DNA from: Thermoplasmata archaeon
GTDB taxonomy: Archaea > Thermoplasmatota > Thermoplasmata > Lutacidiplasmatales > UBA184
Assembly: GCA_035656275.1 (NCBI GenBank)
Contig: DASRSW010000070.1
Location: 3,026 to 67,025, forward strand
Reading direction: 5' to 3'
Length of the DNA stretch: 64,000 nt
This document shows positions 1 to 64,000 of the stretch, piece by piece (position 1 is the first letter of the stretch; the number at the start of each line of letters is the position of its first letter). The translations under genes and the position numbers were made by a program. Under the pieces are notes generated by a model that saw only the letters and a program-made list of their open reading frames with translations, did no database searches and had not been told where the DNA came from.

Positions 1-33
1 GCTCGCCACCTCGGCCCGGTCGGGGGGGTCCGG

Positions 34-918
34 GTGGCTAGCGCCGGGCTTGGGGGGACCGGCCCCCTTCCGGAGACCCCACGTTCCGGCGAGTGGAATC
101 CGGCGCGGCGAGCTTGGATCCGGCGGACCCTCGTCCGGGCCGCCCTGGGGGCGCTGGGTACCATCGGAGCCTTGGGGTTCGTCTTCTGGCTGGGCACCCG
201 GGGGGTGTACAATCTGCCGTACGTCCTCAGCATCATCCCGTCGCTGCTCTCCGGTTTCTATCTCACTTTAGAGATCCTCGGCGTGGTCGTCCCGCTGGGG
301 TTTGCGCTGGGATTCCTCCTGGGGTGGGCGCGAACGAGCCGTTCGGCGGTCCTGCGGGCGATCGCCGGACTCTATGTGGACTTCTTTCGCAGTATGCCAC
401 CGATCGTCCTCATCGCGTTCGCGTTCCTGATCGGCCTCGTGGCGATGCGAGGAACGGTGGCCAACCCGTTTCTTGTCCACTCGATCGCGCTCTGGCTCGG
501 GGTAACCGCGCTGGCCCTCCATACGGCCGCCTACCAGGCCGAGATTGTGCGGGCCGGGATTCAATCCGTACCCGCCGGCCAGACCGAGGCCGCCGATGCG
601 CTGGGGCTCACACGCGCACGGACCATGTTCCGGGTAGTGCTCCCGCAGGCGTTCCGGGTGTCCCTGCCGGCGCTCGGTAATGAGTTCTCCTCGGTCATCA
701 AGGACAGTTCCCTCCTCAGTACGATCGGCTGGCTCGAACTGAGTGGAATCGGCCTCGTCCAGGTCTATGCGGGGCTGCTGGTCTCACCGGTCGCCCCGAT
801 CCTCGTGTGGCTCGAGATCGGGGTTCTCTACTTCGTCGTCACCTACGCGCTGAACACCCTGGTCCGGGGCGTCGAGAACACGTTCAAGGTCCCCGGACTG
901 GAGGCGGCCCACCTGTGA
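34..918 (+). CDS. Polar amino-acid ABC transporter, permease subunit
   Basis: 294-aa multi-TM ORF with the His/Glu/Gln/Arg-type permease core ([45 protein letters not shown] loop). Its stop overlaps the next start (GTGA). Confidence 0.85.
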
Positions 919-1646
919 CCACGCTCAGCGTTCGTGGGCTCGCGAAGTGGTTCGGTCCTCTGGAGGTGCTGAAGGGGGTCGACCTGGACGTCGAAAAAGG
1001 CGAGGTGCATTGCATCATCGGGCCCTCGGGCTCGGGTAAATCCACGCTCCTGCGATGCACGAACCTTCTGATTCCCCCGGACGCGGGGGAAGTCCTGCTC
1101 AACGGCGCGAGGGTCAATCGTCCCGAGATCCGCCCGGAGTGGGTTCGACAGCAGATCGGAATGGTCTTCCAGTCGTTCCATTTGTTCACGCATCTTACCG
1201 CGCTGCGCAACGTGATGCTGGGGCTGACGGAGGTCAAACACGTCACGCCCGATGCCGCCCGGAAAAAGGCGGTCTTTGAGCTCGAGCGAGTGGGACTCGC
1301 GGATAAGCTGAACGCGTACCCCGCCCAGCTTTCCGGCGGTCAGCAGCAGCGGGTCGCCATCGCGCGCGCATTGGCGATGGATCCCCAGGTACTGCTGTTC
1401 GACGAGCCGACGTCCGCCCTCGACCCCGAGTACATCCACGAGGTCCTGGACGTGATGGGGAGGCTCGCCGACGAGGGCATGACCATGGTCGTCGTTTCGC
1501 ACGAAATGGGGTTCGCCCGGGGCGTCGCCGACCGGGTTCTGTTCTTCGATCAGGGCCGAATCGTGGAGCAGGGGACGCCCGAGGAGATCTTCGACCGGCC
1601 CGGGCACCATCGCACCAAAGCCTTCGTCGGGAAGATACTCCGATGA
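915..1646 (+). CDS. Polar amino-acid ABC transporter, ATP-binding subunit (GlnQ/HisP-like)
   Basis: Walker [13 protein letters not shown] signature [15 protein letters not shown], Walker [12 protein letters not shown]. Start placed at GTG 915 (4-nt overlap with the permease stop), not at the start of the longest ORF (807), whose N-terminal extension is Arg/Gly-rich junk. Confidence 0.9.
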
Positions 1647-2590
1647 GCTCCGGGGGGTTCGGGCCGGCCGTCCGCGTGTCCCCTAGGGGCCCGACTCGGC
1701 TCGAAATGCTGCGGGCCGCGAGGGGCGTCCTGCACGCGGCCGTCGCCGTCGGGGCGGCCGTCGGAGTGTTTCTCCTCCTGGGATTGCTCGGCGTGTACGA
1801 CCTTCCGTTCATTTTCCGGTACCTTCCGAGCGGCGTCGGGCCGGCCGTCACGTCCCTGGTCCTCACCACCCTCTCCTTCCTGATCGGATTCGCCCTCGCG
1901 CTGCCGCTCGCCGTTGTCCGGGCGTTCCCTCCGCGTGGCATCGGCTCCGGCCGAAGCCGACTCGCCCCGCCATTGTCCTCGACGTCGGCGGCCGGCGCGT
2001 TGCGACTGGGCGTCCGATGGCTCATCTACGGACTAGTCACCGGGTACGTGCAGGCGGTGCGGGGAACGCCCTTCCTCGTCCAGGTCTTCCTCGTCTACTA
2101 CGGGATCATCTTTGCCTTCCCCCGGCTCTCGTTCATCGGTCTCAACGTATCGTTCTGGGCCGGGCTGATCGCGCTCACCATCAACACCACCGGTTATCAG
2201 GCCGAGGCGCTCCGCGGGGGTTTCCAATCCGTCGAGCTTTCCCAGGTAGAGGCCGGCCGGGCGCTCGGGATGACGCGCTTCCAGATCTTTCGCCGGGTCA
2301 CGCTCCCCCAGGGGATTCGCCTGGTCACGCTTCCGCTCACGAACGAGTGGATCAGCAATTTCAAGACGAGCGCGATCCTGAGCTACATCGCGGTCGTCGA
2401 GCTGTTCTTCTGGAGCCGTACGGACATCGCCTACCAGCTCGCGCGGCCGGTCGACGCGTTCGTCATGATCGCGATATTCTACCTCGTGATCAACGTCACG
2501 TTGAGTCGGGTCGTGACCTTCGTCGAGTACCGTCGTCGGATCCCGGGGCTGGGCTCTCCGGTCCTGGAACTCGCGCCACGCCCCGCCTGA
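1643..2590 (+). CDS. Polar amino-acid ABC transporter, second permease subunit
   Basis: 315-aa multi-TM ORF with the permease core [46 protein letters not shown] overlap with the ATPase stop. Confidence 0.85.
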
Positions 2591-2725
2591 GGCCCAGGCT
2601 CCCGGCGCGGGTGCCGGGGGCGGGTTCTGGAGGGCACACTCGGTTGACCGCCCGCCTTCCCAACGGGAAAGAAGCCGGTCAACGTTCAATAGGGGCATGC
2701 CCTCCCGAGCGCCTAGAGGCGCTCC

Positions 2726-3742
2726 ATGACCATGGGCCGGCCTCCCATGACGAGGGACCCGCACGCGGCGTCCGTCGCGCTTGTCTTCGCGCTTCTCGTG
2801 GTGGGCCTCGGACTGGCCACCCAAGTCGTGCGCCCCGACGCTCAGCCCGTCAGCGACTCCATCCGCTCCATTCCAGGCCCTGCGTCCCCCTCGCTTCCGG
2901 GAGGCTCCGGGCCGGGCAACGGGAGCTCCGGTGCCTCGGGTGGGCCCGGTGGAGGCACAGGGTCGGGGTCCGGCTCCGGGGGGAACGGGTCGATCGGGAC
3001 AGGGAGCAACGGGAGTAGCTCCGGGACGAACAACAGTACCGGGTCGTCCGGGGGCACGACCTCCGGGGGATCCACCGGAGGGAGCAATTCCACGGGAAAC
3101 GGGACCGGAGAGGGAAACTCCACGGGGTCTTCTGGGAATGCTACGGGCGGGTCCGGAACCTCAGGGGGCTCGGGTGGAGGCTCCGGTAGCCGCACGGGGA
3201 ATGGGGGCGTCTCTACGAAATCCCCCGTGTTGCCTCCCCCGCACGTTCCCCCGCTGGTGTTCCCCCTGGGCGCGCTCGCGGGGGTGGCCCTGATCGTGGT
3301 GAGCGCGATTGCCGCCGGGGCTTGGATGGAGCACCGGGCCGCTCGTTCGGCTCCACTCCCGCGGAGACAGGAGGAGGCAGAGGACTCGGGCCCGCCGAAG
3401 CCTGGCGGGGGCGCGGAGTCGCAAGGGGTGCCCGGCGCGGACGGAGGCGCTTCCGACCCGATGGACGGGCCCCGCCGTCGGATCGTGGCCGACTACGCTC
3501 GCCTTCTCCGCTCCGCCGCTACCCGGAGCCCGGTCGACCTCCGGCCGCTGACCCCCCGCGAAGTCACCCAGGCGGTCGCCCTGGCCATCGGGAGCCGTTT
3601 CGCTTCGCTGCTCGTCGAAACGCAGGTACTGTTCGAAGAAGCGAGATACTCCCCCCATCCGATCCGTGACCTCGACGCCGAACGGTTCGGGCGAGCCGTT
3701 GCCACGTTGCTGCGGGAGCCGGCGCTCAGGACGGGCCGATGA
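2726..3742 (+). CDS. Membrane protein with Gly/Ser/Asn/Thr low-complexity ectodomain and C-terminal DUF4129-like domain
   Basis: N-terminal signal anchor (ASVALVFALLVVGLGLA), about 110 aa of G/S/N/T low complexity with many N-x-S/T sequons, then a second TM. The C-terminal region (LTPREVTQAVA...LFEEARYSPHP) resembles DUF4129, which typically accompanies MoxR/DUF58. Stop overlaps the next start. Confidence 0.6.
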   Translation: MTMGRPPMTRDPHAASVALVFALLVVGLGLATQVVRPDAQPVSDSIRSIPGPASPSLPGGSGPGNGSSGASGGPGGGTGSGSGSGGNGSIGTGSNGSSSGTNNSTGSSGGTTSGGSTGGSNSTGNGTGEGNSTGSSGNATGGSGTSGGSGGGSGSRTGNGGVSTKSPVLPPPHVPPLVFPLGALAGVALIVVSAIAAGAWMEHRAARSAPLPRRQEEAEDSGPPKPGGGAESQGVPGADGGASDPMDGPRRRIVADYARLLRSAATRSPVDLRPLTPREVTQAVALAIGSRFASLLVETQVLFEEARYSPHPIRDLDAERFGRAVATLLREPALRTGR

Positions 3743-4146
3743 GGCTCCTCGCGCGTCTCCTGCTGCTGGCTGGAGTCACCGCCGGGGCAGTGGCGGCCTT
3801 GGCGTCGGCCGAAGCCCTGACCTCCCCGCTGTGGGGAGTCATTGCAGGGGCGGCGGCCGCCCTCCTCACGGCCGCGGCGCTCCTCACGCTGGACCTCCGG
3901 AGGCCGGATCCGGCCCCCGACCCCCCTGGACCCCCCCACCTCCTGCACCGCCTGCGCGAGGCCGAGCTGGGAGACCCTCTCGCCCGTCAGTTCATCCTGG
4001 AGCGACTCGACCATCTGCGGGCCCCGCGGCGTCTCTCGGGTTCCACGCCTCGCCTCAGCGATGACGCGCGACTTTACTCGCTCCCCGCCCAGGAGTTCGT
4101 TCGCCTGGTCGACGCGGTCGTGAGCGAGCAGGAGTCGCGTCCATGA
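3739..4146 (+). CDS. Small membrane protein, hypothetical (MoxR-cluster member)
   Basis: 135-aa ORF with two predicted TM helices at the N-terminus. ATGA-type overlaps with both neighbours indicate translational coupling. Confidence 0.55.
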   Translation: MRLLARLLLLAGVTAGAVAALASAEALTSPLWGVIAGAAAALLTAAALLTLDLRRPDPAPDPPGPPHLLHRLREAELGDPLARQFILERLDHLRAPRRLSGSTPRLSDDARLYSLPAQEFVRLVDAVVSEQESRP

Positions 4147-5093
4147 ACGGGGCGCTCGCCCGCGACCGGATGGAGGCCGTCCTCGGCGCGGTCAAGAGCA
4201 CCATCGTCGGGAAGTCGGGCGCGCTCGACCTCGTCGCCGTCGGGCTCGTGGCCGACGGCCACCTCCTCATCGAGGACCTGCCCGGGCTCGGAAAGACGCT
4301 GATGGCGAAGTCGTTCGCGACCGCCCTCGGCCTCAAATTTGCCCGCATTCAATTCACGGCCGATCTGCTGCCGCACGACATCACGGGCGGCGATGTCTAC
4401 AGCCCCGCGCAGGGCGAGTTCAGCTTCCGGCCGGGCCCGATCTTTGCGAACGTGCTCCTGGCGGACGAGATCAACCGCGCTCCGCCGAAGGTGCAGTCGG
4501 CGCTCCTCGAGGCGATGCAGGAGTACCAGGTGACCAGCGAGCGCTCCACGTATCCTCTCGAGCGACCGTTCCTCGTCCTCGCAACGCAGAACCCGATCGA
4601 GCTCGAAGGAACGTACCCGCTACCCGAAGCGCAGGTCGACCGGTTCCTCCTGCGCGTGACGTTGGGCTACCCGACCCATGCGGAGGAAGCGGCCATCCTC
4701 GAGCGCCGCCGGCAGACGCGGCACGACCTCGCGCCTCCGGCCCCCGTCCTCGGGCCGAGCGAGTTCCGGGAGATCCAGCTCGCGGTGGAGGACGTGGCGA
4801 TCGACCCGGTGCTGGAGGAGTATGCCGTCACGCTCGCGGAGTCGACGCGGAAGGACCCCCGGGTCGAGGTCGGGTCGTCCCCCCGAGGGTCGCTCGCGCT
4901 CGCCAAGCTTGCGCGCGCGCGGGCCCTCTTGCGCGGGAGGGACTTCGTGCTTCCCGACGACGTAAAGGACCTGGCGGCCCCGACGCTCGCCCACCGCCTC
5001 CTCATCAAGGCCGACCCCTGGATCCGGGGTCTCCGCGGGAGCATGGTGGTCCAAGAGATCGTCGAGCGGACCCCGGTTCCGAAGGTCCCCTGA
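4143..5093 (+). CDS. MoxR-family AAA+ ATPase
   Basis: Walker A GLPGLGKT, Walker B and sensor region VLLADEINRAPPKVQSALLEAMQE, ATQNPIELEGTYPLPEAQVDRF. This is the classic AAA_3/MoxR signature. Confidence 0.92.
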   Translation: MNGALARDRMEAVLGAVKSTIVGKSGALDLVAVGLVADGHLLIEDLPGLGKTLMAKSFATALGLKFARIQFTADLLPHDITGGDVYSPAQGEFSFRPGPIFANVLLADEINRAPPKVQSALLEAMQEYQVTSERSTYPLERPFLVLATQNPIELEGTYPLPEAQVDRFLLRVTLGYPTHAEEAAILERRRQTRHDLAPPAPVLGPSEFREIQLAVEDVAIDPVLEEYAVTLAESTRKDPRVEVGSSPRGSLALAKLARARALLRGRDFVLPDDVKDLAAPTLAHRLLIKADPWIRGLRGSMVVQEIVERTPVPKVP

Positions 5094-5094
5094 G

Positions 5095-6390
5095 GTGAGG
5101 CCGGTGGCGCTCCGATGGCGGTCGGCGACCGCGGTCGCCATCGGACTCGGCGGTTCGGCGGTCGTCCTGGGGTTCTTCGCCCGCTCCCCGGCCGCGCTGC
5201 TGTTCGCGGTGCCGCTCTTTCTCGGGCCGCTAGCCGCCTACGGGCTGAGACCAGCGGAGTCTAGCGCGGTCCGCGTCTCGAGCCGACTGGAGGGCAGCCG
5301 CGAGCCGGTCCTCCTCCGGATGGACCTGACCCTCGAGCCCTCTCACCGGGGGTCCCTCGAAACGGCGGTGACGGTCCGCCCCCCGCTGCGTCTCCTGCCT
5401 CCGGGTCCTGTCGAAAGGGTGACCGCCGGAAGCGGTTCTACGGTCGTCCGCTTCCCCCTCACCAGCGCCTGGCCCACCGTGGCCCGCATCGATCCGCCGG
5501 AGGTCGCTTGGAGGGATCCTTTGGGATTCGCCTCCTCCGAGCTCACGGTCCACGGCAGCGGCGCCAGGTACGAACGGCCGCCCGCCGGGGCGCGTCACCT
5601 GGCGACGCTCATGGTCCAGCGCCTGAGCCGCAACGTCGGCGTCCACCGGGCCCCCCTTCCCTCCCCCCAAGGAGAATTCCAAAGCGTGCGCCCCTTCACG
5701 CCAGGCGATGGGTTGCGTCAGATCAACTGGCGCGCCACCGCACGTCAAGCTACGCTGGTGTCCAACTCCTTCCTCGCGGAGGTTCCGCCCGAGATCGTTC
5801 TCGCCCTGGACGTCGGGCCCTGGGGCCTGCCGCCCGAGGATGAGGACGTCGTGCTTGGAGTGATCCGGGCCGCGGCCTATGCGCTGGCCGGACAACTCTC
5901 CCGACTGAAGACCCGGCTCGGGGTCGCCCTCCTCGAACCCTTCCCGCGGTGGGTGGCGCTCGGGACAGGACGGGCGCACCTTCGGGAGATTCAGGAGCTG
6001 ATCAGCGACGCGCGCCCCGGCCCGGAGCGGCCTCCCGTCGAACGCTACGCGTTCTCTCTCCAGAGGGCCTACCCGCCCCGGACCACCGTTCTCCTGTTCA
6101 GTCCGTTCGTCGAGGAGACGATGCTGGCGATCGGCTACCACCTCCGCCGTAGCGGACTCAGCTCCTTCATCATCGCCGCGTCGCCCCTGACGATCGCGCG
6201 CGCCAGGACTTCGGGTACCCCGGAGGCGGTCTCCCTCGGATTTCGGCTGCTCCGGTTGACGCGGGCGCGGGAACTGGGCCACGCCTGGGAGTGGGGACCC
6301 GTCGTCGATTGGGAGGAGCTCTCTTCCCTGGGCGCGCTCACCGCCCTCTTTCGGCGACCCGTAGGTCCCGGGGGGGCCGGCCGTGGCTAG
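5095..6390 (+). CDS. DUF58 domain protein (MoxR partner)
   Basis: 431-aa ORF with N-terminal TM helices and the DUF58 motif FQSVRPFTPGDGLRQINWRATAR. It lies immediately downstream of moxR, as in most MoxR operons. Confidence 0.85.
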   Translation: MRPVALRWRSATAVAIGLGGSAVVLGFFARSPAALLFAVPLFLGPLAAYGLRPAESSAVRVSSRLEGSREPVLLRMDLTLEPSHRGSLETAVTVRPPLRLLPPGPVERVTAGSGSTVVRFPLTSAWPTVARIDPPEVAWRDPLGFASSELTVHGSGARYERPPAGARHLATLMVQRLSRNVGVHRAPLPSPQGEFQSVRPFTPGDGLRQINWRATARQATLVSNSFLAEVPPEIVLALDVGPWGLPPEDEDVVLGVIRAAAYALAGQLSRLKTRLGVALLEPFPRWVALGTGRAHLREIQELISDARPGPERPPVERYAFSLQRAYPPRTTVLLFSPFVEETMLAIGYHLRRSGLSSFIIAASPLTIARARTSGTPEAVSLGFRLLRLTRARELGHAWEWGPVVDWEELSSLGALTALFRRPVGPGGAGRG

Positions 6391-6943
6391 CGCTCCCCTG
6401 CCCCGGGCGGCGGGGAATCGGAGTCGAACGCCGGTCGTCGGTGGCTTCGTCGTGGGGGTGACCGTGCTGCTCGCCGTCGCCGAACTTCTCCTCGGAGGCG
6501 AGTCCACCGTCCTGATGCTGTTCGCGGTCACGGTCGGTGCTCTCGCCAGTCTGGCCTTGGCCCGCGGCCCGGAGGCGGCGCGGGCGGTCTCGGCCCTTCC
6601 GGTCGGCCTCGGCCTGCTGACCGACGTTGTGTTCTCCGCACCCAGTTTTGATGCGATGGTCCTCGGGCTTGGCGCCGGGGCCGTGACGTTGCTTTGGGTC
6701 GGTGTTCCCTTCGTGCTCGATGCTCGAGTTCCAGGCGCCGATGTCGCTCGGGCGTTCGTACTTCCGCTCGTGGGGGGCGTCGCGGCGCTGGTAGCGGCCG
6801 CCGTGCCGCTCATTGACCTCTTCCACCCCGCGGCGCTCGTCATCCCCGTCTTCGCGGGGCTGGGATTGCTGATCGTGCTGCTGGCCGAGCTTTCGCTTCG
6901 CCCATCACCGACCGAAGCGGGGGAGACGGCCAGCGCCCGCTGA
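6383..6943 (+). CDS. Integral membrane protein, hypothetical
   Basis: 186-aa ORF, almost entirely hydrophobic (about 5-6 TM). 8-nt overlap with the DUF58 gene. Confidence 0.55.
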   Translation: MASAPLPRAAGNRSRTPVVGGFVVGVTVLLAVAELLLGGESTVLMLFAVTVGALASLALARGPEAARAVSALPVGLGLLTDVVFSAPSFDAMVLGLGAGAVTLLWVGVPFVLDARVPGADVARAFVLPLVGGVAALVAAAVPLIDLFHPAALVIPVFAGLGLLIVLLAELSLRPSPTEAGETASAR

Positions 6944-6973
6944 CGCGACCCGAGAAGCCACGGGGGCGCCGCC

Positions 6974-7291
6974 TCAGGCCCCCGAAGCGGAAGGGGACGC
7001 CGGTGGGTCCCGGCGGAGCCGGCGTACTCCACCCGCGTCGTCGAACCGGAAGCTAAACCTGGCTGACCGGGTCCCGCTCGAAGCGACCGCTACGCGGCCC
7101 CGTCGATCTCCTTCGATGGAGAGCGCATCCAGTCGGTCCCACCCCGTCGAATCGCGCACGCCCTGGATCAGGTTCTGGAGCTGACGGGCGCAGAGCTCGC
7201 AGCAGAAGAAACAGCGCTCTCCATCGATTTCCGCCCAGTAGTCGCCCCAGGTCGACCCGCAGAGCACGCAGCCGTCAGGTCGGAGCTTCAT
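6974..7291 (-). CDS. Small Cys-rich (putative Zn-binding) protein, possibly Ta0938-like
   Basis: 105-aa ORF with a Cys cluster, CVLCGSTWGDYWAEIDGERCFFCCELC. It overlaps the stop of the upstream heme-oxygenase-like gene by 17 nt. The family assignment is from memory only and is tentative. Confidence 0.5.
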   Translation of the reverse strand: MKLRPDGCVLCGSTWGDYWAEIDGERCFFCCELCARQLQNLIQGVRDSTGWDRLDALSIEGDRRGRVAVASSGTRSARFSFRFDDAGGVRRLRRDPPASPSASGA

Positions 7292-8177
7292 ACTCCTCCG
7301 CTCGTTCGAGCCGCGCCAGTAGGTAATCGTCGAAGAGATCGATGGATCGCAGGAACACCGACTGCACCTCCGCGGTGAGCTCGGGGGTAGCGGCGAATCG
7401 CTCGACGATCGAAAGCGCCTGGTCCGCGTGGCCGACGTCGGCCTCGTACCCCTCGCGCAGGAACGCCCGAACGGGAGGGGGATACTCCTCCGACGTCAGG
7501 ATCGCGGGATCGAAATAGTGGACCGTCGCCCCCTCGTCGACGAGTCCGCGATGGGCGATCAACTCGAGGCCATGCATGGCCGCCATGGCGGCGACCCAGT
7601 GCTGCTCCCGGCAGATCTGATCCCATCCGTCAATGCCCGTACGGGTTCTCGACCTCGGCGGTGTGGCCAGCACGACGGTGCGGGGTAGCCCGAGCGACTC
7701 TCCCATCTCGAGAAGGAGCTCGTAGTGGGCCGGGCTAGTCGTCCCGAAGCCGGCGAACTCGGTGTTGAGGTTGTCGATCTCGTAGCGGACCGCCTCGGGT
7801 TCGTCCGTGCGGGCCATGATGAACGCACAGGAACGGACCCACTGGCGGAGGAAGTGTTGGTGCTCGACCACGTACCCGAGGAGGGTGGCGCGGGTCGGAT
7901 GCTGCATCGCCTCCACGAACGGATGCGGCCGCGGCCCGTAGAAGCGGGCGATGAATCGGCTCTTGATCCAGTGCGCCAGTCCTCCGGGCGCGGTCGAGTA
8001 GAAACCGGACAAGCGTTGGGCCAACTCAGGGGCCGCTTGCTTGTGGGGGGTGACGTTCTGGTTGAGCCAGCGGATGTGACCTGGATCGCTCGCGGCGGCG
8101 CGCTCGACCAGGTGCTCCGCGAGGCCGAGCGCGCCATCGTGGGTAGGACGTAGAAAGCACACCGGGCAGACCGCCAT
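7275..8177 (-). CDS. Heme-oxygenase-like fold, iron-containing redox enzyme family protein (PqqC/TenA/HDO-like)
   Basis: 300-aa all-helical ORF with Glu/His-rich helices (VVEHQHF, EIDNLNTE, LELIAH, EADVGHAD) typical of heme-oxygenase-like di-iron proteins. N-terminal CPVC motif. Confidence 0.55.
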   Translation of the reverse strand: MAVCPVCFLRPTHDGALGLAEHLVERAAASDPGHIRWLNQNVTPHKQAAPELAQRLSGFYSTAPGGLAHWIKSRFIARFYGPRPHPFVEAMQHPTRATLLGYVVEHQHFLRQWVRSCAFIMARTDEPEAVRYEIDNLNTEFAGFGTTSPAHYELLLEMGESLGLPRTVVLATPPRSRTRTGIDGWDQICREQHWVAAMAAMHGLELIAHRGLVDEGATVHYFDPAILTSEEYPPPVRAFLREGYEADVGHADQALSIVERFAATPELTAEVQSVFLRSIDLFDDYLLARLERAEEYEAPT

Positions 8178-8183
8178 GGGAGG

Positions 8184-8399
8184 TCAAACCGGGAATCCGA
8201 GGGGGAATCGTCCGCGCAGGCGACGGTAGTCGGGCTCGGCCGACAGTTCGCGTTTCATGCGTCGGAGGGCCGATATCACGTCGTCGGCGGAACGGTCTCG
8301 GGACTCCGAAACCATCCGGATCGTCTCGTCGAAGCTCGCGTGGCAGGCCGCGTAGCAGTTTCCCATCCCTTCCAGGAGCTCGCGGTCCACCGGGTCCAC
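8184..8399 (-). CDS. Small hypothetical protein
   Basis: 71-aa ORF 6 nt upstream of the heme-oxygenase-like gene on the same strand. The composition looks coding. No recognisable family. Confidence 0.4.
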   Translation of the reverse strand: MDPVDRELLEGMGNCYAACHASFDETIRMVSESRDRSADDVISALRRMKRELSAEPDYRRLRGRFPLGFPV

Positions 8400-8568
8400 G
8401 CGTGTCGATGGGCTTTGCCTCCAAAACGGCTTCGGCCGAACCAGATTCCCCCGCCCACGACGGGATTGAAGAGCCGTCCCCGGTCGGGGCCCCCGCGTGG
8501 CAGCTCCGTTCGGGCGAATGGGCCGTCTCGGGTAGCGCGGTTTAACCTACCTCCGCCATCCGGAGGGC

Positions 8569-9510
8569 GTGTCCGGCCCGTCGCCCGACCGCAGGGCCGT
8601 GGGGGCCGCCGGAGGCGCGGCCGTTCTGTGGGCGACGTACTACCTCTTCATCCTCGCCCTGCCCGCGTCGGAGAACCTCGCGATCATCCTCGTGACCCCC
8701 ATCTTGGGCGGCGCGATCACGCTCGGGGTCGCCTCGGTCGTCGACCGCGTCGGGCTCGCGGAGTGCCGGCGAGCTCTCGTGCATCCCCGCGTGATCGCCT
8801 CCGGTCTCCTGTTCGTCGCGTTTCAGTTCGGGGCGGTGTTGAGCACTCGCTCCGTCGGGGCGGTCAACACTTCCCTCATCGTCCTCGCCTCCGATGTGGC
8901 CGGAACCCCCCTCCTCTTCGCCCTGATTTCGAGGGGAGAGGGCCCTCGATTCCGGCGACCGCGGTTCTGGGCCGGTGTGGGTATCATTGCGTTTGCGGGG
9001 ACGCTGACGATCGTCGCCGGAGGCTCCCCCGAGCCGCTCTCGCTCGCCACGCTCGCGCTCGGGGCCCCGCTCTTCCTCGTGAGCTCGTCCTTCGTCGTCA
9101 TGACCGACTCCGCGACCCGGCGGCTCCCCATGCTCGTCGTTCTGGGGGTGGGCCCGATCCTCGTTTCGGGCCTCGCCGCGGTCGTGGCCGCTTGGGTGGT
9201 CGGGCCGGGGGTCCTCGTGGGTTCCGTTGCCCCCTCCACGGTCGCCATCCTGCTGGGGATGAGCGCGCTGAACTACGCGGCGGCGCCGGCCCTCTTCTTT
9301 TGGTCCGCGCGGCGGATCTCTCTCGTGATTCCCTCGATTCTTCAGGCGGCGATTCCCGTCTTTACCCTCGTCTATGTCGCGTCGTTCGGTTTGCAGCCCG
9401 TGACCGCGATCGGCCTCATCGGAGTTCCCCTCGCCTTCCTGGGAGCCCTCATCGCCGTGCGCACCCCGCCCGCCGGCACGCAGCCCCCGCCGACGCTCCC
9501 ACTCCCGTAG
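8569..9510 (+). CDS. DMT-superfamily-like (EamA-like) membrane permease
   Basis: 313-aa ORF with about 10 TM helices in two similar halves. A TATA-like tttaac lies about 27 nt upstream of GTG 8569, suggesting a leaderless or short-leader mRNA. Confidence 0.5.
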   Translation: MSGPSPDRRAVGAAGGAAVLWATYYLFILALPASENLAIILVTPILGGAITLGVASVVDRVGLAECRRALVHPRVIASGLLFVAFQFGAVLSTRSVGAVNTSLIVLASDVAGTPLLFALISRGEGPRFRRPRFWAGVGIIAFAGTLTIVAGGSPEPLSLATLALGAPLFLVSSSFVVMTDSATRRLPMLVVLGVGPILVSGLAAVVAAWVVGPGVLVGSVAPSTVAILLGMSALNYAAAPALFFWSARRISLVIPSILQAAIPVFTLVYVASFGLQPVTAIGLIGVPLAFLGALIAVRTPPAGTQPPPTLPLP

Positions 9511-9532
9511 GGTGTTGACTGAACCCGCCGGT

Positions 9533-10021
9533 TCAGAAAGGGGCCCCGCAGCTGGGACACTTCGCATCCAGCTCGGGGTATACGGTCCGACAGTACGAGC
9601 AGCGAACGAGAATGACCGGCGGACCGGGCGGGACGGGAGGGACATTCACGGTCACGTGGACGGGAGGCGTCAGGGGCGACGGCACCCGAGCCGCCGTCTC
9701 CCGGGCCGCCCGAGCCAGGGACTCGATGGCCCGCGCGAGATGGACGGCGTTCGAGACATGCAATTCCACCCGTGGAGGGCTTCGCGCTTCGGCCGCCCCC
9801 ACCGTGAGGACGACCGTCGTATCCACGCCTCCCGGTTCTTCCACCGCCGACCTGACGGACGTGAGCGGCACGGAGAACGCGGTCTCGCTCTTCCGCGAGA
9901 GGCGGCCCCGGGGGCGAGTGAACGCGACGCGTTGGTTCGTGATCGTCAGCACGCCGGGGTGCCCCTCGTACCGCGCGTCGGTCTGCAATTTGATCTGTTC
10001 GTGCTCCGCGAGGACAAACAT
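9533..10021 (-). CDS. PH/GRAM-like domain protein with C-terminal zinc ribbon
   Basis: 162-aa ORF. The N-terminus (GVLTITNQRVAFTRP) resembles bacterial PH/GRAM-like domains. A Pro-rich linker follows, then CSYCRTVYPELDAKCPSCGAPF (CxxC-x10-CxxC). Confidence 0.5.
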   Translation of the reverse strand: MFVLAEHEQIKLQTDARYEGHPGVLTITNQRVAFTRPRGRLSRKSETAFSVPLTSVRSAVEEPGGVDTTVVLTVGAAEARSPPRVELHVSNAVHLARAIESLARAARETAARVPSPLTPPVHVTVNVPPVPPGPPVILVRCSYCRTVYPELDAKCPSCGAPF

Positions 10022-10386
10022 GGGGTTACCTCACTCGCCGCCCGGCCCGACCTCGGGCCGGATGCGTCGCGCCGCGGTGCGCCGGTTCCCCTGGACTCGC
10101 GGACCGGGGTTCCCGGCGCACCCGCGCGACGGGGTCAGGGATCCTGGTCCCTCTCCCGCGCCCAATGCAGCGTGGGACCGCCGACCTCGGCATGCCGCGC
10201 CTAGACCCCCCAGGGGGAATCGGGCCGAGGATAAAGGCGCCCCGCCGACGGACCTTCGAAGGTGCTACCGGTGGCACGTCCTCAACAAAGGTTGGTGCGG
10301 GAGGCCGTCCGATTCCCTTTCGGGCCCAAAGGTTGCGGGTGGTCATCAGCGAGGGAAGGAAATACTGCGAGGGGTTCCCGTCTCGA

Positions 10387-10911
10387 GTGGCGGCCTCTCC
10401 TCGTCGCCTCCGCAACGTTCCGCTGCTCACGGCCAGCGTGAGCAGTGCGCTCTTGGTCGTCCTGCTCGTCGTGGCCTGGACCACGCCGGCCTTCACCGCT
10501 TCGTCGTCCAGCGTCCTCCGCGCACCGCCGAGCGCCCCCCCCGACCGGGGCACCGGTGCCCTGCCCACCATGGTCATCGTCCCCGCGGGCTCGACCTACC
10601 AGCTTCCGGCGGGCGCGTTCCAATCCGTCGTCTTTCAGCTCTCCATGGCCGCCAGCGTCAACGGATCGTTTTCGGCGAGCGGACTCGTGACCTCGACGAT
10701 TCTCACGGCGGCCGGGTTCGAGTCGTTCGAGACGACGGGTCTCCCCCCCGGTTCCCTGTGGCTGACCGGGCCGTCCTCCGGGGGCTCGGTGGGTATTGCC
10801 CTCCCGGCCGGGACCTACTACCTCGTCTTCGCTGACCTGGGGTCCGCCCACTCGACGTTTGTCAGCGTCGCTTCCGGCATCGCCGCCACTTTCCCTCCAC
10901 CGCCGCCGTAA
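10387..10911 (+). CDS. Secreted hypothetical protein
   Basis: Start placed at GTG 10387, which gives a signal-like N-terminus (MAASPRRLRNVPLLTASVSSALLVVLLVVAW). The longest ORF extends to 10165, and GTG 10339 is also possible. The C-terminus is Pro-rich. Confidence 0.45.
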   Translation: MAASPRRLRNVPLLTASVSSALLVVLLVVAWTTPAFTASSSSVLRAPPSAPPDRGTGALPTMVIVPAGSTYQLPAGAFQSVVFQLSMAASVNGSFSASGLVTSTILTAAGFESFETTGLPPGSLWLTGPSSGGSVGIALPAGTYYLVFADLGSAHSTFVSVASGIAATFPPPPP

Positions 10912-10972
10912 CCCGACCCGGGGCCGGGGCACTCCTCGATCGCCGCGACTCGTGCGGATTCGCCGACGCGGC

Positions 10973-11701
10973 CTAGGCCGCGTCGGGCTGGCTCGAGTTC
11001 TGGTAGGCGCTGTCGACCTGCTCGGTCACGACGGCATGCGGGTGCAGCAGGTGGCCCGCCTTGAGCCGCTTGGTCTCCAGATACCGGGCGTTGTACGGAT
11101 TGGGCGGAACCTCCACCGGAATCCGGCCCACGATCTTGACCCCATGGTACGCGAGGTCCGCGATCTTGGCCGGGTTGTTGGACATGAGCCGGATCGACTC
11201 CACGCGCAGCGAGCTCAGCATGTGGGCGGCGATCTCGTAGTCGCGCTCATCGGGCCGGAACCCCAGGATCTCGTTCGCCTGGATGGTATCGTATCCCTGT
11301 TCCTGGAGCTGGTAGGCGCGGATCTTGTTCGCGAAGCCGATCCCTCTCCCCTCCTGGCGGAGGTAGAGGATGAGGCCCAGCTCCTGCGAGGCGATCTGCC
11401 GCATGGAGAGCTCGAGCTGGTCGCGGCAGTCGCAGCGCAGGGAGCCGAAGCCGTCTCCGGTGAGGCATTCGGAGTGCAGGCGAACCGGCACCTCCGCCTT
11501 CCCGATCACGTCCCCATGGACGAGCGCCGCGTGCTCTTTCTTGTCGTTGGGGCTATGGAACGCCACGACCTGGAAGTCCCCGAACCGCGTGGGAAGGTCC
11601 GCGATGGCCACCAGCCGGACGCAGGCTGGCGTCTGGTCCGAGCAGTCGTGCTCGGCCTGGGAGCGGATGAGCTCCTGAATGCTGGATTCGGGGATTCCCA
11701 T
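10973..11701 (-). CDS. ribA: GTP cyclohydrolase II
   Basis: HSECLTGDGFGSLRCDCRDQL (Zn-site cysteines), YLRQEGRGIGFANKIRAYQLQEQGYDT, MSNNPAKI. Start placed at ATG 11701, which is preceded by GGAGG and by a TATA-like ttaaat about 40 nt upstream. The longest ORF starts at 11734. Confidence 0.9.
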   Translation of the reverse strand: MGIPESSIQELIRSQAEHDCSDQTPACVRLVAIADLPTRFGDFQVVAFHSPNDKKEHAALVHGDVIGKAEVPVRLHSECLTGDGFGSLRCDCRDQLELSMRQIASQELGLILYLRQEGRGIGFANKIRAYQLQEQGYDTIQANEILGFRPDERDYEIAAHMLSSLRVESIRLMSNNPAKIADLAYHGVKIVGRIPVEVPPNPYNARYLETKRLKAGHLLHPHAVVTEQVDSAYQNSSQPDAA

Positions 11702-11788
11702 GGTCGCCTCCGCCGGTCTGCGGCGCACGGCCACCGGGGCATTTAAGCCGAGCCGCCGCAGGGAACGGCCGTCCCCCCGAGCCGCGTG

Positions 11789-12226
11789 TCACGCCCGGAG
11801 AAACGCCCGGTCCTCGGTGTCCACCGATTCGAGGACATTCCGGACGAACCGTCGCTGGGGTAGGAAGAACGGGAGGACCGTGATCCGAAGGTCCCCGTGG
11901 GTCTGGATGCGGGTGCCTCCCGGGGCATCGGTATAGGAGTTCTCAACATAGCTTCCGACCGCCCAGGGTCCTTCGCTCGTCACCACTTCCCATCGGCTGA
12001 ATTCGGGGGCTCGGTACGTGAGCTTCCAGGTCGAGCGGTAGAGTTTCCCCCGCGCGTCGATCGTCCGTTCGACGACGCTCCCGGTCTCGGTGCGACTGAC
12101 GGTTCGCTGAGTCCGGATGAGCGGGTGGATCCGGCCGATCGTAGCGTCGTCCTGGTGGGCGGCCAGTAGCTGCCAGACTCGGTCCCGGGGCGCCGGGAAG
12201 ACGCTGTCGTCACGGTATTCGACCAT
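11789..12226 (-). CDS. SRPBCC (START/polyketide-cyclase-like) family protein
   Basis: 145-aa ORF. The N-terminus (FPAPRDRVWQLL) and the length fit the SRPBCC ligand-binding fold. Confidence 0.6.
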   Translation of the reverse strand: MVEYRDDSVFPAPRDRVWQLLAAHQDDATIGRIHPLIRTQRTVSRTETGSVVERTIDARGKLYRSTWKLTYRAPEFSRWEVVTSEGPWAVGSYVENSYTDAPGGTRIQTHGDLRITVLPFFLPQRRFVRNVLESVDTEDRAFLRA

Positions 12227-12361
12227 GGGCCCCTACCCCTAGCCGGGGCGGGTCAAGAAGGTCGCCCCGGGCTCCGCCAGGAGAGAATCCTCTTAGCGGG
12301 ACCAGGAAGACCCGCCCACGAGGGCGACGAGAGAGGCGGAGGCCAACAGATTCCCCACGCG

Positions 12362-13279
12362 CTACCTGGGCAAGCCCGGCCGGGGCTTCTCGGCCCGCCG
12401 TTGGCGCTCCCAGTGCAGAAGAGCCAGCCCGCCGACGACGAGCGCAAATCCAGCGACCTCGAACCACGCAATCGACTCTCCGAGGAGGGCGATGCCGAGG
12501 AGCACCCCGACAACGGGGTTGACGTAGGCGACCGCGTTCGCCTGCTGGGGACCGACCCGGTGGTGGAGTCGGAAGTAGAGGCCGTAGCCCAGGACGGAGG
12601 AACCGACCGCGAGATACAGGACCGTTCCCACCGTGATGGCGGTGACGGGGAATCGTTCGGTTCCGGCCGTGGCCGCGACCGCCCCGCCCACCAGGATGGC
12701 AGAAGCGGCGAACTGACCGGTCATGTGCCAGTAGCCCTGGCGGCCTCCGCCCAGGCGCCGCAAGACCACCGAGCCGAAGGCAAACAGCGTGCCGGCCCCG
12801 AAGACGGCGAGAGCGCCGAGAAGGTCGACCTCAGGACTTCCCGAAAGACGGGGCAGAAAGATGGTAGCCACGCCGACGAACCCCAGCAGGATCCCCGAGA
12901 GCCCGAGCGCCCCGAATCGTTCCGCCGGGATGAGCGGGTAGGCGAAGAGGGCACTCACCAGCGGCGCGGTCGCGACGAGGATGGTGGCAAGGCTCCCCGG
13001 TGTGGACTGCTCCCCCCAGTACAGGAGGAGCGAGTAGCCTCCCATCAGGAACAACGCCCCCAGGAGGGCGGAGCGAACGAGCTCGCGGGTCGGCGGGCGC
13101 GCTTCGCGATTGGCGAGCGCGACCGCCGCCATGATGGCGGCCGCGAGGACCAGACGGACCTCGGCGTAGAGGAACGGCGAGGCGCCCGCGAGGATCCCGG
13201 CCCGTATCGCGATGAAGGCGGACCCCCAGAGGGTGCCGGTGGCGAGGAGGAGAGCGACGTCCACGTGGGAAGACCGCAT
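12362..13279 (-). CDS. EamA/DMT family transporter
   Basis: 10-TM protein (ALLLATGTLWGSAFIAIRAG..., two EamA halves). Start placed at ATG 13279 (MRSSHVDV). The upstream 212 codons of the 518-aa ORF are Arg/Gly-rich and overlap the sedolisin gene. Confidence 0.8.
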   Translation of the reverse strand: MRSSHVDVALLLATGTLWGSAFIAIRAGILAGASPFLYAEVRLVLAAAIMAAVALANREARPPTRELVRSALLGALFLMGGYSLLLYWGEQSTPGSLATILVATAPLVSALFAYPLIPAERFGALGLSGILLGFVGVATIFLPRLSGSPEVDLLGALAVFGAGTLFAFGSVVLRRLGGGRQGYWHMTGQFAASAILVGGAVAATAGTERFPVTAITVGTVLYLAVGSSVLGYGLYFRLHHRVGPQQANAVAYVNPVVGVLLGIALLGESIAWFEVAGFALVVGGLALLHWERQRRAEKPRPGLPR

Positions 13280-13383
13280 CGACGGGGACCCACGAATCCG
13301 ACGGAGCGGTAAGCCTTGCGCCGCGCTACCTCCGCCTCGTACCCAGCGGCTGCTTCCTCCGGCCCGGCCGGGGACCCGGCGTC

Positions 13384-14634
13384 CTAGGCCGTGGGACTCG
13401 AAGCCAGGAAGGCGGCGAGCGGGTAGGCCTGGAACGAGCCGATCCCCGTGGCGGCGTCCCAACCGACCCCGGCCGCCCACCCGTTGTTTCCCGTGGTCAC
13501 ATCGTGCATCGTCGTCCCGTAGTGGGTCGACTTCCCGTTGACGCCGTAGACGGAGCTGTAGAGGAACGGGTCGAGATTCCCGAGGGCACTGAAGGCATTG
13601 GCCGTCCGCCAGGAGTTGACATCCCCCAGATACGCCGCCCAGATGGGGCAAGCGACGCTCGTTCCGCCGACGACGAACCAGCCTCCGCTCGACTTCTCGT
13701 ACACCCACACCCCGGTCGAGGGATCTGCGACGGCCGCGACATCGGGCTTTCCCAATTCCGCGTAGCTGTCGGAGATGTTCGCCTTCTTTTGGTAACTCGG
13801 CTCTTTGGTGGAGGGGACGTAGCCGCCGCCTCCCCCACTCCAGGCCGACTCGCTCGAGTAGACCCCCGTCGCGTTCACGTTCAGCGTCGTGCCTCCGACG
13901 CCCACCGAACTCGGGCAATCCGCCGGCTGTTGCCGGGCGCCCAGCGTCCCGGAGCCCCAGGCGCCCGAGTCGCCCGTCGAAGCGAGGATGGTGACGTGTT
14001 GGCTCGTCGCCGTCGCGAAGAGTTTACGAGCTACGGAGCCGCAATTGCCCGTTCCGCCCCAGCTGTTCGAGATCTGGTTCCCGAGGTGATGGGTGAGCGA
14101 GTAGTTCCACGCGCCATAGAGGTCGGACGTCGAGGGGTTGGCCGCCTCAAGGAGCGCGATCGACGCGCCGGGCGCCATCGCGTGGGCCCACTCGACGTCG
14201 AGCGCGGTCTCGACTCCCCAGCCGAACGGGTCGGAGCAGGGCTTCCCCTGGGGTTGGTACACCGTGAGATTGGGAGTGGAAAGGCCGAAGGTGGAGTCGA
14301 ACTGAGCGAGGTCGCTGACAATGCTCGCGTCCCCGCACGCATCGTCGATGACGACGGTTTGCCCGGTCCCGTTCGTGGTCGAGTTGGAGAGGAGCGCGGT
14401 GAACTTGTAGGCTGTTTGGACCATGGACGGGCAGAGTCCCGTCGCGGAGCACGTCGGGCTGGTGGCGGGGGTGACCAGGGAGCGGACCAGGAATGGATGG
14501 GCCGTGTCGCCCGCGTACGCGCCCGCCCCGACACCGATGGGAAGCACGAGCCCAGCGACGGCGCAGAGCCCTACGAGGACAGCCAGTGCGGACCGGGCGG
14601 ACCTCGATCTCGATGGGAGCCAACTCGATGCCAT
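13384..14634 (-). CDS. Secreted serine peptidase, family S53 (sedolisin/kumamolisin-like)
   Basis: Signal peptide, ETALDVEW (Glu/Asp of the Ser-Glu-Asp triad), ILASTGDSGA, GGTSVACP (nucleophile Ser). TATA-like attatg about 40 nt upstream. Confidence 0.8.
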   Translation of the reverse strand: MASSWLPSRSRSARSALAVLVGLCAVAGLVLPIGVGAGAYAGDTAHPFLVRSLVTPATSPTCSATGLCPSMVQTAYKFTALLSNSTTNGTGQTVVIDDACGDASIVSDLAQFDSTFGLSTPNLTVYQPQGKPCSDPFGWGVETALDVEWAHAMAPGASIALLEAANPSTSDLYGAWNYSLTHHLGNQISNSWGGTGNCGSVARKLFATATSQHVTILASTGDSGAWGSGTLGARQQPADCPSSVGVGGTTLNVNATGVYSSESAWSGGGGGYVPSTKEPSYQKKANISDSYAELGKPDVAAVADPSTGVWVYEKSSGGWFVVGGTSVACPIWAAYLGDVNSWRTANAFSALGNLDPFLYSSVYGVNGKSTHYGTTMHDVTTGNNGWAAGVGWDAATGIGSFQAYPLAAFLASSPTA

Positions 14635-14772
14635 TGTGTAGCGCCCGCCACCGCGTAGGAGGACCAGGGCATAATCGTTGGCATTTGGTGCGGCGGGGCG
14701 GTGTGCTCGATGCCGGCCTTCGCTGCTTCGAGGGGGGCTTCCCGGGCTTGGACGGCGATGGCTCGAGCGACT

Positions 14773-16056
14773 TCACGGAAGATGATCGGAACTGCCCGGG
14801 CGACGAGTGGGCATCGGCACCGATTCACCACGCGTGGCCGCCCGGGCCGGGGGCTTCGGCCGGATTGCTTCGTCCGCCCCGGCCTTTCGGGCGAAGAGGT
14901 CTCGGCGGGCGAGCAGGAGGGCCAACGCGAGCGCAACCGCCCCCAAAAGTGCGACCAGCGGGAAGGTGCTCCGCACGCCGGTCGTCGACCAGACGGCCCC
15001 GATGACGAGCGGACCGACGAGGAGCCCAAGGTCCTCGACGGAACCAAAGAGTCCGATCGCCGCGCCTTGCTGTGGAGCCGGTACCGGCGAAAGGGCAAGC
15101 GGAAGGAGGGTGGCGTTGAGCCATCCCAGCCCGAGGCCAAACACTAGGGACGCGAGGGTCATCGCGAGAAAGTTCGGGGCCCACCACGTTCCGAGGATCC
15201 CCCCGAGCAGGGCGGCGAATCCGAGCGGAGCCGCGCGACTCGGCCCCCATCGGTCGATCGTGGCCCCGAGGACAAACGAGACCGCGAGGGACGTGAACCG
15301 AACGGCCCCGAGCACGTAGCCGGCCTCCGCGGGGGTCCCGCCGAACAGGTCGACCGAGTAGTACTGGAGGAAGTTGGTCACGAAGGTCGTGAGGAGGAAA
15401 TCGAAGAACACGAGGAGGGCCACCAGCGTAAAGCGGCCGGTCACGACCCCGCGTAAGCTCGCCCCGATCCCGTCACGGGATTCGGGCAAGGCCACCCGTT
15501 TCCACGGGATCGAGACGGCCACGCCGAGGCAGACCGCCAACAACCCCGCGGAGACGAGGGCGACGACCCAGAACCCCGCCGAGGCGAAAACGAGGGGCCC
15601 GGTGGCCGTTCCCAGGATGAGCCCGATGCCGAAGAACGTTCCGAGCCGTCCCGTCCCGCTCGCCGCGGTTCCGGGCCCCCCCGCCGTCACCGCCAGCAGG
15701 CGAAGGAGCGGGGCGAGGTACACTCCGACCGCCCCGAGGAGCAGCTCCGCGACGGCAAACTCCACGAAGTTCGTGGCCAGCCCCAAGAGAAGGGTTGCCC
15801 CGACGACCACGAGGCCGAGGAGCACGAGGGTCCGCGCGCGGGCGAGACGCACGGCGACGACCCCCCAGTAGGTCTCGGTCAGCAACATGCCGAGGGCGAA
15901 CAGTCCCAGGAGCGCGCCGTAATCGAAGACGGAGAGCCCGACGCGTTCCATCTGGAACGGGAGCGGGACGGCGACCTCGGCCAACGAGGCCGACCAGAGC
16001 GCCGTCGTCAGGAACACCCGGGAGATCGCGGGTGTCCCCGGCTCTCCCGTCGCCAC
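14773..16056 (-). CDS. MFS transporter
   Basis: 427-aa ORF with about 12 TM helices and the typical MFS two-halves layout. Confidence 0.75.
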   Translation of the reverse strand: MATGEPGTPAISRVFLTTALWSASLAEVAVPLPFQMERVGLSVFDYGALLGLFALGMLLTETYWGVVAVRLARARTLVLLGLVVVGATLLLGLATNFVEFAVAELLLGAVGVYLAPLLRLLAVTAGGPGTAASGTGRLGTFFGIGLILGTATGPLVFASAGFWVVALVSAGLLAVCLGVAVSIPWKRVALPESRDGIGASLRGVVTGRFTLVALLVFFDFLLTTFVTNFLQYYSVDLFGGTPAEAGYVLGAVRFTSLAVSFVLGATIDRWGPSRAAPLGFAALLGGILGTWWAPNFLAMTLASLVFGLGLGWLNATLLPLALSPVPAPQQGAAIGLFGSVEDLGLLVGPLVIGAVWSTTGVRSTFPLVALLGAVALALALLLARRDLFARKAGADEAIRPKPPARAATRGESVPMPTRRPGSSDHLP

Positions 16057-16101
16057 GACTCGGCGATTCGAAACGGGTAGATGGGCCTTCTGCGGGACGG
16101 G

Positions 16102-16329
16102 CTAAGCGGTATGCGCCGAACGATTGTGCCGGGAGAGTGCGCTCACGGAGGTGAACTTCTTCCGGCAGACGGCACAGACGACTTGGGCGGTCGGCATCGA
16201 CCGCGCGGGGGCATCCGGGGGATGCGATTCCGCCCGATGCGAGGCCAGGGCCTCCTCGGAGCGGAACAGGCGTCCGCAATCGGAACAGGCTGCCTCCACC
16301 TCGTCGTACTCGATGTAGGGCACCGGCAC
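16102..16329 (-). CDS. Small protein with two classical C2H2 zinc fingers
   Basis: CSDCGRLFRSEEALASHRAESH and CAVCRKKFTSVSALSRHNRSAH both fit C-x2-C-x12-H-x4-H with conserved Phe/Leu. Start placed at GTG 16329 (or 16323). The longest ORF (to 16521) would overlap the MscS gene and has a junk-like N-terminus. Confidence 0.55.
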   Translation of the reverse strand: MPVPYIEYDEVEAACSDCGRLFRSEEALASHRAESHPPDAPARSMPTAQVVCAVCRKKFTSVSALSRHNRSAHTA

Positions 16330-16406
16330 CGGTAGGCCGGGAGGGGGTATCTCCGTTGGGGTTGCCGGTGACCGGTCTCCCTCCAGCGGTGCGGGAGCTC
16401 CTAGCC

Positions 16407-16916
16407 CTAGGAATCCAGATCGGACACGAATCGTCCGGCGGCGGAGTGGTTGACGAGCGGCCCGCCCATGAGGGCCGAGTTCCCGATGATGGCCACGGTC
16501 CCGGTATCCAGGACCACCCACGTGTTCCGAAGCGCGACGCGGGCGACGCGGCCCTTGACGCCGCCGAACTCAATGACGTCCCCGACGCGGACGGCCCGGT
16601 CGTGGAGCAGAAAGAAACCGGCGATGATGTTCGAGAACACGGCCTGGAGCGACAGCGACAGCACGAGCCCGGCGATGCCCGTGACGGTCAGGACGGTGAA
16701 CTCGGTCGCGAGCTGGGTCAGGCTCGCCACGGCGGCGACGGAAATGAGGATCCAGATGATCCGGAGCGCGTTGCGGATCCCGTTGACCGTCACGACGCGA
16801 GCGCCGGCCCGCCGGGCTATCGCGCGGAGGAGGCGGCTGGCCCCTTCCGTGACGAGTCCGGTGACGACCACCGCGGCGACCGAGAGCTCGACCGTCTGAG
16901 GGGTGATGGTGAGCAT
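16407..16916 (-). CDS. Mechanosensitive ion channel family protein (short MscS-like)
   Basis: TM helices followed by the MscS pore/beta-domain signature QAVFSNIIAGFFLLHDRAVRVGDVIEFGGVKGRVARVALRNTWV. Confidence 0.75.
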   Translation of the reverse strand: MLTITPQTVELSVAAVVVTGLVTEGASRLLRAIARRAGARVVTVNGIRNALRIIWILISVAAVASLTQLATEFTVLTVTGIAGLVLSLSLQAVFSNIIAGFFLLHDRAVRVGDVIEFGGVKGRVARVALRNTWVVLDTGTVAIIGNSALMGGPLVNHSAAGRFVSDLDS

Positions 16917-17140
16917 GGCAGAGCGCCGTCCTCAAGAAACCGCCCAAGTAAAGCTGACTGGAGAGGGCGCTCGCGCGAGTGTTCTCGATCCTCCTTCGAG
17001 AGCGGCACCCAGCAGATGCACCGGCGAGACGATGCATCGGTCGGTTGGAGTCCTCGCGACATTGCATCTGCCCGCGCCCAGAGAGCGGCCCCGGCCAGCC
17101 AGGGGGCCAGGAGGACACGGTCGGCGGCGGGACAGTCGGC

Positions 17141-17872
17141 CTAGATACCGGGAACGCCACCAATGACGTGGCCGATCAGGAACCCGGCGAACCCCCCGAG
17201 GAGGCCGATGACCGTCATCTGGAGCCCGTTGCGCCACCAGACTCCCAGCGTCACGCGCGCCTCATACCATCCAATGCCGAACAGGGCGACGCCACTCAGC
17301 ACGACCGCGCCGATGGCGCCCGCAAAGATGTCCTGGCCGATGAACAGGAAGGGAAGGAGCGGGATCAAGTGTCCGACCGTCGTCGCGCCGCCGACGAGGA
17401 GACCGCTGTTCCGGGCCGCGGTCTCGTCCACGGGGGAGAGCTTGAGCTCGAACGCCATCATGAATTCGAGCATCGCCGTTGGGTTCGCGCAGATCCGCTC
17501 GAGGATGTCCTGGAGCTCGCCGCCCTGGTAGCCCCAGTCGGACAGCACCTGTCGGACCTCCTCGCGCTCCACCTCGGGGAGGTCCCGCATCTCCCGCAGC
17601 TCGCGCTTCCGCTCGCTGAGGTAGAGGCGGCGTCGGGAAAGCGTCGACGTGTACGCGACCGCTCCCATCGCGATCGACTCGGCCCCCAGGGCGGCGAGCG
17701 TCGCGATCAGGATGATGCGGACGTCGCTGACGGCGGCCGCGAGACCGAGGATGATCCCGAGGACGTTGACGATGCCGTCCTGGCAGCCCAGGATGAAATC
17801 GGAAAGCACGGTGGGTCGGGGGTGCGCCTCCGGCGCCGCCAGCTTGGCCTGGGATTCGGGAGTTCCGCTCAT
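17141..17872 (-). CDS. VIT1/CCC1-family iron/manganese transporter
   Basis: DFILGCQDGIVNVLGIILGLAAA, a cytoplasmic Glu-rich helical domain, and C-terminal TM helices. Start placed at ATG 17872 (the longest ORF starts at 17950). Confidence 0.8.
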   Translation of the reverse strand: MSGTPESQAKLAAPEAHPRPTVLSDFILGCQDGIVNVLGIILGLAAAVSDVRIILIATLAALGAESIAMGAVAYTSTLSRRRLYLSERKRELREMRDLPEVEREEVRQVLSDWGYQGGELQDILERICANPTAMLEFMMAFELKLSPVDETAARNSGLLVGGATTVGHLIPLLPFLFIGQDIFAGAIGAVVLSGVALFGIGWYEARVTLGVWWRNGLQMTVIGLLGGFAGFLIGHVIGGVPGI

Positions 17873-17976
17873 CCAGATCTCCGGCTCGGACCTGCCGCCG
17901 GGGAATCCCGTACGGACGGCCCTCGGTATCCGGCCGCACGGATAAGCCATCCTCGACCCCGCCGGGGGCGAGGGAG

Positions 17977-20232
17977 CTAATCCCGCTCACCCGGAGGGTC
18001 GGTCGAGTGGGCACCTCGCCGTCGTAGGAGCACGTAGGCGGCTCCCAGCCCCACCACCACTCCAAACCCAACGAGACCCAGGTCGGTGAGAGCCCCCGCC
18101 AGCCCTGAGCCGCCCGCCGCCGGAGCCACTTGCACGGAGGCGATCGCCGTCGAGCGCTGCCCACCGGAGTCGGTCACGATCACCGTCAACGAGTAGTTCC
18201 CCCCGGTCGCGTACGTATGGGAGGGGGTGACCGCGCTGGAAGTGGACCCGTCCCCGAACGCCCAGAGAAACACGTACGGAGGGGCCCCGCCCGACACGTT
18301 GACCGTGACCACCACGGGCGAACCCGCCCGCGCCGCCGAGGACGCCTGCGGCAGGCCGACGAGGAGCGGATCGGCCACGCGGATCATGGGCCCGGCGGCG
18401 GATGCTACGCTGACGTTGACGGCATCCGATATCCGAACCCCGACAGGATACGCTCCGGCGGAAGCGTAGGTGTGCGTCGGGTTCGCCGTGGAGGACGTAC
18501 TGTTGTCCCCGAAGTCCCAGCTAAACAAGAACGGGGCGGTCCCTCCCACGACATCGGCGGCGAATCCAACGGCAAGCGGGGCCAAACCTCCCGAGAGATT
18601 CATCGTGACGGCGACCACGGGCCGTTCGTGGACAAAAAGCCCGGTCGGGGCCGAGGGCGCAACGTGGCCCAGGGCGTCCGTCACCGTGGCGACCACCGTG
18701 TAGAATCCCGGAGCGAGCGGGGCGCAGACCAGCGTCGGCTGGAACGAGTTCGGACAGCCGGGCGGCAACCCGCTCCAGGTGTAGTTCACGACGGCCGCCC
18801 CCCCGACGACGGTGACATTGAAGCTGACGTTCTGCCCCGTATCGGTCACGGAGGGGGTGACCGTGAGGGTCGAGGCAAATCGAGGTAACACCGTGAACGG
18901 GGTCGTGCCCGTGGAGCTGTTCCCGAGGAGGTCGTAGGCCGTCAGCGTCACGGAGTACGTGCCGGGGATCTCGGAGAGGCACACGATCACGGATGCGTTG
19001 GCGGATGGGCAGTCGGGCGGCCCTCCCGTCCAGGCGAAGCTGGTGGTCCCATACCCTCCGCTCGACCGCCCCGCGAACTCAGCGACCTCGTCCTCGCCGA
19101 CCGCGGGCGGGCGGGCGACGACGACCACCGACATCGGGCCGCCCAGCGCCCAAGTGTCGTTGAGCCGGGCGGAGCCGCGATTGCCGCCCCACGCCAGAAG
19201 GGAGCCACCGCTCCCATCATAGGCGAGGGCGAGGCCCGTACGCGGTGACGGGCCGAAGCCGCTGTTGAACTCCACCCACGCGCCCGAGGAATAGCTGTAC
19301 GTCTGATTGCAGGGTCCGATCATCGGGAGGTTGCACCCGACGCCTCCTACCCCGATCACCGCCCCTCCGACCGCCGCAGTCAGGCTCGGGCCCTCCCCTG
19401 CGCCCACCGGCGGTCCGGCGAGGGGTCCGGACCAACTGCCATTCGCAAAGACCCAGCTATCGTTGACCGTACCGAGCGCGGTTCCACCGCCCACCAAGAG
19501 CAATCCGCCGATAGAGGGGTCACTCGCCAGCCCGGCCCCCGCCCTCGGGCTCGGTCCCGCCGCAGCGAGTGCGTTCCACCCGCCGATCGTTAAGGTCCAA
19601 GTGTCCCCGAGGTACGCACTTCCGTTCCAGCCTCCAAACAGCACGACCTCGCCCGCCGTGGGATTCCATGCGCCGGCGGCATAGGATCTCGCTGAGGGGG
19701 TACCGCTGATGTTGGTGGTCTCGTTCTTCCAGGTGCCGTTCGAGAAGAGCCAGGTATCGCAGCCGCTCGAGGCCGGAGACCCCACCCACACCACTCCCCC
19801 CTCCACGGGATCGGTGATGAGCGAAGGTCCGCTGACGACGGGAGGTTCCGCTCCGGCGGTCGAGGTCAAGTTGACCCAGCCGTTCACTCGCCACTCCCAT
19901 GTAAGGGCGGTCCCGCCTAGGGCCCCCCACCAGAGCACCCCGCGGCCTCCGGGTTCCTGCGCGATGACCGCCGGTGTCGCCGGCGGCGCAGCTCCGCCGG
20001 TAAGGTTCCGCCACTGCGGCTGGTCGAGAGCGGAAAGTCCCATCGGAGCCTGCTCGGTTAAACCCCGGGCAGAGGAACCGACCCATTCGAGGGCCGGGAA
20101 GTCCCGCAGCGAAGTGAATCGGACATCGAGTCCCGCTCCCACTGGCGCCGTGAGGAGGGCGGCGAGGAGGAGAGCCGCCGTGACGCTGATCAGTACCGGA
20201 TCGGACCGCACAACCCCCCTAGTCCAGTCCAA
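17977..20232 (-). CDS. Cell-surface protein with Kelch-type beta-propeller, PKD domains and a C-terminal TM anchor
   Basis: Signal peptide. Repeated Kelch-like blades (GGWNGSAYLGDTWTL, NDSWVF, NDTWAL). PKD motifs (FSWDFGDNSTSSTANPTHTYASAGAYPVGVRISDA, FLWAFGDGSTSSAVTPSHTYATGGNYSLTVIVTDSGG). C-terminal TM plus RRRG. Confidence 0.8.
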   Translation of the reverse strand: MDWTRGVVRSDPVLISVTAALLLAALLTAPVGAGLDVRFTSLRDFPALEWVGSSARGLTEQAPMGLSALDQPQWRNLTGGAAPPATPAVIAQEPGGRGVLWWGALGGTALTWEWRVNGWVNLTSTAGAEPPVVSGPSLITDPVEGGVVWVGSPASSGCDTWLFSNGTWKNETTNISGTPSARSYAAGAWNPTAGEVVLFGGWNGSAYLGDTWTLTIGGWNALAAAGPSPRAGAGLASDPSIGGLLLVGGGTALGTVNDSWVFANGSWSGPLAGPPVGAGEGPSLTAAVGGAVIGVGGVGCNLPMIGPCNQTYSYSSGAWVEFNSGFGPSPRTGLALAYDGSGGSLLAWGGNRGSARLNDTWALGGPMSVVVVARPPAVGEDEVAEFAGRSSGGYGTTSFAWTGGPPDCPSANASVIVCLSEIPGTYSVTLTAYDLLGNSSTGTTPFTVLPRFASTLTVTPSVTDTGQNVSFNVTVVGGAAVVNYTWSGLPPGCPNSFQPTLVCAPLAPGFYTVVATVTDALGHVAPSAPTGLFVHERPVVAVTMNLSGGLAPLAVGFAADVVGGTAPFLFSWDFGDNSTSSTANPTHTYASAGAYPVGVRISDAVNVSVASAAGPMIRVADPLLVGLPQASSAARAGSPVVVTVNVSGGAPPYVFLWAFGDGSTSSAVTPSHTYATGGNYSLTVIVTDSGGQRSTAIASVQVAPAAGGSGLAGALTDLGLVGFGVVVGLGAAYVLLRRRGAHSTDPPGERD

Positions 20233-20322
20233 GAATAAGCGACAGGGTGACCTGCTCCAAACTCAGTCCCCCCGTCAGCAAGCCCTTCTACTCTTGGTCG
20301 TTCCACCGCCCGAGGTCGTTCG

Positions 20323-20970
20323 ATGAAGGTCGGAGTTCTGGGAAGCGGAGTCGTCGGGAAGGCCCTGGCCAGAGGGTTCGTGGAGGCCGGCCACGAGGTG
20401 AAAGTCGGCACACGCGATCCCAAGAAAGCTGACCTTGTGGCGTGGAGCCAAGGCGAGGGGGCCGGTGCCACCGCCGCCACCTTCCGCGACACCGCGAAGC
20501 ATGGAGAGGTCCTGGTCCTCGCGTGCCTGGGTTCCGTCGTCGATGCGGTCATCGACCTCGCCGGTACGGAGCACTTCGGGAAGAAGCTCGTTCTCGATGC
20601 GACCAACGCGCTGGACTTCTCCCACGGGATGCCGCCGGGGCTCTTCGTAGGCGTCACGGATTCCCTGGGCGAGAGGATCCAGAAACGATTGCCCGACGCG
20701 AAGGTGGTGAAGTGCTTTAACACCGTCCCGAACACCCTCATGGTGCACCCCAAGGTGAAGGGCGGCCGGCTCGAGATGCTCATCTGCGGGAACGACGCTG
20801 CGGCGAAGAAACGGGCCACCGAGATACTGAAGAGTTTCGGCTGGGCCGGGTCGCTGGACGTCGGCGGGATCGAGTCCGCCCGCTGGCTCGAGGCGCTCGT
20901 TCCGCTGTGGGTGCGGGTAGGAATCGCCCTGGGGAACTTCGACCACATGTTCGTGGTGGCCCGCGACTGA
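20323..20970 (+). CDS. NADP-binding oxidoreductase, F420_oxidored family (NADPH-dependent F420 reductase-like)
   Basis: Rossmann N-terminus MKVGVLGSGVVGKALARGF. The length and the central and C-terminal parts fit the NpdG/F420_oxidored family. Confidence 0.6.
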   Translation: MKVGVLGSGVVGKALARGFVEAGHEVKVGTRDPKKADLVAWSQGEGAGATAATFRDTAKHGEVLVLACLGSVVDAVIDLAGTEHFGKKLVLDATNALDFSHGMPPGLFVGVTDSLGERIQKRLPDAKVVKCFNTVPNTLMVHPKVKGGRLEMLICGNDAAAKKRATEILKSFGWAGSLDVGGIESARWLEALVPLWVRVGIALGNFDHMFVVARD

Positions 20971-21022
20971 CGTCGCTCCAGGGCGGGCTCGGGAACTGGC
21001 GGGGACCTCGCGCCCCCCGTCG

Positions 21023-21763
21023 CTAGCGCGCCACGCCGAAGCGGTCGAGTCGATCCACCAACCGGGCGACCAACGTCTCCGCATCGAGGCTCGCCCCGTA
21101 TCGGCGGAAGTATCGGTTGAGGGAGAGGAGCCCGGTTTCGAGCGCCCGCTTCGCCTCGGCGAGGCGCATCCAGGGGGAGTAGCCCAGTCGGTCCACCCGT
21201 AGCGCGCTTGCGAAATCGATGAACACCGGGCGCCCCTCGTGGACGAGGATGTTGAAGGGACTCAGGTCAGTGTGAACGACACCGGCGGAAGCGAGGGATT
21301 CGACCCCGTCCGCGATCGCGGCCAGGAGCGCGTCGGGGTCTTCGGGCCGGGTATCCTTGAGCCGCGGGGCCGGCTCGTCGCCGGACCCGATGAATTCCAT
21401 GGAGAGGAGATGCTCGACCCGTCGCAACGGCGCCGGCACGGGAACGCCAGAGCGCCAGGCCAGGAATCCCATTTCGAACTCCCGGCTGGCGATCTGGCCC
21501 ATCGATTCGGCCTTCACCGGCCGTCCTCCTCGATGGCTCGTGCGAAAGAACCGATAGACCTTGACGGCGATCGGGTCCCCGTTTTCGCGGCAGAGGTACA
21601 CGTCGGCCTCCTTCCCGGCCCCGATGACGCGGACCACCTCGGTCGCAACCCCGGAGTCGAGGATGGCGTCCGCTACCTCGGACGAGCGCGACTCGCTCTC
21701 CCGGACCTGACCGGTGGCGATCCTCCAACGAACACTTTTGTCTAGATAGGGTGCGTTCGGCAT
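21023..21763 (-). CDS. RIO-type serine protein kinase/ATPase
   Basis: GAGKEADVYLC (P-loop-like), VKVYRF (catalytic Lys region), VVHTDLSPFNILV...FIDFASA (catalytic and metal-binding loops). Confidence 0.8.
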   Translation of the reverse strand: MPNAPYLDKSVRWRIATGQVRESESRSSEVADAILDSGVATEVVRVIGAGKEADVYLCRENGDPIAVKVYRFFRTSHRGGRPVKAESMGQIASREFEMGFLAWRSGVPVPAPLRRVEHLLSMEFIGSGDEPAPRLKDTRPEDPDALLAAIADGVESLASAGVVHTDLSPFNILVHEGRPVFIDFASALRVDRLGYSPWMRLAEAKRALETGLLSLNRYFRRYGASLDAETLVARLVDRLDRFGVAR

Positions 21764-21970
21764 TCCCGCCGAAGAGCGCGCGGCGTCGATCGCGCCCCCA
21801 AGAACAGCGGTACCCGACGCGGAAGCGAAGGCTCTAGCGAGCGGAGGGTTCCGGAGGCGAACGAACGATACACCGACGCGTCAACTCCAGGAACCTCCCG
21901 GCCTCTCGGCCAACGGGTCCGGAGGCGAGGAAGCGGATAAGCTCGCCGTTCCTGCCCACGGCGCGCGCGC

Positions 21971-21988
21971 GGTCAACGGGGGTTGACC
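21971..21988. promoter_or_regulatory. Dyad GGTCAAC-N4-GTTGACC (GTCAA-N6-TTGAC class) upstream of usp
   Basis: Perfect inverted repeat, 65 nt upstream of the usp ATG, followed after 6 nt by TTTTT (21994-21998). Confidence 0.6.
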
Positions 21989-22052
21989 TGCCCTTTTTGG
22001 GGTCCCGATGAGACCGACGGATGAGAGGGAAGCGATTCGCTGACCTGGACCG

Positions 22053-22487
22053 ATGTTCGACCACATTCTGGTGCCCTATGACGGCTCGGCGAATTCTGAC
22101 CACGCGCTCAGTCTCGCCATCGAGCTAGCCCGGCGCTTCGAGTCGTCGCTGGAACTCGTCAGCGTGGCCCCGCTCGTGGTGCCGCTGGCCGGCAGCCCCA
22201 TGGCCCCGCCGCTCTCCGAGGAGGAGGCGCGCATGTTTCGCGAGGTCCTCGCCCGGGGGCGCCTCAAGGCAGAGAAGGCAGGGCTCAGCCACGTCGCGAC
22301 GACGTTCCGCGAGGGGAACGTGGTCGAGGAGCTCCTGAACCACGTGGACCGGGTGAAGCCCGACCTCGTCGTAGTCGGGGCGCGGGGCCTCTCCCGTTTT
22401 CAGCGGCTCCTGATGGGGAGCGTTTCGTCCGCGCTGGTGAGCCATCTCAAAGTGCCGGTCCTCGTGGACCACCTCGGTCCGCGGTAG
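22053..22487 (+). CDS. Universal stress protein (UspA family)
   Basis: 144-aa ORF: MFDHILVPYDGS...PDLVVVGARGLSRFQRLLMGSVSSALVSHLKVPVLV. Confidence 0.9.
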   Translation: MFDHILVPYDGSANSDHALSLAIELARRFESSLELVSVAPLVVPLAGSPMAPPLSEEEARMFREVLARGRLKAEKAGLSHVATTFREGNVVEELLNHVDRVKPDLVVVGARGLSRFQRLLMGSVSSALVSHLKVPVLVDHLGPR

Positions 22488-22496
22488 CCCGTCAGC

Positions 22497-24224
22497 TTAC
22501 CAGCCGGTCGGGTGGCCTCGGTTCTCATCGTCGAGCCACTTCTGTAGCGGCGCGAAGTACTCCAGCAGGGCGCTCGCGTCCATCCGGCGCTCGCCCGTGG
22601 CCACCGCGAGAGCGTCCGGCCAGGGGCGGCTCTGGCCCATCTCGAGCATCGTCCGGAGCCGGTCCCCCGCCGCCCGAGAACCGTAGATCGACGTTCGGTG
22701 GAGCGGAAGGGAGCCGCCCACCTCGCGTACGAGGGCCCGATGGAACTGGAACTGGAGGATGTGCGCGAGAAAGTAGCGCATGTACGGCACGTTCGCCGGG
22801 ACGTGGAATTTGGCTCCGGGGTCGAACTCCTCCTCCCCGCGGGGGACGGGCGGGGCGACCCCCTGATAGGCTTGTCGCAGCTCCCACCAGGTTCGATTGT
22901 ACTCGGACGGAGGGATCTCCCCCGCGAACACCTTCCAACGCCACTGGTCGATGAGGAGGCCGAACGGAAGGAAGGCGATCTTCTCCAGCGCGGTCGAGAG
23001 GAGCAGGCGAAGGTCGGCTTCCGCCCCCGGGGGACGCTCCACGAGCCCGACGCGGGCGAGGTACTCGGGAGTCACCGAGAGGGCGATGGCGTCGCCGATC
23101 GCCTCGTGAAAGCCGTCGTGCGCCCCATCTCGGAAGAGGTACGGCTGGTGGGCGTACGCCCGTTGGTAGTAGTTGTGACCGAGCTCGTGGTGGATCGTCT
23201 GAAAGTCCTCGCCGGTCGTCTCGATGCACATCTTGATCCGCAGGTCCTCCACGAAGTCAAGGTCCCAGGCGCTGGCATGGCAGACGACGTCCCGGTCCCG
23301 GGGTTTGGTGAACATCGAGCGCTGCCAGAAGGTGGCGGGAAGCGCGGGAAGGCCCAGGGAGACGAAGAATCCCTCGCCGAAGCGGACCATCCCTACGGGA
23401 TCGACCCCCTTCGCGTGCAGGGCCGCGGTGAGGTCGACGGCGGCCCCGTCCCCCTCGGGCAGCAGTCGGGGGAGCAGATACTCCCAGCTCTGGGCCCACA
23501 TGTTCCCGAGGAGATGGGCGGGGATCGGCCCGCGAGGTGGCACGAGCTCGGGCCCGAGTTCCTCCCCGAGGCGGCGGCGCACGTAGGCGTGTAGGGCGAC
23601 ATAGAGGGGCCGGACCTGCTCCCAAAGGCGCTCGACCTCGCGGGCAAACGCCTCGGCTCCCATGTCGTACTTCGACCGCCACATCGCTCCGGTGTCGTCG
23701 AACCCGAGCTCCCGCGAGCCCTGATTCGACAACTCGACGTAGCGTGCGAACGGCTGTCGCATCGACCGTCCGATGGCATGCCACCCCGCCCAGACGTCGA
23801 GGAGCAGCTTCGGGTCCCGCCGTTCCGCGAGGAGTCGGCTCAGCCCCTGCAAGTCGAGCGGGGCGGATTCCCCCGTTGGCGTGTAGCTGCCGCGCCCGTA
23901 CACCCCGGTCATCGACGCGACGAGGGTGGTCAGCTCCTCGGCCGTCCGGGGGTCGGAGGGGGCGATCAGCGGAAGGGACAGCTTCAGCAGCTGAAGCTTG
24001 CGCGCGGCCATCTCAGAAAGGGGGTGCGATTCAAAGGTCCTTCCCTCCTGGACCGCCCGCACGGTCGCCTGGATGTAGCGCGCGGAAGCGCGCGCCGAGA
24101 GCGTTTCGGTCTCGGGGGTGATGAATGTGGCGTAGACCCACTCCGCCTGCTGGGTTTCGCGGGCGAGGTCGAGGAGCTGTTGTTCGAGAGTCTCGAGGAA
24201 CTGCTCCGGTGTCCGGTCGGTCAT
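22497..24224 (-). CDS. Peptidase family M2 (angiotensin-converting-enzyme-like peptidyl-dipeptidase)
   Basis: Zinc motif HHELGHNYY plus the downstream FHEAIGDAIALSV, near-identical to the ACE HEMGH/EAIGD signature. Also FWQRSMFTKP and VCHASAWD. No signal peptide is evident. Confidence 0.85.
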   Translation of the reverse strand: MTDRTPEQFLETLEQQLLDLARETQQAEWVYATFITPETETLSARASARYIQATVRAVQEGRTFESHPLSEMAARKLQLLKLSLPLIAPSDPRTAEELTTLVASMTGVYGRGSYTPTGESAPLDLQGLSRLLAERRDPKLLLDVWAGWHAIGRSMRQPFARYVELSNQGSRELGFDDTGAMWRSKYDMGAEAFAREVERLWEQVRPLYVALHAYVRRRLGEELGPELVPPRGPIPAHLLGNMWAQSWEYLLPRLLPEGDGAAVDLTAALHAKGVDPVGMVRFGEGFFVSLGLPALPATFWQRSMFTKPRDRDVVCHASAWDLDFVEDLRIKMCIETTGEDFQTIHHELGHNYYQRAYAHQPYLFRDGAHDGFHEAIGDAIALSVTPEYLARVGLVERPPGAEADLRLLLSTALEKIAFLPFGLLIDQWRWKVFAGEIPPSEYNRTWWELRQAYQGVAPPVPRGEEEFDPGAKFHVPANVPYMRYFLAHILQFQFHRALVREVGGSLPLHRTSIYGSRAAGDRLRTMLEMGQSRPWPDALAVATGERRMDASALLEYFAPLQKWLDDENRGHPTGW

Positions 24225-24254
24225 CGGCTCGGCACCGGGAGGTCGGGGGGCTTA

Positions 24255-25313
24255 TCAACTCCCGCCCGGCGGCCCTCCGCGGTAGGGCCCTTCCGAGTAG
24301 AGCCAGCGGCGCTCTGGAAGGCGGCCGTCGTTCGCCTCCACGTGGTCGAGGAGCTCCACGACCTCCTCCCCGGGCGGAGTGAGGCGATAGCGGGTGCCCA
24401 CCAGCTCCACCAGACCGGCCACCACGAGATGCTCGAGGTACAAGCGGGTTCGACCCGGGACTCCCTGGGCCTCCGCCTCTCCCGAAAGGGCCCTGAGCTC
24501 GAGCTCACGGCCCTCAAGCCGCCGAAGGATCTCGCGACGCTGGGGGCCCTGGGCCCCGTGCAACCCCGCCGGCACCTTCCCACCCCGGAGGGCCTGCCAG
24601 AGGGCCAGGAGGTCCGGCGTCGTGAACAGCCGGCGGTCCGCGATCGCGAGCACGGGCGCCGTCTCGCCAAGGCGAACTCCGACGCTCCTCGCGAGGCTGA
24701 CCAGTGCGGCCGGCTCCGGCAGCGCGGAATCCGACCACCCAAAGTGCAACACCGCGGCCTTCGACGCTCTGTCCGGGTAACTCGTCTCGCTCGTCGAGGA
24801 CCGGCCGCCGTCGGAGAGGTCGAATCGCCGCGAGGCGCCGTCCGTCCAGTCATCGACCGGATCGCCCCAGAACTCGGTCTCCGCGCTGGGAGCGTCTTGC
24901 CACGACTTTGGCACCCGAGAGGCGTCCCACGGTGGCGCGACCTTGAGTCCGAGCGCGAGGTCCTCCTCCACCAGCCGAAGGACCCACAATACCTGGTCGA
25001 CCTGGAACGGCTTTCCGATGACATTGAACGCGCGGTGGCGGAGGCTGCTGGCGATGGCGATCTCGGAGGGCTGGCCTGTCAAGATCACGGAGCGGACCCC
25101 CGGCCAGCGGGACGACACCTCGTCGAGGAGGACCGTGCCCGACTTGCGGGGCATCCTCAGGTCCGTCAGGAGCACGTCGTACCAGCGAGCGCGGAGGGCC
25201 GTCACGGCGGCGTCCGCCGAAGGGACGGCTAGCACCTCGTGGCCCTCGTCCGAGAGGAGCGCGGCCAACTCCACGCGGAAGATCTCGTCATCGTCTGCGA
25301 CTAGGATTCGCAT
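24255..25313 (-). CDS. Response regulator (receiver domain) with C-terminal winged-helix domain
   Basis: MRILVADDDEIFR...DVLLTDLRMPRKSG (phospho-acceptor Asp). The C-terminus (ILRRLEGRELELRALSGE...YLEHLVVAGLVELVGTRYRLTPPG) is wHTH-like. Start placed at ATG 25313, supported by tttctaat about 30 nt upstream, which lies inside the longer ORF. Confidence 0.8.
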   Translation of the reverse strand: MRILVADDDEIFRVELAALLSDEGHEVLAVPSADAAVTALRARWYDVLLTDLRMPRKSGTVLLDEVSSRWPGVRSVILTGQPSEIAIASSLRHRAFNVIGKPFQVDQVLWVLRLVEEDLALGLKVAPPWDASRVPKSWQDAPSAETEFWGDPVDDWTDGASRRFDLSDGGRSSTSETSYPDRASKAAVLHFGWSDSALPEPAALVSLARSVGVRLGETAPVLAIADRRLFTTPDLLALWQALRGGKVPAGLHGAQGPQRREILRRLEGRELELRALSGEAEAQGVPGRTRLYLEHLVVAGLVELVGTRYRLTPPGEEVVELLDHVEANDGRLPERRWLYSEGPYRGGPPGGS

Positions 25314-25541
25314 CCGTCGTGCTCCTCGGTGACGATGGAAATCATCCTTCGGTCGATTAGAAACCTTGCCCACCCCGAGGGACAGCGGATTCCGCCTCCC
25401 GGGGACGCGGGCCTTTCAGCGAGGCGACGGCCGCGGTCGCTCGGGACCTCCCGCCCTGTCGCGACGACGCTGGCGCGCGGGAGGGCGGCGGGGCGGGGGA
25501 GAGGGCTAATAGGGCGCCGTGATAGTCCTTAACACGGGTCG

Positions 25542-25856
25542 ATGCCGCTCTTCATGACCCAATTCACGTACACTTCGGAAGGCTGGAACTCGCTCGTCCG
25601 AAATCCACAGGACCGGACCCGAGCGTTCGCCGAGCTGTTTCAACGGATGGGGGGGAAGCTCCTCAGCCACTACCTTTGCTTCGGAGACTACGATAGCCTC
25701 CTCATCGCGGAAGCTCCGAACGAGACGGTCATGACGAGCGCGCTTCTCGCGGTGATCGCAGACGGCCATGTCAAGGACATGCGCACCACCGTCCTCCTGA
25801 CGTCCGAACAGGGGGTCGAGGCGATGCGGAAGGCCGCGGGGCGCCCGCCGGCCTAA
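25542..25856 (+). CDS. GYD domain protein
   Basis: 104-aa ORF with MTQFTYTSEGW...YLCFGDYDSLLIAEAP (GYD signature). Confidence 0.8.
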   Translation: MPLFMTQFTYTSEGWNSLVRNPQDRTRAFAELFQRMGGKLLSHYLCFGDYDSLLIAEAPNETVMTSALLAVIADGHVKDMRTTVLLTSEQGVEAMRKAAGRPPA

Positions 25857-25902
25857 CCGACCCCGCCGACAGGGGGAGGAGTTATCTTTCCCGGCATCTC
25901 GA

Positions 25903-26493
25903 TTGCGCGGTACTGCTGTGTCCCCCTCAACGCGCGCGCCCGGTCGCCGGGCCCGGACCGCGTCCGCCCGCTCGTCTCGGACCACGGAGGGCCCGGACGG
26001 ACCCGACCGCAGCCTCGGATTCTATGCCTTCCACGTGCGCGACGTCATGACCCGCAAGGTCGTGACGGTCGGGGCGAGCGATTCCCTCGAAGAGGCGGCG
26101 CGGCGCATGGTCACCGCCCGGGTCTCGGGGCTCCCGGTGCTGGGGCCGAACGCGCGGCTGGTGGGCGTCGTGAGCCAGAAGGACATCGTCCGGCTCCTCA
26201 ACGCAAGGGCGGGCCTCACGGTGCCGCGCGGGCTCTTTGACCTCCTGCTCGACGAGCGGACCGGGGAGACCTCCGAGATCGCGGCGGCGGCCCGGCGGGT
26301 CTTGGACCGCGCTCGCGTTCGCGAGGCGATGAGCCGGCCCGCCATCTCCGTCGGCGCGGACACCCCGCTGGACGAGGCGATCGGACTCCTCATCTCGAAC
26401 AAGATCAACCGGCTCCCCGTGGTGGCCGCCGGTCAGGTGGTCGGGATCGTGACCCGCCACGACCTCCTCGCCGGCGTGAGCGAATCCCTCTGA
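25903..26493 (+). CDS. CBS-domain pair protein
   Basis: Two CBS motifs (VRDVMTRKVVTV...LPVL...GVVSQKDIVR; VREAMSRPAISV...INRLPVV...GIVTRHDLL). The start is uncertain: TTG 25903, GTG 25918 (about 30 nt after the TATA-like gttatctttcc at 25881) or GTG 26035. Confidence 0.75.
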   Translation: MRGTAVSPSTRAPGRRARTASARSSRTTEGPDGPDRSLGFYAFHVRDVMTRKVVTVGASDSLEEAARRMVTARVSGLPVLGPNARLVGVVSQKDIVRLLNARAGLTVPRGLFDLLLDERTGETSEIAAAARRVLDRARVREAMSRPAISVGADTPLDEAIGLLISNKINRLPVVAAGQVVGIVTRHDLLAGVSESL

Positions 26494-26511
26494 CCCTGGG
26501 CTGGAGCCCTT

Positions 26512-26529
26512 CGTCAAGTGCAATTGACG
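26512..26529. promoter_or_regulatory. Dyad CGTCAA-N6-TTGACG in the convergent CBS / RNase spacer
   Basis: Perfect inverted repeat, followed after 7 nt by TTAATGA (26536-26542). There is no annotated downstream gene. Confidence 0.5.
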
Positions 26530-26660
26530 AGGCGCTTAATGACGGGCCCGAGGTGGGATTCAGCGGGACTGATGCGCCGGCGGATTCCGAACATGGAGTC
26601 CGACAGGAGGGACCCGGTGCATCAGTCTCACGACACTGAACGGGGCCGGGGAGCTCGCGC

Positions 26661-28259
26661 CTAGAGCTCGAGGGGCTCCCCGGCCCGAAGGAGACGTACT
26701 TTCGCCCCTTCCGGTCCGAGGATCTTCTGGTAACGCCCCGGCGTCTCCGAGTGGACGGGGACGATGACGCGGGCCTGGGCGCGTCGCACAAGGTCGATGA
26801 GCTCGGATTCGGTCGCATGTCCCGAGGCGTGGTACCCCGGTTCGAACTGCGGCCGCCCGTCGGCCGGGTCGACCCGGAACCCGACCTGGTGGAGCCCGGC
26901 CCAGGCGATCCATGCCTGGAGCCGCACGAAGTCGAACTCCTGCTCTTCCCCGTGGGCCTCGCTCGAGGAGTAGAGCCACAGCCCACCGGTCGTGGCGCGG
27001 CGGAGGTCGACCAGGTCGTTCGCATCAAAGAAGCTGAAGCAGAGCACGACGCGCCCCGGGGCCGCGATGATCTCGGCGGCGTCCATCGAGGCATCGGGGT
27101 ACGCCGCCTCGATACGCTCCTGCCAGGCCAGCGGCTGGCGGACGCTCGGCTCCTTCCATATCCGCATTCCCCCCGGCCCGAAGTCGACCGGGACACTGGG
27201 GTCTACGTGCCGCAGCAGATGGAGGAGATAGGCGTCCTTCGCGGTCACGACGAGCTGCCGGTCGCTCTCCCGGGCGACTTCGCGGAACGTCGTCAACCGC
27301 TCGATGTTCCGGGGGCCGAAGTCGGCGATCACCAGCCGGCCCCCGTACTCGCGGACCTTGGCTGTCGCATTCGCCCGTACCTCCGCCTCACTGGTCTGCG
27401 GGGGAAGGTGGTCGGCGTCGCTCCGCCGCAATCGCGTGCCCTCCACCAGAAGGACATCGGGGTGGCGGAGCTCCATCGCGCGGAGGAACGCCTCCGTCTC
27501 CCTCCCCCGCGCCCCGTGGAAGCGGACGTCGCCCGTGTAGGCGACGCGGGCCCCGTCCACGTCCAGGACGAACGCCGCCGAGCCGAGCAGCGAGTGGTCC
27601 ACCGGGAAGCTCTCGATCCGGAACGCCCGGGTCACCGGGTCCCCCGCCGCGCTCGCGGGGTCCGGCCCCTCAAACTCGCCGTGCCGAGCCGGGGGCGCCC
27701 GCAGCGCCTCGACGAGGCCGCTCGTGAATTCCCCGAAAAGGTGGAACGCGCGTCGAGAGCGGGGGCCCTTGCGCTCGGTCGCAAGGAGGCCGTCGCCCCG
27801 GTCCACCCTCGGGGTGTAGTAGGCGAACTCGGTCGTGACATCCGACTTGCCGGACTCCTGCACCGCGCGAAGCGTGGCCACCGACGCCGGGGTGGCGTAG
27901 ATCGGGATCGTGGGATCCAGGAACGCGAGCGCACCGCAGTGGTCGAGGTGGGCGTGGGTCAACAGGACCGCGGCAGGGGCTTCGCCGGGGAAATCGGCGT
28001 CTCCGCGAGGGAAGTCGGTCGTCGGCAGCAGATCCGGGCGGTAAAGCCCGCGCCGCTCGGGAAGCAGCCCCACCGCGAGGAGGTCAGTGATCCCGCGGGC
28101 CGGCCGAGGGTGGAGGAACTCCTCGTAGTACTGGCCCATCCGTTTGTAGTTCGTCCCGAAGTCGAGCAGGAGCCCGGCCGACCCGGTGTCCAGAAGGATC
28201 TTCGTCCCCCCGACGCTCGACTCTCCGTCGAGGACCGTCAATCGCGACGCCGAGGGCAT
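26661..28259 (-). CDS. MBL-fold beta-CASP ribonuclease (RNase J-like)
   Basis: Metallo-beta-lactamase motif LLTHAHLDHCG. Beta-CASP motifs TGDVRFHG, YHASGHA and VPVHSE. Confidence 0.75.
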   Translation of the reverse strand: MPSASRLTVLDGESSVGGTKILLDTGSAGLLLDFGTNYKRMGQYYEEFLHPRPARGITDLLAVGLLPERRGLYRPDLLPTTDFPRGDADFPGEAPAAVLLTHAHLDHCGALAFLDPTIPIYATPASVATLRAVQESGKSDVTTEFAYYTPRVDRGDGLLATERKGPRSRRAFHLFGEFTSGLVEALRAPPARHGEFEGPDPASAAGDPVTRAFRIESFPVDHSLLGSAAFVLDVDGARVAYTGDVRFHGARGRETEAFLRAMELRHPDVLLVEGTRLRRSDADHLPPQTSEAEVRANATAKVREYGGRLVIADFGPRNIERLTTFREVARESDRQLVVTAKDAYLLHLLRHVDPSVPVDFGPGGMRIWKEPSVRQPLAWQERIEAAYPDASMDAAEIIAAPGRVVLCFSFFDANDLVDLRRATTGGLWLYSSSEAHGEEQEFDFVRLQAWIAWAGLHQVGFRVDPADGRPQFEPGYHASGHATESELIDLVRRAQARVIVPVHSETPGRYQKILGPEGAKVRLLRAGEPLEL

Positions 28260-28309
28260 CCCCGGTTCCGAGCCTCCCGGGGACCATAACTCCTCGGGAC
28301 GGCCGTGCG

Positions 28310-28807
28310 CTAGGTGACGGCGATCCGGTGCTCCGCGGCCTGCCGGGTCTTGGGGATGGTCAAGGTCAACACCCCGGCCTCGAACTTCGCCGCGACCTCC
28401 GTGGCGATCACCGGCTGGGGGAGCTCCAGCGTCCGCTCGAAGCCGCGGTGCGCGCGTTCGCGCAGCACGAACGCGCGCGGGGACGCCGCCTTCTCATCCG
28501 GCACCTCTCCGCGCACTTCCACCCGCTGCCCGACCACTTTGACCGAGACTCGGTCTTTGGAGATGCCTGGAAGGTCGAACCGGGCCTCGTAGGCCGTGCC
28601 GAGGTCCGCCAGGTCGACGGGGGCGAGGGCGAGATCCCGGGAGCGCGCGGAGGGACCGTGGCTTTCCGCCCAAGGGTCGAACATCGACCGGAGGCGGCTG
28701 CGCACGAACCCCAGGTCTTCCTCCATGGCCCGCATCTCAAGTCGGATGTCGTGGAGGAGGTCGGACTCATCGGAGACGGGACGGAGACGCTTCGCTTCGG
28801 TCGCCAT
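28310..28807 (-). CDS. hsp20: Small heat-shock protein (Hsp20/alpha-crystallin)
   Basis: Alpha-crystallin domain: PVDLADLGTAYEARFDLPGISKDRVSVKVV...GFERTLELP...AKFEAGVLTLTIPK. Confidence 0.9.
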   Translation of the reverse strand: MATEAKRLRPVSDESDLLHDIRLEMRAMEEDLGFVRSRLRSMFDPWAESHGPSARSRDLALAPVDLADLGTAYEARFDLPGISKDRVSVKVVGQRVEVRGEVPDEKAASPRAFVLRERAHRGFERTLELPQPVIATEVAAKFEAGVLTLTIPKTRQAAEHRIAVT

Positions 28808-28856
28808 GGCTGCCCCTCAGGCAGGGGAGCATGCGGCGGGAATGCGATAACCCCCC

Positions 28857-28874
28857 GGTCAATCGCGGTTGACC
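28857..28874. promoter_or_regulatory. Dyad GGTCAA-N6-TTGACC in the divergent hsp20 / osmC spacer
   Basis: Perfect inverted repeat. On the hsp20 (minus) side it is followed after 7 nt by TTATCGC (28844-28850), 43 nt upstream of the hsp20 ATG. It ends 35 nt upstream of the osmC ATG. Confidence 0.6.
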
Positions 28875-28908
28875 CAAGGCTCAAGAGCACTGCGCCCGAG
28901 GCCGGGGC

Positions 28909-29331
28909 ATGGAGGCGCACGCCCTCTGGCAAGGGAAGAGCCGCATCGAGCTGAACGACGGACGCGGCCACCGGGTGGTGGTCGACCTTCCGGAGAGCGA
29001 AGGCGGCGAGGACGCGGGAACATCGGGTCTCGAGCTCGCGCTGCTGTCGTTCGCGGCCTGCGTGCTCACGATCTTTCCGCTCGTGGCGCGGCGCCGTCGC
29101 ATCCAGATCGAATCGATGGAACTCGATATGGTCGGTCACCGCGGCCCGCGGGCGCCGACCATCGAGCGTGTGGACGGCACCCTTCGCCTGCGGTCTTCCG
29201 CGACTCCCGAGGAGGCCGAGACCGCGCTCCGACTGACGGTCCGGACGTGCCCGGTGGGGGTTCTTTTTGAGCGCGCCGGCGTGCCGGTCCAACTCCGCCT
29301 CGAGCCGATCGGGGCGCTTGTGACGGCATGA
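28909..29331 (+). CDS. OsmC/Ohr family protein
   Basis: 140-aa ORF with SGLELALLSFAACVLTIF and LTVRTCPV (the two conserved Cys). ATGA overlap with fhs. Confidence 0.75.
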   Translation: MEAHALWQGKSRIELNDGRGHRVVVDLPESEGGEDAGTSGLELALLSFAACVLTIFPLVARRRRIQIESMELDMVGHRGPRAPTIERVDGTLRLRSSATPEEAETALRLTVRTCPVGVLFERAGVPVQLRLEPIGALVTA

Positions 29332-30965
29332 CGACGCGACCCATCTCCGAGATCGCGGACCTCCTCGACCTCGCAAAGTCGGACCGGATCCCCCGACGCG
29401 CCGACGTGCTCAAGGTCCCCGTGCGCGCGGTGCGGGAACGCGTTCGTCCAGAGCGGCGGGGGAGGCTGGTGCTCGTCACCGCCATGACCCCGACGCCGCA
29501 CGGCGAGGGGAAGACCGTCACGGCCATCGGTCTCGCCGAGGGGCTGTCGCGCGTCGGCCGGCGGGCCGTCGTCTGCCTGCGCCAGCCGTCCCTCGGACCC
29601 GTCTTCGGGATCAAGGGCGGTGCGGCGGGCGCCGGCCGCGCGCTCGTCGAACCTGCCGTCGCCATCAACCTCGGACTCACCGGAGACATCGACGCCGTGG
29701 GGCACGCGCACAATCTCATCGCGGCGATGCTCGACAACCACCTCACCCACGGCAACGCTCTCGATATCGACCCGACGAAGATCCGCTGGCCCCGTACCCT
29801 CGATACGGAGGACCGGCCCCTGCGCCAGGTCCGCATCGGCGTCGACGGGGCCAAGGGGAGCGTCGCCCGGGATTCGAGCTTCGTGATCACCGCCGCCAGC
29901 GAGGTGATGGCGGTCCTCGGACTCGCCCGGGACTACGCGGACCTCCGCCAGCGCCTCGGCCGGATCCTCCTCGGGGAGCGCCGGGACGGTCGTCCCGTCC
30001 GCGCCGAGGATATCGGCGCGACCGGCGCCGCGGCCGCGCTGCTGCGCGATGCGCTCGAGCCGAACCTCGTCCAGACCGCCGAGGGGACCCCGGCGCTGGT
30101 CCACGGCGGGCCGTTCGGCAACATTGCTCACGGCACGGCGAGCCGTCTCTCGATCGAGCTCGGCCTCTACTCGAGCGAGTATGCCCTCGTGGAGGTCGGG
30201 TTCGGAAGCGACCTCGGGTGCGAGAAGTTCGTCGACCTGGTCGCCCCCTACGCCGACCTGGCGGCCGACGCGGCGGTCCTCGTCGCCACCGTTCGTGCCC
30301 TCCGCTACCACGGAGGAGAGACCGCCGAGGGGGCGGGCGACCGCCTGGCCCACCTCCGTGCGGGGCTCGCCAACCTGGAAAAGCACGTCGAGAACGTGCG
30401 CCGTTTCGGACTCCCCACGGTGATCGCCCTCAACAAGTTCCCGGACGACCAGCCCGAGGAGCTCGCGGCCGTCCGCGAATTCGCCCTGGCGCTCGGGGTC
30501 CCGATCGAGGTCTCCGATGGCTACGGTCGCGGCGGGGCCGGGACGGAAGAGCTCGCGAATCGTGTCGTCGAGCTGGCCGCCCGAGGCCAGCGCAGCCGCC
30601 CGCTCTACACGCCGGGCACTTCGATCGTCGACGCGGTGGACCGGGTCGTGCGGGAGGTCTACGGTGGGGACGGCGTCGAGTGGCTGCCGAGCGCCGAGGC
30701 CGACCTCGGGGAGCTCGACCGCTGGGAGGAGGCGGGCGGGCCGGTCTGCATCGCAAAGACCCAGCTCTCGCTGTCGGACGACCCCCATCAGCTGGGGCGG
30801 CCGCGTCACTTCACCCTCCACGTCAACCGGGTGACCCGCTCCGCCGGGGCGGCGTTCACCGTCGTCCAATCCGGGCGCATCTCCCTCATGCCGGGCCTTC
30901 CCAGCACCCCGGCCGCCCGCTCGATCGACCTGGACCCCGACGGGACGGTCCGGGGCGTCCGGTAG
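29328..30965 (+). CDS. fhs: Formate--tetrahydrofolate ligase
   Basis: TPTPHGEGKTVTAIGL (P-loop), LRQPSLGPVFGIKGGAAG, GPFGNIAHG, ICIAKTQLSLSDDP. Confidence 0.95.
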   Translation: MTTRPISEIADLLDLAKSDRIPRRADVLKVPVRAVRERVRPERRGRLVLVTAMTPTPHGEGKTVTAIGLAEGLSRVGRRAVVCLRQPSLGPVFGIKGGAAGAGRALVEPAVAINLGLTGDIDAVGHAHNLIAAMLDNHLTHGNALDIDPTKIRWPRTLDTEDRPLRQVRIGVDGAKGSVARDSSFVITAASEVMAVLGLARDYADLRQRLGRILLGERRDGRPVRAEDIGATGAAAALLRDALEPNLVQTAEGTPALVHGGPFGNIAHGTASRLSIELGLYSSEYALVEVGFGSDLGCEKFVDLVAPYADLAADAAVLVATVRALRYHGGETAEGAGDRLAHLRAGLANLEKHVENVRRFGLPTVIALNKFPDDQPEELAAVREFALALGVPIEVSDGYGRGGAGTEELANRVVELAARGQRSRPLYTPGTSIVDAVDRVVREVYGGDGVEWLPSAEADLGELDRWEEAGGPVCIAKTQLSLSDDPHQLGRPRHFTLHVNRVTRSAGAAFTVVQSGRISLMPGLPSTPAARSIDLDPDGTVRGVR

Positions 30966-30975
30966 GAGCCCGGGT

Positions 30976-30993
30976 CGTCAACCCGGATTGACG
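30976..30993. promoter_or_regulatory. Dyad CGTCAA-N6-TTGACG downstream of fhs
   Basis: Perfect inverted repeat 11 nt after the fhs stop, followed after 7 nt by TCTTGTT. It lies in a 245-bp convergent spacer. Confidence 0.5.
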
Positions 30994-31210
30994 AGCCCCT
31001 CTTGTTCCCGGGGAACTCCGGTCACGGTAGGACGGCGGCCACCAACGGACCGTCGGGCTCTCACTCGATTCGGAGGGCGGGCTTCTCGCGCCTCAATGAC
31101 CGTCGCCGACAGAGTGGGGACCGTCCTGTGGACCGCGGCCGCCGTCTCTAACCCCGGGGGTCGACGCGGGGGAATCCGGCGCTTCCCCGGGCACGCCCGA
31201 GCGTCCGGGT

Positions 31211-31612
31211 CTACGCCGCATTCGGCGACGCAGGTCTACTCTGGACCTCGATCCAGTTCCCGTCCGGGTCCTGGACGAAGCCGATACGGTACCGCGTACC
31301 CTCCGACCATGCGGGGATCGCCGGAGTCGCCCCCAAGGTGAGCAACCGGGCCACCGTCTCGTCCGCATCGGCGACTTCGAGGCCGAGGTGGTCGAGGCCC
31401 TCCCCCGGGGTGTACGGCGTCGCGTAGGGGGATTCCGGTGGGTACCAGTTCAGTTCCAGCTGCTGGTGCGAGACCGGGTCCTCGAGCCCCACGAAGAGGC
31501 CGCCGTGACTCATCTGCCCTCGACCGCGCTCCACGAGGCCCAGTCCCTCGAGATAGAAGCGGAGCGAACGGTCGAGGTCGCGGACACGGATTCCCACGTA
31601 GGCGAGCGTCAT
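31211..31612 (-). CDS. VOC family protein (glyoxalase I-like)
   Basis: 133-aa ORF: AYVGIRVRDLDRSLRFYLEGLGL...HLGLEV...GFVQDPDGNWIEV. Confidence 0.8.
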   Translation of the reverse strand: MTLAYVGIRVRDLDRSLRFYLEGLGLVERGRGQMSHGGLFVGLEDPVSHQQLELNWYPPESPYATPYTPGEGLDHLGLEVADADETVARLLTLGATPAIPAWSEGTRYRIGFVQDPDGNWIEVQSRPASPNAA

Positions 31613-32379
31613 CCCGCGCTCCCGCGACGTGCGGCCCCGACGACCGGGGCCGGGCCTGCGGGAGGTCCCGGCGGTCCCGGCGTCGGCATCACCTCGGGCG
31701 ACGGCTCGGAGTCGGCGTACATCCGCAGGTACGGAAGCACCGCGTCCAGGACCCGGTTCTCGGCTTTCCGCAGGTGTTCCTCAAACGTCGAGCGACTCAC
31801 CCCGGCCCCCCGGGAGAGGATCTCGGTCGTCGTCCGGCGGGGGGAGGAATAGTAGCCGGAGCGGTGCGCGGCGAGGATCGAATCCGTTTGGCGGCCGGTC
31901 AGGTCGGCGAACAGGCTCTGCACCCAGATCGAGGTGGGGAGGGCGCTCAGGGGAAGCTCCCGTTTCTTCAGCAGCTCCGTCGTGCCTCGACCGGTCAGGT
32001 CTCGGAAGACGTCCCGCGTCCGGCGGTCGTCGAGGCTCAAGATCCGGAAATATCCCCACCTGTCCTGGAACACGGAGGGCGGAGACTCGATGCACTCGTT
32101 CTCTTCGGCGATCGTCCAGATGCTCTCGTAGTGCCCACAGGTGCACTCGAGAAGGAACGTGCGTCCCGTGCGGCTGTCGACCCACTCATCGACCACGCGA
32201 CCGGCCGCCCGAATGCCGCGCTCGATGCCGTCGAGCGTGGTTGGCTCCCGTGTCGGTACTTGGAGGAGCTCCCGGTTCCAGACGCACCACATTGAGATGG
32301 GCGTCTCGGGGTATTTCGCGCTCAACTGAATGAACGGGTGGTCGTAACGGGCCCGCAGGGAGATCTCCCAGAGCGACAT
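31609..32379 (-). CDS. HTH_10 (bacterio-opsin-activator-like) DNA-binding protein
   Basis: The C-terminus (LTGRQTDSILAAHRSGYYSSPRRTTTEILSRGAGVSRSTFEEHLRKAENRVL) matches the archaeal Bat-type HTH. Start placed at ATG 32379 (MSLWEISL). 4-nt overlap with the VOC gene. Confidence 0.75.
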   Translation of the reverse strand: MSLWEISLRARYDHPFIQLSAKYPETPISMWCVWNRELLQVPTREPTTLDGIERGIRAAGRVVDEWVDSRTGRTFLLECTCGHYESIWTIAEENECIESPPSVFQDRWGYFRILSLDDRRTRDVFRDLTGRGTTELLKKRELPLSALPTSIWVQSLFADLTGRQTDSILAAHRSGYYSSPRRTTTEILSRGAGVSRSTFEEHLRKAENRVLDAVLPYLRMYADSEPSPEVMPTPGPPGPPAGPAPVVGAARRGSAG

Positions 32380-32724
32380 CGCTGGGGGGAGCGGGTGGTG
32401 GGTCTTACGGGTTGAGCCGTCGTTCGACGGCTCGCCACGACGGTAGCATCCGCCTCCCTCGGCGGGCGTTACCCCCTCCATGGACGCCGCCACTCCGTTC
32501 GGAATCGGACCGTGGGCCACTGTGCAGGTCGCGACGTTGAACGCGGAGATCGAGCAGTACTTCGGGTCGGAGTTTGGTCCCGAGGGCCACGACCGCCGGC
32601 TCGCCGCCGCCCGGGGGGAGCGGAGGGGGAGGAGGGGATCGGTCTCCCTTCGCCGCGTGTGGAGCCGGCTCCGCTGGTTCCTCGGCGGCGCCTCCGCGGG
32701 AGCCCCACGCAGAATGGCGGGGCG

Positions 32725-33864
32725 CTAGCGGGACGCTCCGTCGGTCGCCGGCAGGACCCCGGTCACCGGGACCCAGCTCAGGAGCGCGAGGGGAACGACA
32801 GTCAGGAGGCCCAAGGCGACCCAGGCGAGGGCATACGAGCTCCCCGCGACGATGATCGCGAAGAGGTACGTGACGGGGGCTCCCCCCACGATCTGGATCG
32901 AGTTGAAGGTCCCGATGGCGAGCGGGACCTCCGCTCGGGGGATCTCCGGAAGGTACGGCGCAAGGACGTACATCATGGCGTAGATCGCCCCATAGGTGAG
33001 GGAGAAGACCACGGCGAGCACGGCGACGACGTCCAACCCTACGAAGGGCACGGCCAGGAGGAGACCACCGCTGAGCGCCGTGGCCACGACCATCTGCGTC
33101 CGCCGGTTCGTGTAGCGCTCGGTGAGCGCCCCCCCGACCGGGCCGCCGAAAAGGCTCGGGAAGACGAACAGTGACGCCACCCCACCGGCGAGGGCTGGAC
33201 CCCAGCCCAGCACGACCTGGGCGTAAGGGACGAAATACTGGCCGGCCGAGAGGGAGGCCCCCTCGAGACCGATGAAGGCGAGCCCGATCCCCCACACCGC
33301 CCGTGAGCGGAGCGCCGCCGGAACGCCCCGCGGGACGGCGCGTACCTCGTCCTCGGCCGTTCGAGGCACGAGGGGGACCGCCACCAGAAGGAGCGTCAGG
33401 AGAAGGAGACCCCCCACGGCGAGGCCTCCGCGCCACCCGATCGAGGGAATGAGGAGCGCCGTCACAAAGACCCCGAGCGCTGCCCCCGCGCTGAACGCCG
33501 AGCTGAACGTCCCGACGGCGACACCGCGCCGGCCCTCCGGCTGGAGGCTGGCGACGAGGCCGATCGCCGGGGAGAAGAAGAGCGCCGCGCCGGCTCCGGC
33601 GACGGCGCGCAGGGCGACCAACACCTCGAAGCTGGGCGCGAGGGAGGAGGCGAGCGCGCCCGCGCCGAGCAACAGCGCGCCCCACAGCGTGACGCGTCGG
33701 GGCCCCCACCGACGGGCGAGGATCCCGGCCGGGACCTGGATCGCACCGGCGCCGACCAGGAAACCGGCGAGGAGGACCCCCCACTCGGCCGGTCCGACGC
33801 CGAAGGTGGCCGAGACCCCGGTGAGTCCGGGCCCCAGGTCGAACCAGTTGTACGCATACGCCAC
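32725..33864 (-). CDS. MFS transporter
   Basis: 379-aa polytopic ORF with an MFS-like loop (ILARRWGPRRV). Confidence 0.7.
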   Translation of the reverse strand: MAYAYNWFDLGPGLTGVSATFGVGPAEWGVLLAGFLVGAGAIQVPAGILARRWGPRRVTLWGALLLGAGALASSLAPSFEVLVALRAVAGAGAALFFSPAIGLVASLQPEGRRGVAVGTFSSAFSAGAALGVFVTALLIPSIGWRGGLAVGGLLLLTLLLVAVPLVPRTAEDEVRAVPRGVPAALRSRAVWGIGLAFIGLEGASLSAGQYFVPYAQVVLGWGPALAGGVASLFVFPSLFGGPVGGALTERYTNRRTQMVVATALSGGLLLAVPFVGLDVVAVLAVVFSLTYGAIYAMMYVLAPYLPEIPRAEVPLAIGTFNSIQIVGGAPVTYLFAIIVAGSSYALAWVALGLLTVVPLALLSWVPVTGVLPATDGASR

Positions 33865-33972
33865 CCGGAGCGCGATCAGGGCGACCGTGGCGCGCCCGGC
33901 GGTCCCGCGAGCGAAGCCGGCAGCGGCGCTCGTCGCGGTCCCCGACCCCCCCGGAACGGAGCGGCGGGAAGG

Positions 33973-34734
33973 CTAATCGTTTCCGGCGGGCGGCTCGACG
34001 GACGCCCCGTCGAGCAAGGTCCCGAAGCGCGCGCGCAGATAGCTCGCCATCTTGGGATTCTTGCGCATGAGCTCGGTGAGGGTGGTCACGACGGCGTCGC
34101 GGACCCGGGGCCTCGGGTCGACGGCCAGCTCCGCCAGCCCCTCGACCGCTTCCGTCGGGAAGCGCGGCGCCACGGCCCCGAGCACCCGCGCGAGGTCCGC
34201 ACGGATCCCCTCCTCGGCGTTGGCCGTCCACGTGCGGACCCATCCGCCGACGATCGAGGGGTGAAGCCCCAGAAGATACGGGATCACGTCCTGCGTCGCG
34301 ATCGTCGCGACGCGCGGGCTGCGGTCGCCGAGGAACAGCTCGAGGCGGCCGATGAGCCGCCGCGTCCGGACCTCGTCGGTCACGCTCGCCGTATGGCGGC
34401 AGGCGAGCGCCGCCACCTCCCGCAGGCGGTCGTCGGGGTCGAGCGCCCATTCCTGCGTGGCGTCAAAGACGGTCTCAAAGTCCTCCTCCATCAGGCGGCG
34501 CAGCCGGTCGGCCACGTTGCGCCGGACCGCGGGGTCCTCGGAAAGGGCGTGCCGTCGCAGTTCCCCGATCGCGATCGTCGGAGGGGGAGAGGAGGAAGGC
34601 TCTGTCGCGTCCACGAGGGGGGCTAGACCGGGGGGGTCAAAAACCTCGGCCCGCACCTTCCCCGTTAACTGCTCCGCCGACTCGCCCGTTCCTCGGCCCA
34701 GCGACGGGGGGATAATCGTGGAAGAGGTGGTCAT
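33973..34734 (-). CDS. HEAT/ARM-like repeat protein
   Basis: Helical repeats with the DPxxRVR pattern (DPAVRRNVA, DDRLREVAA, SPRVATIA, DPRPRVRDAV). The start is uncertain (34770, 34734 or GTG 34656). Confidence 0.5.
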   Translation of the reverse strand: MTTSSTIIPPSLGRGTGESAEQLTGKVRAEVFDPPGLAPLVDATEPSSSPPPTIAIGELRRHALSEDPAVRRNVADRLRRLMEEDFETVFDATQEWALDPDDRLREVAALACRHTASVTDEVRTRRLIGRLELFLGDRSPRVATIATQDVIPYLLGLHPSIVGGWVRTWTANAEEGIRADLARVLGAVAPRFPTEAVEGLAELAVDPRPRVRDAVVTTLTELMRKNPKMASYLRARFGTLLDGASVEPPAGND

Positions 34735-35476
34735 TCGGGACCCGCTCGTCCTCCTCGGAGACCTCCTCACCGGCGGGGCGGAGTGGAGGAGGGTGCGGCC
34801 GCTCCTCGCGAACGCCTTCGAGCTCCTGGAGGTGGACCTGGGGAAGGTCGCGGCCCGTCGGTCGAGCGGGGGCGCCGACCTCCCCTTCCTGCTCGCCGAA
34901 GAGCTCGTGCGCGGCGACGTCTACCCGGTCCACCTCCTCGCCTCCACGTTTGCTTCGGGCGCCGCTCTCGGGCTCGCCGAAGCCCGACCGGACCTGTTCC
35001 GCAGCCTCCTCTTGCACGCTCCGCTGGTGGAACTGGAGCGCGACCGATCCACCCCGACCGGTCGGCCGCTCCGTGGCCGGTTTGCTGCGCTCGCCCGGGC
35101 CCTCGAGAAGGGGTCGGCCGAGGAGGCGACGCGCGAGTGGCTCTCGGTCTTCGGAGAGTCGGTCGACACCCCCGTCCCCGAGCTGACGGCCGAGATGGCG
35201 CAGCGGTCCCCGACCTGGCTCGCCGAGTTCCATCGGGCCGACGCGTGGCGCGTACGGACGGGCCTCCGCGATTTCCTTCCGCCGACGCTGATCGTGGGAG
35301 GAGAGCTCGAGCCGGTCTTTCTCCAGCAGGCCGCCGCGGAGCTCACGGAGCACCTGACCAACGCCACGCGGCTCCGCTTGCCGGGGGCGGGGCACCTTCT
35401 CCCGTTCACGGAGCCCGCCCGATTCGCGGGGGTCGTGATGTCGTTCTGCCTCGAGCGCAACGTCCCGACGGCCTAG
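34718..35476 (+). CDS. Alpha/beta-hydrolase fold protein
   Basis: The C-terminal part of the 374-aa ORF: PLVLLGDLL...LLHAPL...LPGAGHLLPFTEPARFAGVV. Start placed at GTG 34718 (or 34727). Upstream of that, the ORF is antisense to the HEAT gene. Confidence 0.55.
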   Translation: MEEVVIRDPLVLLGDLLTGGAEWRRVRPLLANAFELLEVDLGKVAARRSSGGADLPFLLAEELVRGDVYPVHLLASTFASGAALGLAEARPDLFRSLLLHAPLVELERDRSTPTGRPLRGRFAALARALEKGSAEEATREWLSVFGESVDTPVPELTAEMAQRSPTWLAEFHRADAWRVRTGLRDFLPPTLIVGGELEPVFLQQAAAELTEHLTNATRLRLPGAGHLLPFTEPARFAGVVMSFCLERNVPTA

Positions 35477-35515
35477 CTCGGGTCACGGTTATCTTTCCGG
35501 CCTCGTACTCCGGCC

Positions 35516-36040
35516 ATGCCCGATCGACCGGCGTCCCGCGGGTACCGCCTGCGCGCGGCCACGGTGCGCGACCTGCCCACGCTGACGCAGCACCGGATCG
35601 CGATGTTCGCCGAGATCCGCCGGACACCGCCTCGTTTGCTCACGCTCCACGGACGGCAGTATCGGCGCTGGGTCCGCCCGCTCCTGGTCCACCGGGAGGT
35701 GGTCGCGGTGGTCGCGGAGAGGGGGGACCAAGCGGTGGCGAGCGGGTGCGTCTGGTTCCAACCTTCGCAGCCGCGGATCCTGATGCCGAAGACTCGGACG
35801 CCGTACATCATGTCGATGTATACGCGCCCGGACCACCGGGGCCGTGGCCTCGCCACCCGCATCGTGCGTCGACTCCTCGCCGAGGCGCGGCGTCGCGGTT
35901 ATCCCCGCGTTACGCTCCACGCCTCCGACATGGGCCGCGGGGTCTACGCGCGCCTCGGGTTCGAGTCGACGAGCGAAATGCGCTTCTGGCTGGACAGGAC
36001 CATCGAGCGACGGATGCGGTTGCGACCCCGTCGAAGGTAA
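35516..36040 (+). CDS. GNAT family N-acetyltransferase
   Basis: YIMSMYTRPDHRGRGLATRIVRRLLAEARRRGYPRVTLHASDMGRGVYARLGF (acetyl-CoA-binding motif A). TATA-like gttatctttcc about 26 nt upstream suggests a leaderless mRNA. Confidence 0.85.
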   Translation: MPDRPASRGYRLRAATVRDLPTLTQHRIAMFAEIRRTPPRLLTLHGRQYRRWVRPLLVHREVVAVVAERGDQAVASGCVWFQPSQPRILMPKTRTPYIMSMYTRPDHRGRGLATRIVRRLLAEARRRGYPRVTLHASDMGRGVYARLGFESTSEMRFWLDRTIERRMRLRPRRR

Positions 36041-36069
36041 GAGCCCTCCCGCTTCGAGGGAGGACGACG

Positions 36070-36633
36070 ATGCCGGCGGAATCCCCTCCGCGCTTCTGCC
36101 GTTTCCGCTCCGATGCCCCGGCCGGCTCCCGCGCTTACTCGCAGCTCCCGGACGACGGTTTCTGCATCTCCGTGTTCCTGCTGCTGCGATCCTCGACCGA
36201 CGCCGTGGACGTCCTGGCGGGGCGGATCGACCCGGCGCGGGACTGGGAGCGAATCGGCGGCCTTCCTGCGGAGCGCGCGAAGAGCGCGGCCGCCGGGTGG
36301 ATGCTCCCCTCCCGGCATCTCCAGCTGTTCGAGGGTCCGGAGGAAGCCGCGAGGACGATCTTGCGGGAGCAGCTGGAGCTGGACCCTCTCGCGCTCCGGG
36401 GGCCCCGGGTCATCTCCGAAACGTATGACCGGGAAGCCTCGAGTCACGACCCCCACTGGGACCTCCACCTGTTGTTCGAGGGGACGTGGCCGTCGGGTCG
36501 GCCGCTGCGGGCATCTCCGTGGGACCACCTCGAGTTCGTGGACCTCCGGCGGACGCCGCCCACCGCCTTCGTGCGCGGACACGGGGACATTCTCGCCTTC
36601 GCCGGCACCCCGTCCCAGGGCAGGCCGTCGTAG
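36070..36633 (+). CDS. NUDIX-like hydrolase fold protein (degenerate Nudix box)
   Basis: Start placed at ATG 36070 inside the composite 616-aa ORF. GPEEAARTILREQLEL resembles Gx5Ex7REUxEE only partly. Confidence 0.4.
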   Translation: MPAESPPRFCRFRSDAPAGSRAYSQLPDDGFCISVFLLLRSSTDAVDVLAGRIDPARDWERIGGLPAERAKSAAAGWMLPSRHLQLFEGPEEAARTILREQLELDPLALRGPRVISETYDREASSHDPHWDLHLLFEGTWPSGRPLRASPWDHLEFVDLRRTPPTAFVRGHGDILAFAGTPSQGRPS

Positions 36634-36695
36634 CACTCCCCTGGCCGAGCGAAGATGTATAACCCTCGGCCCCGTTCGACGTCCCTGAGAGGACC

Positions 36696-36935
36696 ATGGC
36701 GCCCACTACTCCTCAGGAGACCGAGGCGTTCGTCTCGGGCCTCCTCGGCGCGCTCGCCAACAAACACGGGCAGATGGACATCCGGCTCGACCGGGTCTCG
36801 CTCGGGATCCCGGGAAGCCCCCTCGGCGTGGAACTGAACGGCACGGTCAGCGTCGTCGTGCACATGCGAGACCTCACCGAAGAGGAACGCAAGGCCCACG
36901 TGACGCGGAACATGGCCGCCATCCGTGGGAAGTAG
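36696..36935 (+). CDS. Small hypothetical protein
   Basis: 79-aa ORF with coding-like composition. TATA-like tgtataac about 35 nt upstream. Confidence 0.45.
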   Translation: MAPTTPQETEAFVSGLLGALANKHGQMDIRLDRVSLGIPGSPLGVELNGTVSVVVHMRDLTEEERKAHVTRNMAAIRGK

Positions 36936-36983
36936 GCCCTTCTGACCCCCACCCGGCCTCGCCGACCCGACGGGGGTCGGTCG

Positions 36984-37610
36984 GTGGGTCTCGACCTCGC
37001 GGGAAGTCCCCGGAGGGCGACGGGCTTCTGTCTGTTGACCCGCGGCAAGTTCGTGCGCACGACGGTCCTCGGGCCGGACGAAGAGATCCTCGAAAAGGTC
37101 CGCGCCGCCCGGCCCGACGTGCTCGTCATTGACGCGCCGCTCTCCCTCCCCCGGGGTCGAGAGAGCCTCGAACGACCGGGCCCTCCCCACCTGCGAGCGT
37201 GCGACCGCGAGCTCCTTCGACTGGGCATCCGCTTCTTTCCCCTCACCCTCGGCCCGATGCGGCTCCTGACGGCGCGCGGTCTTCGGCTCAAGGCGGCGTT
37301 CGCTTCCGAGAAGTTCCCGGTGTTCGAGGGCTACCCCGGGGGGACCCAGGACCTGCTCGGCTGGCCCCGGAAGTCCGAGGGAGTCCCGCGGCTCCAGCGG
37401 GCCCTGCGTCGATTCGGATTCCGCGGGGATGTGGCGGAGCGCCGGCTCACCCACGACGAGCTGGATGCCGTCGCGATCGCCTGGACCGGTGGGCTCTTCC
37501 TTCGGGGAAAAGCGACGGAGATCGGCGACCCGACCGAGGGGACGATGCTCTTCCCCGCCCCCGAGGGGCACGCGCCGAGTCGACTTTCCGAACGGAAAGT
37601 TCCCCTCTGA
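36984..37610 (+). CDS. DUF429 domain protein (RNase H-like fold)
   Basis: MGLDLAGSPRRATGFCLL...VLVIDAPLSLP...HDELDAVAIAW, the typical DUF429 layout. Confidence 0.6.
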   Translation: MGLDLAGSPRRATGFCLLTRGKFVRTTVLGPDEEILEKVRAARPDVLVIDAPLSLPRGRESLERPGPPHLRACDRELLRLGIRFFPLTLGPMRLLTARGLRLKAAFASEKFPVFEGYPGGTQDLLGWPRKSEGVPRLQRALRRFGFRGDVAERRLTHDELDAVAIAWTGGLFLRGKATEIGDPTEGTMLFPAPEGHAPSRLSERKVPL

Positions 37611-37666
37611 CCGTCCACTTCCGCCCTTAAACCCCGCGAGCCCCTCCGGACCCTCGGCTGGAAATC

Positions 37667-37798
37667 ATGAGCGGGCCCAACCTTCCCCTTGCATGTGCCT
37701 GCTGTGACTGCGCGTCGTGCTGCCGCTGTTGCGCCTGCTGCCAGCCCTCCCCGGCTTCCTGTTGTCCCCGGTGCCCCCCGGCAACAGGCCTGGAATAG
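37667..37798 (+). CDS. Cys-rich 43-aa peptide, metallothionein-like (unannotated small ORF)
   Basis: ATG-initiated ORF translated by hand: MSGPNLPLACACCDCASCCRCCACCQPSPASCCPRCPPATGLE. It has 13 Cys of 43 residues, using mixed TGT and TGC codons. It lies in an otherwise empty 240-bp spacer. TATA-like cttaaa at 37626-37631. Confidence 0.45.
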   Translation: MSGPNLPLACACCDCASCCRCCACCQPSPASCCPRCPPATGLE

Positions 37799-37850
37799 TT
37801 CCTGGGCCTCGACGCGGCCGCTTTCCGACGCCGCGGACGAAGGGGCCCGT

Positions 37851-39197
37851 CTACTCCGGCGATCGGGGCACGCGGGGGTGTCTCAACTCTCGCGCGAGAG
37901 CCTCACCCCGTGGCGTCAACTGGTAGACCTTGAGCCGCCGGGGCTGGCCCTGCACGTGGCGCACGTCCTCGACGATGACGCCGGCGGCGACCAGTCGCCG
38001 AAGGACGTTCGTCAGGGCGTTCTGTCGGATGCCGAGCGCCTTGGAGATCCCGGGCTGGGTAAAGCCGAGGGAGGCGACGTCGTGGGGCCCGAGGACCCCC
38101 TGGACGCCCAGGTGGAGTACCACGCGCTGGGAGATCCGTAGCGCCTCCGTCGTCGGTGGCTTAGACGCCGGCGCCCCCGCCGCTGCGGCCGGCGCAGCGG
38201 CGACCGGCGAGGGCTCCTCGGTCACGCGGGCTTTCGGCGCTCCGATGTCCGCCCGCGCCGGTAGCTCGAGCGGCGGCGTTGCGACTCCGTTCCCCAGGGC
38301 TCCAGCCCGTCGGAAGACGCGTCGGTGCCAGAGGAACATCGCCGATGCTCCGCCGCCCGCCCCGAGGGCCGCCCCGATCCCGACCATGAGACCATCGGTC
38401 GCGCCGAACGAGAGGGGCGGGCTCGGCGACGACCCGCTGACGTTCACGTAGACGCGCCCGAGGACAGACGTCCCCGAGCTATCCGTGGCGTTGACGACCA
38501 CCACGTAGTGCCCAGGCGCCACGAAGGTGTACGGCACGGCGAGCCCACTGCCCTGGTCGCCGTTGCCGAAGCTCCAGACGAGCGAGCGATACGTCCCCGT
38601 GCCGCCGGCCACGTTCGCTTCGAACGTCACCGTGAGAGGGGCGGCGCCGGAGGCAGGCAACGCCATCGGGGCGACCGTCAGCGTCGCGGGGGTGAGCGTG
38701 ATCGAAAGGGAGGTCCCGTTCACGGACGTCCCTTCGTGGACCGTCACCGTCACGAGGAACGAGCCGCCGGCGGCGGGGTAATGGTGGACGGGGGTGAAGT
38801 AGCCGGGACCGGAGCCATTGAAGTACTGGCCATCTCCGAAGCTCCAATTGAAGAGCGTCGGAGTCCCCGGCACGACCGTCGCAAAGAAGGTGACCAGCAG
38901 CGGGTCGGAGGTCGAAGGAGAGTACCCCACGTTGACGCGGAACGGGGCCGAACCAGGGAGCGGGGCTCCTCCCACCGGCACGGCCAGGGCGAGGGCGGCC
39001 AAGAGAGCGCCGAGGGGTCCGCCCCACCCCCTCCAGAGCCCTCCCTGGCGCAGACCAGAGAAGGGTCTGGTGCGCCTACCTCTCCTGCTCCATTTCGCGA
39101 ACGAGCTGTTCCCCTTCCTGTCGGAGCTCCGTTTGGCGACGGCGTCGGGAGAAACGCCCGACCAGGATTCCGCCGATCGCCGTGCCTCCGAGGGCAA
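37851..39197 (-). CDS. Membrane-anchored protein: extracellular PKD domains, TM helix, cytoplasmic winged-helix DNA-binding domain
   Basis: Signal-like N-terminus. PKD motifs (FNWSFGDGQYF...VTVTVHEG; LVWSFGNGDQGSGLAVPYTFVAPGHYVVVVNATDSSG). TM helix (LMVGIGAALGAGGGASAMFLW). C-terminal wHTH (GFTQPGISKALGIRQNALTNVLRRLVAAGVIVED...RRLKVYQLTPRGEALA). Start uncertain, because the ORF overlaps the upstream gene by 122 nt. Confidence 0.7.
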   Translation of the reverse strand: MPSEARRSAESWSGVSPDAVAKRSSDRKGNSSFAKWSRRGRRTRPFSGLRQGGLWRGWGGPLGALLAALALAVPVGGAPLPGSAPFRVNVGYSPSTSDPLLVTFFATVVPGTPTLFNWSFGDGQYFNGSGPGYFTPVHHYPAAGGSFLVTVTVHEGTSVNGTSLSITLTPATLTVAPMALPASGAAPLTVTFEANVAGGTGTYRSLVWSFGNGDQGSGLAVPYTFVAPGHYVVVVNATDSSGTSVLGRVYVNVSGSSPSPPLSFGATDGLMVGIGAALGAGGGASAMFLWHRRVFRRAGALGNGVATPPLELPARADIGAPKARVTEEPSPVAAAPAAAAGAPASKPPTTEALRISQRVVLHLGVQGVLGPHDVASLGFTQPGISKALGIRQNALTNVLRRLVAAGVIVEDVRHVQGQPRRLKVYQLTPRGEALARELRHPRVPRSPE

Positions 39198-40662
39198 GCC
39201 CGACGAGGATCCCGGTGGGAATGCCGAAGTAACTAGCGGGAAGGCCGGCGAAGTTCGTGCCGGTGGCGACCGTCACCGGCCCCAGCGTCTGGTTCGCCGC
39301 ATGACCGGCGCTGTCCGTCACGAGCACGCTCGGGAAGAACGTGCCCGGGCGAGTGTAGGTGTGGGCCACCGGGGTGCCGGGGATCGAGGAGCCGACTGCC
39401 CCGTCCCCAAACGACCACTCGACGGTGTAGGGAGCGCTGCCGCCGCTGATGGAGGCCACAAAGCTCACCGTGAGCGGCGAGGTACCCGAGGCGGGAAGCA
39501 GCGTGCCGTCGACGACCACGGCGGACCCGGTCGTCACGCTGACCGCGACGGTCGCGCCGACGACGACAGCCCCGGTCGTGTTCTGGAGGGTCCCGGTCAC
39601 CGTGAAGTTGCCGGCGGTCGTGTAGGTGTGCTGGAACGCGAACGGGACGCTGCCGCTCCATCCCACGGGGCCGGTCGCGCAGACGGAGCTATCGCCGAAG
39701 CAGACCGTGAGCGCGTCGGGGGCCGCCAGCCCGTTCGAGGCGGCGAGGATCGTCACAGCGAGCGGGGCTCCCCCAGCCTCCGGTGACGCGTCGAGCGAGA
39801 GATTCGGACCCGGCGGCGTGCCGCCGGGACTGACGAGGATCGAGAGGTTGCCGGTGCCCGAATTGCCGGAGCTATCCCGCACGAGGGCGCTCGCGGTGAA
39901 GGTCCCCGGATAGAGGTAGGTGTGGGACACCGGCGAACCCGACCCCGTCCCCCCGTCCCCGAATCGCCAAGAGGTGGTGAACGAGCTCGAGAGATTCCCG
40001 CCGGTGACGTTGGCCCAAAGCGTCGTGGAGAACGGCGCGGTACCACTGGGCGGCGCCGCCTGGTCCGCCACGGTCAGTTGACCGCTCCCGCCCTGGACCA
40101 CGACCGTGAGGAAGGCCTCGGCGCCGCTCCCGTTGACGCCGATGGCCTGCGCCTGGACCGGGAACGACCCTGCGCTTCGGAAGACGTGGGTCACGGTGGC
40201 GCCGGAGAGCTCGGCCCCGTCGCCGAACTCCCACTCGATGTCGAAGGGGGGGCATCCGCCGCTGAGAGTGCTCGTGAAGGTGACGCTGAGGGGAGCGACT
40301 CCGGTCGAGGGCGACGCCTGGATCGAGAACGTGGGGTCGCCGGAGCAGAGCAGCGCCGTGGCGAGCGGCGCCGGGGTCGCCCCCGAGGGGGTCCCGGCGC
40401 CCACGACGGACGAGGGGGCCGCGAAGCCAGCGAGGGCGGCCAGCACGAGCACGGCCGCGACCCCCCGGACCGCCTCGGCCCCCGAGCGGGCCGGATCGTG
40501 CCGGCGATTCACCGGTGGTTGTGAACGCACGGGTAGGTCGAGACTCGGGGACTTGATAACCGTCCCCACCCCGAAGGGGAAAGGGTTGCCGGGGGGCCAG
40601 GTCCCAGCTCCTGGGGCGGGTGGAGGGACCGGCCCCCCGGCGTAGGTCAGTGTGTCGTCCAT
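39076..40662 (-). CDS. Multi-PKD-domain surface protein with C-terminal TM anchor
   Basis: At least four PKD repeats (IEWEFGDGAELSGATVTHVF, TSWRFGDGGTGSGSPVSHTYLYPGTF, FQHTYTTAGNFTVTG, VEWSFGDGAVGSSIPGTPVAHTYTRPGTF). C-terminal TM plus RFSRRRR. Confidence 0.8.
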   Translation of the reverse strand: MDDTLTYAGGPVPPPAPGAGTWPPGNPFPFGVGTVIKSPSLDLPVRSQPPVNRRHDPARSGAEAVRGVAAVLVLAALAGFAAPSSVVGAGTPSGATPAPLATALLCSGDPTFSIQASPSTGVAPLSVTFTSTLSGGCPPFDIEWEFGDGAELSGATVTHVFRSAGSFPVQAQAIGVNGSGAEAFLTVVVQGGSGQLTVADQAAPPSGTAPFSTTLWANVTGGNLSSSFTTSWRFGDGGTGSGSPVSHTYLYPGTFTASALVRDSSGNSGTGNLSILVSPGGTPPGPNLSLDASPEAGGAPLAVTILAASNGLAAPDALTVCFGDSSVCATGPVGWSGSVPFAFQHTYTTAGNFTVTGTLQNTTGAVVVGATVAVSVTTGSAVVVDGTLLPASGTSPLTVSFVASISGGSAPYTVEWSFGDGAVGSSIPGTPVAHTYTRPGTFFPSVLVTDSAGHAANQTLGPVTVATGTNFAGLPASYFGIPTGILVGLALGGTAIGGILVGRFSRRRRQTELRQEGEQLVREMEQER

Positions 40663-40672
40663 GGTCGGGCTC

Positions 40673-41833
40673 CTAGGGCTCGCTCGGGTCTGTGGCGGAC
40701 GATCGCCCGGTCTTCGCTCCCTCCGCGGTCCGCTTCGCGTGGCGGGCCTGGAAGAGCATCACAGCGATGCCCAGCCCGAACAGCGCGACGACCGCGATGA
40801 GCACACCATCGCCGATCGAGAGGGACGTGACTCCCTTCAGGAGGTTGGTCGGCGACGCGGTGCCGCCCGTCGGAGTCTCGGCCCCTCCCCCGGGTGCCGA
40901 AGGGGAGTCGGAGCCGGCGCTCTGGTTCGAACCGTTCCCACCTTCCGAGCCGTTCGAAGACCCGCCGGTGGAACCCGACCCTCCGGAGTCTTCCCCGGAG
41001 CCGGTGGAGCCGTCGGTCGACCCGGTGCTGCCGTTAGAGCCGGTACCGTTCGAACCCGAGCCGTTCGGGTTCGTCGACCCGGAATCCGAAGAAGAGTTGC
41101 CGCTCGAGTTCCCCGAACTGTTCCCGGAGCCGTTCCCCGAGCCGGTCCCTCCGCCTCCGAAGCCGCCGCCACCATCGTCGCCCGATCCGGTTCCGCCTCC
41201 AGAGTCGTCCGAGCCGGTGCCGTTGCCCGAAGAGTTGCCTCCGGTGCCGTTCCCGCCTTCCGATCCTGTGCCGTTGCCGGACGAGTTACCGCCCGTGCCG
41301 TTGCCACCTTCGGAACCCGTGCCGTTGCCGGAGGAATCCTCGCCGGTGCCGTTTCCGCCCTCGGATCCGGTGCCGTTGCCCGAGCTGTTTCCGCCGGTCC
41401 CGTTACCGCCTTCGGAGCCGGTCCCATTGCCCGAGCTGTTTCCGCCCGTGCCGTTGCCGCCTTCGGAGCCGGTGCCGTTACCTGAGCTGTTCTCGCCGGT
41501 ACCGTTCCCGCCTCCCGAGCCGGTCCCGTTTCCCGTGCCGTTGCCAGAATCCGAGCCGTTCCCCGACCCGTTGGACCCGAGAGGGACCACCGCAACGCCC
41601 GGGCCAAGGGCGTAGGTATGGCCCAACGGGAGGAAGGGATGGCTACCGGAAAGGGCGCTCGCTCCCGAGTAGGTCCCGTATCCCAACGCCAAGCTGAAGG
41701 CCACTACCCCCGCCAGCGCCAGCAGCGCCATCGTGGCCCGCGGACGGGGGCGCAGGGGAACCTTCGGTTGGTCCCAGGGTTCGTTCGGCGTCGGCGCGCT
41801 CTGGCGAGCTCGGGTGGCCCGGACGGCGGACAT
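40673..41833 (-). CDS. Membrane protein with tandem GNGTGSEGGNGTGGNSS repeats (N-glycosylation sequon array)
   Basis: N-terminal TM (ALLALAGVVAFSLALG), a long G/N/S/T region including 6 tandem 17-aa repeats, and a C-terminal TM (VLIAVVALFGLGIAVMLF). TATA-like tatttga about 40 nt upstream. Confidence 0.7.
   Translation of the reverse strand: MSAVRATRARQSAPTPNEPWDQPKVPLRPRPRATMALLALAGVVAFSLALGYGTYSGASALSGSHPFLPLGHTYALGPGVAVVPLGSNGSGNGSDSGNGTGNGTGSGGGNGTGENSSGNGTGSEGGNGTGGNSSGNGTGSEGGNGTGGNSSGNGTGSEGGNGTGEDSSGNGTGSEGGNGTGGNSSGNGTGSEGGNGTGGNSSGNGTGSDDSGGGTGSGDDGGGGFGGGGTGSGNGSGNSSGNSSGNSSSDSGSTNPNGSGSNGTGSNGSTGSTDGSTGSGEDSGGSGSTGGSSNGSEGGNGSNQSAGSDSPSAPGGGAETPTGGTASPTNLLKGVTSLSIGDGVLIAVVALFGLGIAVMLFQARHAKRTAEGAKTGRSSATDPSEP
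41217..41522 (-). repeat. Six in-frame 51-nt tandem repeats (17-aa unit GNGTGSEGGNGTGGNSS), flanked by degenerate copies
   Basis: On the plus strand, units beginning gtgc/gtcc recur at 41217, 41268, 41319, 41370, 41421 and 41472 (next at 41523), an exact 51-nt period. Copies differ mainly at synonymous positions. Confidence 0.9.
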
Positions 41834-41887
41834 ACAGACCCTCCTTGCGGCTTCCGTGATTCAAATACCCCCGGGGGAGATACGCCA

Positions 41888-41936
41888 CAGATACGCTACG
41901 GGAGCCCGATACGCTGACGGTACGCGGGGGATCCCG
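41888..41936. promoter_or_regulatory. Direct repeats of (GA)TACGC in the divergent control region
   Basis: TACGC occurs at 41891, 41902, 41920 and 41931 (spacings 11, 18 and 11 nt). The first two copies are AGATACGC. The repeats lie just upstream of the TATA-like box of the 40673-41833 gene. Confidence 0.4.
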
Positions 41937-42106
41937 ACCCTACCGGAACCACTCGGTTCCACCCGTTTGGAGGGCCCCTGGGACCGATCGCCGGCCTCCT
42001 CGTCCCTGAATCGGGCGGCGTCGTCCCCCCGTGGAGTCTTGGCCTCCTCTTCGTCTCAAATTTGATGGCTACGGCATTCCATCGGTTCGCAGATGGGCCG
42101 CAGGTC

Positions 42107-42112
42107 TATAAT
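42107..42112 (+). promoter_or_regulatory. TATA-like box (tataat) of the thermopsin gene
   Basis: This is the only A/T hexamer nearby and lies 25-30 nt upstream of GTG 42137, consistent with a leaderless archaeal mRNA. Confidence 0.45.
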
Positions 42113-42136
42113 CTCCGGTAAACTCGGCGCCGAGTC

Positions 42137-44311
42137 GTGGGAAGCCTGCTCGGTCGCCCGTGTCTCCACCGTCTTTCGGCCCTCGGGCTTTTGCTCGTGC
42201 TTCTGGCCCCCACCGGGGTAATCACCGCCGTGGTGCCGGGTCCGCTGGATCACGCCCCTGCTCCCCCCTCGGTCGCGGGGTTCGGAGCGATCCCGGCACC
42301 CTCCCGGAGTGCCCCTGTGGCGGCGAGCACCCTCTGGACCCCGGCGACACTCGTCCATCCCCGGGGCACCCTGGCGGGGTCGATTGACCCGTACGCGACC
42401 CGAACGGCCGAGCCCGCTCCGATGGGGATCGCCGACTACGGGGTCTCTCCGTCGGGGGGCGGGTACACGGGCTACACGTACAGCACCCCGGAGTGGTGGG
42501 CGGACGCCAACCTCACCCGCCTTCTCGCCAACGACGGGAGCAACACGGCCGGGCACGGGTCGATCAGCTTCCAGCTCAACGTCGTCGTCAAGTTCCATAG
42601 CCCGGTCTCGGGGGATTTCGCCTACTGGATCCAGGACGTGGCCGAAGTCGACACCATCGGGAAGAGCATTCTCTTCGTCGATAACATCTGGAACATGAGC
42701 GCCGCCCAGCTCAATTCGGCCTCCGTTTCCGGGAACGGCTCCGTCTACACCGCGGGCTCCTTCCAGTTCTACGCCGACCAACCGACCTGTCAGGGCCTCG
42801 CGGGCGGGTATCCCGGGAACTGCGTGGCCCTGCGGACCCCCTCGCACGTCACCATGCGGGTCACGACGGGGAACTTCAACGGAGCCCCCCACGTGACGTT
42901 CCAGTACTTCGACCCCAGCGCCGGTTGGGTCACCTATGACAATGCCTCTTTCGGCTTCGCCCGGGGATTCACGGACGCGGGGTTCGTCGTCGACGGGACC
43001 CAGTACACCCCGATCGGGATCTTCTACAACGCCGAGTTCGACTACACCGGCCCAAGCGGCGTGACCACGATGACCGACCGGAACAGCTCGATGCAGTTCC
43101 AGCTCGAGTACTGGAACGGGCACAACCTCGAGGCGCCTTCCAACGCGTTCAACTTCGGAGGCAACACCGCCGAAGAGATCCAGAACGTGATCGTCCGACC
43201 CCACCTGGGCTCGGGCAATGGAAGCCTCGGGGCTGACGTATCGACGGGGTCGGGGGGGCTGGCCATGCTCTACGACCGGGCCAACGTCTCCCTCCTCAAC
43301 GTCAGCACCCCGTTCACCCCCCAGGGTACCCTTTCCGTCGGAGGGGAGTCGCACCCGTACTTCGGGAGCGACAGCGTCCTCACGCTCGCCCCGGGGTCGT
43401 ACTCCCTCGTCCTCGCGAATGCGACGGGGGTCGTGAACACGGTGCCGGTGACCTTGACGCCGGGAGAGTACCTTCACCTCGTGCTCGGCGTACCGGCGAC
43501 GTTTCCGGTCACCGTCCGCGAGCAGGGACTCCCGACGTCGGTCCCGTGGACGCTCCACCTCGCCGCCCAGACGTTCCACACGACGAACCCGACCGTGAGC
43601 GTCAACCTCTCGAACGGTACCTATGCGTGGTCGGTGGACCCGGTGGCCGGCTACATGACCCACCCCTACTCGTCCTCCCTTCTCCTCCGCGGCACGGCCG
43701 CGACGCTGTGGGTCAACTTCACCCGCGTCGTCTATCAGCTCCTGTTCAGTGCCACGGGGCTTCCGACGGGGGCCCCGTGGAGCGTGACCGTGGGCGGCCA
43801 GGGCTTCCCGGGCACCGCGGCCTCGATCGCCGTGGCGGAACCCAACGGGACCTACACCTTCACCGTGGAGGCGGGCCCCCTCTACGCGGCCGACCCGGGA
43901 AACGGGGTCCTCAACGTGACCGGCTCGGACCAGGGACAGGTCATCGGATTCTCGCTACGGCCGGGGTACCTCACCGGGGGGCTGTCTCCCAGCGCCGCGA
44001 CGCTCGAGGTCGCCGGACTGGCCCAGCCGACGAGCGGGGGCGCGTTCAACCTCTCGCTCCCCCCGGGAATCTACACCGTGAGGGCCTACCTAGCTGGATT
44101 CACCAATTTCACGACCAACGCGACCGTCACCGCGGGGAACCGGACGGTCGTCAGCATCGTCCTGCATCAACTGCCGCCGTCGCCCGGCGGAGGTTCGGGC
44201 GGGTCGAGCGACGGGGGACTCACCGGCTCGACGGAGCTCCTGATCCTCGTGGCCGTGGCCGCCGGCGCCGTGGTCGTGGTGGCGGCCGCGGCCGCCCGCC
44301 GTCGGCGATAG
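42137..44311 (+). CDS. Thermopsin-family acid peptidase (A5) with C-terminal beta-sandwich repeats and TM anchor
   Basis: Signal peptide. Thermopsin core EPAPMGIADYG...YWIQDVAEVDT...FVDNIWNMS. Repeated about 90-aa modules (GLPTSVPWTLHLA...NGTYAWSV; GLPTGAPWSVTVG...NGTYTFTV). G/S linker, TM and RRRR tail. Confidence 0.8.
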   Translation: MGSLLGRPCLHRLSALGLLLVLLAPTGVITAVVPGPLDHAPAPPSVAGFGAIPAPSRSAPVAASTLWTPATLVHPRGTLAGSIDPYATRTAEPAPMGIADYGVSPSGGGYTGYTYSTPEWWADANLTRLLANDGSNTAGHGSISFQLNVVVKFHSPVSGDFAYWIQDVAEVDTIGKSILFVDNIWNMSAAQLNSASVSGNGSVYTAGSFQFYADQPTCQGLAGGYPGNCVALRTPSHVTMRVTTGNFNGAPHVTFQYFDPSAGWVTYDNASFGFARGFTDAGFVVDGTQYTPIGIFYNAEFDYTGPSGVTTMTDRNSSMQFQLEYWNGHNLEAPSNAFNFGGNTAEEIQNVIVRPHLGSGNGSLGADVSTGSGGLAMLYDRANVSLLNVSTPFTPQGTLSVGGESHPYFGSDSVLTLAPGSYSLVLANATGVVNTVPVTLTPGEYLHLVLGVPATFPVTVREQGLPTSVPWTLHLAAQTFHTTNPTVSVNLSNGTYAWSVDPVAGYMTHPYSSSLLLRGTAATLWVNFTRVVYQLLFSATGLPTGAPWSVTVGGQGFPGTAASIAVAEPNGTYTFTVEAGPLYAADPGNGVLNVTGSDQGQVIGFSLRPGYLTGGLSPSAATLEVAGLAQPTSGGAFNLSLPPGIYTVRAYLAGFTNFTTNATVTAGNRTVVSIVLHQLPPSPGGGSGGSSDGGLTGSTELLILVAVAAGAVVVVAAAAARRRR

Positions 44312-44326
44312 CCCTCGCGGCATTCC

Positions 44327-44515
44327 ATGACCGGGAAAGGACCGGGTCTCTGGGAGTGGTGGGCCGGGCCCTGGCGCGCCTGGGGCCAACGACTGATGGC
44401 GTTCCTGGAGGGTCGGCGGCCCGGGACGTGCGCCCAGTGCGGGCATGAATCGCCGGGCGCAAGTTCGGGGCTCGGGCCTCGCTACTGCCCGCGATGCGGG
44501 ACCCCCTTCGAGTAG
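44327..44515 (+). CDS. Small zinc-ribbon protein
   Basis: 62-aa ORF with CAQCG-x18-CPRCG and a Trp-rich N-terminus. Confidence 0.45.
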   Translation: MTGKGPGLWEWWAGPWRAWGQRLMAFLEGRRPGTCAQCGHESPGASSGLGPRYCPRCGTPFE

Positions 44516-44553
44516 CCTCCGCGGCGCCCGTGGTCTCGGCCGGCCGGGGCGAA

Positions 44554-45546
44554 CTAGGCGACCGTGGGAGGGGCCGATCCCCCTACCGGGGGAGGTCCGG
44601 GAAGTCCGAGGCGGCCCGCGTGGAGCCAGGTCGACCCCTGGGTAGCGGGGAGAGGGGCGAATCCCAGCGACGAGTACAGCCGGTAGGCCCCCTCGTTCGA
44701 CAGCGTTACCACAAGGCGGATATCGTCCCTTCCGAGCCGCACCAGCTCCGCGAGCGAGCGGAGCAGGAGACCCCGGGCGAGGCCGCGTCGTCGATGCCGG
44801 GGGTCGACCATCACTTCGGTGATGAGCGCCCCGCGGTAGTCGTTCACGAGCGTGGCTCCGACCACCTCTCCTCCGACCTCCGCGCCGAAAGAGGCGGAGG
44901 CGATCCAGGGTCCGAGCTGGCCGGCGAGCAGGAGGTGCGCGGCGTCCCGGGCGTCGTCGACGGCGTCCCGCCGCTGCCGAAACAGCGCCCGGTCGATGGG
45001 GTTGTCGGCGTACGCCCGGTCGAGGAGGGCCGCGAGCGTAGCCTCGTCGTCCGGTCGCAGGGCGCGCGCGGTCCCCTCTGGGAGGGGGGAAGGGGCGAGG
45101 AGAGGCCGGCCGACGGGCCAGGCGAGGTCGATCCGGGAAACGGGGACGAATCCGCGGGCGGCCAGGACCGGCGCCCGAACCGAGGGCGGCACGCCGGGGA
45201 TCCGGTCCGCGACCTCGAGGAGCGGCCCGTCGGGGATCGCCTCCACCGCCTCGATGAGGCCGTCCAGCGCCGCCTCCGTCCGGTAGCCCGTCGCCAGGAA
45301 CAGCCCGGCCCGGCGGCCGACCTCGCTCGGAGGCTCCCACCAGGCCATGCCCACGGCCTCGTCCTTCGGCCCGACCCAGAGGGCGCCGGGGAGGTCGCCC
45401 GCCCGCACCGCCTCCTCGAGCCCGGTCACCGTGGCGCGGCTCTCCTCGCCGGCCTCCGCCGCCAGCGCCTCCGACAGCTCCGCGAGGAGACGGAGCGCCT
45501 CCGCCTTGGAGGTCGCGATCGGGACGACGCGGGTGTTACCGCTCAT
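44554..45546 (-). CDS. GNAT acetyltransferase (two-domain, MshD-like layout)
   Basis: The C-terminal GNAT motif is VMVDPRHRRRGLARGLLLRSLAEL...AYRLYSSLGF. The N-terminal half is a degenerate GNAT fold. 4-nt overlap with the upstream gene. Confidence 0.7.
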   Translation of the reverse strand: MSGNTRVVPIATSKAEALRLLAELSEALAAEAGEESRATVTGLEEAVRAGDLPGALWVGPKDEAVGMAWWEPPSEVGRRAGLFLATGYRTEAALDGLIEAVEAIPDGPLLEVADRIPGVPPSVRAPVLAARGFVPVSRIDLAWPVGRPLLAPSPLPEGTARALRPDDEATLAALLDRAYADNPIDRALFRQRRDAVDDARDAAHLLLAGQLGPWIASASFGAEVGGEVVGATLVNDYRGALITEVMVDPRHRRRGLARGLLLRSLAELVRLGRDDIRLVVTLSNEGAYRLYSSLGFAPLPATQGSTWLHAGRLGLPGPPPVGGSAPPTVA

Positions 45547-46538
45547 GCGGCGGCCCTCCGACGCCAGCCGGGGGTCGCCCAGGACCGGCGCACGTGGGTC
45601 TCCCCCGTGGCCGCGAGGTCGACCCGGACCCCCGCGGCGCGCCCGAAGGCGGTGAACTCGAGCGAGTACCAGTGCACGGTCCAGCCGCCTTCGAGCCGCG
45701 CGACCGCTTCGCCGAAGTGGTAGGTCTCGTCGAGGACGCGGCTCGCGCCGCGGGCGAGCGGATAGCTCACGGCGAGCGCCTCTCCCTCGGTCGCGGCGGG
45801 CCGGGGCGGCCCCGGGGGGGAGTCGGCCGGCACGTCCACGGAAAAGGGGCCGCGGACGATCCCGCGGCCGAGGGTGTATTCGGCGAAGACCGTCCGCACG
45901 CGCCCTCCGTCCTTCCGCTCGGAGAGGAGGAGCCAGGTGAGCGGGCTCGTGGTGGGGATCGGAACCTCGAACGGCCCGAGCCTCGGCAGGCGTCGACCGA
46001 TCCAGAGCCGCGCCCCGAGGCGGAGGGCGAAGTAGGCCCCGTAGAACGCCATGAGCGCGTAGACGGTCGTCACGTAGACGGGGAACGGGACCTGGTTGCG
46101 CTCGACCCCGAGGAGGAGGTAGAATGCGCTCACCGAGACCACGAGCGTGACGAAATTGATCGCGCGGTCGGCGTCCAGCTCCAGCCGTCGCTCGGAGAAC
46201 GGGAGGAGCGGGGGGACCGAGAAGTGGGTGAACCCGTCCTGGAGCATGTGGCCGAGCCCCGCGGCCTCCATCACGAGCACGTAGAGCCAGGGGTTGCCGG
46301 GGGCGAGGTGCGGCGCGAGGAGTCCGCCGCCCACGACCGCGATGACGGTCACCCCGAAGATCGAGTGGGTGATCCCATGGTGTCGCAGCATGGGGAACCG
46401 TCGCGCGAGGGGGAAGAAGAAGATGTCCGCGTCCGGGAGACCACCGGCGAGGGCGCCAGCGGCGAGGTACTGCGGCTGGAAGCCGACGAGCCCGACCGAG
46501 AGGAGGTAGCCGATGAGGACGTGGGTGAACAGGTCCAC
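45543..46538 (-). CDS. Membrane-bound metal-dependent hydrolase (YdjM/DUF457 family) with C-terminal extension
   Basis: MDLFTHVLIGYLL...GGLPDADIFF...RHHGITHSI, plus several TM helices. Confidence 0.7.
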   Translation of the reverse strand: MDLFTHVLIGYLLSVGLVGFQPQYLAAGALAGGLPDADIFFFPLARRFPMLRHHGITHSIFGVTVIAVVGGGLLAPHLAPGNPWLYVLVMEAAGLGHMLQDGFTHFSVPPLLPFSERRLELDADRAINFVTLVVSVSAFYLLLGVERNQVPFPVYVTTVYALMAFYGAYFALRLGARLWIGRRLPRLGPFEVPIPTTSPLTWLLLSERKDGGRVRTVFAEYTLGRGIVRGPFSVDVPADSPPGPPRPAATEGEALAVSYPLARGASRVLDETYHFGEAVARLEGGWTVHWYSLEFTAFGRAAGVRVDLAATGETHVRRSWATPGWRRRAAA

Positions 46539-46553
46539 GGGCGCGGCCGCCCG

Positions 46554-46820
46554 CTAGAGCAGCCCCTCTTCCATGACCTCGACGGACTCGACGTGGGGGA
46601 TCTTGGCGAGGGCCGCCTCGGTCTGCTCGAGGACCCCGCCGGTGTCGGGCATGACGACGGAGACGAGGAGCGCCTTCAACCCGTAGGCGATGTCCTTGAC
46701 CTGCATCCCGCGGATGATGACGTTGGTGGGGACGCTCGAGCGGACCTTCTCGCCGACGCCCTTGAGGTCGGTCTCGACGCCCTGCGGCATCAGCCGGAAC
46801 AGGACCGCTACCTCGCCCAC
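46554..46820 (-). CDS. Translation elongation factor aEF-1 beta
   Basis: 88-aa ORF: MGEVAVLFRLMPQGVETDL...VKDIAYGLKALLVSVVMPD...VESVEV. Typical length and sequence for archaeal EF-1beta. Confidence 0.9.
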   Translation of the reverse strand: MGEVAVLFRLMPQGVETDLKGVGEKVRSSVPTNVIIRGMQVKDIAYGLKALLVSVVMPDTGGVLEQTEAALAKIPHVESVEVMEEGLL

Positions 46821-46827
46821 CGGACTC

Positions 46828-46998
46828 CTACGGACCTTCGAACCCGCAGTTGGGACAGCGGTAGAGGACGCTCTGGTCCCGGCAGCGCGCGTCCCGGCCG
46901 AGGGTCGCCTGCCCGCAGTCCGGGCAGGGGAACTGCGTCGAGCCGCGGCCGGAGAGCGCGAGGCCGCACGAGGTGCATTTCAGGTCGGTGACTGCCAT
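46828..46998 (-). CDS. Small zinc-finger protein with four CxxC motifs (COG2888 / HVO_2753-like)
   Basis: MAVTDLKCTSCGLALSGRGSTQFPCPDCGQATLGRDARCRDQSVLYRCPNCGFEGP. Start placed at ATG 46998. It lies directly upstream of aEF-1beta, the conserved archaeal neighbourhood for this family. Confidence 0.8.
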   Translation of the reverse strand: MAVTDLKCTSCGLALSGRGSTQFPCPDCGQATLGRDARCRDQSVLYRCPNCGFEGP

Positions 46999-47009
46999 GG
47001 AGTGGCCGC

Positions 47010-47834
47010 CTACTTCTTGGCCTTGCCGCGGCGGCGCGCGCCCACCCGCAATGACCATATAACGATGGCCCCGACGAACGCGACGGCGCCCGTCAGGAAC
47101 CAGAAGGTGTAGTCCGTCGGCGCTCCGCTCACGTAGAACGACTCCGAGAAGCTCTGCATCCCGCCGGGGAAGGTGATGAGTCCGTGCTGCGCCGCGAGGC
47201 TCAGCGAGAAGGTGTGCCATCCCGGCGCGAGGTTCGTGTCGACGTAGCGGAAGCTCAACGGGTAGGAGCTCCCGGCGGAAAGCGTCGGCACCGGGACCTG
47301 GCCCACGGCCGACCCGTCCAGGTCGACCTCGAGGTAGAAGCGGCTCACGCCGGCGCCGCTCCCGACGACGAGGGTGGTCGAGACGACGTAGGGCTGGACG
47401 ACGTTGACGAGGAGCGTCGCGTTCATCGTCTGGTTCACGCCCTGGTAGGTCGACGTGATGAGGACGCCCAGCGTGACCGGCTCCGTCACGTTCCCGGCCG
47501 TCAGCTTGAGGATCGCCGAGCCGTTGAGCACGACCCCTTGCGCCGCCGGTCCGAAGAGGATCCCCGTGCGGTTGAGCGCCGTGAACGTCGCTTTGTACGT
47601 GTAGGAGCCCACGACGGTCCCATTGAGCGCGACGGCCGGTCCGCCCGAGACGTTCACGGTGTAGTTCGCGGAGAGCAACGTGCCGATCGTGGTCGGGCCG
47701 TGGAGCGTGGCGACGAGCGGCGGATAGTTGCCGGCGGCCGTGGCCGCGGGCGCCCCCATCGCGCCGAGCGGAACGACGAGGCTCGCCACGAGGAGGGTCA
47801 GGGCGGTAAGGGTCGACCGGAGGGGAACGCGCAC
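47010..47834 (-). CDS. Sequon-rich secreted protein with C-terminal TM anchor (putative surface glycoprotein)
   Basis: Signal peptide (LTALTLLVASLVVPLGAMGA). At least 8 N-x-S/T sequons (NYT, NVS, NGT, NRT, NGS, NVT, NQT, NAT). C-terminal TM plus RRRGKAKK. It starts 10 nt downstream of aglB. Confidence 0.7.
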   Translation of the reverse strand: MRVPLRSTLTALTLLVASLVVPLGAMGAPAATAAGNYPPLVATLHGPTTIGTLLSANYTVNVSGGPAVALNGTVVGSYTYKATFTALNRTGILFGPAAQGVVLNGSAILKLTAGNVTEPVTLGVLITSTYQGVNQTMNATLLVNVVQPYVVSTTLVVGSGAGVSRFYLEVDLDGSAVGQVPVPTLSAGSSYPLSFRYVDTNLAPGWHTFSLSLAAQHGLITFPGGMQSFSESFYVSGAPTDYTFWFLTGAVAFVGAIVIWSLRVGARRRGKAKK

Positions 47835-47844
47835 GGGTCTCCTC

Positions 47845-50800
47845 CTAGCGCCGGACCCAGCGACGCGTGCGGTACCAGCGATAGCTCACGAGACCCACCA
47901 GGAGCGCGATCGCCGGCAGGAAGGCCAGGAGCGGGACGAGCCAGTCGGGGTACGGGCTCGGCGCGCCGAGGTTCGGCCCGGTGACCGCAATGCCCGTCGA
48001 GTTCAGGGACACGGTGACCCGCGGCACGCTGAGCGCGAGGTCGACGGTGGAGCTCAGGCTCCCGTTGGTCGCCGTGGCGACGAGGTCGATGGTCGACGGA
48101 TAGATCGCGGGGCCGCTCGCGACCAGCTTGACCCCGAACGTCTGGTTGCTCTCGACGGGGATGCTGAGACTCCCCGAGAGGGGGGTCGCGCCGCGGACGA
48201 GAGTGGTCGTCCAGCCGAGGGCGGCCAGCGCGAGCGCGTTCTGGACCGTCACCGTGACCTGGACGGGGACGTTCCCCAGGTTGACCATCCAGAAGTCGAC
48301 CGTGCCCGAGGTCGGCGCGACGACGCTCCCCGAGGTTGAACCGGCGAGGAACCGCAGGAACGGGTCGACGTTGACCTGGAAGCCGGCGCCCGGACCCGCG
48401 AGCGTGTCGTTCGCGAAGAACGGCTGGATCTGCGCGGTGGGCGGCGTGGCGAGCGTGCCGGCGGGGACGACGACGCTGACCCACCCCGAGACCGTCGAGT
48501 TCTGGGCCAGGACGCCGAGCGTGGCGTTCGCCGGGTGGAACGTGAAGTTCCAGGTCGCCGGGCTTCCGACGAAGTGGACGACCGCGGGAAGGTTCCCCAC
48601 GTTCCGGGCCACGAAGTTGAACACCGCCGTTCCCCCGCCGGGGACGGTCATCGACGTCGGCGCGAGGACGGTGACGTGGACGTTGGCCGCGGGATGGTAG
48701 GCGAGCTGGAGCACCGTCGCCGCATTCCCCGCGACGAGGTACACGCTCGCGCGGGCCGTCGCGTTCGTGGGGACACCGTAGGACGACCCCGGAGCGGAGG
48801 CGGTCAGCGTGTAGAGACCCGTGGGGAGCGCCACCATGGTCGACACGCCGAGCGCGACGCCGGGGAGGGAGAGGGTGACGCCGCCCGGGCCAGTCACGGT
48901 CACCGAGACGGCGCCGACGGGGGCGCCCACGGGCGCCGCGACGGTGAGCGTATCGGTCCAGGTCGCATGCAGCCAGACGGTCACGGGAGCGCCGGACGAG
49001 GGGGAGACGGTGAGCAGCGACAGGTTCGCGAGCGGAGCCCCGGCGCCGCCGGCGGTCGCGTAGAGCTCGTAGACCCCGGGGACGAGCTGGGTGGAGAACG
49101 ATCCATTCGAGAACGGCACAACGGCGGTGCCGGTGCCGGGGAGCGGACCCACGAACGCGATGTTCCCGCTGAGAGCGCCGGGGAAACCGGCGAGCGCGAC
49201 CGACCCCGTCACGGCGGTCTCGAGCACCGTCGCGACGAGAGGGATGTTGCAGGTCCCGCTGGGGTACCCCGTCCGACACACGGCGCCGGGTGCCGTGGTG
49301 AGGACCTCGTAGCGGGTGGAGCTCCCCACGGGCACGAGCTGCGTCGTGTTGACGACGGGAACGAACGAGGTGTTCGCGGGGAGCACCGACCGGAAGAGAC
49401 CGGCGCTCGCGACCGTGGGGACCGAGAGGTTGCCGGCGCTCACGAGGGAGAAGACGACGCTCGCGTTGAGCGTCGCGCCCGAGGGCAGCGTCAGGTTCCC
49501 GGAGAGGACCGCGGCCGGGCCCGTCAGGGAGACCGCCGGGGAAACGTAGCCGGTCGCGTTGATCGCGACGCGGGTCAACGTGGCGTAGGTGACGCGGCCC
49601 GTCTCCGACGGCCCGCCGGACGCATTGTTGGCCGTTCCCGACGCGTAGACGGTGTAGGACCCGGAAGGCGCGAGGAAGCTCCCCTCGAACGCGTCACCGG
49701 TGACGGTGTAGTTCCCCTGGTCCGAGAGGAGGTGGAGGACCACGGAAGTGTTCGCAAGGCCGGTCGGAAGCACCAGTTGCCCGCGGGAGGCGAGCTGGTG
49801 GTAGACCCGGAGCGTCACATCGAAGTTCTGGGCGCCGAGAGGCACCGTGGTGTTGATGGGGGCGGCCGGGCGCCACAGTCCCGGGCTCGTCGGACCCCAG
49901 GCGCTGATGCGGTACACGCCCGGGTTGACGGAGAAGAGGAACGTCGGTCCCCCCGTCGCGTTCACCGTCACCGCGGTCGCGGAGACGGCCGTGAAGTTGG
50001 CCGTGAGCCTGGCGCCCGGCGCCACGCCCAGGATGGTCAGGTTCACCGCGACCGGCGCGAGACGGAGCGAGAGCACGGACTGGACCGACAGCTCCTGGGC
50101 GGTGAAGCCGCACGAGGAGGTCGGAAGGAACCCGACCGACTCCGCCGACAGGCAGTAGGTGGCGCTGGCGGGCAGCACGCTCGGCACCGCGAAGCTCACG
50201 TTCCCGTTCGCGTCCGCGACGGCCGTGGCTTGCCAGCCGGTGGAGAGGCCCACGTGCACCACGGCGCCGCCCGCCGGGAAGAACCCGAGTCCGTTCGTCG
50301 CGGTCGCCGTGCCGACCCTCAGATGGATCGGCGCGCCGCTCGCGAGCGGGAGGTTGACGACCGTCGAGTAGGTGAGGCTCACGTTCGCGAGCGCGCTCAA
50401 CGGGGGGACGGTGGCGCTCCCCGTCGGGACCTGTAGGGCCAGGAGGCTGTAGTTCCCCGCGGGGAGATAGAGGACGTACGCGCCCGAGACGTTCGCCTGC
50501 GTGGAGGCGCTCTCGCCGCGCTCGGTGAAGGCGTAGACCTTCGTGACGGCGTTGTTCGGCCCGGCCACTCCGGCGTTCCCGGAGAGCCGGATCGCGGTGC
50601 TCACCTCGAGCGGGGCGAGCTCGATCAGGGGGTGGCCCGGTGGCAGGTAGGCGGCGGCGAACCCGGTGACGAGCCCGGTCGCGGCGAGCCCGAGTCCGTA
50701 GATGGAGTAGTTGCCGTACGGGAGCGTCGCGTGGATGGCCCCGTTGGCATCCGTCAGAATGACGGTGGAGTTGCTCCCGGCCGAGGAGGCGGTACCGGGC

Positions 50801-53800
50801 CCCGGAGGCGTCGGCGGTCCGGGCGGAGAGCCGGGCCCCGAGCCGGGCCCGCTCGCGTTCGTGCGCGGCGTCGTCACGGGCGGGAGGAGCGGGCCGATGG
50901 GCATGAACCGTACCGGGTAGGCAGGGAGGGGACTTCCTGCGAGGAGCACGGTGAGGTCGACCGTGGTCACCGGGGTCAGGGAGAGGTTCAAGCGGACCTT
51001 TTCGCCCGCTTTCGCGATACTGACCGCGCTCGCGACCGTGCCGAGGCCCTGCGCGGCGAGGCTCGCCGCGACGGAGTAGTTCCCGGGCCCCAGGTTCGAG
51101 AAGACGTAGGTCCCCGAGGAGTTCGTGGTGTACGTGGCGACCGTCCCCAGGGCCCCCGACACGGTGACGACGGCGCCCGGCGCTCCGAAACCCCCGGAAG
51201 GAATGAAGACCTTCCCCGAGAGCTGCCCCGGGGAGAGACCCGTGGTGGCGTTCTGGGTCTTCCCTGCGCCCAGGAAGATCTGGGGCTGCGAGAAGTTCGA
51301 CCCCTGGTAGACCACGCTCATGTTGTAGTTTCCCGCCGGGAGGTCGGCGAGGACGAACGCCCCGCTCGCGTCCGTGACCGCGGTGCGGGCGATGCCCCCC
51401 CCGCTCCAGAGGTGCACGGTGGCGCCGGTCACGACCGGGTCGATGTGCTGGATGAACGAGGAGTTGTTCGCGGCGTTCCAGTAGACGAACCCCTGGACGG
51501 TCGACGGCCCAAGGACGATCGGGCGGACGAGCGTCGGCGCCCGGGCACTGTAGCCGAGCGACGCGGGCACGACCTCCCGGATCGAAAGCAGCGTCGTGCT
51601 GCCGGCCATGTTGAGGCGGTTCAGGACCCCGCTCGTGACGTTCACCGTGTCGTTCCCGGGGGGCAGGAGGACCGAGTAGACCCCCGACGAGCTCGTGAGG
51701 GTGGTCATGTGGGGGATGCCCCAGGCGTCGTAGACCGTCACGCGGGCATTGGCGATGGGGGTTCCGTCCGGGAGCGTGACCGTCCCGGTCATCGGCTGAC
51801 CGGGGAAGTACTCGAGCATCGTCTCGCCGCCCCCGCCGTTCGCCCCGTAGTACGCCGAGGGGTCGTTGCTCAGCGACCCATTCTGGAGCTTCGCGAGCCG
51901 CTCCCCGAGAATCGCGTTGATCGCGTGGTAGCAGCCGGGGTGGTCGGTGGGGTTGGAGTACGGGCAGTAGTAGGCGGTCCGATAGACGACCTGGAAGTGC
52001 TGGAGCATCCAGCCGGGCATCACCGGGTCGCCGGCGATGGGATTGCTCGACCCCTGGACCTGGAGCCCGGGGATGCCGTCGGCCTGCCCGACGTCGGAGC
52101 CGTTGTAGCCGGCAAAGATGTGATAGATCATCGAGTTGTAGAACGGCGCGTAGTAGTGGATCTGATAGTTCGTGGCGATGATCCCGGCGGGGACCTGCCC
52201 GAGCGGGTAGCTGTTCCCATCGGAGCCCACGACCGTGACGGAGAAGTACGTCGTCGGAAGCCCCCCCGAACCGATGACGCGGTCGGTGAGGTCGGCGGGG
52301 GCGTAGAAGATCCCCGTCGAGTACCCGCTCGTGGGGAAGAGCCGGCTGTCGGTCATCGCGTAGCGGATCGACCAGCCCGTGTACGCCTGGATGTCGTCGT
52401 ACACCTGGGCGACGCCGGATTCGCTCAGCGTCGAGGCGAGGAAGTAGGAGACCGTATCGTAGAGCGCGTTCGTCGGGTCGAGATGCGAGGCGTCGACGGG
52501 GAGGTACCGCTCGGGGTGGGCGAGCACCAGGGCGACATCCCCGGAGGTGTTGACGAGGAGGTTGTGGAGCTGGGGGAGGTTGACCCCGTCGCTCGCCAGG
52601 AGCTGATTGAGGCCGGACGGGAGATCGCTGAGCCCGGTCTTCGTCTGCTCGGCGGTCAGGAGCCGCGTCGCGAGGATGCCGATGGCCAGGGATTCGTTCT
52701 GGGAGAGGAGGAAGTTCCCCGCCGGGTCGATCCCGTTCTGGAAGTTGTCCGCGACCGTGGGATGGCCGCCCTGCGCGACGGCCTGGAAGCCGTAGTCCCA
52801 CCAGCTGATGAACGCCGGACGTTGCGCGGGCGGCACGTTCTGGTCCTGTTGGCTGAGCCAATTGTAGCCGTCCTCGTCGTACTGGTCCGGGGTATCGAGC
52901 TGGGTGCCGGCGGCACCCAAGTAGAACTGGCTCGAGTTCTGCGGACTGGTCCTCAGCGGCGGGGGGAGCGTGTTGTACACCTGGAGGTTGTACTGGCTTT
53001 TCGAATTGTAGGGGATCCCCGCGTCCACGGCGTACCAGACGTTGGGGAGGACGACCCCGATGACGAGCAGCATCACGAGGACGTGCCGCGCCTTGAACGC
53101 CCGTCGGAACGCCCCGAGGCGGCTGCGCCGGTCCGATAGCGAGGCGACGGTGCGGCGGAGCTCGGGATAGCCCCCGACGTCGAGGAGCCGCCCGAGCGCG
53201 ATCGCGGGGAGCAGCGCGAACGCCGCGGACCCGAGGAAGAAGAACTTCGCGGCGGAGACGGGGAGGTAGATGCTCATGATGGCGAAGACGAGGAAGACGA
53301 GCTGCGTGCGACGGAACCGGCCCCGGATCGTCGCGAAGAGGTAGAGGCCGAGCCCGACGAACCCGAGGAAGAACGTCACGACCCCGTAGCCCAGGATGAG
53401 CTGGTCGATGGACGGGGCCTGCGCTTCGGCCACGGTCGAATAGACGAGCGTCTTGACGAAGTACCCCTGCCCCGTCACGAGGTCGGTGAAGAACGTCCGG
53501 TTGACCACGTAGAGCGCCCCGATCGCGGCCCCCGCGACGCCCACGAGGACCGGGAGCGAGATGACCCACGGCGAGTCCCGGAGCATGAGGAACGGGAGCA
53601 GGATCGCGAGGGCGCCGAAGTAGAGCAACAGAGGAAGGTCGAACCAGCCGTTGAACAGTCCCTGCGGGACGTAGTAGGGGGTGGCGAGCGGGAACCCGAC
53701 GAGCCCGATGATCCACGTCGCCACGTACATCCCGAACGAGTCGACCCTGCGGATCCGCTCGATGATGAGCGCGACCACCAGGAAGATGACGACGATCGCC

Positions 53801-54534
53801 ACGAAGTAGGTGTACCCCTGCCAGGCGAGCGCGAGCGTCCCGAAACAGACCCCCGTGAAGACCGCCCACTTCACGGCGTTCCGCTCGACGCGCAGGAACC
53901 CTCGCACCCCGTCGAGGATCGCGCGGGGGCTCCGGTAGCTCGTCACCCAACGGTGCGAGCCGACGGCCTTGAGCGTCCGGAGGTAACCGTAGATCGTGAG
54001 CAGGATGAAGAAGGTGTAGAACGCGAGGTAGTTCGCGTAGCCGAACGTCGACGAGTCGATGTTGGCGACGAGCAGCGGATAGATGAACGCCGCGATGATG
54101 CCGACCCGTCGGGAGTGGGCCTCCCGGCCGATGAGGTAGATCGGAAAGACGCCGAGCCCCGCCCAGATCGGGCCTCCCATGCTGAGGAACCAGGCCCCCG
54201 CGGTGACGGCGTTCCCGCCGAACAGCGGGGCGAAGAGGATCCCGAGGATGGCGTTCATCCAGTCGAACAGCGGCTCGCGGGGGTTCACCGCCGTGACGGG
54301 GTAGTTGAGCAGCGAGTCGCGGACCAGGTTCGCGTGATTGACGATGATCGATTCCATCACCCGCGAGTGGTAGAACGAGTCCGACCCGCCGCCGTAGACG
54401 TTGAGGGGGCCCCAGAGTTCGATGATCTGGGCCATGAAAACGGTCCGGATGAGGACCGCGATCCCAAATGCGGAGAGGAGCAGAGCGACCGTCAACCCGT
54501 GACGGCGCCACCAGCTCGGGCCACCCGTTTCCAT
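47845..54534 (-). CDS. aglB: Archaeal oligosaccharyltransferase AglB (STT3 family) fused to a C-terminal extracellular repeat region of about 1300 aa
   Basis: Start placed at ATG 54534 (METGGPSWW). Polytopic N-terminus with GGSDSFYHSRV and NPREPLFDW loops. WWDYGFQ motif near residue 578. From about residue 910 there are carboxypeptidase-regulatory-like/Ig-like modules (GTVTLPDGTPIANARVTVYDAWG..., GKVFIPSGGFGAPGAVVTVSG...). Final TM plus RTRRWVRR. Confidence 0.85.
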   Translation of the reverse strand: METGGPSWWRRHGLTVALLLSAFGIAVLIRTVFMAQIIELWGPLNVYGGGSDSFYHSRVMESIIVNHANLVRDSLLNYPVTAVNPREPLFDWMNAILGILFAPLFGGNAVTAGAWFLSMGGPIWAGLGVFPIYLIGREAHSRRVGIIAAFIYPLLVANIDSSTFGYANYLAFYTFFILLTIYGYLRTLKAVGSHRWVTSYRSPRAILDGVRGFLRVERNAVKWAVFTGVCFGTLALAWQGYTYFVAIVVIFLVVALIIERIRRVDSFGMYVATWIIGLVGFPLATPYYVPQGLFNGWFDLPLLLYFGALAILLPFLMLRDSPWVISLPVLVGVAGAAIGALYVVNRTFFTDLVTGQGYFVKTLVYSTVAEAQAPSIDQLILGYGVVTFFLGFVGLGLYLFATIRGRFRRTQLVFLVFAIMSIYLPVSAAKFFFLGSAAFALLPAIALGRLLDVGGYPELRRTVASLSDRRSRLGAFRRAFKARHVLVMLLVIGVVLPNVWYAVDAGIPYNSKSQYNLQVYNTLPPPLRTSPQNSSQFYLGAAGTQLDTPDQYDEDGYNWLSQQDQNVPPAQRPAFISWWDYGFQAVAQGGHPTVADNFQNGIDPAGNFLLSQNESLAIGILATRLLTAEQTKTGLSDLPSGLNQLLASDGVNLPQLHNLLVNTSGDVALVLAHPERYLPVDASHLDPTNALYDTVSYFLASTLSESGVAQVYDDIQAYTGWSIRYAMTDSRLFPTSGYSTGIFYAPADLTDRVIGSGGLPTTYFSVTVVGSDGNSYPLGQVPAGIIATNYQIHYYAPFYNSMIYHIFAGYNGSDVGQADGIPGLQVQGSSNPIAGDPVMPGWMLQHFQVVYRTAYYCPYSNPTDHPGCYHAINAILGERLAKLQNGSLSNDPSAYYGANGGGGETMLEYFPGQPMTGTVTLPDGTPIANARVTVYDAWGIPHMTTLTSSSGVYSVLLPPGNDTVNVTSGVLNRLNMAGSTTLLSIREVVPASLGYSARAPTLVRPIVLGPSTVQGFVYWNAANNSSFIQHIDPVVTGATVHLWSGGGIARTAVTDASGAFVLADLPAGNYNMSVVYQGSNFSQPQIFLGAGKTQNATTGLSPGQLSGKVFIPSGGFGAPGAVVTVSGALGTVATYTTNSSGTYVFSNLGPGNYSVAASLAAQGLGTVASAVSIAKAGEKVRLNLSLTPVTTVDLTVLLAGSPLPAYPVRFMPIGPLLPPVTTPRTNASGPGSGPGSPPGPPTPPGPGTASSAGSNSTVILTDANGAIHATLPYGNYSIYGLGLAATGLVTGFAAAYLPPGHPLIELAPLEVSTAIRLSGNAGVAGPNNAVTKVYAFTERGESASTQANVSGAYVLYLPAGNYSLLALQVPTGSATVPPLSALANVSLTYSTVVNLPLASGAPIHLRVGTATATNGLGFFPAGGAVVHVGLSTGWQATAVADANGNVSFAVPSVLPASATYCLSAESVGFLPTSSCGFTAQELSVQSVLSLRLAPVAVNLTILGVAPGARLTANFTAVSATAVTVNATGGPTFLFSVNPGVYRISAWGPTSPGLWRPAAPINTTVPLGAQNFDVTLRVYHQLASRGQLVLPTGLANTSVVLHLLSDQGNYTVTGDAFEGSFLAPSGSYTVYASGTANNASGGPSETGRVTYATLTRVAINATGYVSPAVSLTGPAAVLSGNLTLPSGATLNASVVFSLVSAGNLSVPTVASAGLFRSVLPANTSFVPVVNTTQLVPVGSSTRYEVLTTAPGAVCRTGYPSGTCNIPLVATVLETAVTGSVALAGFPGALSGNIAFVGPLPGTGTAVVPFSNGSFSTQLVPGVYELYATAGGAGAPLANLSLLTVSPSSGAPVTVWLHATWTDTLTVAAPVGAPVGAVSVTVTGPGGVTLSLPGVALGVSTMVALPTGLYTLTASAPGSSYGVPTNATARASVYLVAGNAATVLQLAYHPAANVHVTVLAPTSMTVPGGGTAVFNFVARNVGNLPAVVHFVGSPATWNFTFHPANATLGVLAQNSTVSGWVSVVVPAGTLATPPTAQIQPFFANDTLAGPGAGFQVNVDPFLRFLAGSTSGSVVAPTSGTVDFWMVNLGNVPVQVTVTVQNALALAALGWTTTLVRGATPLSGSLSIPVESNQTFGVKLVASGPAIYPSTIDLVATATNGSLSSTVDLALSVPRVTVSLNSTGIAVTGPNLGAPSPYPDWLVPLLAFLPAIALLVGLVSYRWYRTRRWVRR

Positions 54535-54581
54535 CGACCTCCGACTCTCCCGAATCGGCGGCGCGCGAGACCTAGGGGGCC

Positions 54582-54589
54582 TATAAATA
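54582..54589 (-). promoter_or_regulatory. TATA box (minus strand TATTTATA) of aglB
   Basis: This is the only A/T octamer in the 58-bp spacer. It lies 48-55 nt upstream of the aglB ATG and 3 nt downstream of the DUF35 stop. Confidence 0.55.
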
Positions 54590-54592
54590 GCC

Positions 54593-55138
54593 TTAGCTGG
54601 GAGCGACCCCGGACTCCGGAGCGACTCGGAACCGGTAGAAGACGCGGTCGCCCGGAACGTCAAAGGGCTCGACCGTGACCCGCATGCCGATCCGGCACTC
54701 GGTCCATGGTCGCCCCACGATACGACCGAAGAGTCGGAGCGGCGTTCCGTCGAGGTCAACGAGGCCGACCACGAACGGGACATCGGCCTCCATCCCTAGC
54801 GGGGCGCCCGCCAGCACGGCGCTGAACGCATAGAGGCGGCCCGTGGAGGGAAGGTCAACCCACGGAAGGTCGACCGCATGACACTGGGGGCACGCCCATC
54901 GGGGCGGCCAGAGAAGGAGGTCATCCTTCGGACAGCGGGTCGTCGTGAGTCGGCCGCGACGCAGGGAGTCGAAAAAGCTCGAAAGGCGGGTATGTCCCGC
55001 GTCCTCCAGCGGGTAGAAGTCGAGAAGGAAGGGCGGGGCAGCAGCCTCGGCCGGCCGCGGCTTCTTCGCCTCTCGGGGCGGTTCGACCGTGGGGGCGTCG
55101 GTCCGTTTCCGCTTCGGAGGCGCGAGCTCCGAGCTCAT
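54593..55138 (-). CDS. DUF35 OB-fold/zinc-ribbon protein (thiolase-associated)
   Basis: Rubredoxin-like CPKDDLLLWPPRWACPQC followed by an OB fold (GRLYAFSAV...VVGLVDLDG...GMRVTVEP). Start placed at ATG 55138 (ATGA overlap with the thiolase stop). Confidence 0.8.
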   Translation of the reverse strand: MSSELAPPKRKRTDAPTVEPPREAKKPRPAEAAAPPFLLDFYPLEDAGHTRLSSFFDSLRRGRLTTTRCPKDDLLLWPPRWACPQCHAVDLPWVDLPSTGRLYAFSAVLAGAPLGMEADVPFVVGLVDLDGTPLRLFGRIVGRPWTECRIGMRVTVEPFDVPGDRVFYRFRVAPESGVAPS

Positions 55139-56316
55139 GAGGCCCCCTGGTAGATCATGATGGAGTGCACGTTCGCGCTCCCGCTCAAGTTGTGGACGAG
55201 CGCCCACTCGGGGTCGGAGACCCGTCGAGCGGGGGTCGCCCGCCCCGAGAACTGGTCGAAGACTTCCACGGCCTGGGCGATCCCCGTCGCCCCGAGGGGG
55301 TGTCCGCACCCGAGGAGCCCGCCCCGGGGATTCACGACGAGGTCCCCCCCACGGTCCCCGCGTCCCTCGAGAGCGAACCGACCGCCTTCCCCTGTGGGGC
55401 ACAGCCCCAGCATTTCGTATTCGACGATCTCGGAGATGGAAAAGCAGTCGTGAAGCTCGGCGAAATCCAGCTCCTTCGCGGAAATCCCGGCGCTCCCAAA
55501 CGCCTCACGGGCAGCCCGCCGCAGCGCGAGCCAGTCGGTGAGCGAGCCGGCGTTCGCGAGGTTGTGGAAATCAGTGGCCTGGCCGGTGCCCCGGACCCAG
55601 ACGGGAGTGTCGGTGAACTCCTTCGCCCGCGGCGCGGCCGCGAGCACGACCGCGGCCGCTCCGTCCGTCATCGACGAGCAGTCGCCGAGTCGGAGCGGAG
55701 GGGCCACCAGCGGGAGCCTCAGCAGCTTCGCGCGGTCGAACGTCTTCTCGTGGAACTGCGCGGTCGGGTTGGCGTTCGCGAACCGGTGATTCTTCTCCGA
55801 GACGGCCGCCAGCGCCTCTTCCGTGGTGCCGTGCTCGAGCATGTGCCGCTGGGCGACCATGGCAAAGAACGGCGGTGCCGTCGCACCATGAGCCCCGTCC
55901 CACGCGCGGTCCATGACGCACGCCATCGACGTGTTCGCCTCGGCCATCGAGGGGAGGTTCATCTTCTCCACCCCGACCGCGACGGCCACGTCGCTCAAGC
56001 CGGCGGCGATGGCGGCATAGGCGCTGCGGATCGCGGACTGGCCCGAGGCGCAGGCGAGCTCGGTCCGCTGGATGATCTTGCCGGGGTGGAGTCCCATCTG
56101 TTCGGCGGCGAGCGGGGCGACGTGGGACTGGAACGCGAACCGCTCGGGCTCCGCGGCCCCGAGGAACATGGAATCGACGTCGACCGATCGCAGGCCCGGC
56201 ATTGAGCGGAACAGCGCCGCCCCCGCCTCCTGCGCCAGCTCGGCCCAGGTGGCGTCCCGGACGCCGAACTTCACGGTCACCCCGCCGACCAGGGCCACGT
56301 CCTGGCGCTCGGTCAT
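55135..56316 (-). CDS. Thiolase-domain protein (archaeal acetyl-CoA acetyltransferase type)
   Basis: Active-site region ELACASGQSAIRSAYAAIAAG. C-terminal GCGHPLGATG. Confidence 0.85.
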   Translation of the reverse strand: MTERQDVALVGGVTVKFGVRDATWAELAQEAGAALFRSMPGLRSVDVDSMFLGAAEPERFAFQSHVAPLAAEQMGLHPGKIIQRTELACASGQSAIRSAYAAIAAGLSDVAVAVGVEKMNLPSMAEANTSMACVMDRAWDGAHGATAPPFFAMVAQRHMLEHGTTEEALAAVSEKNHRFANANPTAQFHEKTFDRAKLLRLPLVAPPLRLGDCSSMTDGAAAVVLAAAPRAKEFTDTPVWVRGTGQATDFHNLANAGSLTDWLALRRAAREAFGSAGISAKELDFAELHDCFSISEIVEYEMLGLCPTGEGGRFALEGRGDRGGDLVVNPRGGLLGCGHPLGATGIAQAVEVFDQFSGRATPARRVSDPEWALVHNLSGSANVHSIMIYQGAS

Positions 56317-57446
56317 GCCTTCTCCGCGCGGACCGCGGATGCGACCGCATCGCCGGCGCCGCTCGTCGTCACGGTGCCGCCCTGGTCGTAGGTGCGGGCC
56401 GACCCGTCGTGGAGCACCCGTTCCAGGACGCGCTCGAGTCGTTCGGCCTGCCGCAGCAGCCCGCTATCCGCGTGCCGCTCGCCGAGCCAGCGCAACAGCA
56501 TCTCGACGGCGAAGAACGTCGCGAACGGGTTCACCTTGTTCTGCCCCGCGTACTTGGGCGCGCTTCCGTGCACGGGCTCGAACATGGCGTGCTGCTCCCC
56601 GATGTTCCCTCCCGCGGCGAACCCCATGCCGCCCTGGAGCACCGAGGCGAGGTCTGTGATGATGTCGCCCATCATGTTGGTCGAGACGACCACGTTGTAG
56701 TGCTCGGGATTGCGGACGACCCACTGCGTGAACGCATCGACGTAGGCGTAGTCCCGCTCGATGTCGGGGTACTCCCGGCCGACGCGGTCAAACGTCTCAC
56801 GGAAGAAACGGCACCCCTGGAGGACGTTCGACTTGTCGACGCAGGTGACCCGCTTCACCCCGTCCTCGGGGGCACCGCGGGGCCGCCGCTGCGCGAGCTC
56901 GTACGCGTACCGGACGACCCGTTCGGCGCCTTTCCGGGTGATCACCCGCGTATCGATGGCGACCTCGGTCTCGTCGGCGCGGCGGAGCTGGCCATGGGCC
57001 GGCGTGTAGAGCCCCTCCGTGTTCTCGCGGATGATGACCATATCGACGTTCCGAGGGGACCAGACCGCGCGATACTCTCCGCTGATCCGATGCAGGACCC
57101 CGGGATAGAGACGGCAGGGCCGCACATTCGCGTAGAGGTCGAGGCGCTGGCGCAACCCCAGCACGAGGGCCGCGCCGGCGATGTCGCCGTTGGGCAGGGA
57201 GACCCCCGGCCATCCGACCGCCCCCAGCAGGATCGCGTCCGCCCGGTGCGCCGCGGCTTCGGTCTCGGGCTCCCACTCCTTCCCGTGGGCCTGGTAGTAC
57301 TGCGCTCCGCCGGGTCGTTCGTCCAGGTGCCAGCGGGCCCCATCCCCCTCCGCGAGCGCGTCCAGGACCTTGCGGGCCTCCCGGACCACCTCGGGCCCGG
57401 TGCCGTCGCCGGGAAGGAGCACCACCTGGTAGCCGGTGTCCTTCAT
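56313..57446 (-). CDS. 3-isopropylmalate / homoisocitrate dehydrogenase family
   Basis: VVLLPGDGTGPEV, IIRENTEGLY, NMMGDIITDLAS. Beta-decarboxylating dehydrogenase family. Substrate not assignable from the sequence alone. Confidence 0.85.
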   Translation of the reverse strand: MKDTGYQVVLLPGDGTGPEVVREARKVLDALAEGDGARWHLDERPGGAQYYQAHGKEWEPETEAAAHRADAILLGAVGWPGVSLPNGDIAGAALVLGLRQRLDLYANVRPCRLYPGVLHRISGEYRAVWSPRNVDMVIIRENTEGLYTPAHGQLRRADETEVAIDTRVITRKGAERVVRYAYELAQRRPRGAPEDGVKRVTCVDKSNVLQGCRFFRETFDRVGREYPDIERDYAYVDAFTQWVVRNPEHYNVVVSTNMMGDIITDLASVLQGGMGFAAGGNIGEQHAMFEPVHGSAPKYAGQNKVNPFATFFAVEMLLRWLGERHADSGLLRQAERLERVLERVLHDGSARTYDQGGTVTTSGAGDAVASAVRAEKA

Positions 57447-57964
57447 GCGGAGGCGGCGGTCCCTCGGGCGAGGAGCTCGCGGCGGACCTTCTCGACGAGC
57501 CCGCCGGCCTCGAGGAGGTCGAGGAGATGGTGCGGGAGCGGGGGAAAGGTGACGGAGGCGCCGGTGCGTTCATTCACGATCCGTCCGGCCCGCATCTCGA
57601 GCCGCATCGTGTCACCGGTTTCGAACAGCCGCCGGACGCCGCGGGCCTCGATGGCGGGGAGACCGAGGTTGATGGCGTTGCGGAAGAAGATGCGGGCGAA
57701 GGAGTCCGCCACGATCGCGGCGACGCCGATGGCCCGCAGCGCCTGAGGGGCGTGTTCGCGACTCGACCCCGAGCCGAAGTTCTCGTCCGCGACCAGGATG
57801 TCGCCGGGACGGGCGCCCTTCGCGAATTCGGGGAGCGCGATCTCGAGGACGTGTTTCTTGAGCTCGTTCGGGTCGATGATCGTGAGGTACTTTCCGCTGA
57901 TGATCCCGTCGGTGTCGACGTCCCGCCCCAAGGTCCAGACGCGCCCGGTGATGACGTCCTGCAT
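57443..57964 (-). CDS. Aconitase-family dehydratase small subunit (LeuD/HacB type)
   Basis: GRVWTLGRDVDTDGIISGKYL, GSGSSREHAPQALRAIGV. Confidence 0.85.
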   Translation of the reverse strand: MQDVITGRVWTLGRDVDTDGIISGKYLTIIDPNELKKHVLEIALPEFAKGARPGDILVADENFGSGSSREHAPQALRAIGVAAIVADSFARIFFRNAINLGLPAIEARGVRRLFETGDTMRLEMRAGRIVNERTGASVTFPPLPHHLLDLLEAGGLVEKVRRELLARGTAASA

Positions 57965-57972
57965 GCGGCCTC

Positions 57973-59256
57973 CTACTGCATCTCACGCGGATCGGTGATC
58001 TCACCGCGAATCGCGCTCGCGACGACCGCGGCCGGCGACATGAGGTAGATCCGCGCCTCCTTCGGCCCCATGCGGCCGGGGAAGTTCCGATTCGAGGAGG
58101 AGGCGCAGACCTCGTCCGGCGCGAGGATCCCCATGTTGCCGCCGAAGCATGCCGAGCAGCTCGAGTTGGTGAAAACGGCCCCGGCCTCGGTGAAGACGTC
58201 GATGAGGCCCTCCTTGAGGCACTGCTGATAGATGGCGGTCGAGGCGGGAGAGACGATGAACCGGACACCGGCGTGGACCTTCTCTCCCTTCATGAGGGAC
58301 GCTCCCTCGCGGATGTCCTCGATCCGGGCGTTCGTGCAGGAGCCGAGGAACGCCTGGTCGACGTGGACGTGCTCGCGGGCAACGTCGGGAAGCGGGCGGA
58401 CGTTGTCGGGAGAGTAGGGGCAGGCGACCATCGGCGGCATTCCGTCGACGTTGACCTCCACCCGCCGTTCGTAGCGCGCATCCGTGTCCGGCGTCAGGGG
58501 ATGCATAGGGTGCTTCGCGATCTTCGCGAGGTACTCGAACGTCTTGTCATCGGGTCCCACCATCCCGCACTTGGCGCCCATCTCCGTGGTCATGTTGCAG
58601 ATCGTGAACCGCTCGGGCATCGAGAGGCCGCGGATCGTGGAGCCGGAGTATTCGACGGACTTGTAGGTCGCGCCGGTCGTCTTGAGCTCGCCGAGCACCC
58701 GAAGGACGAGGTCCTTGGCCGTCACTCCCGGTCCCAGATGGCCCTCCACCCGCACCTCGATGGTCGGAGGGACCTTCAACCAGAGCTTGCCGAGGGCGAG
58801 GACCGCGGCCATCTCGGTGGGTCCGATCCCCGCCGCGACCGCCCCCACGGCCCCGAGCATATTCGTGTGGGAGTCGGTGCCGACGGCCAGGTCCCCGGGT
58901 ACGACCCAACCGTTCTCGGCCAGGATCTGGTGGCAGATGCCGTGGTTCCCCACGTCGTAGAAGTGAGGGAGATGCTGCTCGGTCGCGAATTTCCGCAGGA
59001 TGCGGTGGAGGACGGCGGCGCCTTCCGTCGACGCCGGGACCCAATGGTCGATCGCGATGACGACGCGTTCGGGGTCCCAGACCCGGGGGGCCCCCATCTC
59101 GTGGAAGGGCCCGACCGTCTGCGCGCCCTGTTCATGCATCATCGCGAGGTCGACGGCGCCCTCCACGATCTGCCCCGGCTCGACGCGGTCGAGACCCGAG
59201 GCGCGCATCAACACCTTTTCCGCGAGAGTGAACCCGTGACCGTTGGACCCGCTCAT
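57973..59256 (-). CDS. Aconitase-family dehydratase large subunit (LeuC/HacA type)
   Basis: GTDSHTNMLGA, CNMTTEMGAK, GSCTNARIEDI, SCSACFGG (Fe-S ligands). Confidence 0.9.
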   Translation of the reverse strand: MSGSNGHGFTLAEKVLMRASGLDRVEPGQIVEGAVDLAMMHEQGAQTVGPFHEMGAPRVWDPERVVIAIDHWVPASTEGAAVLHRILRKFATEQHLPHFYDVGNHGICHQILAENGWVVPGDLAVGTDSHTNMLGAVGAVAAGIGPTEMAAVLALGKLWLKVPPTIEVRVEGHLGPGVTAKDLVLRVLGELKTTGATYKSVEYSGSTIRGLSMPERFTICNMTTEMGAKCGMVGPDDKTFEYLAKIAKHPMHPLTPDTDARYERRVEVNVDGMPPMVACPYSPDNVRPLPDVAREHVHVDQAFLGSCTNARIEDIREGASLMKGEKVHAGVRFIVSPASTAIYQQCLKEGLIDVFTEAGAVFTNSSCSACFGGNMGILAPDEVCASSSNRNFPGRMGPKEARIYLMSPAAVVASAIRGEITDPREMQ

Positions 59257-60497
59257 GCCGCCTTCTCCTGGACGTGGGCCACCATTTTCCAGAACTCGTC
59301 ATCCGAAATGCCCGGGTGGTCGTACCGCTCGCGATACTCCCTCAGGAAGCGCTGCTCGTCCTCCTTCGTACGGGATTCGGCCGCGCTCTTCACCCGATGC
59401 AGGAGGTTCGAGAGCTCGGTCTCGCTGAGGTGGATGTCGTGGTCTTTCAGTTTCTCGACCAGGGCGGCTTTGCCCGTGTGTTTACCCAGGATCATCTGAC
59501 GCTCTCGGCCCACCGTCGCCGGCTGAAGCGGCTCGTAGGTGAGCGTGTGGGCGAGAATCCCATGGGTGTGGATGCCCGCCTCATGCGAGAAGGAGTTGTA
59601 CCCGATGAGCGCCTTGTTCGCCGCGACGGGGACGCCGCTTCGCTCCTCGACCAGCCGACTCAATTCGTACAGGCGGTCCGTGTGAATCCCCGTCTTCACC
59701 CCGTAGAGCGACTCGAGGCTGACCGCCACCTCTTCCAAGGAGGCGTTCCCCGCACGCTCCCCCAGGCCGTTCACGCAGACGTGAGGCGCATTGACCCCTT
59801 CCTCGAGGGCGGTGAGCGTGTTGGCGGTCGCGAGGCCGAAGTCGTTGTGGCAGTGGACCGACCAGTCGACCGGCTTCACGCGGCGATGGAACTCCCGCAG
59901 GAACCAGCGGAAGGTGGGCGGCGTCATGATCCCGACGGTGTCGGAGATGACGAGCCGGTCCGCCCCCGCACCTTTCACCGCGGTGTAGAGCCGCTCGACA
60001 AAGTCGAGCGGGGCCCGTACCGTGTCTTCGGTGACGAACGCCACATGGAGGCCGGCGCTCTTCGCCTGTTCGACCGAGCGCACCGAGGCCGCCAGCACCT
60101 CGTCCTGGGTCATCTTTAGCTTGTACCGGAGATGGACCTCGCTCGCGGCGACGAAGATCGCCGCATGCGTGACGCCCGAGTGGATGATGGCGTCGACGTC
60201 CGCGGGCACCGTCCGTCCGGCGGCGAGGATCTTGGCCGAGAGCCCTGCCTCGACCACCTGACGGACCGCCCGCGCCTCCTCGGCGGAGACCACCGGGATC
60301 CCCGCGTTGATGACCGACACCCCCACGTCCGAGAGGAGCGTGGCGATCTCGACCTTGTCCTCCGGGGAGAACCGGACCCCGGGCATCTGCTCGCCGTCCC
60401 GCAGGGTCTCGTCCCAGAACACGATCGGGTCGGCGAAGTGCCGCGCACGGCGAGTCTTCGAGTGGTAGTTCTCGACGAGCGCCGCCGCTTTGGGCAT
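59253..60497 (-). CDS. 2-isopropylmalate / homocitrate / citramalate synthase family (short form without LeuA regulatory domain)
   Basis: WDETLRDGEQ, HCHNDFGLATANTL. Start placed at ATG 60497 (MPKAAAL). About 414 aa. Confidence 0.85.
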   Translation of the reverse strand: MPKAAALVENYHSKTRRARHFADPIVFWDETLRDGEQMPGVRFSPEDKVEIATLLSDVGVSVINAGIPVVSAEEARAVRQVVEAGLSAKILAAGRTVPADVDAIIHSGVTHAAIFVAASEVHLRYKLKMTQDEVLAASVRSVEQAKSAGLHVAFVTEDTVRAPLDFVERLYTAVKGAGADRLVISDTVGIMTPPTFRWFLREFHRRVKPVDWSVHCHNDFGLATANTLTALEEGVNAPHVCVNGLGERAGNASLEEVAVSLESLYGVKTGIHTDRLYELSRLVEERSGVPVAANKALIGYNSFSHEAGIHTHGILAHTLTYEPLQPATVGRERQMILGKHTGKAALVEKLKDHDIHLSETELSNLLHRVKSAAESRTKEDEQRFLREYRERYDHPGISDDEFWKMVAHVQEKAA

Positions 60498-60677
60498 TGG
60501 GTCGCTCGACCCGGCGAGCCGACATAACCTTTCCCGCGCGAGGGCAGGCGGCACGTTAGCGTACGCCGACCGGACGAGCGCAGAAGCGCTCCGTTCGGCG
60601 GCGGCGCCCCATGAGTTAAATAATCACGGCGACTCGATTGGCCGCGGCGGAGCCAGCGGCTTCTCCGGTGGATTTCG

Positions 60678-62477
60678 ATGACCACCCCGGCCACACGAAC
60701 GACGCCCATCGCGGGCGAGGAAGGACCCGGCGAACGGCGTCAGCTCCACGAACTTTCGGACCTGGCGGTGATGATCGGCGGTCAGGGCGGGGACGGGACG
60801 CTCACGGTCTCCGACCTTCTCGGCCGGTACTTCCGCCTCCGCGGCCTCTACGTCTACACGTCGCGCAATGTGCTCTCGCGAATCCGGGGGGGCCACGCCG
60901 ATGCGTCCGTGCGCGCGTCCCGCGAACCGATCGCCGCGATGAAGCCTCAGGTCGACCTGATCGTCGCCTTCGACAAGGAAGCCGTCGAGGTGGGCCGCCC
61001 GGAACTTTCGAGCGACGGCTACGTCCTCTACGATTCGTCCGTGTTCCAGGTCGACCTCCCGCGGTCCGTGGGGTTCCCCTTCGCGACGCTGGCCGGCGGA
61101 CAGCTCGGGGCGCCCATTTACAAGAACACCGCCGCCTACGGCGCGATCTCCGTCATGATGGGGTTCGACCCGGCGACGACCCGCCAGGTCATCGAGAGCC
61201 GGTTCAAGCGACGCAGCGCCGAAGCGATGGAGAAGAATCTCAAGGCGCTCGAGATCGGCCGCAAGGCTGCCTTGGAGCATGCCGACACCGCGACGCTCCA
61301 GCGCTGGCGCGTGCTCGACGGCGACGCGCAGAGCAACCTCATCCTGACCACCGGCAACCAGGCCGTCGCGCTCGGGTTCGTGGTCGGCGGCGGCCGCTTC
61401 TTTGCCGGGTATCCCATCACGCCGGCCACCGAGGTGATGGAGTACCTGATGCGCTACCTTCCCCCGCTGCACGGCGTCGTCCGGCAGGCGGAGGACGAGC
61501 TCGCCGCGGTGAACATGATCATCGGCGCTGCCTATGCGGGGGCGCGCGTGATGACCTCGACCAGCGGACCCGGACTCTCCCTGATGACGGAGGGGATCGG
61601 GCATGCCGGCGCGGCCGAGCTCCCCATCGTGGTCGCGGACTGCCAGCGCGTCGGACCGTCCACGGGAGAGCCCACGCGGCATGAGCAGTCCGACCTGAGC
61701 CATCTCGCCAATCTGGGCCACGGCGAGTTTCCTCGGTTCATCCTCGCCCCCGGCACCGTCGAGGATTGCTTCTACCTCACCGTCGACGCCCTCAACCTCG
61801 CCGAAAAGTGGCGACTTCCCGTGATTCTGCTCCTCGACCAGGCCCTCTGCCAGAACGCCGTCACGAGCGTCCCGTTCGACCTCACCAAAGTCCGGGTGGA
61901 GCGCCCCAACCTCGTGGGCGCCGCTGAGCTGGCCCGGCTCGAGGCGTACAAAGCGTATCAGCTGTCCTCGGACGGAACGTCCCCGTATGCTCCTCCCGGA
62001 ACGCCGGGGGTCCATGCGCAGATCACGGGCAACGAGCACGACGAGTGGGGCCACGTGTCCGTGAATCCCGTCAATCGGCTCAAGATGATGCAGAAACGGA
62101 TGGGGAAGCTCGAGAAGGCGCGCGCCGAGTTCCCCGCCCCCCGGTTCTACGGCGACCCGAACGCGCGCATCGGCCTCATCGGCTACGGCAGCACCTGGGG
62201 CCCGATCCGCGAGGCGCAGGAGCTCCTCGCCCAGCAGGGAACCCCGACCCGGTTCTACCAGGCCCGGACCGTCTTCCCGGTCCCGACGGACACCCTCGAG
62301 CCGTTCCTCGCGGGAGTGGACGTGGCGTACGTCGTCGAGCACAACTACACCGGCCAGTTCGCGCGGCTCATCCGCGAGCATCTGCCCCACCACCACGCGA
62401 AACTCCGCTCCATCGCGAAGTGCGACGGGTTCTCCTTCCGCTCTCCCGAGATCATGGCCCATCTCCGGGGGGCCTAG
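60678..62477 (+). CDS. 2-oxoacid:ferredoxin oxidoreductase, fused gamma-alpha subunit
   Basis: Gamma-like N-terminus (MIGGQGGDGTLTVSDLLG) followed by the alpha core (GNQAVALG...AGYPITPATEVMEYL...PIVVADCQRVGPSTG). Confidence 0.9.
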   Translation: MTTPATRTTPIAGEEGPGERRQLHELSDLAVMIGGQGGDGTLTVSDLLGRYFRLRGLYVYTSRNVLSRIRGGHADASVRASREPIAAMKPQVDLIVAFDKEAVEVGRPELSSDGYVLYDSSVFQVDLPRSVGFPFATLAGGQLGAPIYKNTAAYGAISVMMGFDPATTRQVIESRFKRRSAEAMEKNLKALEIGRKAALEHADTATLQRWRVLDGDAQSNLILTTGNQAVALGFVVGGGRFFAGYPITPATEVMEYLMRYLPPLHGVVRQAEDELAAVNMIIGAAYAGARVMTSTSGPGLSLMTEGIGHAGAAELPIVVADCQRVGPSTGEPTRHEQSDLSHLANLGHGEFPRFILAPGTVEDCFYLTVDALNLAEKWRLPVILLLDQALCQNAVTSVPFDLTKVRVERPNLVGAAELARLEAYKAYQLSSDGTSPYAPPGTPGVHAQITGNEHDEWGHVSVNPVNRLKMMQKRMGKLEKARAEFPAPRFYGDPNARIGLIGYGSTWGPIREAQELLAQQGTPTRFYQARTVFPVPTDTLEPFLAGVDVAYVVEHNYTGQFARLIREHLPHHHAKLRSIAKCDGFSFRSPEIMAHLRGA

Positions 62478-62479
62478 CC

Positions 62480-63358
62480 ATGCAGGCGCTCCAGCTCGCC
62501 AAGGCGATCCCGTCGACCTGGTGCCCGGGCTGCGGCGACTTCGGCGTCCTCGCCGCCCTGAAGAAGGCGGCCGCGGAGATCAAGGTCCCCGTCCACGAAC
62601 TCGTCCTCGTCGGCGGGATCGGCTGCTCGGGCGGTATCCACAACTTCCTCGAGATCAACGGGCTCCACGCGCTCCATGGCCGCCTGCTTCCCCAGGCGGT
62701 GGGCGTGAAGCTCGCCAACCCCGGACTCACGGTGGTCGCGGCCGGGGGGGACGGGGACGGCTACGCGATCGGGATGGGCCACTTCATGCACGCGTTCAAG
62801 AAGAACGCCTCCATCCTCTACATCGTCATGAACAACGAGACCTACGGTCTCACCAAGGGTCAGGCCTCTCCCACGAGCCAGATCGGCTACGAGGGGAACG
62901 TCGAGCACCCGTTCAACTCCATCCTCACGGCGCTCTCGATTCCCACCCCCGCGTTCATCGCGCGGACGTTTTCGGGGGACCCGAGGATGATGACCCAGAT
63001 CCTGGTCGAAGCGCTCCAGTTCAACCGGGCCGGCCGGGGCTACGCCTTCGTCGAGGACCTGTCGCCGTGCGTGACGTACAACGACACGTTCAAAGAATGG
63101 CGGGAGAAGGTCGTCGACGTGTCGAAGCTTCCCGGATACGACCCCACGGACCGCAAGGTGATGTTCCGCCTCTGCCTCGAGACCCAGGAGAGCGGGAAGA
63201 TCCCCATTGGCGTCATGCACCGACCCCCGGCGGCGGACGGCGCGGCCGTCTCGCTCGAGAAGAAGCTGCTGCCGGATGCCGTCGGCCCGGCGCGGGCCTC
63301 GCTCTCTCTCGAAGAGAACCGCGAGACGTATTCGAAACTCCTCCAGGCGCTTGGCTAG
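62480..63358 (+). CDS. 2-oxoacid:ferredoxin oxidoreductase, beta subunit
   Basis: Start placed at ATG 62480 (MQALQLAK). WCPGCGDFG, GGDGDGYAIG (TPP-binding GDG), VMNNETYGLTKGQ. Confidence 0.9.
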   Translation: MQALQLAKAIPSTWCPGCGDFGVLAALKKAAAEIKVPVHELVLVGGIGCSGGIHNFLEINGLHALHGRLLPQAVGVKLANPGLTVVAAGGDGDGYAIGMGHFMHAFKKNASILYIVMNNETYGLTKGQASPTSQIGYEGNVEHPFNSILTALSIPTPAFIARTFSGDPRMMTQILVEALQFNRAGRGYAFVEDLSPCVTYNDTFKEWREKVVDVSKLPGYDPTDRKVMFRLCLETQESGKIPIGVMHRPPAADGAAVSLEKKLLPDAVGPARASLSLEENRETYSKLLQALG

Positions 63359-63400
63359 AGCGCGGGGCCGCGCGTGGCCGGCTCTCCGTCCTCCGCGCCC

Positions 63401-64000
63401 GTGTGGCTCGGCATGGACGACACGGATAGCCCGCGCGGCGGCTGCACGACCTTTACGCTCACCGAGGTCGTCCGAGCGGCGCACGAGCTGGGGCTCGACC
63501 TGCTCGGCGAGCCCCGACTGGTGCGGCTGAATCCGAACGTTCCGTTCAAGACGCGGGGGAACGCGGCGCTCGCCGCCCGCTTCGGCCTGGGTCGAGGCCC
63601 GCGACGCCGTCAGGGCGTCGGCCCCGCCGGACCGATCTGGTCGTACGCCCGCGGTCGGGGGCCCGCCCCCGAACTCCGCCGCCGCTTCATCGACCGCGCG
63701 TGGGAAGTCGTCCGGAAGAGCTCACGCCTCGGCGAGGAGGGAACAGACCCCGCCCTGGTGGCGAGCGAGCGCGCCCTCCCCTCGAGCCTCTATCGGGCGG
63801 CGGTCAGTCGCCTCGTCGACCGGTCGTCGGTCGAGCACCTTCTCCTCGCGGCCGGCGCGGTCGTGCACGCCGAAGGCTCGCGCCAGGGTCTGGTGGGGGC
63901 CGCGGCCGCACTGGCCTGGCCCGCGGGGCGGTCGACGTGGGAGCTCATCAGCTACCGACCGGCGGGCCGGTGGGGGGAGCGCCGCACGCTCGATGCGGAG
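63401..64000 (+). CDS. tiaS: tRNA(Ile2) 2-agmatinylcytidine synthetase TiaS (partial, continues beyond the window)
   Basis: Hand translation gives VWLGMDDTDSPRGGCTTFTLTE...LVRLNPNVPFKTRGNAALA, the conserved TiaS N-terminus. There is no stop before position 64000. The start could be GTG 63374, GTG 63401 or ATG 63413. Confidence 0.75.
   Translation, partial: MWLGMDDTDSPRGGCTTFTLTEVVRAAHELGLDLLGEPRLVRLNPNVPFKTRGNAALAARFGLGRGPRRRQGVGPAGPIWSYARGRGPAPELRRRFIDRAWEVVRKSSRLGEEGTDPALVASERALPSSLYRAAVSRLVDRSSVEHLLLAAGAVVHAEGSRQGLVGAAAALAWPAGRSTWELISYRPAGRWGERRTLDAE

Follow-up and report, generated by a model that had tools for sequence, protein, structure and literature searches.

GTCAA-N6-TTGAC, a predicted stress-regulon operator in a genus of uncultured soil Thermoplasmata

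Stress genes and dyads in the window

The window, i.e., the whole stretch of 64 kb of DNA from a Thermoplasmata archaeon that was analysed, carries four exact copies of the inverted repeat GTCAA-N6-TTGAC, in the following termed the dyad. A haloarchaeal origin of this DNA, suggested by the high GC content and an HTH_10 gene, was rejected, as the encoded proteins lack an acidic character and database names point to Thermoplasmata. One copy of the dyad precedes the gene of a universal stress protein and one lies between the divergently oriented genes of a small heat-shock protein and an OsmC-like peroxiredoxin. The relevant features are as follows; the dyads have no strand.

21972..21987: dyad 1, GTCAACGGGGGTTGAC, exact match, predicted operator for usp, whose ATG follows after 65 nt
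21994..22000, + strand: usp TATA-like box, TTTTTGG by sequence inspection, separated from dyad 1 by 6 nt
22053..22487, + strand: usp, universal stress protein of 144 aa (Pfam Usp, E = 6.5e-31), target gene
26513..26528: dyad 2, GTCAAGTGCAATTGAC, exact match, followed after 7 nt by TTAATGA (26536-26542)
28310..28807, - strand: hsp20, small heat-shock protein of 165 aa (Pfam HSP20, E = 3e-17), start 50 nt from dyad 3, target gene
28844..28850, - strand: hsp20 TATA-like box, TTATCGC by sequence inspection, separated from the edge of dyad 3 by 7 nt
28858..28873: dyad 3, GTCAATCGCGGTTGAC, exact match, predicted single central operator of the divergent hsp20/osmC promoters
28880..28887, + strand: osmC TATA-like box, CTCAAGAG by sequence inspection, separated from dyad 3 by 6 nt
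28909..29331, + strand: osmC-like peroxiredoxin of 140 aa (Pfam OsmC, E = 2.5e-13), target gene
30977..30992: dyad 4, GTCAACCCGGATTGAC, exact match, followed after 7 nt by the weak box TCTTGTT (31000-31006)

An earlier note on this DNA had located these four copies by eye and had placed all of them outside coding sequences, and an exact-match search of the window bears out both statements (0 of 4 inside a CDS). The A/T-rich heptamers that the note had described 6-7 nt from each dyad are all found at these distances, and its naming of usp, hsp20, and osmC is right by Pfam. The position of the TTTTTGG box of usp agrees with a peak in A/T content 7-11 nt past the dyad edge, which was determined from 126 half-sites. 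Dyad 3 is flanked by TATA-like boxes on both sides at a distance of 6-7 nt. The region between hsp20 and osmC is a compact two-sided promoter region of 101 bp, and the same two-sided layout is present in relatives. Because the osmC ATG is only 35 nt away from dyad 3, a leaderless osmC transcript is suggested.

The proposed service of stress genes holds for usp and for hsp20/osmC, but it does not extend to the copies at 26513 and 30977, which lie between convergent genes. Dyad 2 is located between the 3' ends of a CBS gene (25903-26493, + strand) and a beta-CASP/MBL gene (26661-28259, - strand). Dyad 4 is located 11 nt past the stop codon of the FTHFS gene, and a convergent glyoxalase gene has its 3' end 218 nt away. 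Downstream of either copy, neither a credible ORF nor an Rfam match was found, and the regions following these orphan dyads show no likeness to each other or to other parts of the genome.

Frequency, spacing, and conservation of the dyad

In dinucleotide shuffles of the window, 0.02 exact copies are expected and four copies were reached in 0 of 100 shuffles, in agreement with the earlier rough estimate of far below one copy per 64 kb. The whole 2.2-Mb genome contains 11 exact dyads with a spacing of 6, and 0-3 copies were found for each other spacing between 0 and 14. All 11 exact copies are intergenic, including the one at C48:3233, which is situated 44 nt upstream of the true ATG. When one mismatch is allowed, as had been proposed as a check, 26 of 33 genomic dyads are intergenic, while the non-coding share of the genome amounts to 25% by gene calls (binomial P = 1e-10). 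The dyad spans 16 bp and its half-sites are 11 bp apart from centre to centre. Only the ten half-site bases are common to all copies, and spacers as well as flanks vary from copy to copy. A search of the available literature found no paper connecting GTCAA-N6-TTGAC with archaeal regulation.

The motif is conserved within the GTDB genus of the source archaeon, in which 40 genomes contain 134 exact dyads as compared to 5 occurrences of a reversed control; in relatives outside the genus no excess of dyads was found. Target families recurring across species are hsp20, usp, thermosome, CBS-pair proteins, Dps/ferritin, OsmC, AhpD-like (CMD), GNAT, and Zn-ADH. The search in relatives, which the earlier note had also called for, thus recovered the same families of stress genes as carriers of the dyad. 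Conservation extends to species whose orthologous proteins share only about 40% identity, and in a close relative all three sites of the C86 locus (see below) are kept with changed spacers. Usp genes of two other species (L011 and L051) have a dyad, and an hsp20 orthologue in G018 with 38% identity has an exact copy 60 nt upstream. In a search for hsp20 across the genus, this was the only one of nine loci with a dyad, and the remaining loci look like other sHSP paralogues. A metagenome scan with hsp20 yielded no more than two distant sHSPs and one fragment whose sequence is that of the window itself, and therefore gave no close-range footprint of the window promoters.

The earlier note had proposed a stress-regulon operator on the BRE side of the TATA box. 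This proposal is supported by the specificity for spacing 6 and for intergenic DNA, by the phasing relative to TATA-like boxes, by the genus-wide conservation, and by the recurrent stress targets. GTCAA-N6-TTGAC is very probably a real operator of a conserved regulon.

The candidate regulator and its kinase module

Two paralogous response regulators encoded in this genome are relevant as possible binders of the dyad:

24255..25319, - strand: orphan paralogue with REC, central domain, and divergent wHTH (Response_reg E = 3e-18; weak HVO_A0261_N and HTH_45)
C86:8605-9663, outside the window: kinase-linked regulator with REC, DUF835-like domain, and ArsR-type wHTH (Pfam and structure model)

The two proteins are 32% identical over their full length. 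The window regulator, which had been suggested for binding assays, is on a very long branch and has a different recognition helix. A search of the 40 genomes of the genus gave no orthologue, and a scan of a genome collection returned bacterial receiver-domain matches only. The window regulator was rejected as the conserved binder because its recognition helix diverges and these 40 genomes contain no orthologue of it; the earlier suggestion had pointed to the right protein family, but this fast-evolving paralogue is a poorer candidate than the C86 regulator. The second protein suggested for such assays, an HTH_10 protein (31609-32379), was also rejected, as its promoter has no dyad and it does not recur near dyads among the families listed; nothing connects it with the motif. 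Besides the two paralogues, a Pfam search of this genome revealed additional receiver genes, which are located on contigs C73 and C3 and perhaps also on C18.

The receiver domain of the C86 regulator (Response_reg E = 1e-28) has the NtrC1 receiver as best match among solved structures. The acidic pocket, the phospho-acceptor Asp, and the conserved Lys of receivers are present, with D7, D8, D9, D51, and K101 unchanged across 16 homologues. The central domain has a weak match to Pfam DUF835 (PF05763; 14.7 bits, E = 0.03, cut-off 33.1) at C86:9091-9306 and adopts a Rossmann-like alpha/beta fold in the predicted model. The output domain is assigned to the DUF7347 wHTH family with 33.7 bits at a cut-off of 27.6. 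Matches to HTH_5 (20.8, cut-off 22) and HTH_20 (23.0, cut-off 27) stay below threshold and that to HTH_45 is near its cut-off. Among solved structures NmtR and ArsR match this domain weakly (E about 0.01), and no sequence similarity to the solved Phr chain was found at E up to 1. The predicted model has a helix-turn-helix, a wing, and a C-terminal helix, in the expected helix-wing-helix order. A fold search with the model of the regulator was dominated by receiver matches and was uninformative for the other two domains.

The regulator belongs to a module with the conserved order pseudo-receiver, dyad, soluble PAS kinase, regulator, in which the dyad is present in most species. Seven kinase proteins from seven species have the architecture PAS-PAS-HisKA-HATPase_c, and in this genome a HATPase_c match is located at C86:6242-6562. 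Among 26 scorable kinase-linked loci, the region between pseudo-receiver and kinase genes contains a dyad with at most one mismatch in 17 and with at most two mismatches in 20. In most of the 17 loci examined, the pseudo-receiver gene starts at a distance of 35-38 nt from the dyad, and the two are separated by a TATA-like box. The module of this genome has a dyad variant at C86:7721 and an exact copy at C86:8203; an ORF following the latter was rejected because it has no coding signal.

Around regulator genes, 12 exact dyads were found in 548 kb, with 1.1 expected (about 11-fold; Poisson P = 2e-9), and the targets flanking these dyads differ between species. In this genome, 7 of the 11 exact dyads are located within 7 kb of one of the two regulator paralogues. 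Outside the genus, where the dyad is not enriched, 15 of 16 relatives lack the C-terminal part of the regulator. Within the genus, genomes without a dyad make up 4 of 6 genomes lacking the regulator as compared to 3 of 34 genomes having it (Fisher P = 0.005, not corrected for kinship). Genomes with orphan clade-B regulators only still have dyads, e.g., six in G007. From this association of gene neighbourhood and co-occurrence among related, non-independent genomes, the conserved kinase-linked C86 regulator is predicted to be the probable dyad binder.

Promoter geometry, predicted mode of action, and alternatives

At the promoters, the end of the dyad is 4-8 nt away from a TATA-like box, and distances from the dyad to the start codon fall mainly into two groups of 34-38 and 42-48 nt. 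The A/T content rises to up to 63% at 10-11 nt past the dyad edge as compared to a background of 25-30% (126 half-sites). An A/T-rich 7-mer starting 3-10 nt from the edge (mostly 4-8) is present on 56% of the gene-facing sides versus 22% of the non-facing sides and 10% of positions chosen at random. One dyad often serves two divergent genes, and the target genes are mostly leaderless or have short leaders as judged from sequence. The dyad is directly upstream of BRE/TATA and, for a TATA box centred near -27, spans roughly -37 to -52.

In the proposed mechanism, the soluble PAS-PAS histidine kinase would phosphorylate the C86 regulator in response to a cytoplasmic signal, which is possibly redox-related. 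A dimer of this regulator, with its NtrC1-like REC, DUF835-like central domain, and ArsR-type wHTH, would bind the dyad, and the phosphorylated protein may help TFB/TBP onto weak promoters and thereby activate transcription. The regulator may also drive the pseudo-receiver gene beside its own kinase, which would establish a feedback loop. Overall, the dyad is probably a stress-type regulon operator in this genus of uncultured soil Thermoplasmata, predicted to be bound by the response regulator, which would activate transcription from it. The complete scheme, in which the soluble PAS kinase and the archaea-specific regulator directly activate chaperone and redox-stress genes (hsp20, thermosome, usp, osmC, and Dps) from a BRE-abutting dyad, with one dimer serving two divergent promoters and with pseudo-receiver feedback, has an about even chance of being correct.

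Activation is regarded as the most likely effect because the dyad is upstream of BRE/TATA, and the regulator is thus probably an activator. With a lower, yet appreciable probability the same regulator would bind and act as a repressor, sitting against the BRE and keeping TFB off until a stress signal arrives. Repression is the commonest mode among characterised archaeal regulators, Phr and HSR1 included, and the dyad reaches to within 4-8 nt of the TATA-like box, so that its inner edge covers the BRE position or lies right next to it. However, at all gene-facing sites examined the dyad is upstream of the box and in no case overlaps either the box or the start expected for the transcript, and the TATA-like boxes such as CTCAAGAG, TCTTGTT, and GATATGAC are weak, as expected of activator-dependent promoters. 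Also, in the tested case of TrmBL1 from Pyrococcus, binding sites confer activation when they are upstream of BRE/TATA and repression when they are downstream (PMC4706686).

The identity of the binder leads to a further alternative, according to which the operator is real but is bound by another transcription factor, such as a small wHTH protein that stands alone or a heat-shock regulator resembling Phr or HSR1, with the kinase module as just one of its targets. This is rather unlikely. Its attraction is that the regulator is linked to the dyad by neighbourhood and co-occurrence only, that G041 (7 dyads) and G047 (3 dyads) have no regulator match, both genomes being less than 75% complete, and that the regulator gene of this genome has its own separate TATA box without an adjacent dyad; furthermore, signalling genes often belong to stress regulons. 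On the other hand, the 25 commonest of the 50 Pfam families encoded by 56 dyad-adjacent genes of relatives do not include any DNA-binding family. In addition, dyads cluster around regulator genes even though the neighbouring targets differ by species, and G046 and G052, two near-complete genomes that lack the regulator, contain no dyads and no excess even at one mismatch. A dyad without any regulatory role, as a remnant of a mobile or repeat element or as a compositional artefact of intergenic DNA, would fit the two window copies without target gene but is highly improbable in view of the strict spacing, the fixed phase to TATA boxes and start codons, the cross-species conservation with a reversed control near zero, the restriction of common bases to the half-sites, and orphan downstream regions that match nothing else in the genome.

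Significance and comparison with known systems

The archaeal two-component route to the transcription machinery is largely unknown, and stress and heat-shock control in archaea is poorly known beyond Thermococcales and Archaeoglobus. The present analysis supplies a 16-bp site of defined sequence, candidates for the regulator and the kinase, and a set of target promoters, all of which are accessible to tests using recombinant proteins and synthetic DNA although the organisms are uncultured. If the complete activator scheme is true, it would be the first archaeal two-component system with operator and regulon read directly from genomes, and would place an archaeal heat-shock/stress response under bacterial-style phosphorelay control. 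In terms of annotation, genes that repeatedly bear dyads become candidate stress proteins, namely cupredoxin-like membrane proteins, a 230-aa family beside CBS genes, and the pseudo-receiver.

According to a census from 2018, very few archaeal response regulators have DNA-binding domains, two-component genes are almost absent from Thermoplasmata, and REC-DUF835 ('inactivated KaiC') regulators occur in Methanomicrobia and Thermoplasmata (PMC5847659). The latter resemble the candidate regulator in having an N-terminal receiver followed by a Rossmann-like central domain and in belonging to the same class of archaea, but here the DUF835 match is weak and a C-terminal wHTH (DUF7347) is added that is absent from the census entry. 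Archaeal two-component systems with DNA-binding regulators are FilI-FilR1/FilR2 from Methanosaeta (Methanothrix) harundinacea and LtrK-LtrR from Methanococcoides burtonii (PMC5847659). They share with the predicted system the combination of a histidine kinase and a (w)HTH response regulator thought to control transcription directly, a rare class in archaea. Their domain order differs, with wHTH-DUF1724-REC in FilR1 and HTH-REC in LtrR (PMC5847659) as compared to REC, DUF835-like domain, and ArsR-type wHTH here. The lineage also differs, the present system belonging to Thermoplasmata, and here a 16-bp operator and a multi-gene stress regulon are legible from sequence.

Among heat-shock regulators, Phr from Pyrococcus furiosus and HSR1 from Archaeoglobus fulgidus resemble the system by a palindrome with 5-nt half-sites before hsp20 in a Euryarchaeote and by an ArsR-like wHTH binder, which here is a candidate. 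The sites of Phr and HSR1 overlap the TATA box or the transcript start and mediate repression, and both regulators are stand-alone proteins. In contrast, the site described here is upstream of BRE/TATA and its candidate binder is a response regulator. The sequence differs as well, as the earlier note had rightly held, with half-sites GTCAA/TTGAC and a 6-nt spacer as opposed to CTAAC-N5-GTTAG of HSR1. The TGM sites of TrmBL1 in P. furiosus are also palindromes upstream of the core promoter, with in vitro activation (PMC4706686), but the TrmB protein family, the motif, and the sugar-metabolism regulon are unrelated, and TrmBL1 is not part of a two-component system.

Finally, autoregulated bacterial two-component systems of the PhoPQ and OmpR/EnvZ type share the pairing of a kinase with a DNA-binding regulator, an operator in the own cluster together with a dispersed regulon, and, in the case of the receiver, the likeness to NtrC1. 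They differ in that here an ArsR-type wHTH, and not an OmpR, NarL, or NtrC domain, is predicted to read the inverted repeat, in that the promoters are archaeal (TATA/BRE, leaderless mRNAs), and in that the pseudo-receiver gene is a predicted dyad-driven target of the module itself.

Occurrence of the dyad and its conservation

The inverted repeat GTCAA-N6-TTGAC, a dyad of 16 bp, has exactly four matches in the window (21972-21987, 26513-26528, 28858-28873 and 30977-30992), which are the four copies that had been read by eye in the earlier note; 0.02 matches are expected from dinucleotide shuffles. The assembly holding the window on its contig C70 (2.23 Mb, 95 contigs, 68% GC) contains 11 exact dyads at a spacing of 6, while the other spacings between 0 and 14, as well as everted half-sites, yield 0-3 copies each. 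A genome-wide comparison of intergenic and coding DNA with one mismatch allowed, as suggested in that note, placed 26 of 33 sites between genes (binomial P = 1e-10), based on gene calls from a codon-usage model in which 75% of the genome is coding. All 11 exact sites are intergenic, because the only one initially assigned to a coding region proved to lie 44 nt ahead of the actual ATG.

Database names identify the source organism as an uncultured archaeon of the Thermoplasmata from soil. Its GTDB genus was covered by 40 further genomes, in which 134 exact dyads were found versus 5 for a reversed control. This genus is deep, with orthologous proteins being only about 40% identical. In the wider order and class, 16 genomes of other genera show no dyad excess.

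Promoter architecture

The genes next to two of the window dyads had been named usp, hsp20 and osmC, and Pfam bears out these identities. The A/T-rich heptamer reported near every window dyad is also present, at a distance of 6-7 nt. The following features were located by Pfam (genes) and in the sequence (TATA-like boxes):

22053-22487: usp, preceded by the TATA-like box TTTTTGG, 6 nt from the dyad
After the 26513 dyad: TATA-like box TTAATGA
28310-28807, minus strand: hsp20, preceded by the TATA-like box TTATCGC on the minus strand
28909-29331: osmC, preceded by the TATA-like box CTCAAGAG
After the 30977 dyad: TATA-like box TCTTGTT

At nearly all sites the dyad is followed, toward the adjacent gene, by 4-8 G+C-rich nucleotides at the expected position of the BRE, the TATA-like box, and a start codon, whose distance from the dyad is 34-38 nt, as expected for leaderless transcripts, or 42-48 nt. 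In a profile pooled from 126 half-sites of the source genome and related ones, the A/T content reaches its maximum of 63% at 10-11 nt past the dyad edge compared with a background of 25-30%, and 84% of the half-sites are flanked by C or G. An A/T-rich 7-mer beginning 3-10 nt (mostly 4-8) from the dyad edge occurs on 56% of the gene-facing sides versus 22% of non-facing sides and 10% of random positions. The TATA box of archaeal promoters is centred near -27, so the dyad would span about -37 to -52. The hsp20/osmC pair shares, in its 101-bp intergenic region, one dyad with a box placed symmetrically on each side and divergent starts 50 and 35 nt away, a two-sided layout that is also found in relatives.

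By this arrangement the dyad is probably an activator site upstream of BRE/TATA. The main alternative is repression through occlusion of the BRE. Activation is favoured by the case of TrmBL1, whose sites activate when upstream of BRE/TATA and repress when downstream (PMC4706686), and also by the weakness of the TATA-like boxes.

Convergent genes flank the dyads at 26513 and 30977, both of which have a TATA-like box on the plus side. The stretches 26513-26700 and 30977-31215 contain no credible ORF and no Rfam match, and show no similarity to each other. From the two dyads, short or antisense RNAs may be transcribed into the beta-CASP/MBL gene and the glyoxalase/HTH_10 operon, respectively.

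Target genes

In the source genome, exact dyads stand in front of usp, hsp20/osmC, three paralogous genes for cupredoxin-like membrane proteins, a CBS-pair gene and the genes for an ABC ATPase and a further membrane protein. One-mismatch sites are found ahead of another CBS gene, POR-gamma, Amt, DsrE, TusA, DoxX and a thioredoxin-like gene. A survey of 56 dyad-adjacent genes in 14 relatives revealed 3-5 members each of CBS, the cupredoxin-like family, GNAT, Usp, Hsp20, Zn-ADH, amino-acid permease and an uncharacterised 230-aa family divergent from CBS, and two members each of thermosome, ferritin/Dps, AhpD-like CMD, AHSA1 and glyoxalase. In the relative G018, an exact dyad lies 60 nt upstream of the hsp20 orthologue (38% identity). 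The dyad targets are a set of chaperone, redox and general-stress genes, in line with the stress regulon proposed from the window sequence. The dyad is very probably a genuine operator, and the stress-type regulon that it would control is conserved.

Two of the target families have no match in Pfam searches. The cupredoxin-like family, tied with two others as the most frequent target family, comprises membrane-anchored proteins of about 200 aa with a C-terminal C-x3-C...M motif. The second family, of about 230 aa, is encoded divergently from the CBS-pair gene in three of five species, with a single shared dyad in between. Their members (L numbers denoting loci in relatives) are:

C32:372-1037, minus strand: cupredoxin-like paralogue, source genome, exact dyad
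C48:3278-3842, plus strand: cupredoxin-like paralogue, source genome, exact dyad
C86:12106-12717, minus strand: cupredoxin-like paralogue, source genome, exact dyad
L015, L016, L025 and L126:8787-9380: cupredoxin-like family, relatives
L027:2053-2832, L034:1278-1964, L041, L044:2044-2736 and L052: family of about 230 aa

The candidate regulator and known systems

The most likely reader of the dyad is a DNA-binding response regulator specific to archaea. The genome encodes two paralogues with a receiver, a central domain and a wHTH, one in the window (24255-25319, minus strand) and one on contig C86, which share 32% identity over their full length; for seven of the 11 exact dyads, the distance to one or the other gene is at most 7 kb. 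The C86 locus is organised as follows:

C86:6200-7650, minus strand: PAS kinase
C86:7721: dyad variant GTGGACTCGCGTTGAC, between kinase and pseudo-receiver
C86:7773-8158, plus strand: pseudo-receiver ('VLVVGETPSLGR...'), conserved in 13 relatives
C86:8203: exact dyad, between pseudo-receiver and regulator
C86:8605-9663: response regulator (352 aa)
C86:9680: exact dyad, between regulator and a CBS gene

Homologues of the C86 regulator are present in 34 of the 40 genus genomes and form kinase-linked clades A and C (29 genes) and an orphan clade B, with the window paralogue on a very long branch. Kinase-linked loci contain, in order, a pseudo-receiver, a TATA box with a dyad, a soluble PAS-PAS-HisKA-HATPase kinase, sometimes a DUF981 protein, and the regulator; the C86 locus has the same module with the kinase inverted. 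The pseudo-receiver (115-128 aa) matches Response_reg weakly and is devoid of the acidic phospho-acceptor pocket. Its gene is in every case transcribed divergently from the PAS kinase gene, and the protein may act as the kinase's partner in feedback. It is speculated that the kinase senses intracellular redox or a related signal, as suggested by its two cytoplasmic PAS domains together with the redox-flavoured targets.

The intergenic region between pseudo-receiver and kinase carries a dyad with at most one mismatch in 17 of 26 scorable loci, and with at most two in 20. In most of the 17 loci inspected, a TATA-like box lies between the dyad and the pseudo-receiver start, which are 35-38 nt apart. 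Within 548 kb surrounding regulator genes there are 12 exact dyads versus 1.1 expected. Of 16 relatives that belong to other genera, 15 lack the C-terminal part of the regulator. Within the genus, four of the six genomes without a regulator match are free of dyads compared with three of the 34 with a match (Fisher P = 0.005, not corrected for kinship). No dyad excess is seen in G046 and G052, two near-complete genomes that lack the regulator, even when one mismatch is allowed; G002, G048 and G056 show an excess.

In the close relative GCA_035632035.1 the three sites of the C86 locus are all present at unchanged positions; their half-sites are conserved, and their spacers have diverged. About 380 nt (C86:8219-8600) separate the exact dyad and its TATA box from the regulator's own TATA box, and no coding signal was found in this stretch. 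Most of it is missing from the close relative (locus L126), where the dyad lies 76 nt from the regulator start codon. At L126:540-1727 (GCA_035632035.1), a CsoR-type metal repressor (Trns_repr_metal) and a cation-efflux gene adjoin the kinase module.

The C86 regulator combines an NtrC1-like receiver, in which the Asp and Lys residues are conserved, with a Rossmann-like central domain of weak resemblance to DUF835 and a C-terminal DUF7347 wHTH that is probably of the ArsR type. From what is known of this family, an ArsR-type dimer that reads two half-sites one helical turn apart would fit the 16-bp inverted repeat. The recognition helix DDSPK(L/M)(A/S)FH(L/I)R(K/R)L is shared by the C86 protein and the kinase-linked clades, and is nearly identical in clade B. 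The window paralogue had been named as a possible binder in the earlier note. This pointed to the right family, but probably to the wrong paralogue, since its recognition helix is quite different and orthologues are missing from the 40 genus genomes searched. Between usp and this paralogue, a gene at 22497-24224 (minus strand) encodes a 575-aa protein with an end-to-end match to Peptidase_M2 (E = 2e-214), the angiotensin-converting-enzyme family, which is unusual for a Thermoplasmata archaeon.

A search of the accessible literature returned no paper tying GTCAA-N6-TTGAC to archaeal regulation and none mentioning the DUF7347 family. A census from 2018 lists very few HTH-bearing archaeal response regulators, naming the Bat-type, the LtrR-type and FilR1, and ascribes no role in DNA binding to the REC-DUF835 proteins that it reports for Methanomicrobia and Thermoplasmata (PMC5847659). 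In agreement with the earlier distinction from the Phr and HSR1 operators, the dyad differs from both in sequence, in position and in the type of regulator.

Follow-up and report, generated by a model that had tools for sequence, protein, structure and literature searches.

A conserved 13-cysteine micro-gene of uncultured soil Thermoplasmata and its candidate metallothionein-like product

The stretch of archaeal DNA described here (64 kb, referred to below as the window) carries on its forward strand, at positions 37667–37798, an unannotated micro-gene that starts with ATG, comprises 43 codons, and ends with TAG. It is located inside the gap of 240 bp that separates the stop codon of a DUF429 gene (37610) from the end of a convergent PKD-wHTH gene (37851), and the nearest relatives of the flanking genes are found in Thermoplasmata MAGs. 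The open frame holds one start codon only. Its predicted cytosolic product, MSGPNLPLACACCDCASCCRCCACCQPSPASCCPRCPPATGLE, has a mass of 4 kDa and includes 13 Cys among its 43 residues (30%), grouped as CxCC, CxxCC, and CCxCC and encoded by eight TGC and five TGT codons. A count of its composition reveals no Phe, Trp, Tyr, or His, and neither a signal peptide nor a hydrophobic segment can be read from the sequence. All of the corresponding details of a preliminary description of this DNA, namely the coordinates, the length of 43 residues, the number of Cys residues and of their two codons, the 240-bp gap, and the position of a cttaaa box ahead of the start, were reproduced when rechecked. Farther upstream, 5–9 kb from the ORF, the window contains genes of stress type, coding for Hsp20, OsmC, and glyoxalase.

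The ORF has the highest density of Cys across all six frames of the window, with 13 Cys in 27 codons, the background frequency of this residue being ~1.5% per frame. The second-densest segment, found at ~41.2 kb, has 7 Cys in 27 codons (10 in 43). That segment, on the forward strand, is an artefact, as it belongs to a non-coding frame of a minus-strand gene built of GNGTGS repeats. Within the ORF the TGY triplets are fully phased, with 13, 0, and 2 of them in the three frames, and 13 or more in a single frame were obtained in a fraction of only 7.5e-4 of 200,000 simulations that used a Markov model of the ORF’s own dinucleotides. Neither TRF nor a repeat finder detected a tandem repeat or a repeat array in the ORF.

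In addition to the copy in the window, nine others were found on contigs of soil Thermoplasmata (L002, L082, L085, L086, L087, L186, L187, L188, and L118), making ten independent copies. All of them share a core of 27 residues, C-x-CC-x-C-xx-CC-[RP]-CC-A-CC-Q-xx-[PS]-xx-CC-xx-C, which in the window is encoded at 37694–37774 of the forward strand and reads C-A-CC-D-C-AS-CC-R-CC-A-CC-Q-PSPAS-CC-PR-C; this segment is the proposed metal-thiolate cluster module. The 13 Cys residues, with the five CC doublets that they form, as well as Ala14 and Gln17, are invariant in the ten sequences, the spacing of the Cys residues is fixed, and the alignment contains no insertion or deletion within the core. 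The N-terminal tail that precedes it (37667–37693, forward strand) has nine residues here, 9–17 in nine of the copies, and 22 or 32 in L118; it is rich in Pro, Gly, Ser, and Ala and is conserved in neither sequence nor length. The C-terminal tail (37775–37795, forward strand) is also variable, with seven residues here and 3–9 in the relatives, so that the members of the family comprise 43–64 residues. A single His is present within the core in two of the ten copies, and several relatives have one Phe in the N-terminal tail. Both tails, as well as the DNA flanking the ORF, are unconserved among the copies.

The ORF is intact in all eight distinct relative lineages in which DUF429 is at least 73% identical and the contig extends past that gene. 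It is also intact in L188, where DUF429 is 64–68% identical, and in L118, a locus not linked to DUF429. Disruption or loss of the ORF in close relatives with conserved flanks, which the preliminary description had named as refuting its proposal, was looked for, and the opposite was found. Where DUF429 is 69% identical or less, L188 is the only one of the searched loci to carry the ORF, and next to DUF429 it is absent from 79 of the 80 loci in the genome collection (L002 being the exception) and from L089. A scan of metagenome DNA for the pattern CCxCCACCQ returned 96 matches, of which one, in L118, is real and 95 are off-frame, microsatellite, or unrelated; six matches in viral DNA were all noise. 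The distribution of the micro-gene is very narrow, being confined to one small clade of soil Thermoplasmata that have not been cultured.

Three distinct genomic contexts are represented among these loci, with no neighbour common to all of them. The ORF outlasts a rearrangement of 6.5 kb, the boundary of which lies just beyond its stop codon, and in L118 it is found in a third, unrelated setting. The next gene is convergent in at least seven of the ten copies (the window and at least six relatives) and is located 0–80 nt past the stop codon of the ORF or overlaps it. In L188 a co-directional gene for a Zn-ribbon protein of 65 residues follows 77 nt downstream, and neither a Zn-ribbon nor a GNAT gene adjoins DUF429 in the other 80+ loci. 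The convergent neighbour in L118 is truncated and contains a C-terminal C..H..M motif of copper ligands of the cupredoxin type, although the match to Pfam Copper-bind is below the threshold (E = 0.016). No transporter of copper, zinc, or cadmium, no metallochaperone, and no metal-sensing regulator lies within ~15 kb of the ORF in the window. Likewise, no radical-SAM, MNIO/DUF692, or YcaO enzyme, no lanthionine synthetase (LanB/C/M), and no peptidase/transporter pair adjoins it, either in the window or among the called genes of the relatives. Since no maturase or metal transporter is present within ~15 kb and the contexts are three different ones, the micro-gene is autonomous, and because no partner gene is conserved, the peptide would work alone.

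Substitutions among the ten copies follow a 3-nt period, and strong constraint is seen in the sense frame only, where pN/pS equals 0.31; the ratio is 1.4–1.7 for four of the other frames and 0.59 for the antisense frame that mirrors the sense one. Positions 1 and 2 of the Cys codons vary at none of 26 sites and the third position alternates between TGT and TGC at 10 of 13 (Fisher p = 4.5e-7), whereas the non-Cys codons, with pN/pS of ~0.76, are almost free to vary. A start and a stop codon flank the core in every one of the ten copies, again solely in the sense frame. Conserved Cys positions and purely synonymous variation of the Cys codons, two of the signs for which the preliminary description had proposed to test, are present throughout the family. 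Its own alternative of a chance ORF in TGC/GCT-biased DNA has to be rejected, because the relatives keep the ORF intact with only synonymous change at the 13 Cys codons. On this comparative evidence the micro-gene is real, conserved, and phased, and it is under purifying selection almost solely on its Cys residues.

The view that the sense frame contains no gene at all, and that the ORF arose by chance, marks an RNA or DNA element, mirrors an antisense Gln-rich gene, or extends DUF429 by read-through, is largely refuted and retains a nearly negligible probability. DNA of 70% GC often leaves all six frames open, which would favour it, as would the pN/pS of the mirror frame, the antisense ORF of 55 residues that a gene caller annotated in L186 in place of the sense one, and the location of the ORF in the frame of DUF429, right after its stop codon, in four of the nine DUF429-linked loci. 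The 3-nt period, the restriction of strong constraint to the sense frame, and the low frequency of such phasing in the simulations all speak against it. An antisense Gln-rich gene is rejected because in seven of the ten loci there is no ATG, GTG, or TTG ahead of the core in that frame. Read-through of the DUF429 stop codon is rejected as well, since four of nine in frame corresponds to chance (one third), and in the window the ORF is out of frame with DUF429, with two stops intervening. A conserved RNA element is contradicted by the RNAalifold covariation term of +0.17, with a consensus energy of only −11.5 kcal/mol, and by the folding z-score of −0.74 for the gap in the window.

The cTTAAA box at 37626–37631 on the forward strand, 36–41 nt upstream of the ATG, is a candidate archaeal TATA element, as the preliminary description had assumed. 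A run of four or more A/T bases is present between −41 and −27 from the start codon in seven to eight of the ten copies, the background for such runs in the window being 0.0037 per nt, and this trend agrees with the assumption. However, the box of some relatives takes in the TAA stop codon of DUF429, and for this reason it is only suggestive as the micro-gene’s own promoter.

No relative of the peptide was detected outside this family. A word-indexed search of 5.8 billion protein clusters returned no candidate, phmmer found no match at E ≤ 0.001 among 1.84 billion representatives and no PDB chain at E ≤ 10, no Pfam family matched at E ≤ 1 (PF00131 and PF02069, SmtA, included), and phmmer revealed no similarity to MymT. 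Rfam had no match across the whole window. The ORF has no gene call in the protein collections examined: its ten copies are present in public assemblies, and collections of 5.8 and 15 billion sequences include none of them among their predicted proteins. Together with the L186 contig, where the antisense frame was annotated in its place, this defines a blind spot of annotation. A single-sequence AF2 prediction, with a pLDDT of 61, one weak helix, and no confident apo fold, is uninformative.

We consider that the micro-gene may encode a cytosolic metal-thiolate cluster peptide, that is, an analogue of metallothioneins unrelated by sequence homology to their known families, and we assign to this reading a probability of roughly 0.45. 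The ORF would be transcribed independently, from the putative promoter, and translated in vivo as a micro-gene, and its core, with 13 Cys in 27 residues, would fold around several ions of soft metals to form a metal-thiolate cluster. As estimated from the number of Cys residues, the load might be roughly four Zn(II)/Cd(II) or six to eight Cu(I). Given such a cluster, the peptide is proposed to act as a metallothionein-like buffer or detoxifier of metals.

Several properties that characterize metallothioneins are present. Low mass (less than ~10 kDa) applies to the entire family of 43–64 residues, a Cys content within the range of ~15–35%, arranged in CC, CxC, and CxxC motifs, is found in the window peptide (30%), and the aromatic residues and His, few or none in metallothioneins, are absent from it. 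Sequence homology to the known families (Pfam MT, PDB, MymT) was not detected. The metallothionein-like nature postulated in the preliminary description is in keeping with the size, the Cys content and motifs, the lack of aromatics and His, and the selection on Cys only. Against it stand the absence of family homology, the absence of metal-homeostasis genes nearby in the window, and the very narrow distribution; the copper-ligand motif of the neighbour in L118 would favour it, but as a truncated match below the threshold. Almost freely varying non-Cys codons and tails of different length fit the evolutionary pattern expected of metal-thiolate peptides, and the absence of a confident apo fold in the model is weakly compatible with folding around metal. 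Conservation limited to Cys is also compatible with redox, sulfur-carrier, or Cys-codon-sensing roles.

A real peptide might use its thiols in a non-metal role, as a redox buffer or switch based on vicinal Cys-Cys disulfides, a carrier of persulfide or polysulfide, or a small binder of Fe-S or metalloids (As/Sb). Selection on the Cys residues only, the five invariant CC doublets, the autonomy of the gene with no metal genes nearby, and the Hsp20, OsmC, and glyoxalase genes upstream would all agree with such a function, and the host lineage presumably lacks glutathione. We nevertheless regard it as rather unlikely, as the fixed spacing of 13 Cys over 27 residues in ten lineages suggests the geometry of one cluster rather than generic thiols, and the stress genes, the linkage of which is known from the window alone, are not adjacent to the ORF.

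Alternatively, the ORF could encode the precursor of a RiPP, with Cys residues converted to thioethers, thiooxazoles, or similar groups by enzymes whose genes lie at other loci of the host. Cys-rich precursors of this kind exist, including SCIFF/ranthipeptides and substrates of MNIO enzymes, and the ORF, likewise short and rich in Cys, has an N-terminal part that varies and a C-terminal core that is conserved. This explanation is improbable, since no maturase or peptidase/transporter pair is found beside the ORF in the window or among the called genes of its relatives, the three contexts have no neighbour in common, and the N-terminal “leader”, of 9–17 residues in most copies, is short and unconserved, unlike the leaders recognized by maturases.

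The ORF might also be a sensory leader: ribosomes would stall on its 13 Cys codons whenever charged tRNA-Cys runs short, thereby regulating a neighbour. To our knowledge, attenuation of the polycysteine-leader kind has not been described in archaea. There is a mycobacterial precedent in the polycysteine leaderless sORFs, which are similarly unannotated, short, and packed with Cys codons, and which are located upstream of co-directional operons of cysteine metabolism and act via an RNA duplex (bioRxiv 10.1101/834739). The extreme density of Cys codons, the weak constraint on other residues, an A/T box that several copies have at −28 and that may indicate a leaderless mRNA, and the co-directional Zn-ribbon gene 77 nt downstream in L188 are in line with such a leader. 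Unlike in the mycobacterial case, the next gene is convergent in most copies, leaving nothing downstream to attenuate, the neighbours are unrelated to cysteine metabolism, and no conserved RNA structure that would sequester a ribosome-binding site was detected. Moreover, a stalling sensor needs neither exact spacing of the Cys residues nor the invariant Ala and Gln. Such a role is accordingly quite improbable.

Returning to the metallothionein-like reading, metallothioneins are known from eukaryotes and a few bacteria, and the vertebrate α-domain (KSCCSCCP...), yeast Cup1, and Neurospora Cu-MT are likewise very small, with ~30% Cys in CC, CxC, CxxC, and CCxCC motifs and with no aromatics or His; CCxCC is found in the α-domains of the vertebrate proteins. 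In them, too, constraint is essentially placed on the Cys positions, and the peptide is likewise predicted to be unstructured without metal. It differs from them in being archaeal, in placing 13 Cys with five CC doublets in 27 residues and in having no detectable homology. SmtA/BmtA (PF02069) are similarly prokaryotic, cytosolic, Cys-rich metal buffers, as is proposed for the peptide; however, SmtA has a zinc-finger-like fold with His ligands as well, and also contains aromatics, and its Pfam model misses the 13-Cys peptide. The copper storage proteins Csp1 and Csp3 store numerous Cu(I) ions in the cytosol, bound to the thiolates of Cys residues, as the peptide would, but they are pre-folded four-helix bundles (~120 residues per monomer) that form tetramers, whereas the peptide of 43 residues has no predicted stable fold. 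These proteins occur in archaea too (PMC7558416, section 4.4).

Prokaryotic metallothioneins are described in reviews as rare (PMC7558416, PMC8490943). One of them, MymT of Mycobacterium tuberculosis, is a Cu(I) metallothionein encoded by a small non-annotated ORF and offers in this respect a precedent (PMC7558416, section 4.3); it is induced by copper and binds up to six Cu(I) (PMC7558416). Like the peptide, MymT is prokaryotic, Cys-rich, stand-alone, and lineage-restricted, has a mass of 4–5 kDa, and was missed by annotation (PMC7558416), although the two have no sequence similarity. A search of full texts for the term “archaeal metallothionein” found no paper, and in the literature the lack of metallothioneins in archaea was found stated only indirectly and never in so many words.

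At the level of sequence, the peptide is the best candidate to date for a metallothionein-like metal-binding peptide of archaea. Being conserved and selected, it would offer a concrete and directly synthesisable candidate in a gap of archaeal metal biology. We can speculate further that it represents the first metallothionein family of Archaea, a single-cluster peptide with 13 Cys that originated in this clade independently of every bacterial and eukaryotic metallothionein, possibly de novo from intergenic DNA, and that was not seen before because gene callers skip the ORF or, in one case, call the opposite strand; this proposal is plausible, at somewhat short of even odds. If true, it would add one more independent origin of metal-thiolate peptides, in an instance of convergent evolution. 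The 27-residue core is also a candidate for a very compact natural scaffold of metal-binding peptides.

Archaeal zinc-ribbon micro-proteins with C(P)xCG motifs are likewise small and contain Cys, and the C-terminal CC-P-x-C of the peptide resembles a zinc knuckle. In those proteins, however, a single Zn is bound by four Cys arranged as two CxxC knuckles, and no Pfam zinc-ribbon model matches the 13-Cys peptide. Separate genes that do match such models are located at 44327–44515 in the window and, beside the copy of the ORF, at 9449–9577 in L118 (42 residues).

The 43-codon frame at 37667–37798 on the forward strand (13-Cys ORF), which starts with ATG and ends with TAG, is translated as MSGPNLPLACACCDCASCCRCCACCQPSPASCCPRCPPATGLE. 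Its 13 cysteines are encoded by eight TGC and five TGT codons, and phenylalanine, tryptophan, tyrosine, and histidine are absent. The ORF is contained in the 240-bp gap that separates the DUF429 gene (36984–37610, forward strand; Pfam PF04250) from the 3′ end of the convergent PKD-wHTH gene (37851–39197, reverse strand), which encodes PKD domains and, at the C terminus, a winged-helix region. These features, as well as the position of the A/T box cttaaa (37626–37631), were confirmed from the sequence as the preliminary description had given them. The flanking genes have their nearest relatives in Thermoplasmata MAGs, thus the host is an archaeon.

The G+C content of the window is 69%, and in such DNA (70% G+C) long open frames are present in all six frames, so that an open frame of 43 codons alone carries no meaning. 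In each frame of the window ~1.5% of the codons encode cysteine, and the ORF includes 13 such codons within 27, compared to seven in the densest other stretch of that length. The TGY triplets of the ORF are distributed over its frames as 13/0/2; under a Markov model fitted to the dinucleotides of the ORF itself, a deliberately generous null, at least 13 TGY fell in one frame in a fraction of 7.5e-4 of 200,000 simulations. No tandem repeat was found in the ORF. The second most cysteine-dense stretch (~41212–41400, forward strand, 10 Cys in 43 codons) was rejected as a gene, being a non-coding frame of an opposite-strand Gly/Asn/Thr/Ser-repeat gene; the 386-aa protein encoded there (40673–41833, reverse strand) consists mostly of GNGTGS(E/D)GGNGTGxNSS-type repeats and has no Pfam match.

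Searches with the peptide yielded no candidate among 5.8 billion protein clusters, no match among 1.84 billion HMMER-scanned representatives, no Pfam family at E ≤ 1, and no matching chain in the PDB. Since not even a self-match was present in the protein databases, the peptide had never been called by any gene caller. Copies were therefore sought via the neighbor, by collecting DUF429 relatives in genomes and in the protein collection and inspecting the DNA around the closest ones. An intact orthologous ORF is present in every distinct lineage in which DUF429 is at least 73% identical and the contig reaches past it (loci L002, L082 (=L083), L085, L086, L087 (=L088), L186, and L187), with no disruption in these close relatives. 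The more distant L188 (DUF429 64–68% identical, varying by search) also carries it. A scan of the metagenome collection with a degenerate DNA pattern for CCxCCACCQ gave 96 matches with one true member, L118, located in a genomic context unrelated to that of the other copies. Of the 80 DUF429 loci that came from genomes, the other 79 (each with ≤66% identity) lack the ORF, as does locus L089. Judged by this distribution in sequence collections, the family is real, with its range limited to a narrow clade of soil Thermoplasmata.

Listed as N-terminal tail, core, and C-terminal tail, the aligned copies are MSGPNLPLA, CACCDCASCCRCCACCQPSPASCCPRC, PPATGLE (window); VSDPRTSGRFS, CACCDCSSCCRCCACCQTPSVGCCPRC, EDPSRA (L002); METGGPPPAGFA, CACCSCASCCRCCACCQPEPAACCPGC, GPAMPTR (L082); MDAGGSPATSLA, CACCTCDSCCRCCACCQPVPSSCCPGC, GVPTGAGPL (L186); MSVSRTAAGSHRPTVA, CACCDCAACCRCCACCQSEPRGCCPSC, DAPSARPG (L085); MAPRDDPSGPPSAGRFA, CACCHCTACCPCCACCQPDPAACCPGC, VGPAGAARG (L086); MAPREDPVGPPGSARFA, CACCHCTACCPCCACCQPEPAACCPGC, GGPMGVARD (L187); VSPHDPRVDASPRRPA, CACCRCDSCCPCCACCQAAPSACCAGC, SDP (L087); MGHPRGTEEFSPTGFG, CSCCDCARCCRCCACCQSEPTRCCGGC, DLRSA (L188); and ...SLPRFA, CGCCACTACCRCCACCQSPPSACCRGC, DGDGV (L118). 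The 27-residue core (37694–37774 in the window) has no indels, and all 13 cysteines, one alanine, and one glutamine are invariant across the ten copies; the tails vary in both sequence and length. The first and second positions of the cysteine codons are never variable (0 of 26), whereas the third position differs between TGT and TGC at 10 of the 13 codons (Fisher p = 4.5e-7), so that the cysteine positions are conserved with synonymous variation only, as the preliminary description had proposed to check. The pN/pS ratio of the core is 0.31 in the frame of the ORF, versus 1.4–1.7 in four other frames and 0.59 in the antisense frame that shares third positions with it; the non-Cys codons are scarcely constrained (~0.76). 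Ascertainment is not the cause of this pattern, since the DUF429-linked copies were discovered through the neighboring gene and flagged by loose filters (a 27-codon stretch with at least seven Cys, or a short motif like CC-x(0–3)-CC), and the pattern that found L118 fixes only 6 of the 13 cysteines. We estimate at about 0.9 the probability that the ORF is a protein-coding micro-gene with purifying selection on its cysteines. The 13 fixed cysteines, the phased TGY triplets, and the frame-specific pN/pS lead us to reject the chance ORF considered earlier, and it is very improbable that the DNA is not a gene in this frame.

Other readings of the same DNA were also considered. The public gene call in L186 (1158–1325, reverse strand) is an antisense, Gln-rich 55-aa frame (VGTPHPGQQLLGTGWQQAQQRQHESQVQQAQ...), apparently annotated in error because of the mirrored codon pattern; in 7 of the 10 loci, the window included, such a frame has no ATG, GTG, or TTG between the upstream stop and the core. 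The sense frame has in all ten copies a start 9–17 codons ahead of the first cysteine (22 or 32 in L118) and a stop 3–9 codons past the last one. Extension of DUF429 by read-through was rejected as well: the two are in frame in 4 of 9 linked loci, the level expected by chance, and in the window they are out of frame, with two stops intervening. A leader ORF sensing Cys-tRNA, for which mycobacterial polycysteine sORFs are the comparison (bioRxiv 10.1101/834739), is quite improbable: in most copies the following gene is convergent, and the RNA shows no conserved structure. A conserved RNA element was likewise rejected, with no covariation detected by RNAalifold (term +0.17); the 240-nt gap folds no better than shuffled sequences (z = −0.74), and an Rfam search gave no match.

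Runs of at least four A/T bases occur in the window at 0.0037 per nt, and such a run is found 27–41 nt upstream of the start in 7–8 of the 10 copies. In one group (L085, L086, L187, L188, and also L118 if its start is GTG 9718) the box lies near −28, a spacing that suggests leaderless mRNAs; in the other (window, L082, L186) it lies near −40, suggesting a leader of ~10 nt. The proposal of a TATA box is thus upheld in part: the A/T runs recur, and as expression signals they are suggestive only, because the box overlaps the DUF429 stop codon in some relatives and the copies are mutually related.

The earlier proposal of a metallothionein-like peptide is strongly supported as far as a real, conserved Cys-peptide gene is concerned; metallothionein itself is, from composition, a plausible reading and the strongest so far, held tentatively and at somewhat less than even odds. 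It is favored by the size, 30% Cys, CC/CxC/CxxC/CCxCC motifs, and lack of aromatics and histidine, which are the classical compositional criteria, by selection acting on Cys identity and spacing and almost nothing else, with variable tails, and by the absence of a signal peptide, hydrophobic segment, or obligate partner gene. Such a peptide would be cytosolic, disordered when empty, and would fold around a multinuclear metal-thiolate cluster. AF2 gave a pLDDT of 61 with no confident apo fold, weak evidence for metal-dependent folding. By analogy with M4Cys11 α-domains and fungal Cu-thioneins, 13 thiolates might hold approximately four Zn(II)/Cd(II) or six to eight Cu(I). The conserved cysteines are unlikely to belong instead to a peptide of the thiol/redox, persulfide, or metalloid kind. 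It is improbable that the ORF encodes a RiPP precursor whose maturases are unlinked; within ~15 kb of it, the window has no genes for radical-SAM, MNIO, YcaO, or lanthionine enzymes, nor for metal transporters, chaperones, or sensors.

The 13-Cys gene is autonomous, being found in three genomic contexts. In the window clade it is placed between DUF429 and the convergent PKD-wHTH, whose winged-helix part is 89–95% identical among relatives, compared to only 73–79% for their DUF429. PKD-wHTH includes a probable membrane segment and weak PadR/HxlR/MarR matches in its winged helix, and may be a membrane-tethered one-component regulator. In L188, DUF429 and the ORF are followed directly by a 65-aa zinc-ribbon gene (3882–4079) and a convergent GNAT gene (4087–4785). 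Their window homologues, a 62-aa zinc-ribbon micro-protein (CAQCG...CPRCG; 44327–44515, forward strand; 55% identity) and a convergent GNAT (44554–45546, reverse strand; 53%), are found beyond a 6.5-kb block (37851–44311; PKD-wHTH, PKD protein, repeat protein, and thermopsin) with its boundary just past the ORF stop; the block either separates the ORF from these genes in the window or was lost in L188. In L118, DUF429 is missing; a 42-aa zinc-ribbon ORF (9449–9577, reverse strand) lies upstream, and a convergent membrane-anchored fragment (9976–10269, reverse strand) ends in a cupredoxin-type Cys/His/Met copper-ligand motif (YEFVCVVNGHFAGGM). With only 97 residues of the protein inside the locus, the Pfam matches to Copper-bind and SoxE stay below threshold (E ~0.02), and this neighbor is no more than a faint hint of copper.

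We know of no characterized archaeal metallothionein, and the phrase "archaeal metallothionein" is absent from 8.3 million full texts. The peptide resembles metallothioneins on paper, but in the homology searches (Pfam, 1.84 billion representatives, PDB) it falls outside every known metallothionein sequence family, nor is it a member of the zinc-ribbon micro-proteins, Csp-type copper stores, or known RiPP classes. We regard the 13-Cys peptides as a new, unannotated, lineage-restricted family, by analogy comparable to metallothioneins. Reviews count metallothioneins as rare among prokaryotes (PMC7558416, PMC8490943), and C-rich low-complexity domains are likewise reported to be rare in archaea and bacteria (PMC11132505); MymT of M. 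tuberculosis, a prokaryotic metallothionein encoded in a non-annotated small ORF, is a precedent for a hidden gene (PMC7558416, section 4.3). The weight of the finding is limited by the narrow family, uncultured hosts, and a function read from composition alone; the family nevertheless exposes an annotation blind spot and offers a concrete, easily synthesized candidate for an archaeal metallothionein.

Several other genes are of separate interest. A 79-aa (36696–36935) and a 187-aa (36070–36633) conserved gene, both on the forward strand and with no Pfam match, are found alongside DUF429 in the close syntenic relatives that were examined; the former is also kept in L188 (56% identical). Hsp20, OsmC-like peroxiredoxin, and glyoxalase/VOC genes (28310–29331, 31211–31612) are located 5–9 kb upstream of the ORF, and a glyoxalase-family gene lies ~1 kb from the L118 copy; the proximity of such genes to both copies is probably a coincidence. 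The thermopsin-family acid protease (42137–44311, forward strand; Pfam E = 2.7e-65), which carries CarboxypepD_reg/PEGA domains at its C terminus, would fit an acid-adapted host, and we can speculate that acidity would raise metal bioavailability. A full-length 575-aa Peptidase_M2 of the angiotensin-converting-enzyme family (22497–24224, reverse strand) matches the whole Pfam model at E = 2e-214; the family occurs chiefly in animals and in scattered bacteria, so that its archaeal member may have been acquired horizontally. A giant 2312-aa protein (47845–54783, reverse strand) starts with an STT3/AglB oligosaccharyltransferase region, which is followed by several CarboxypepD_reg/prealbumin-like β-sandwich repeats.
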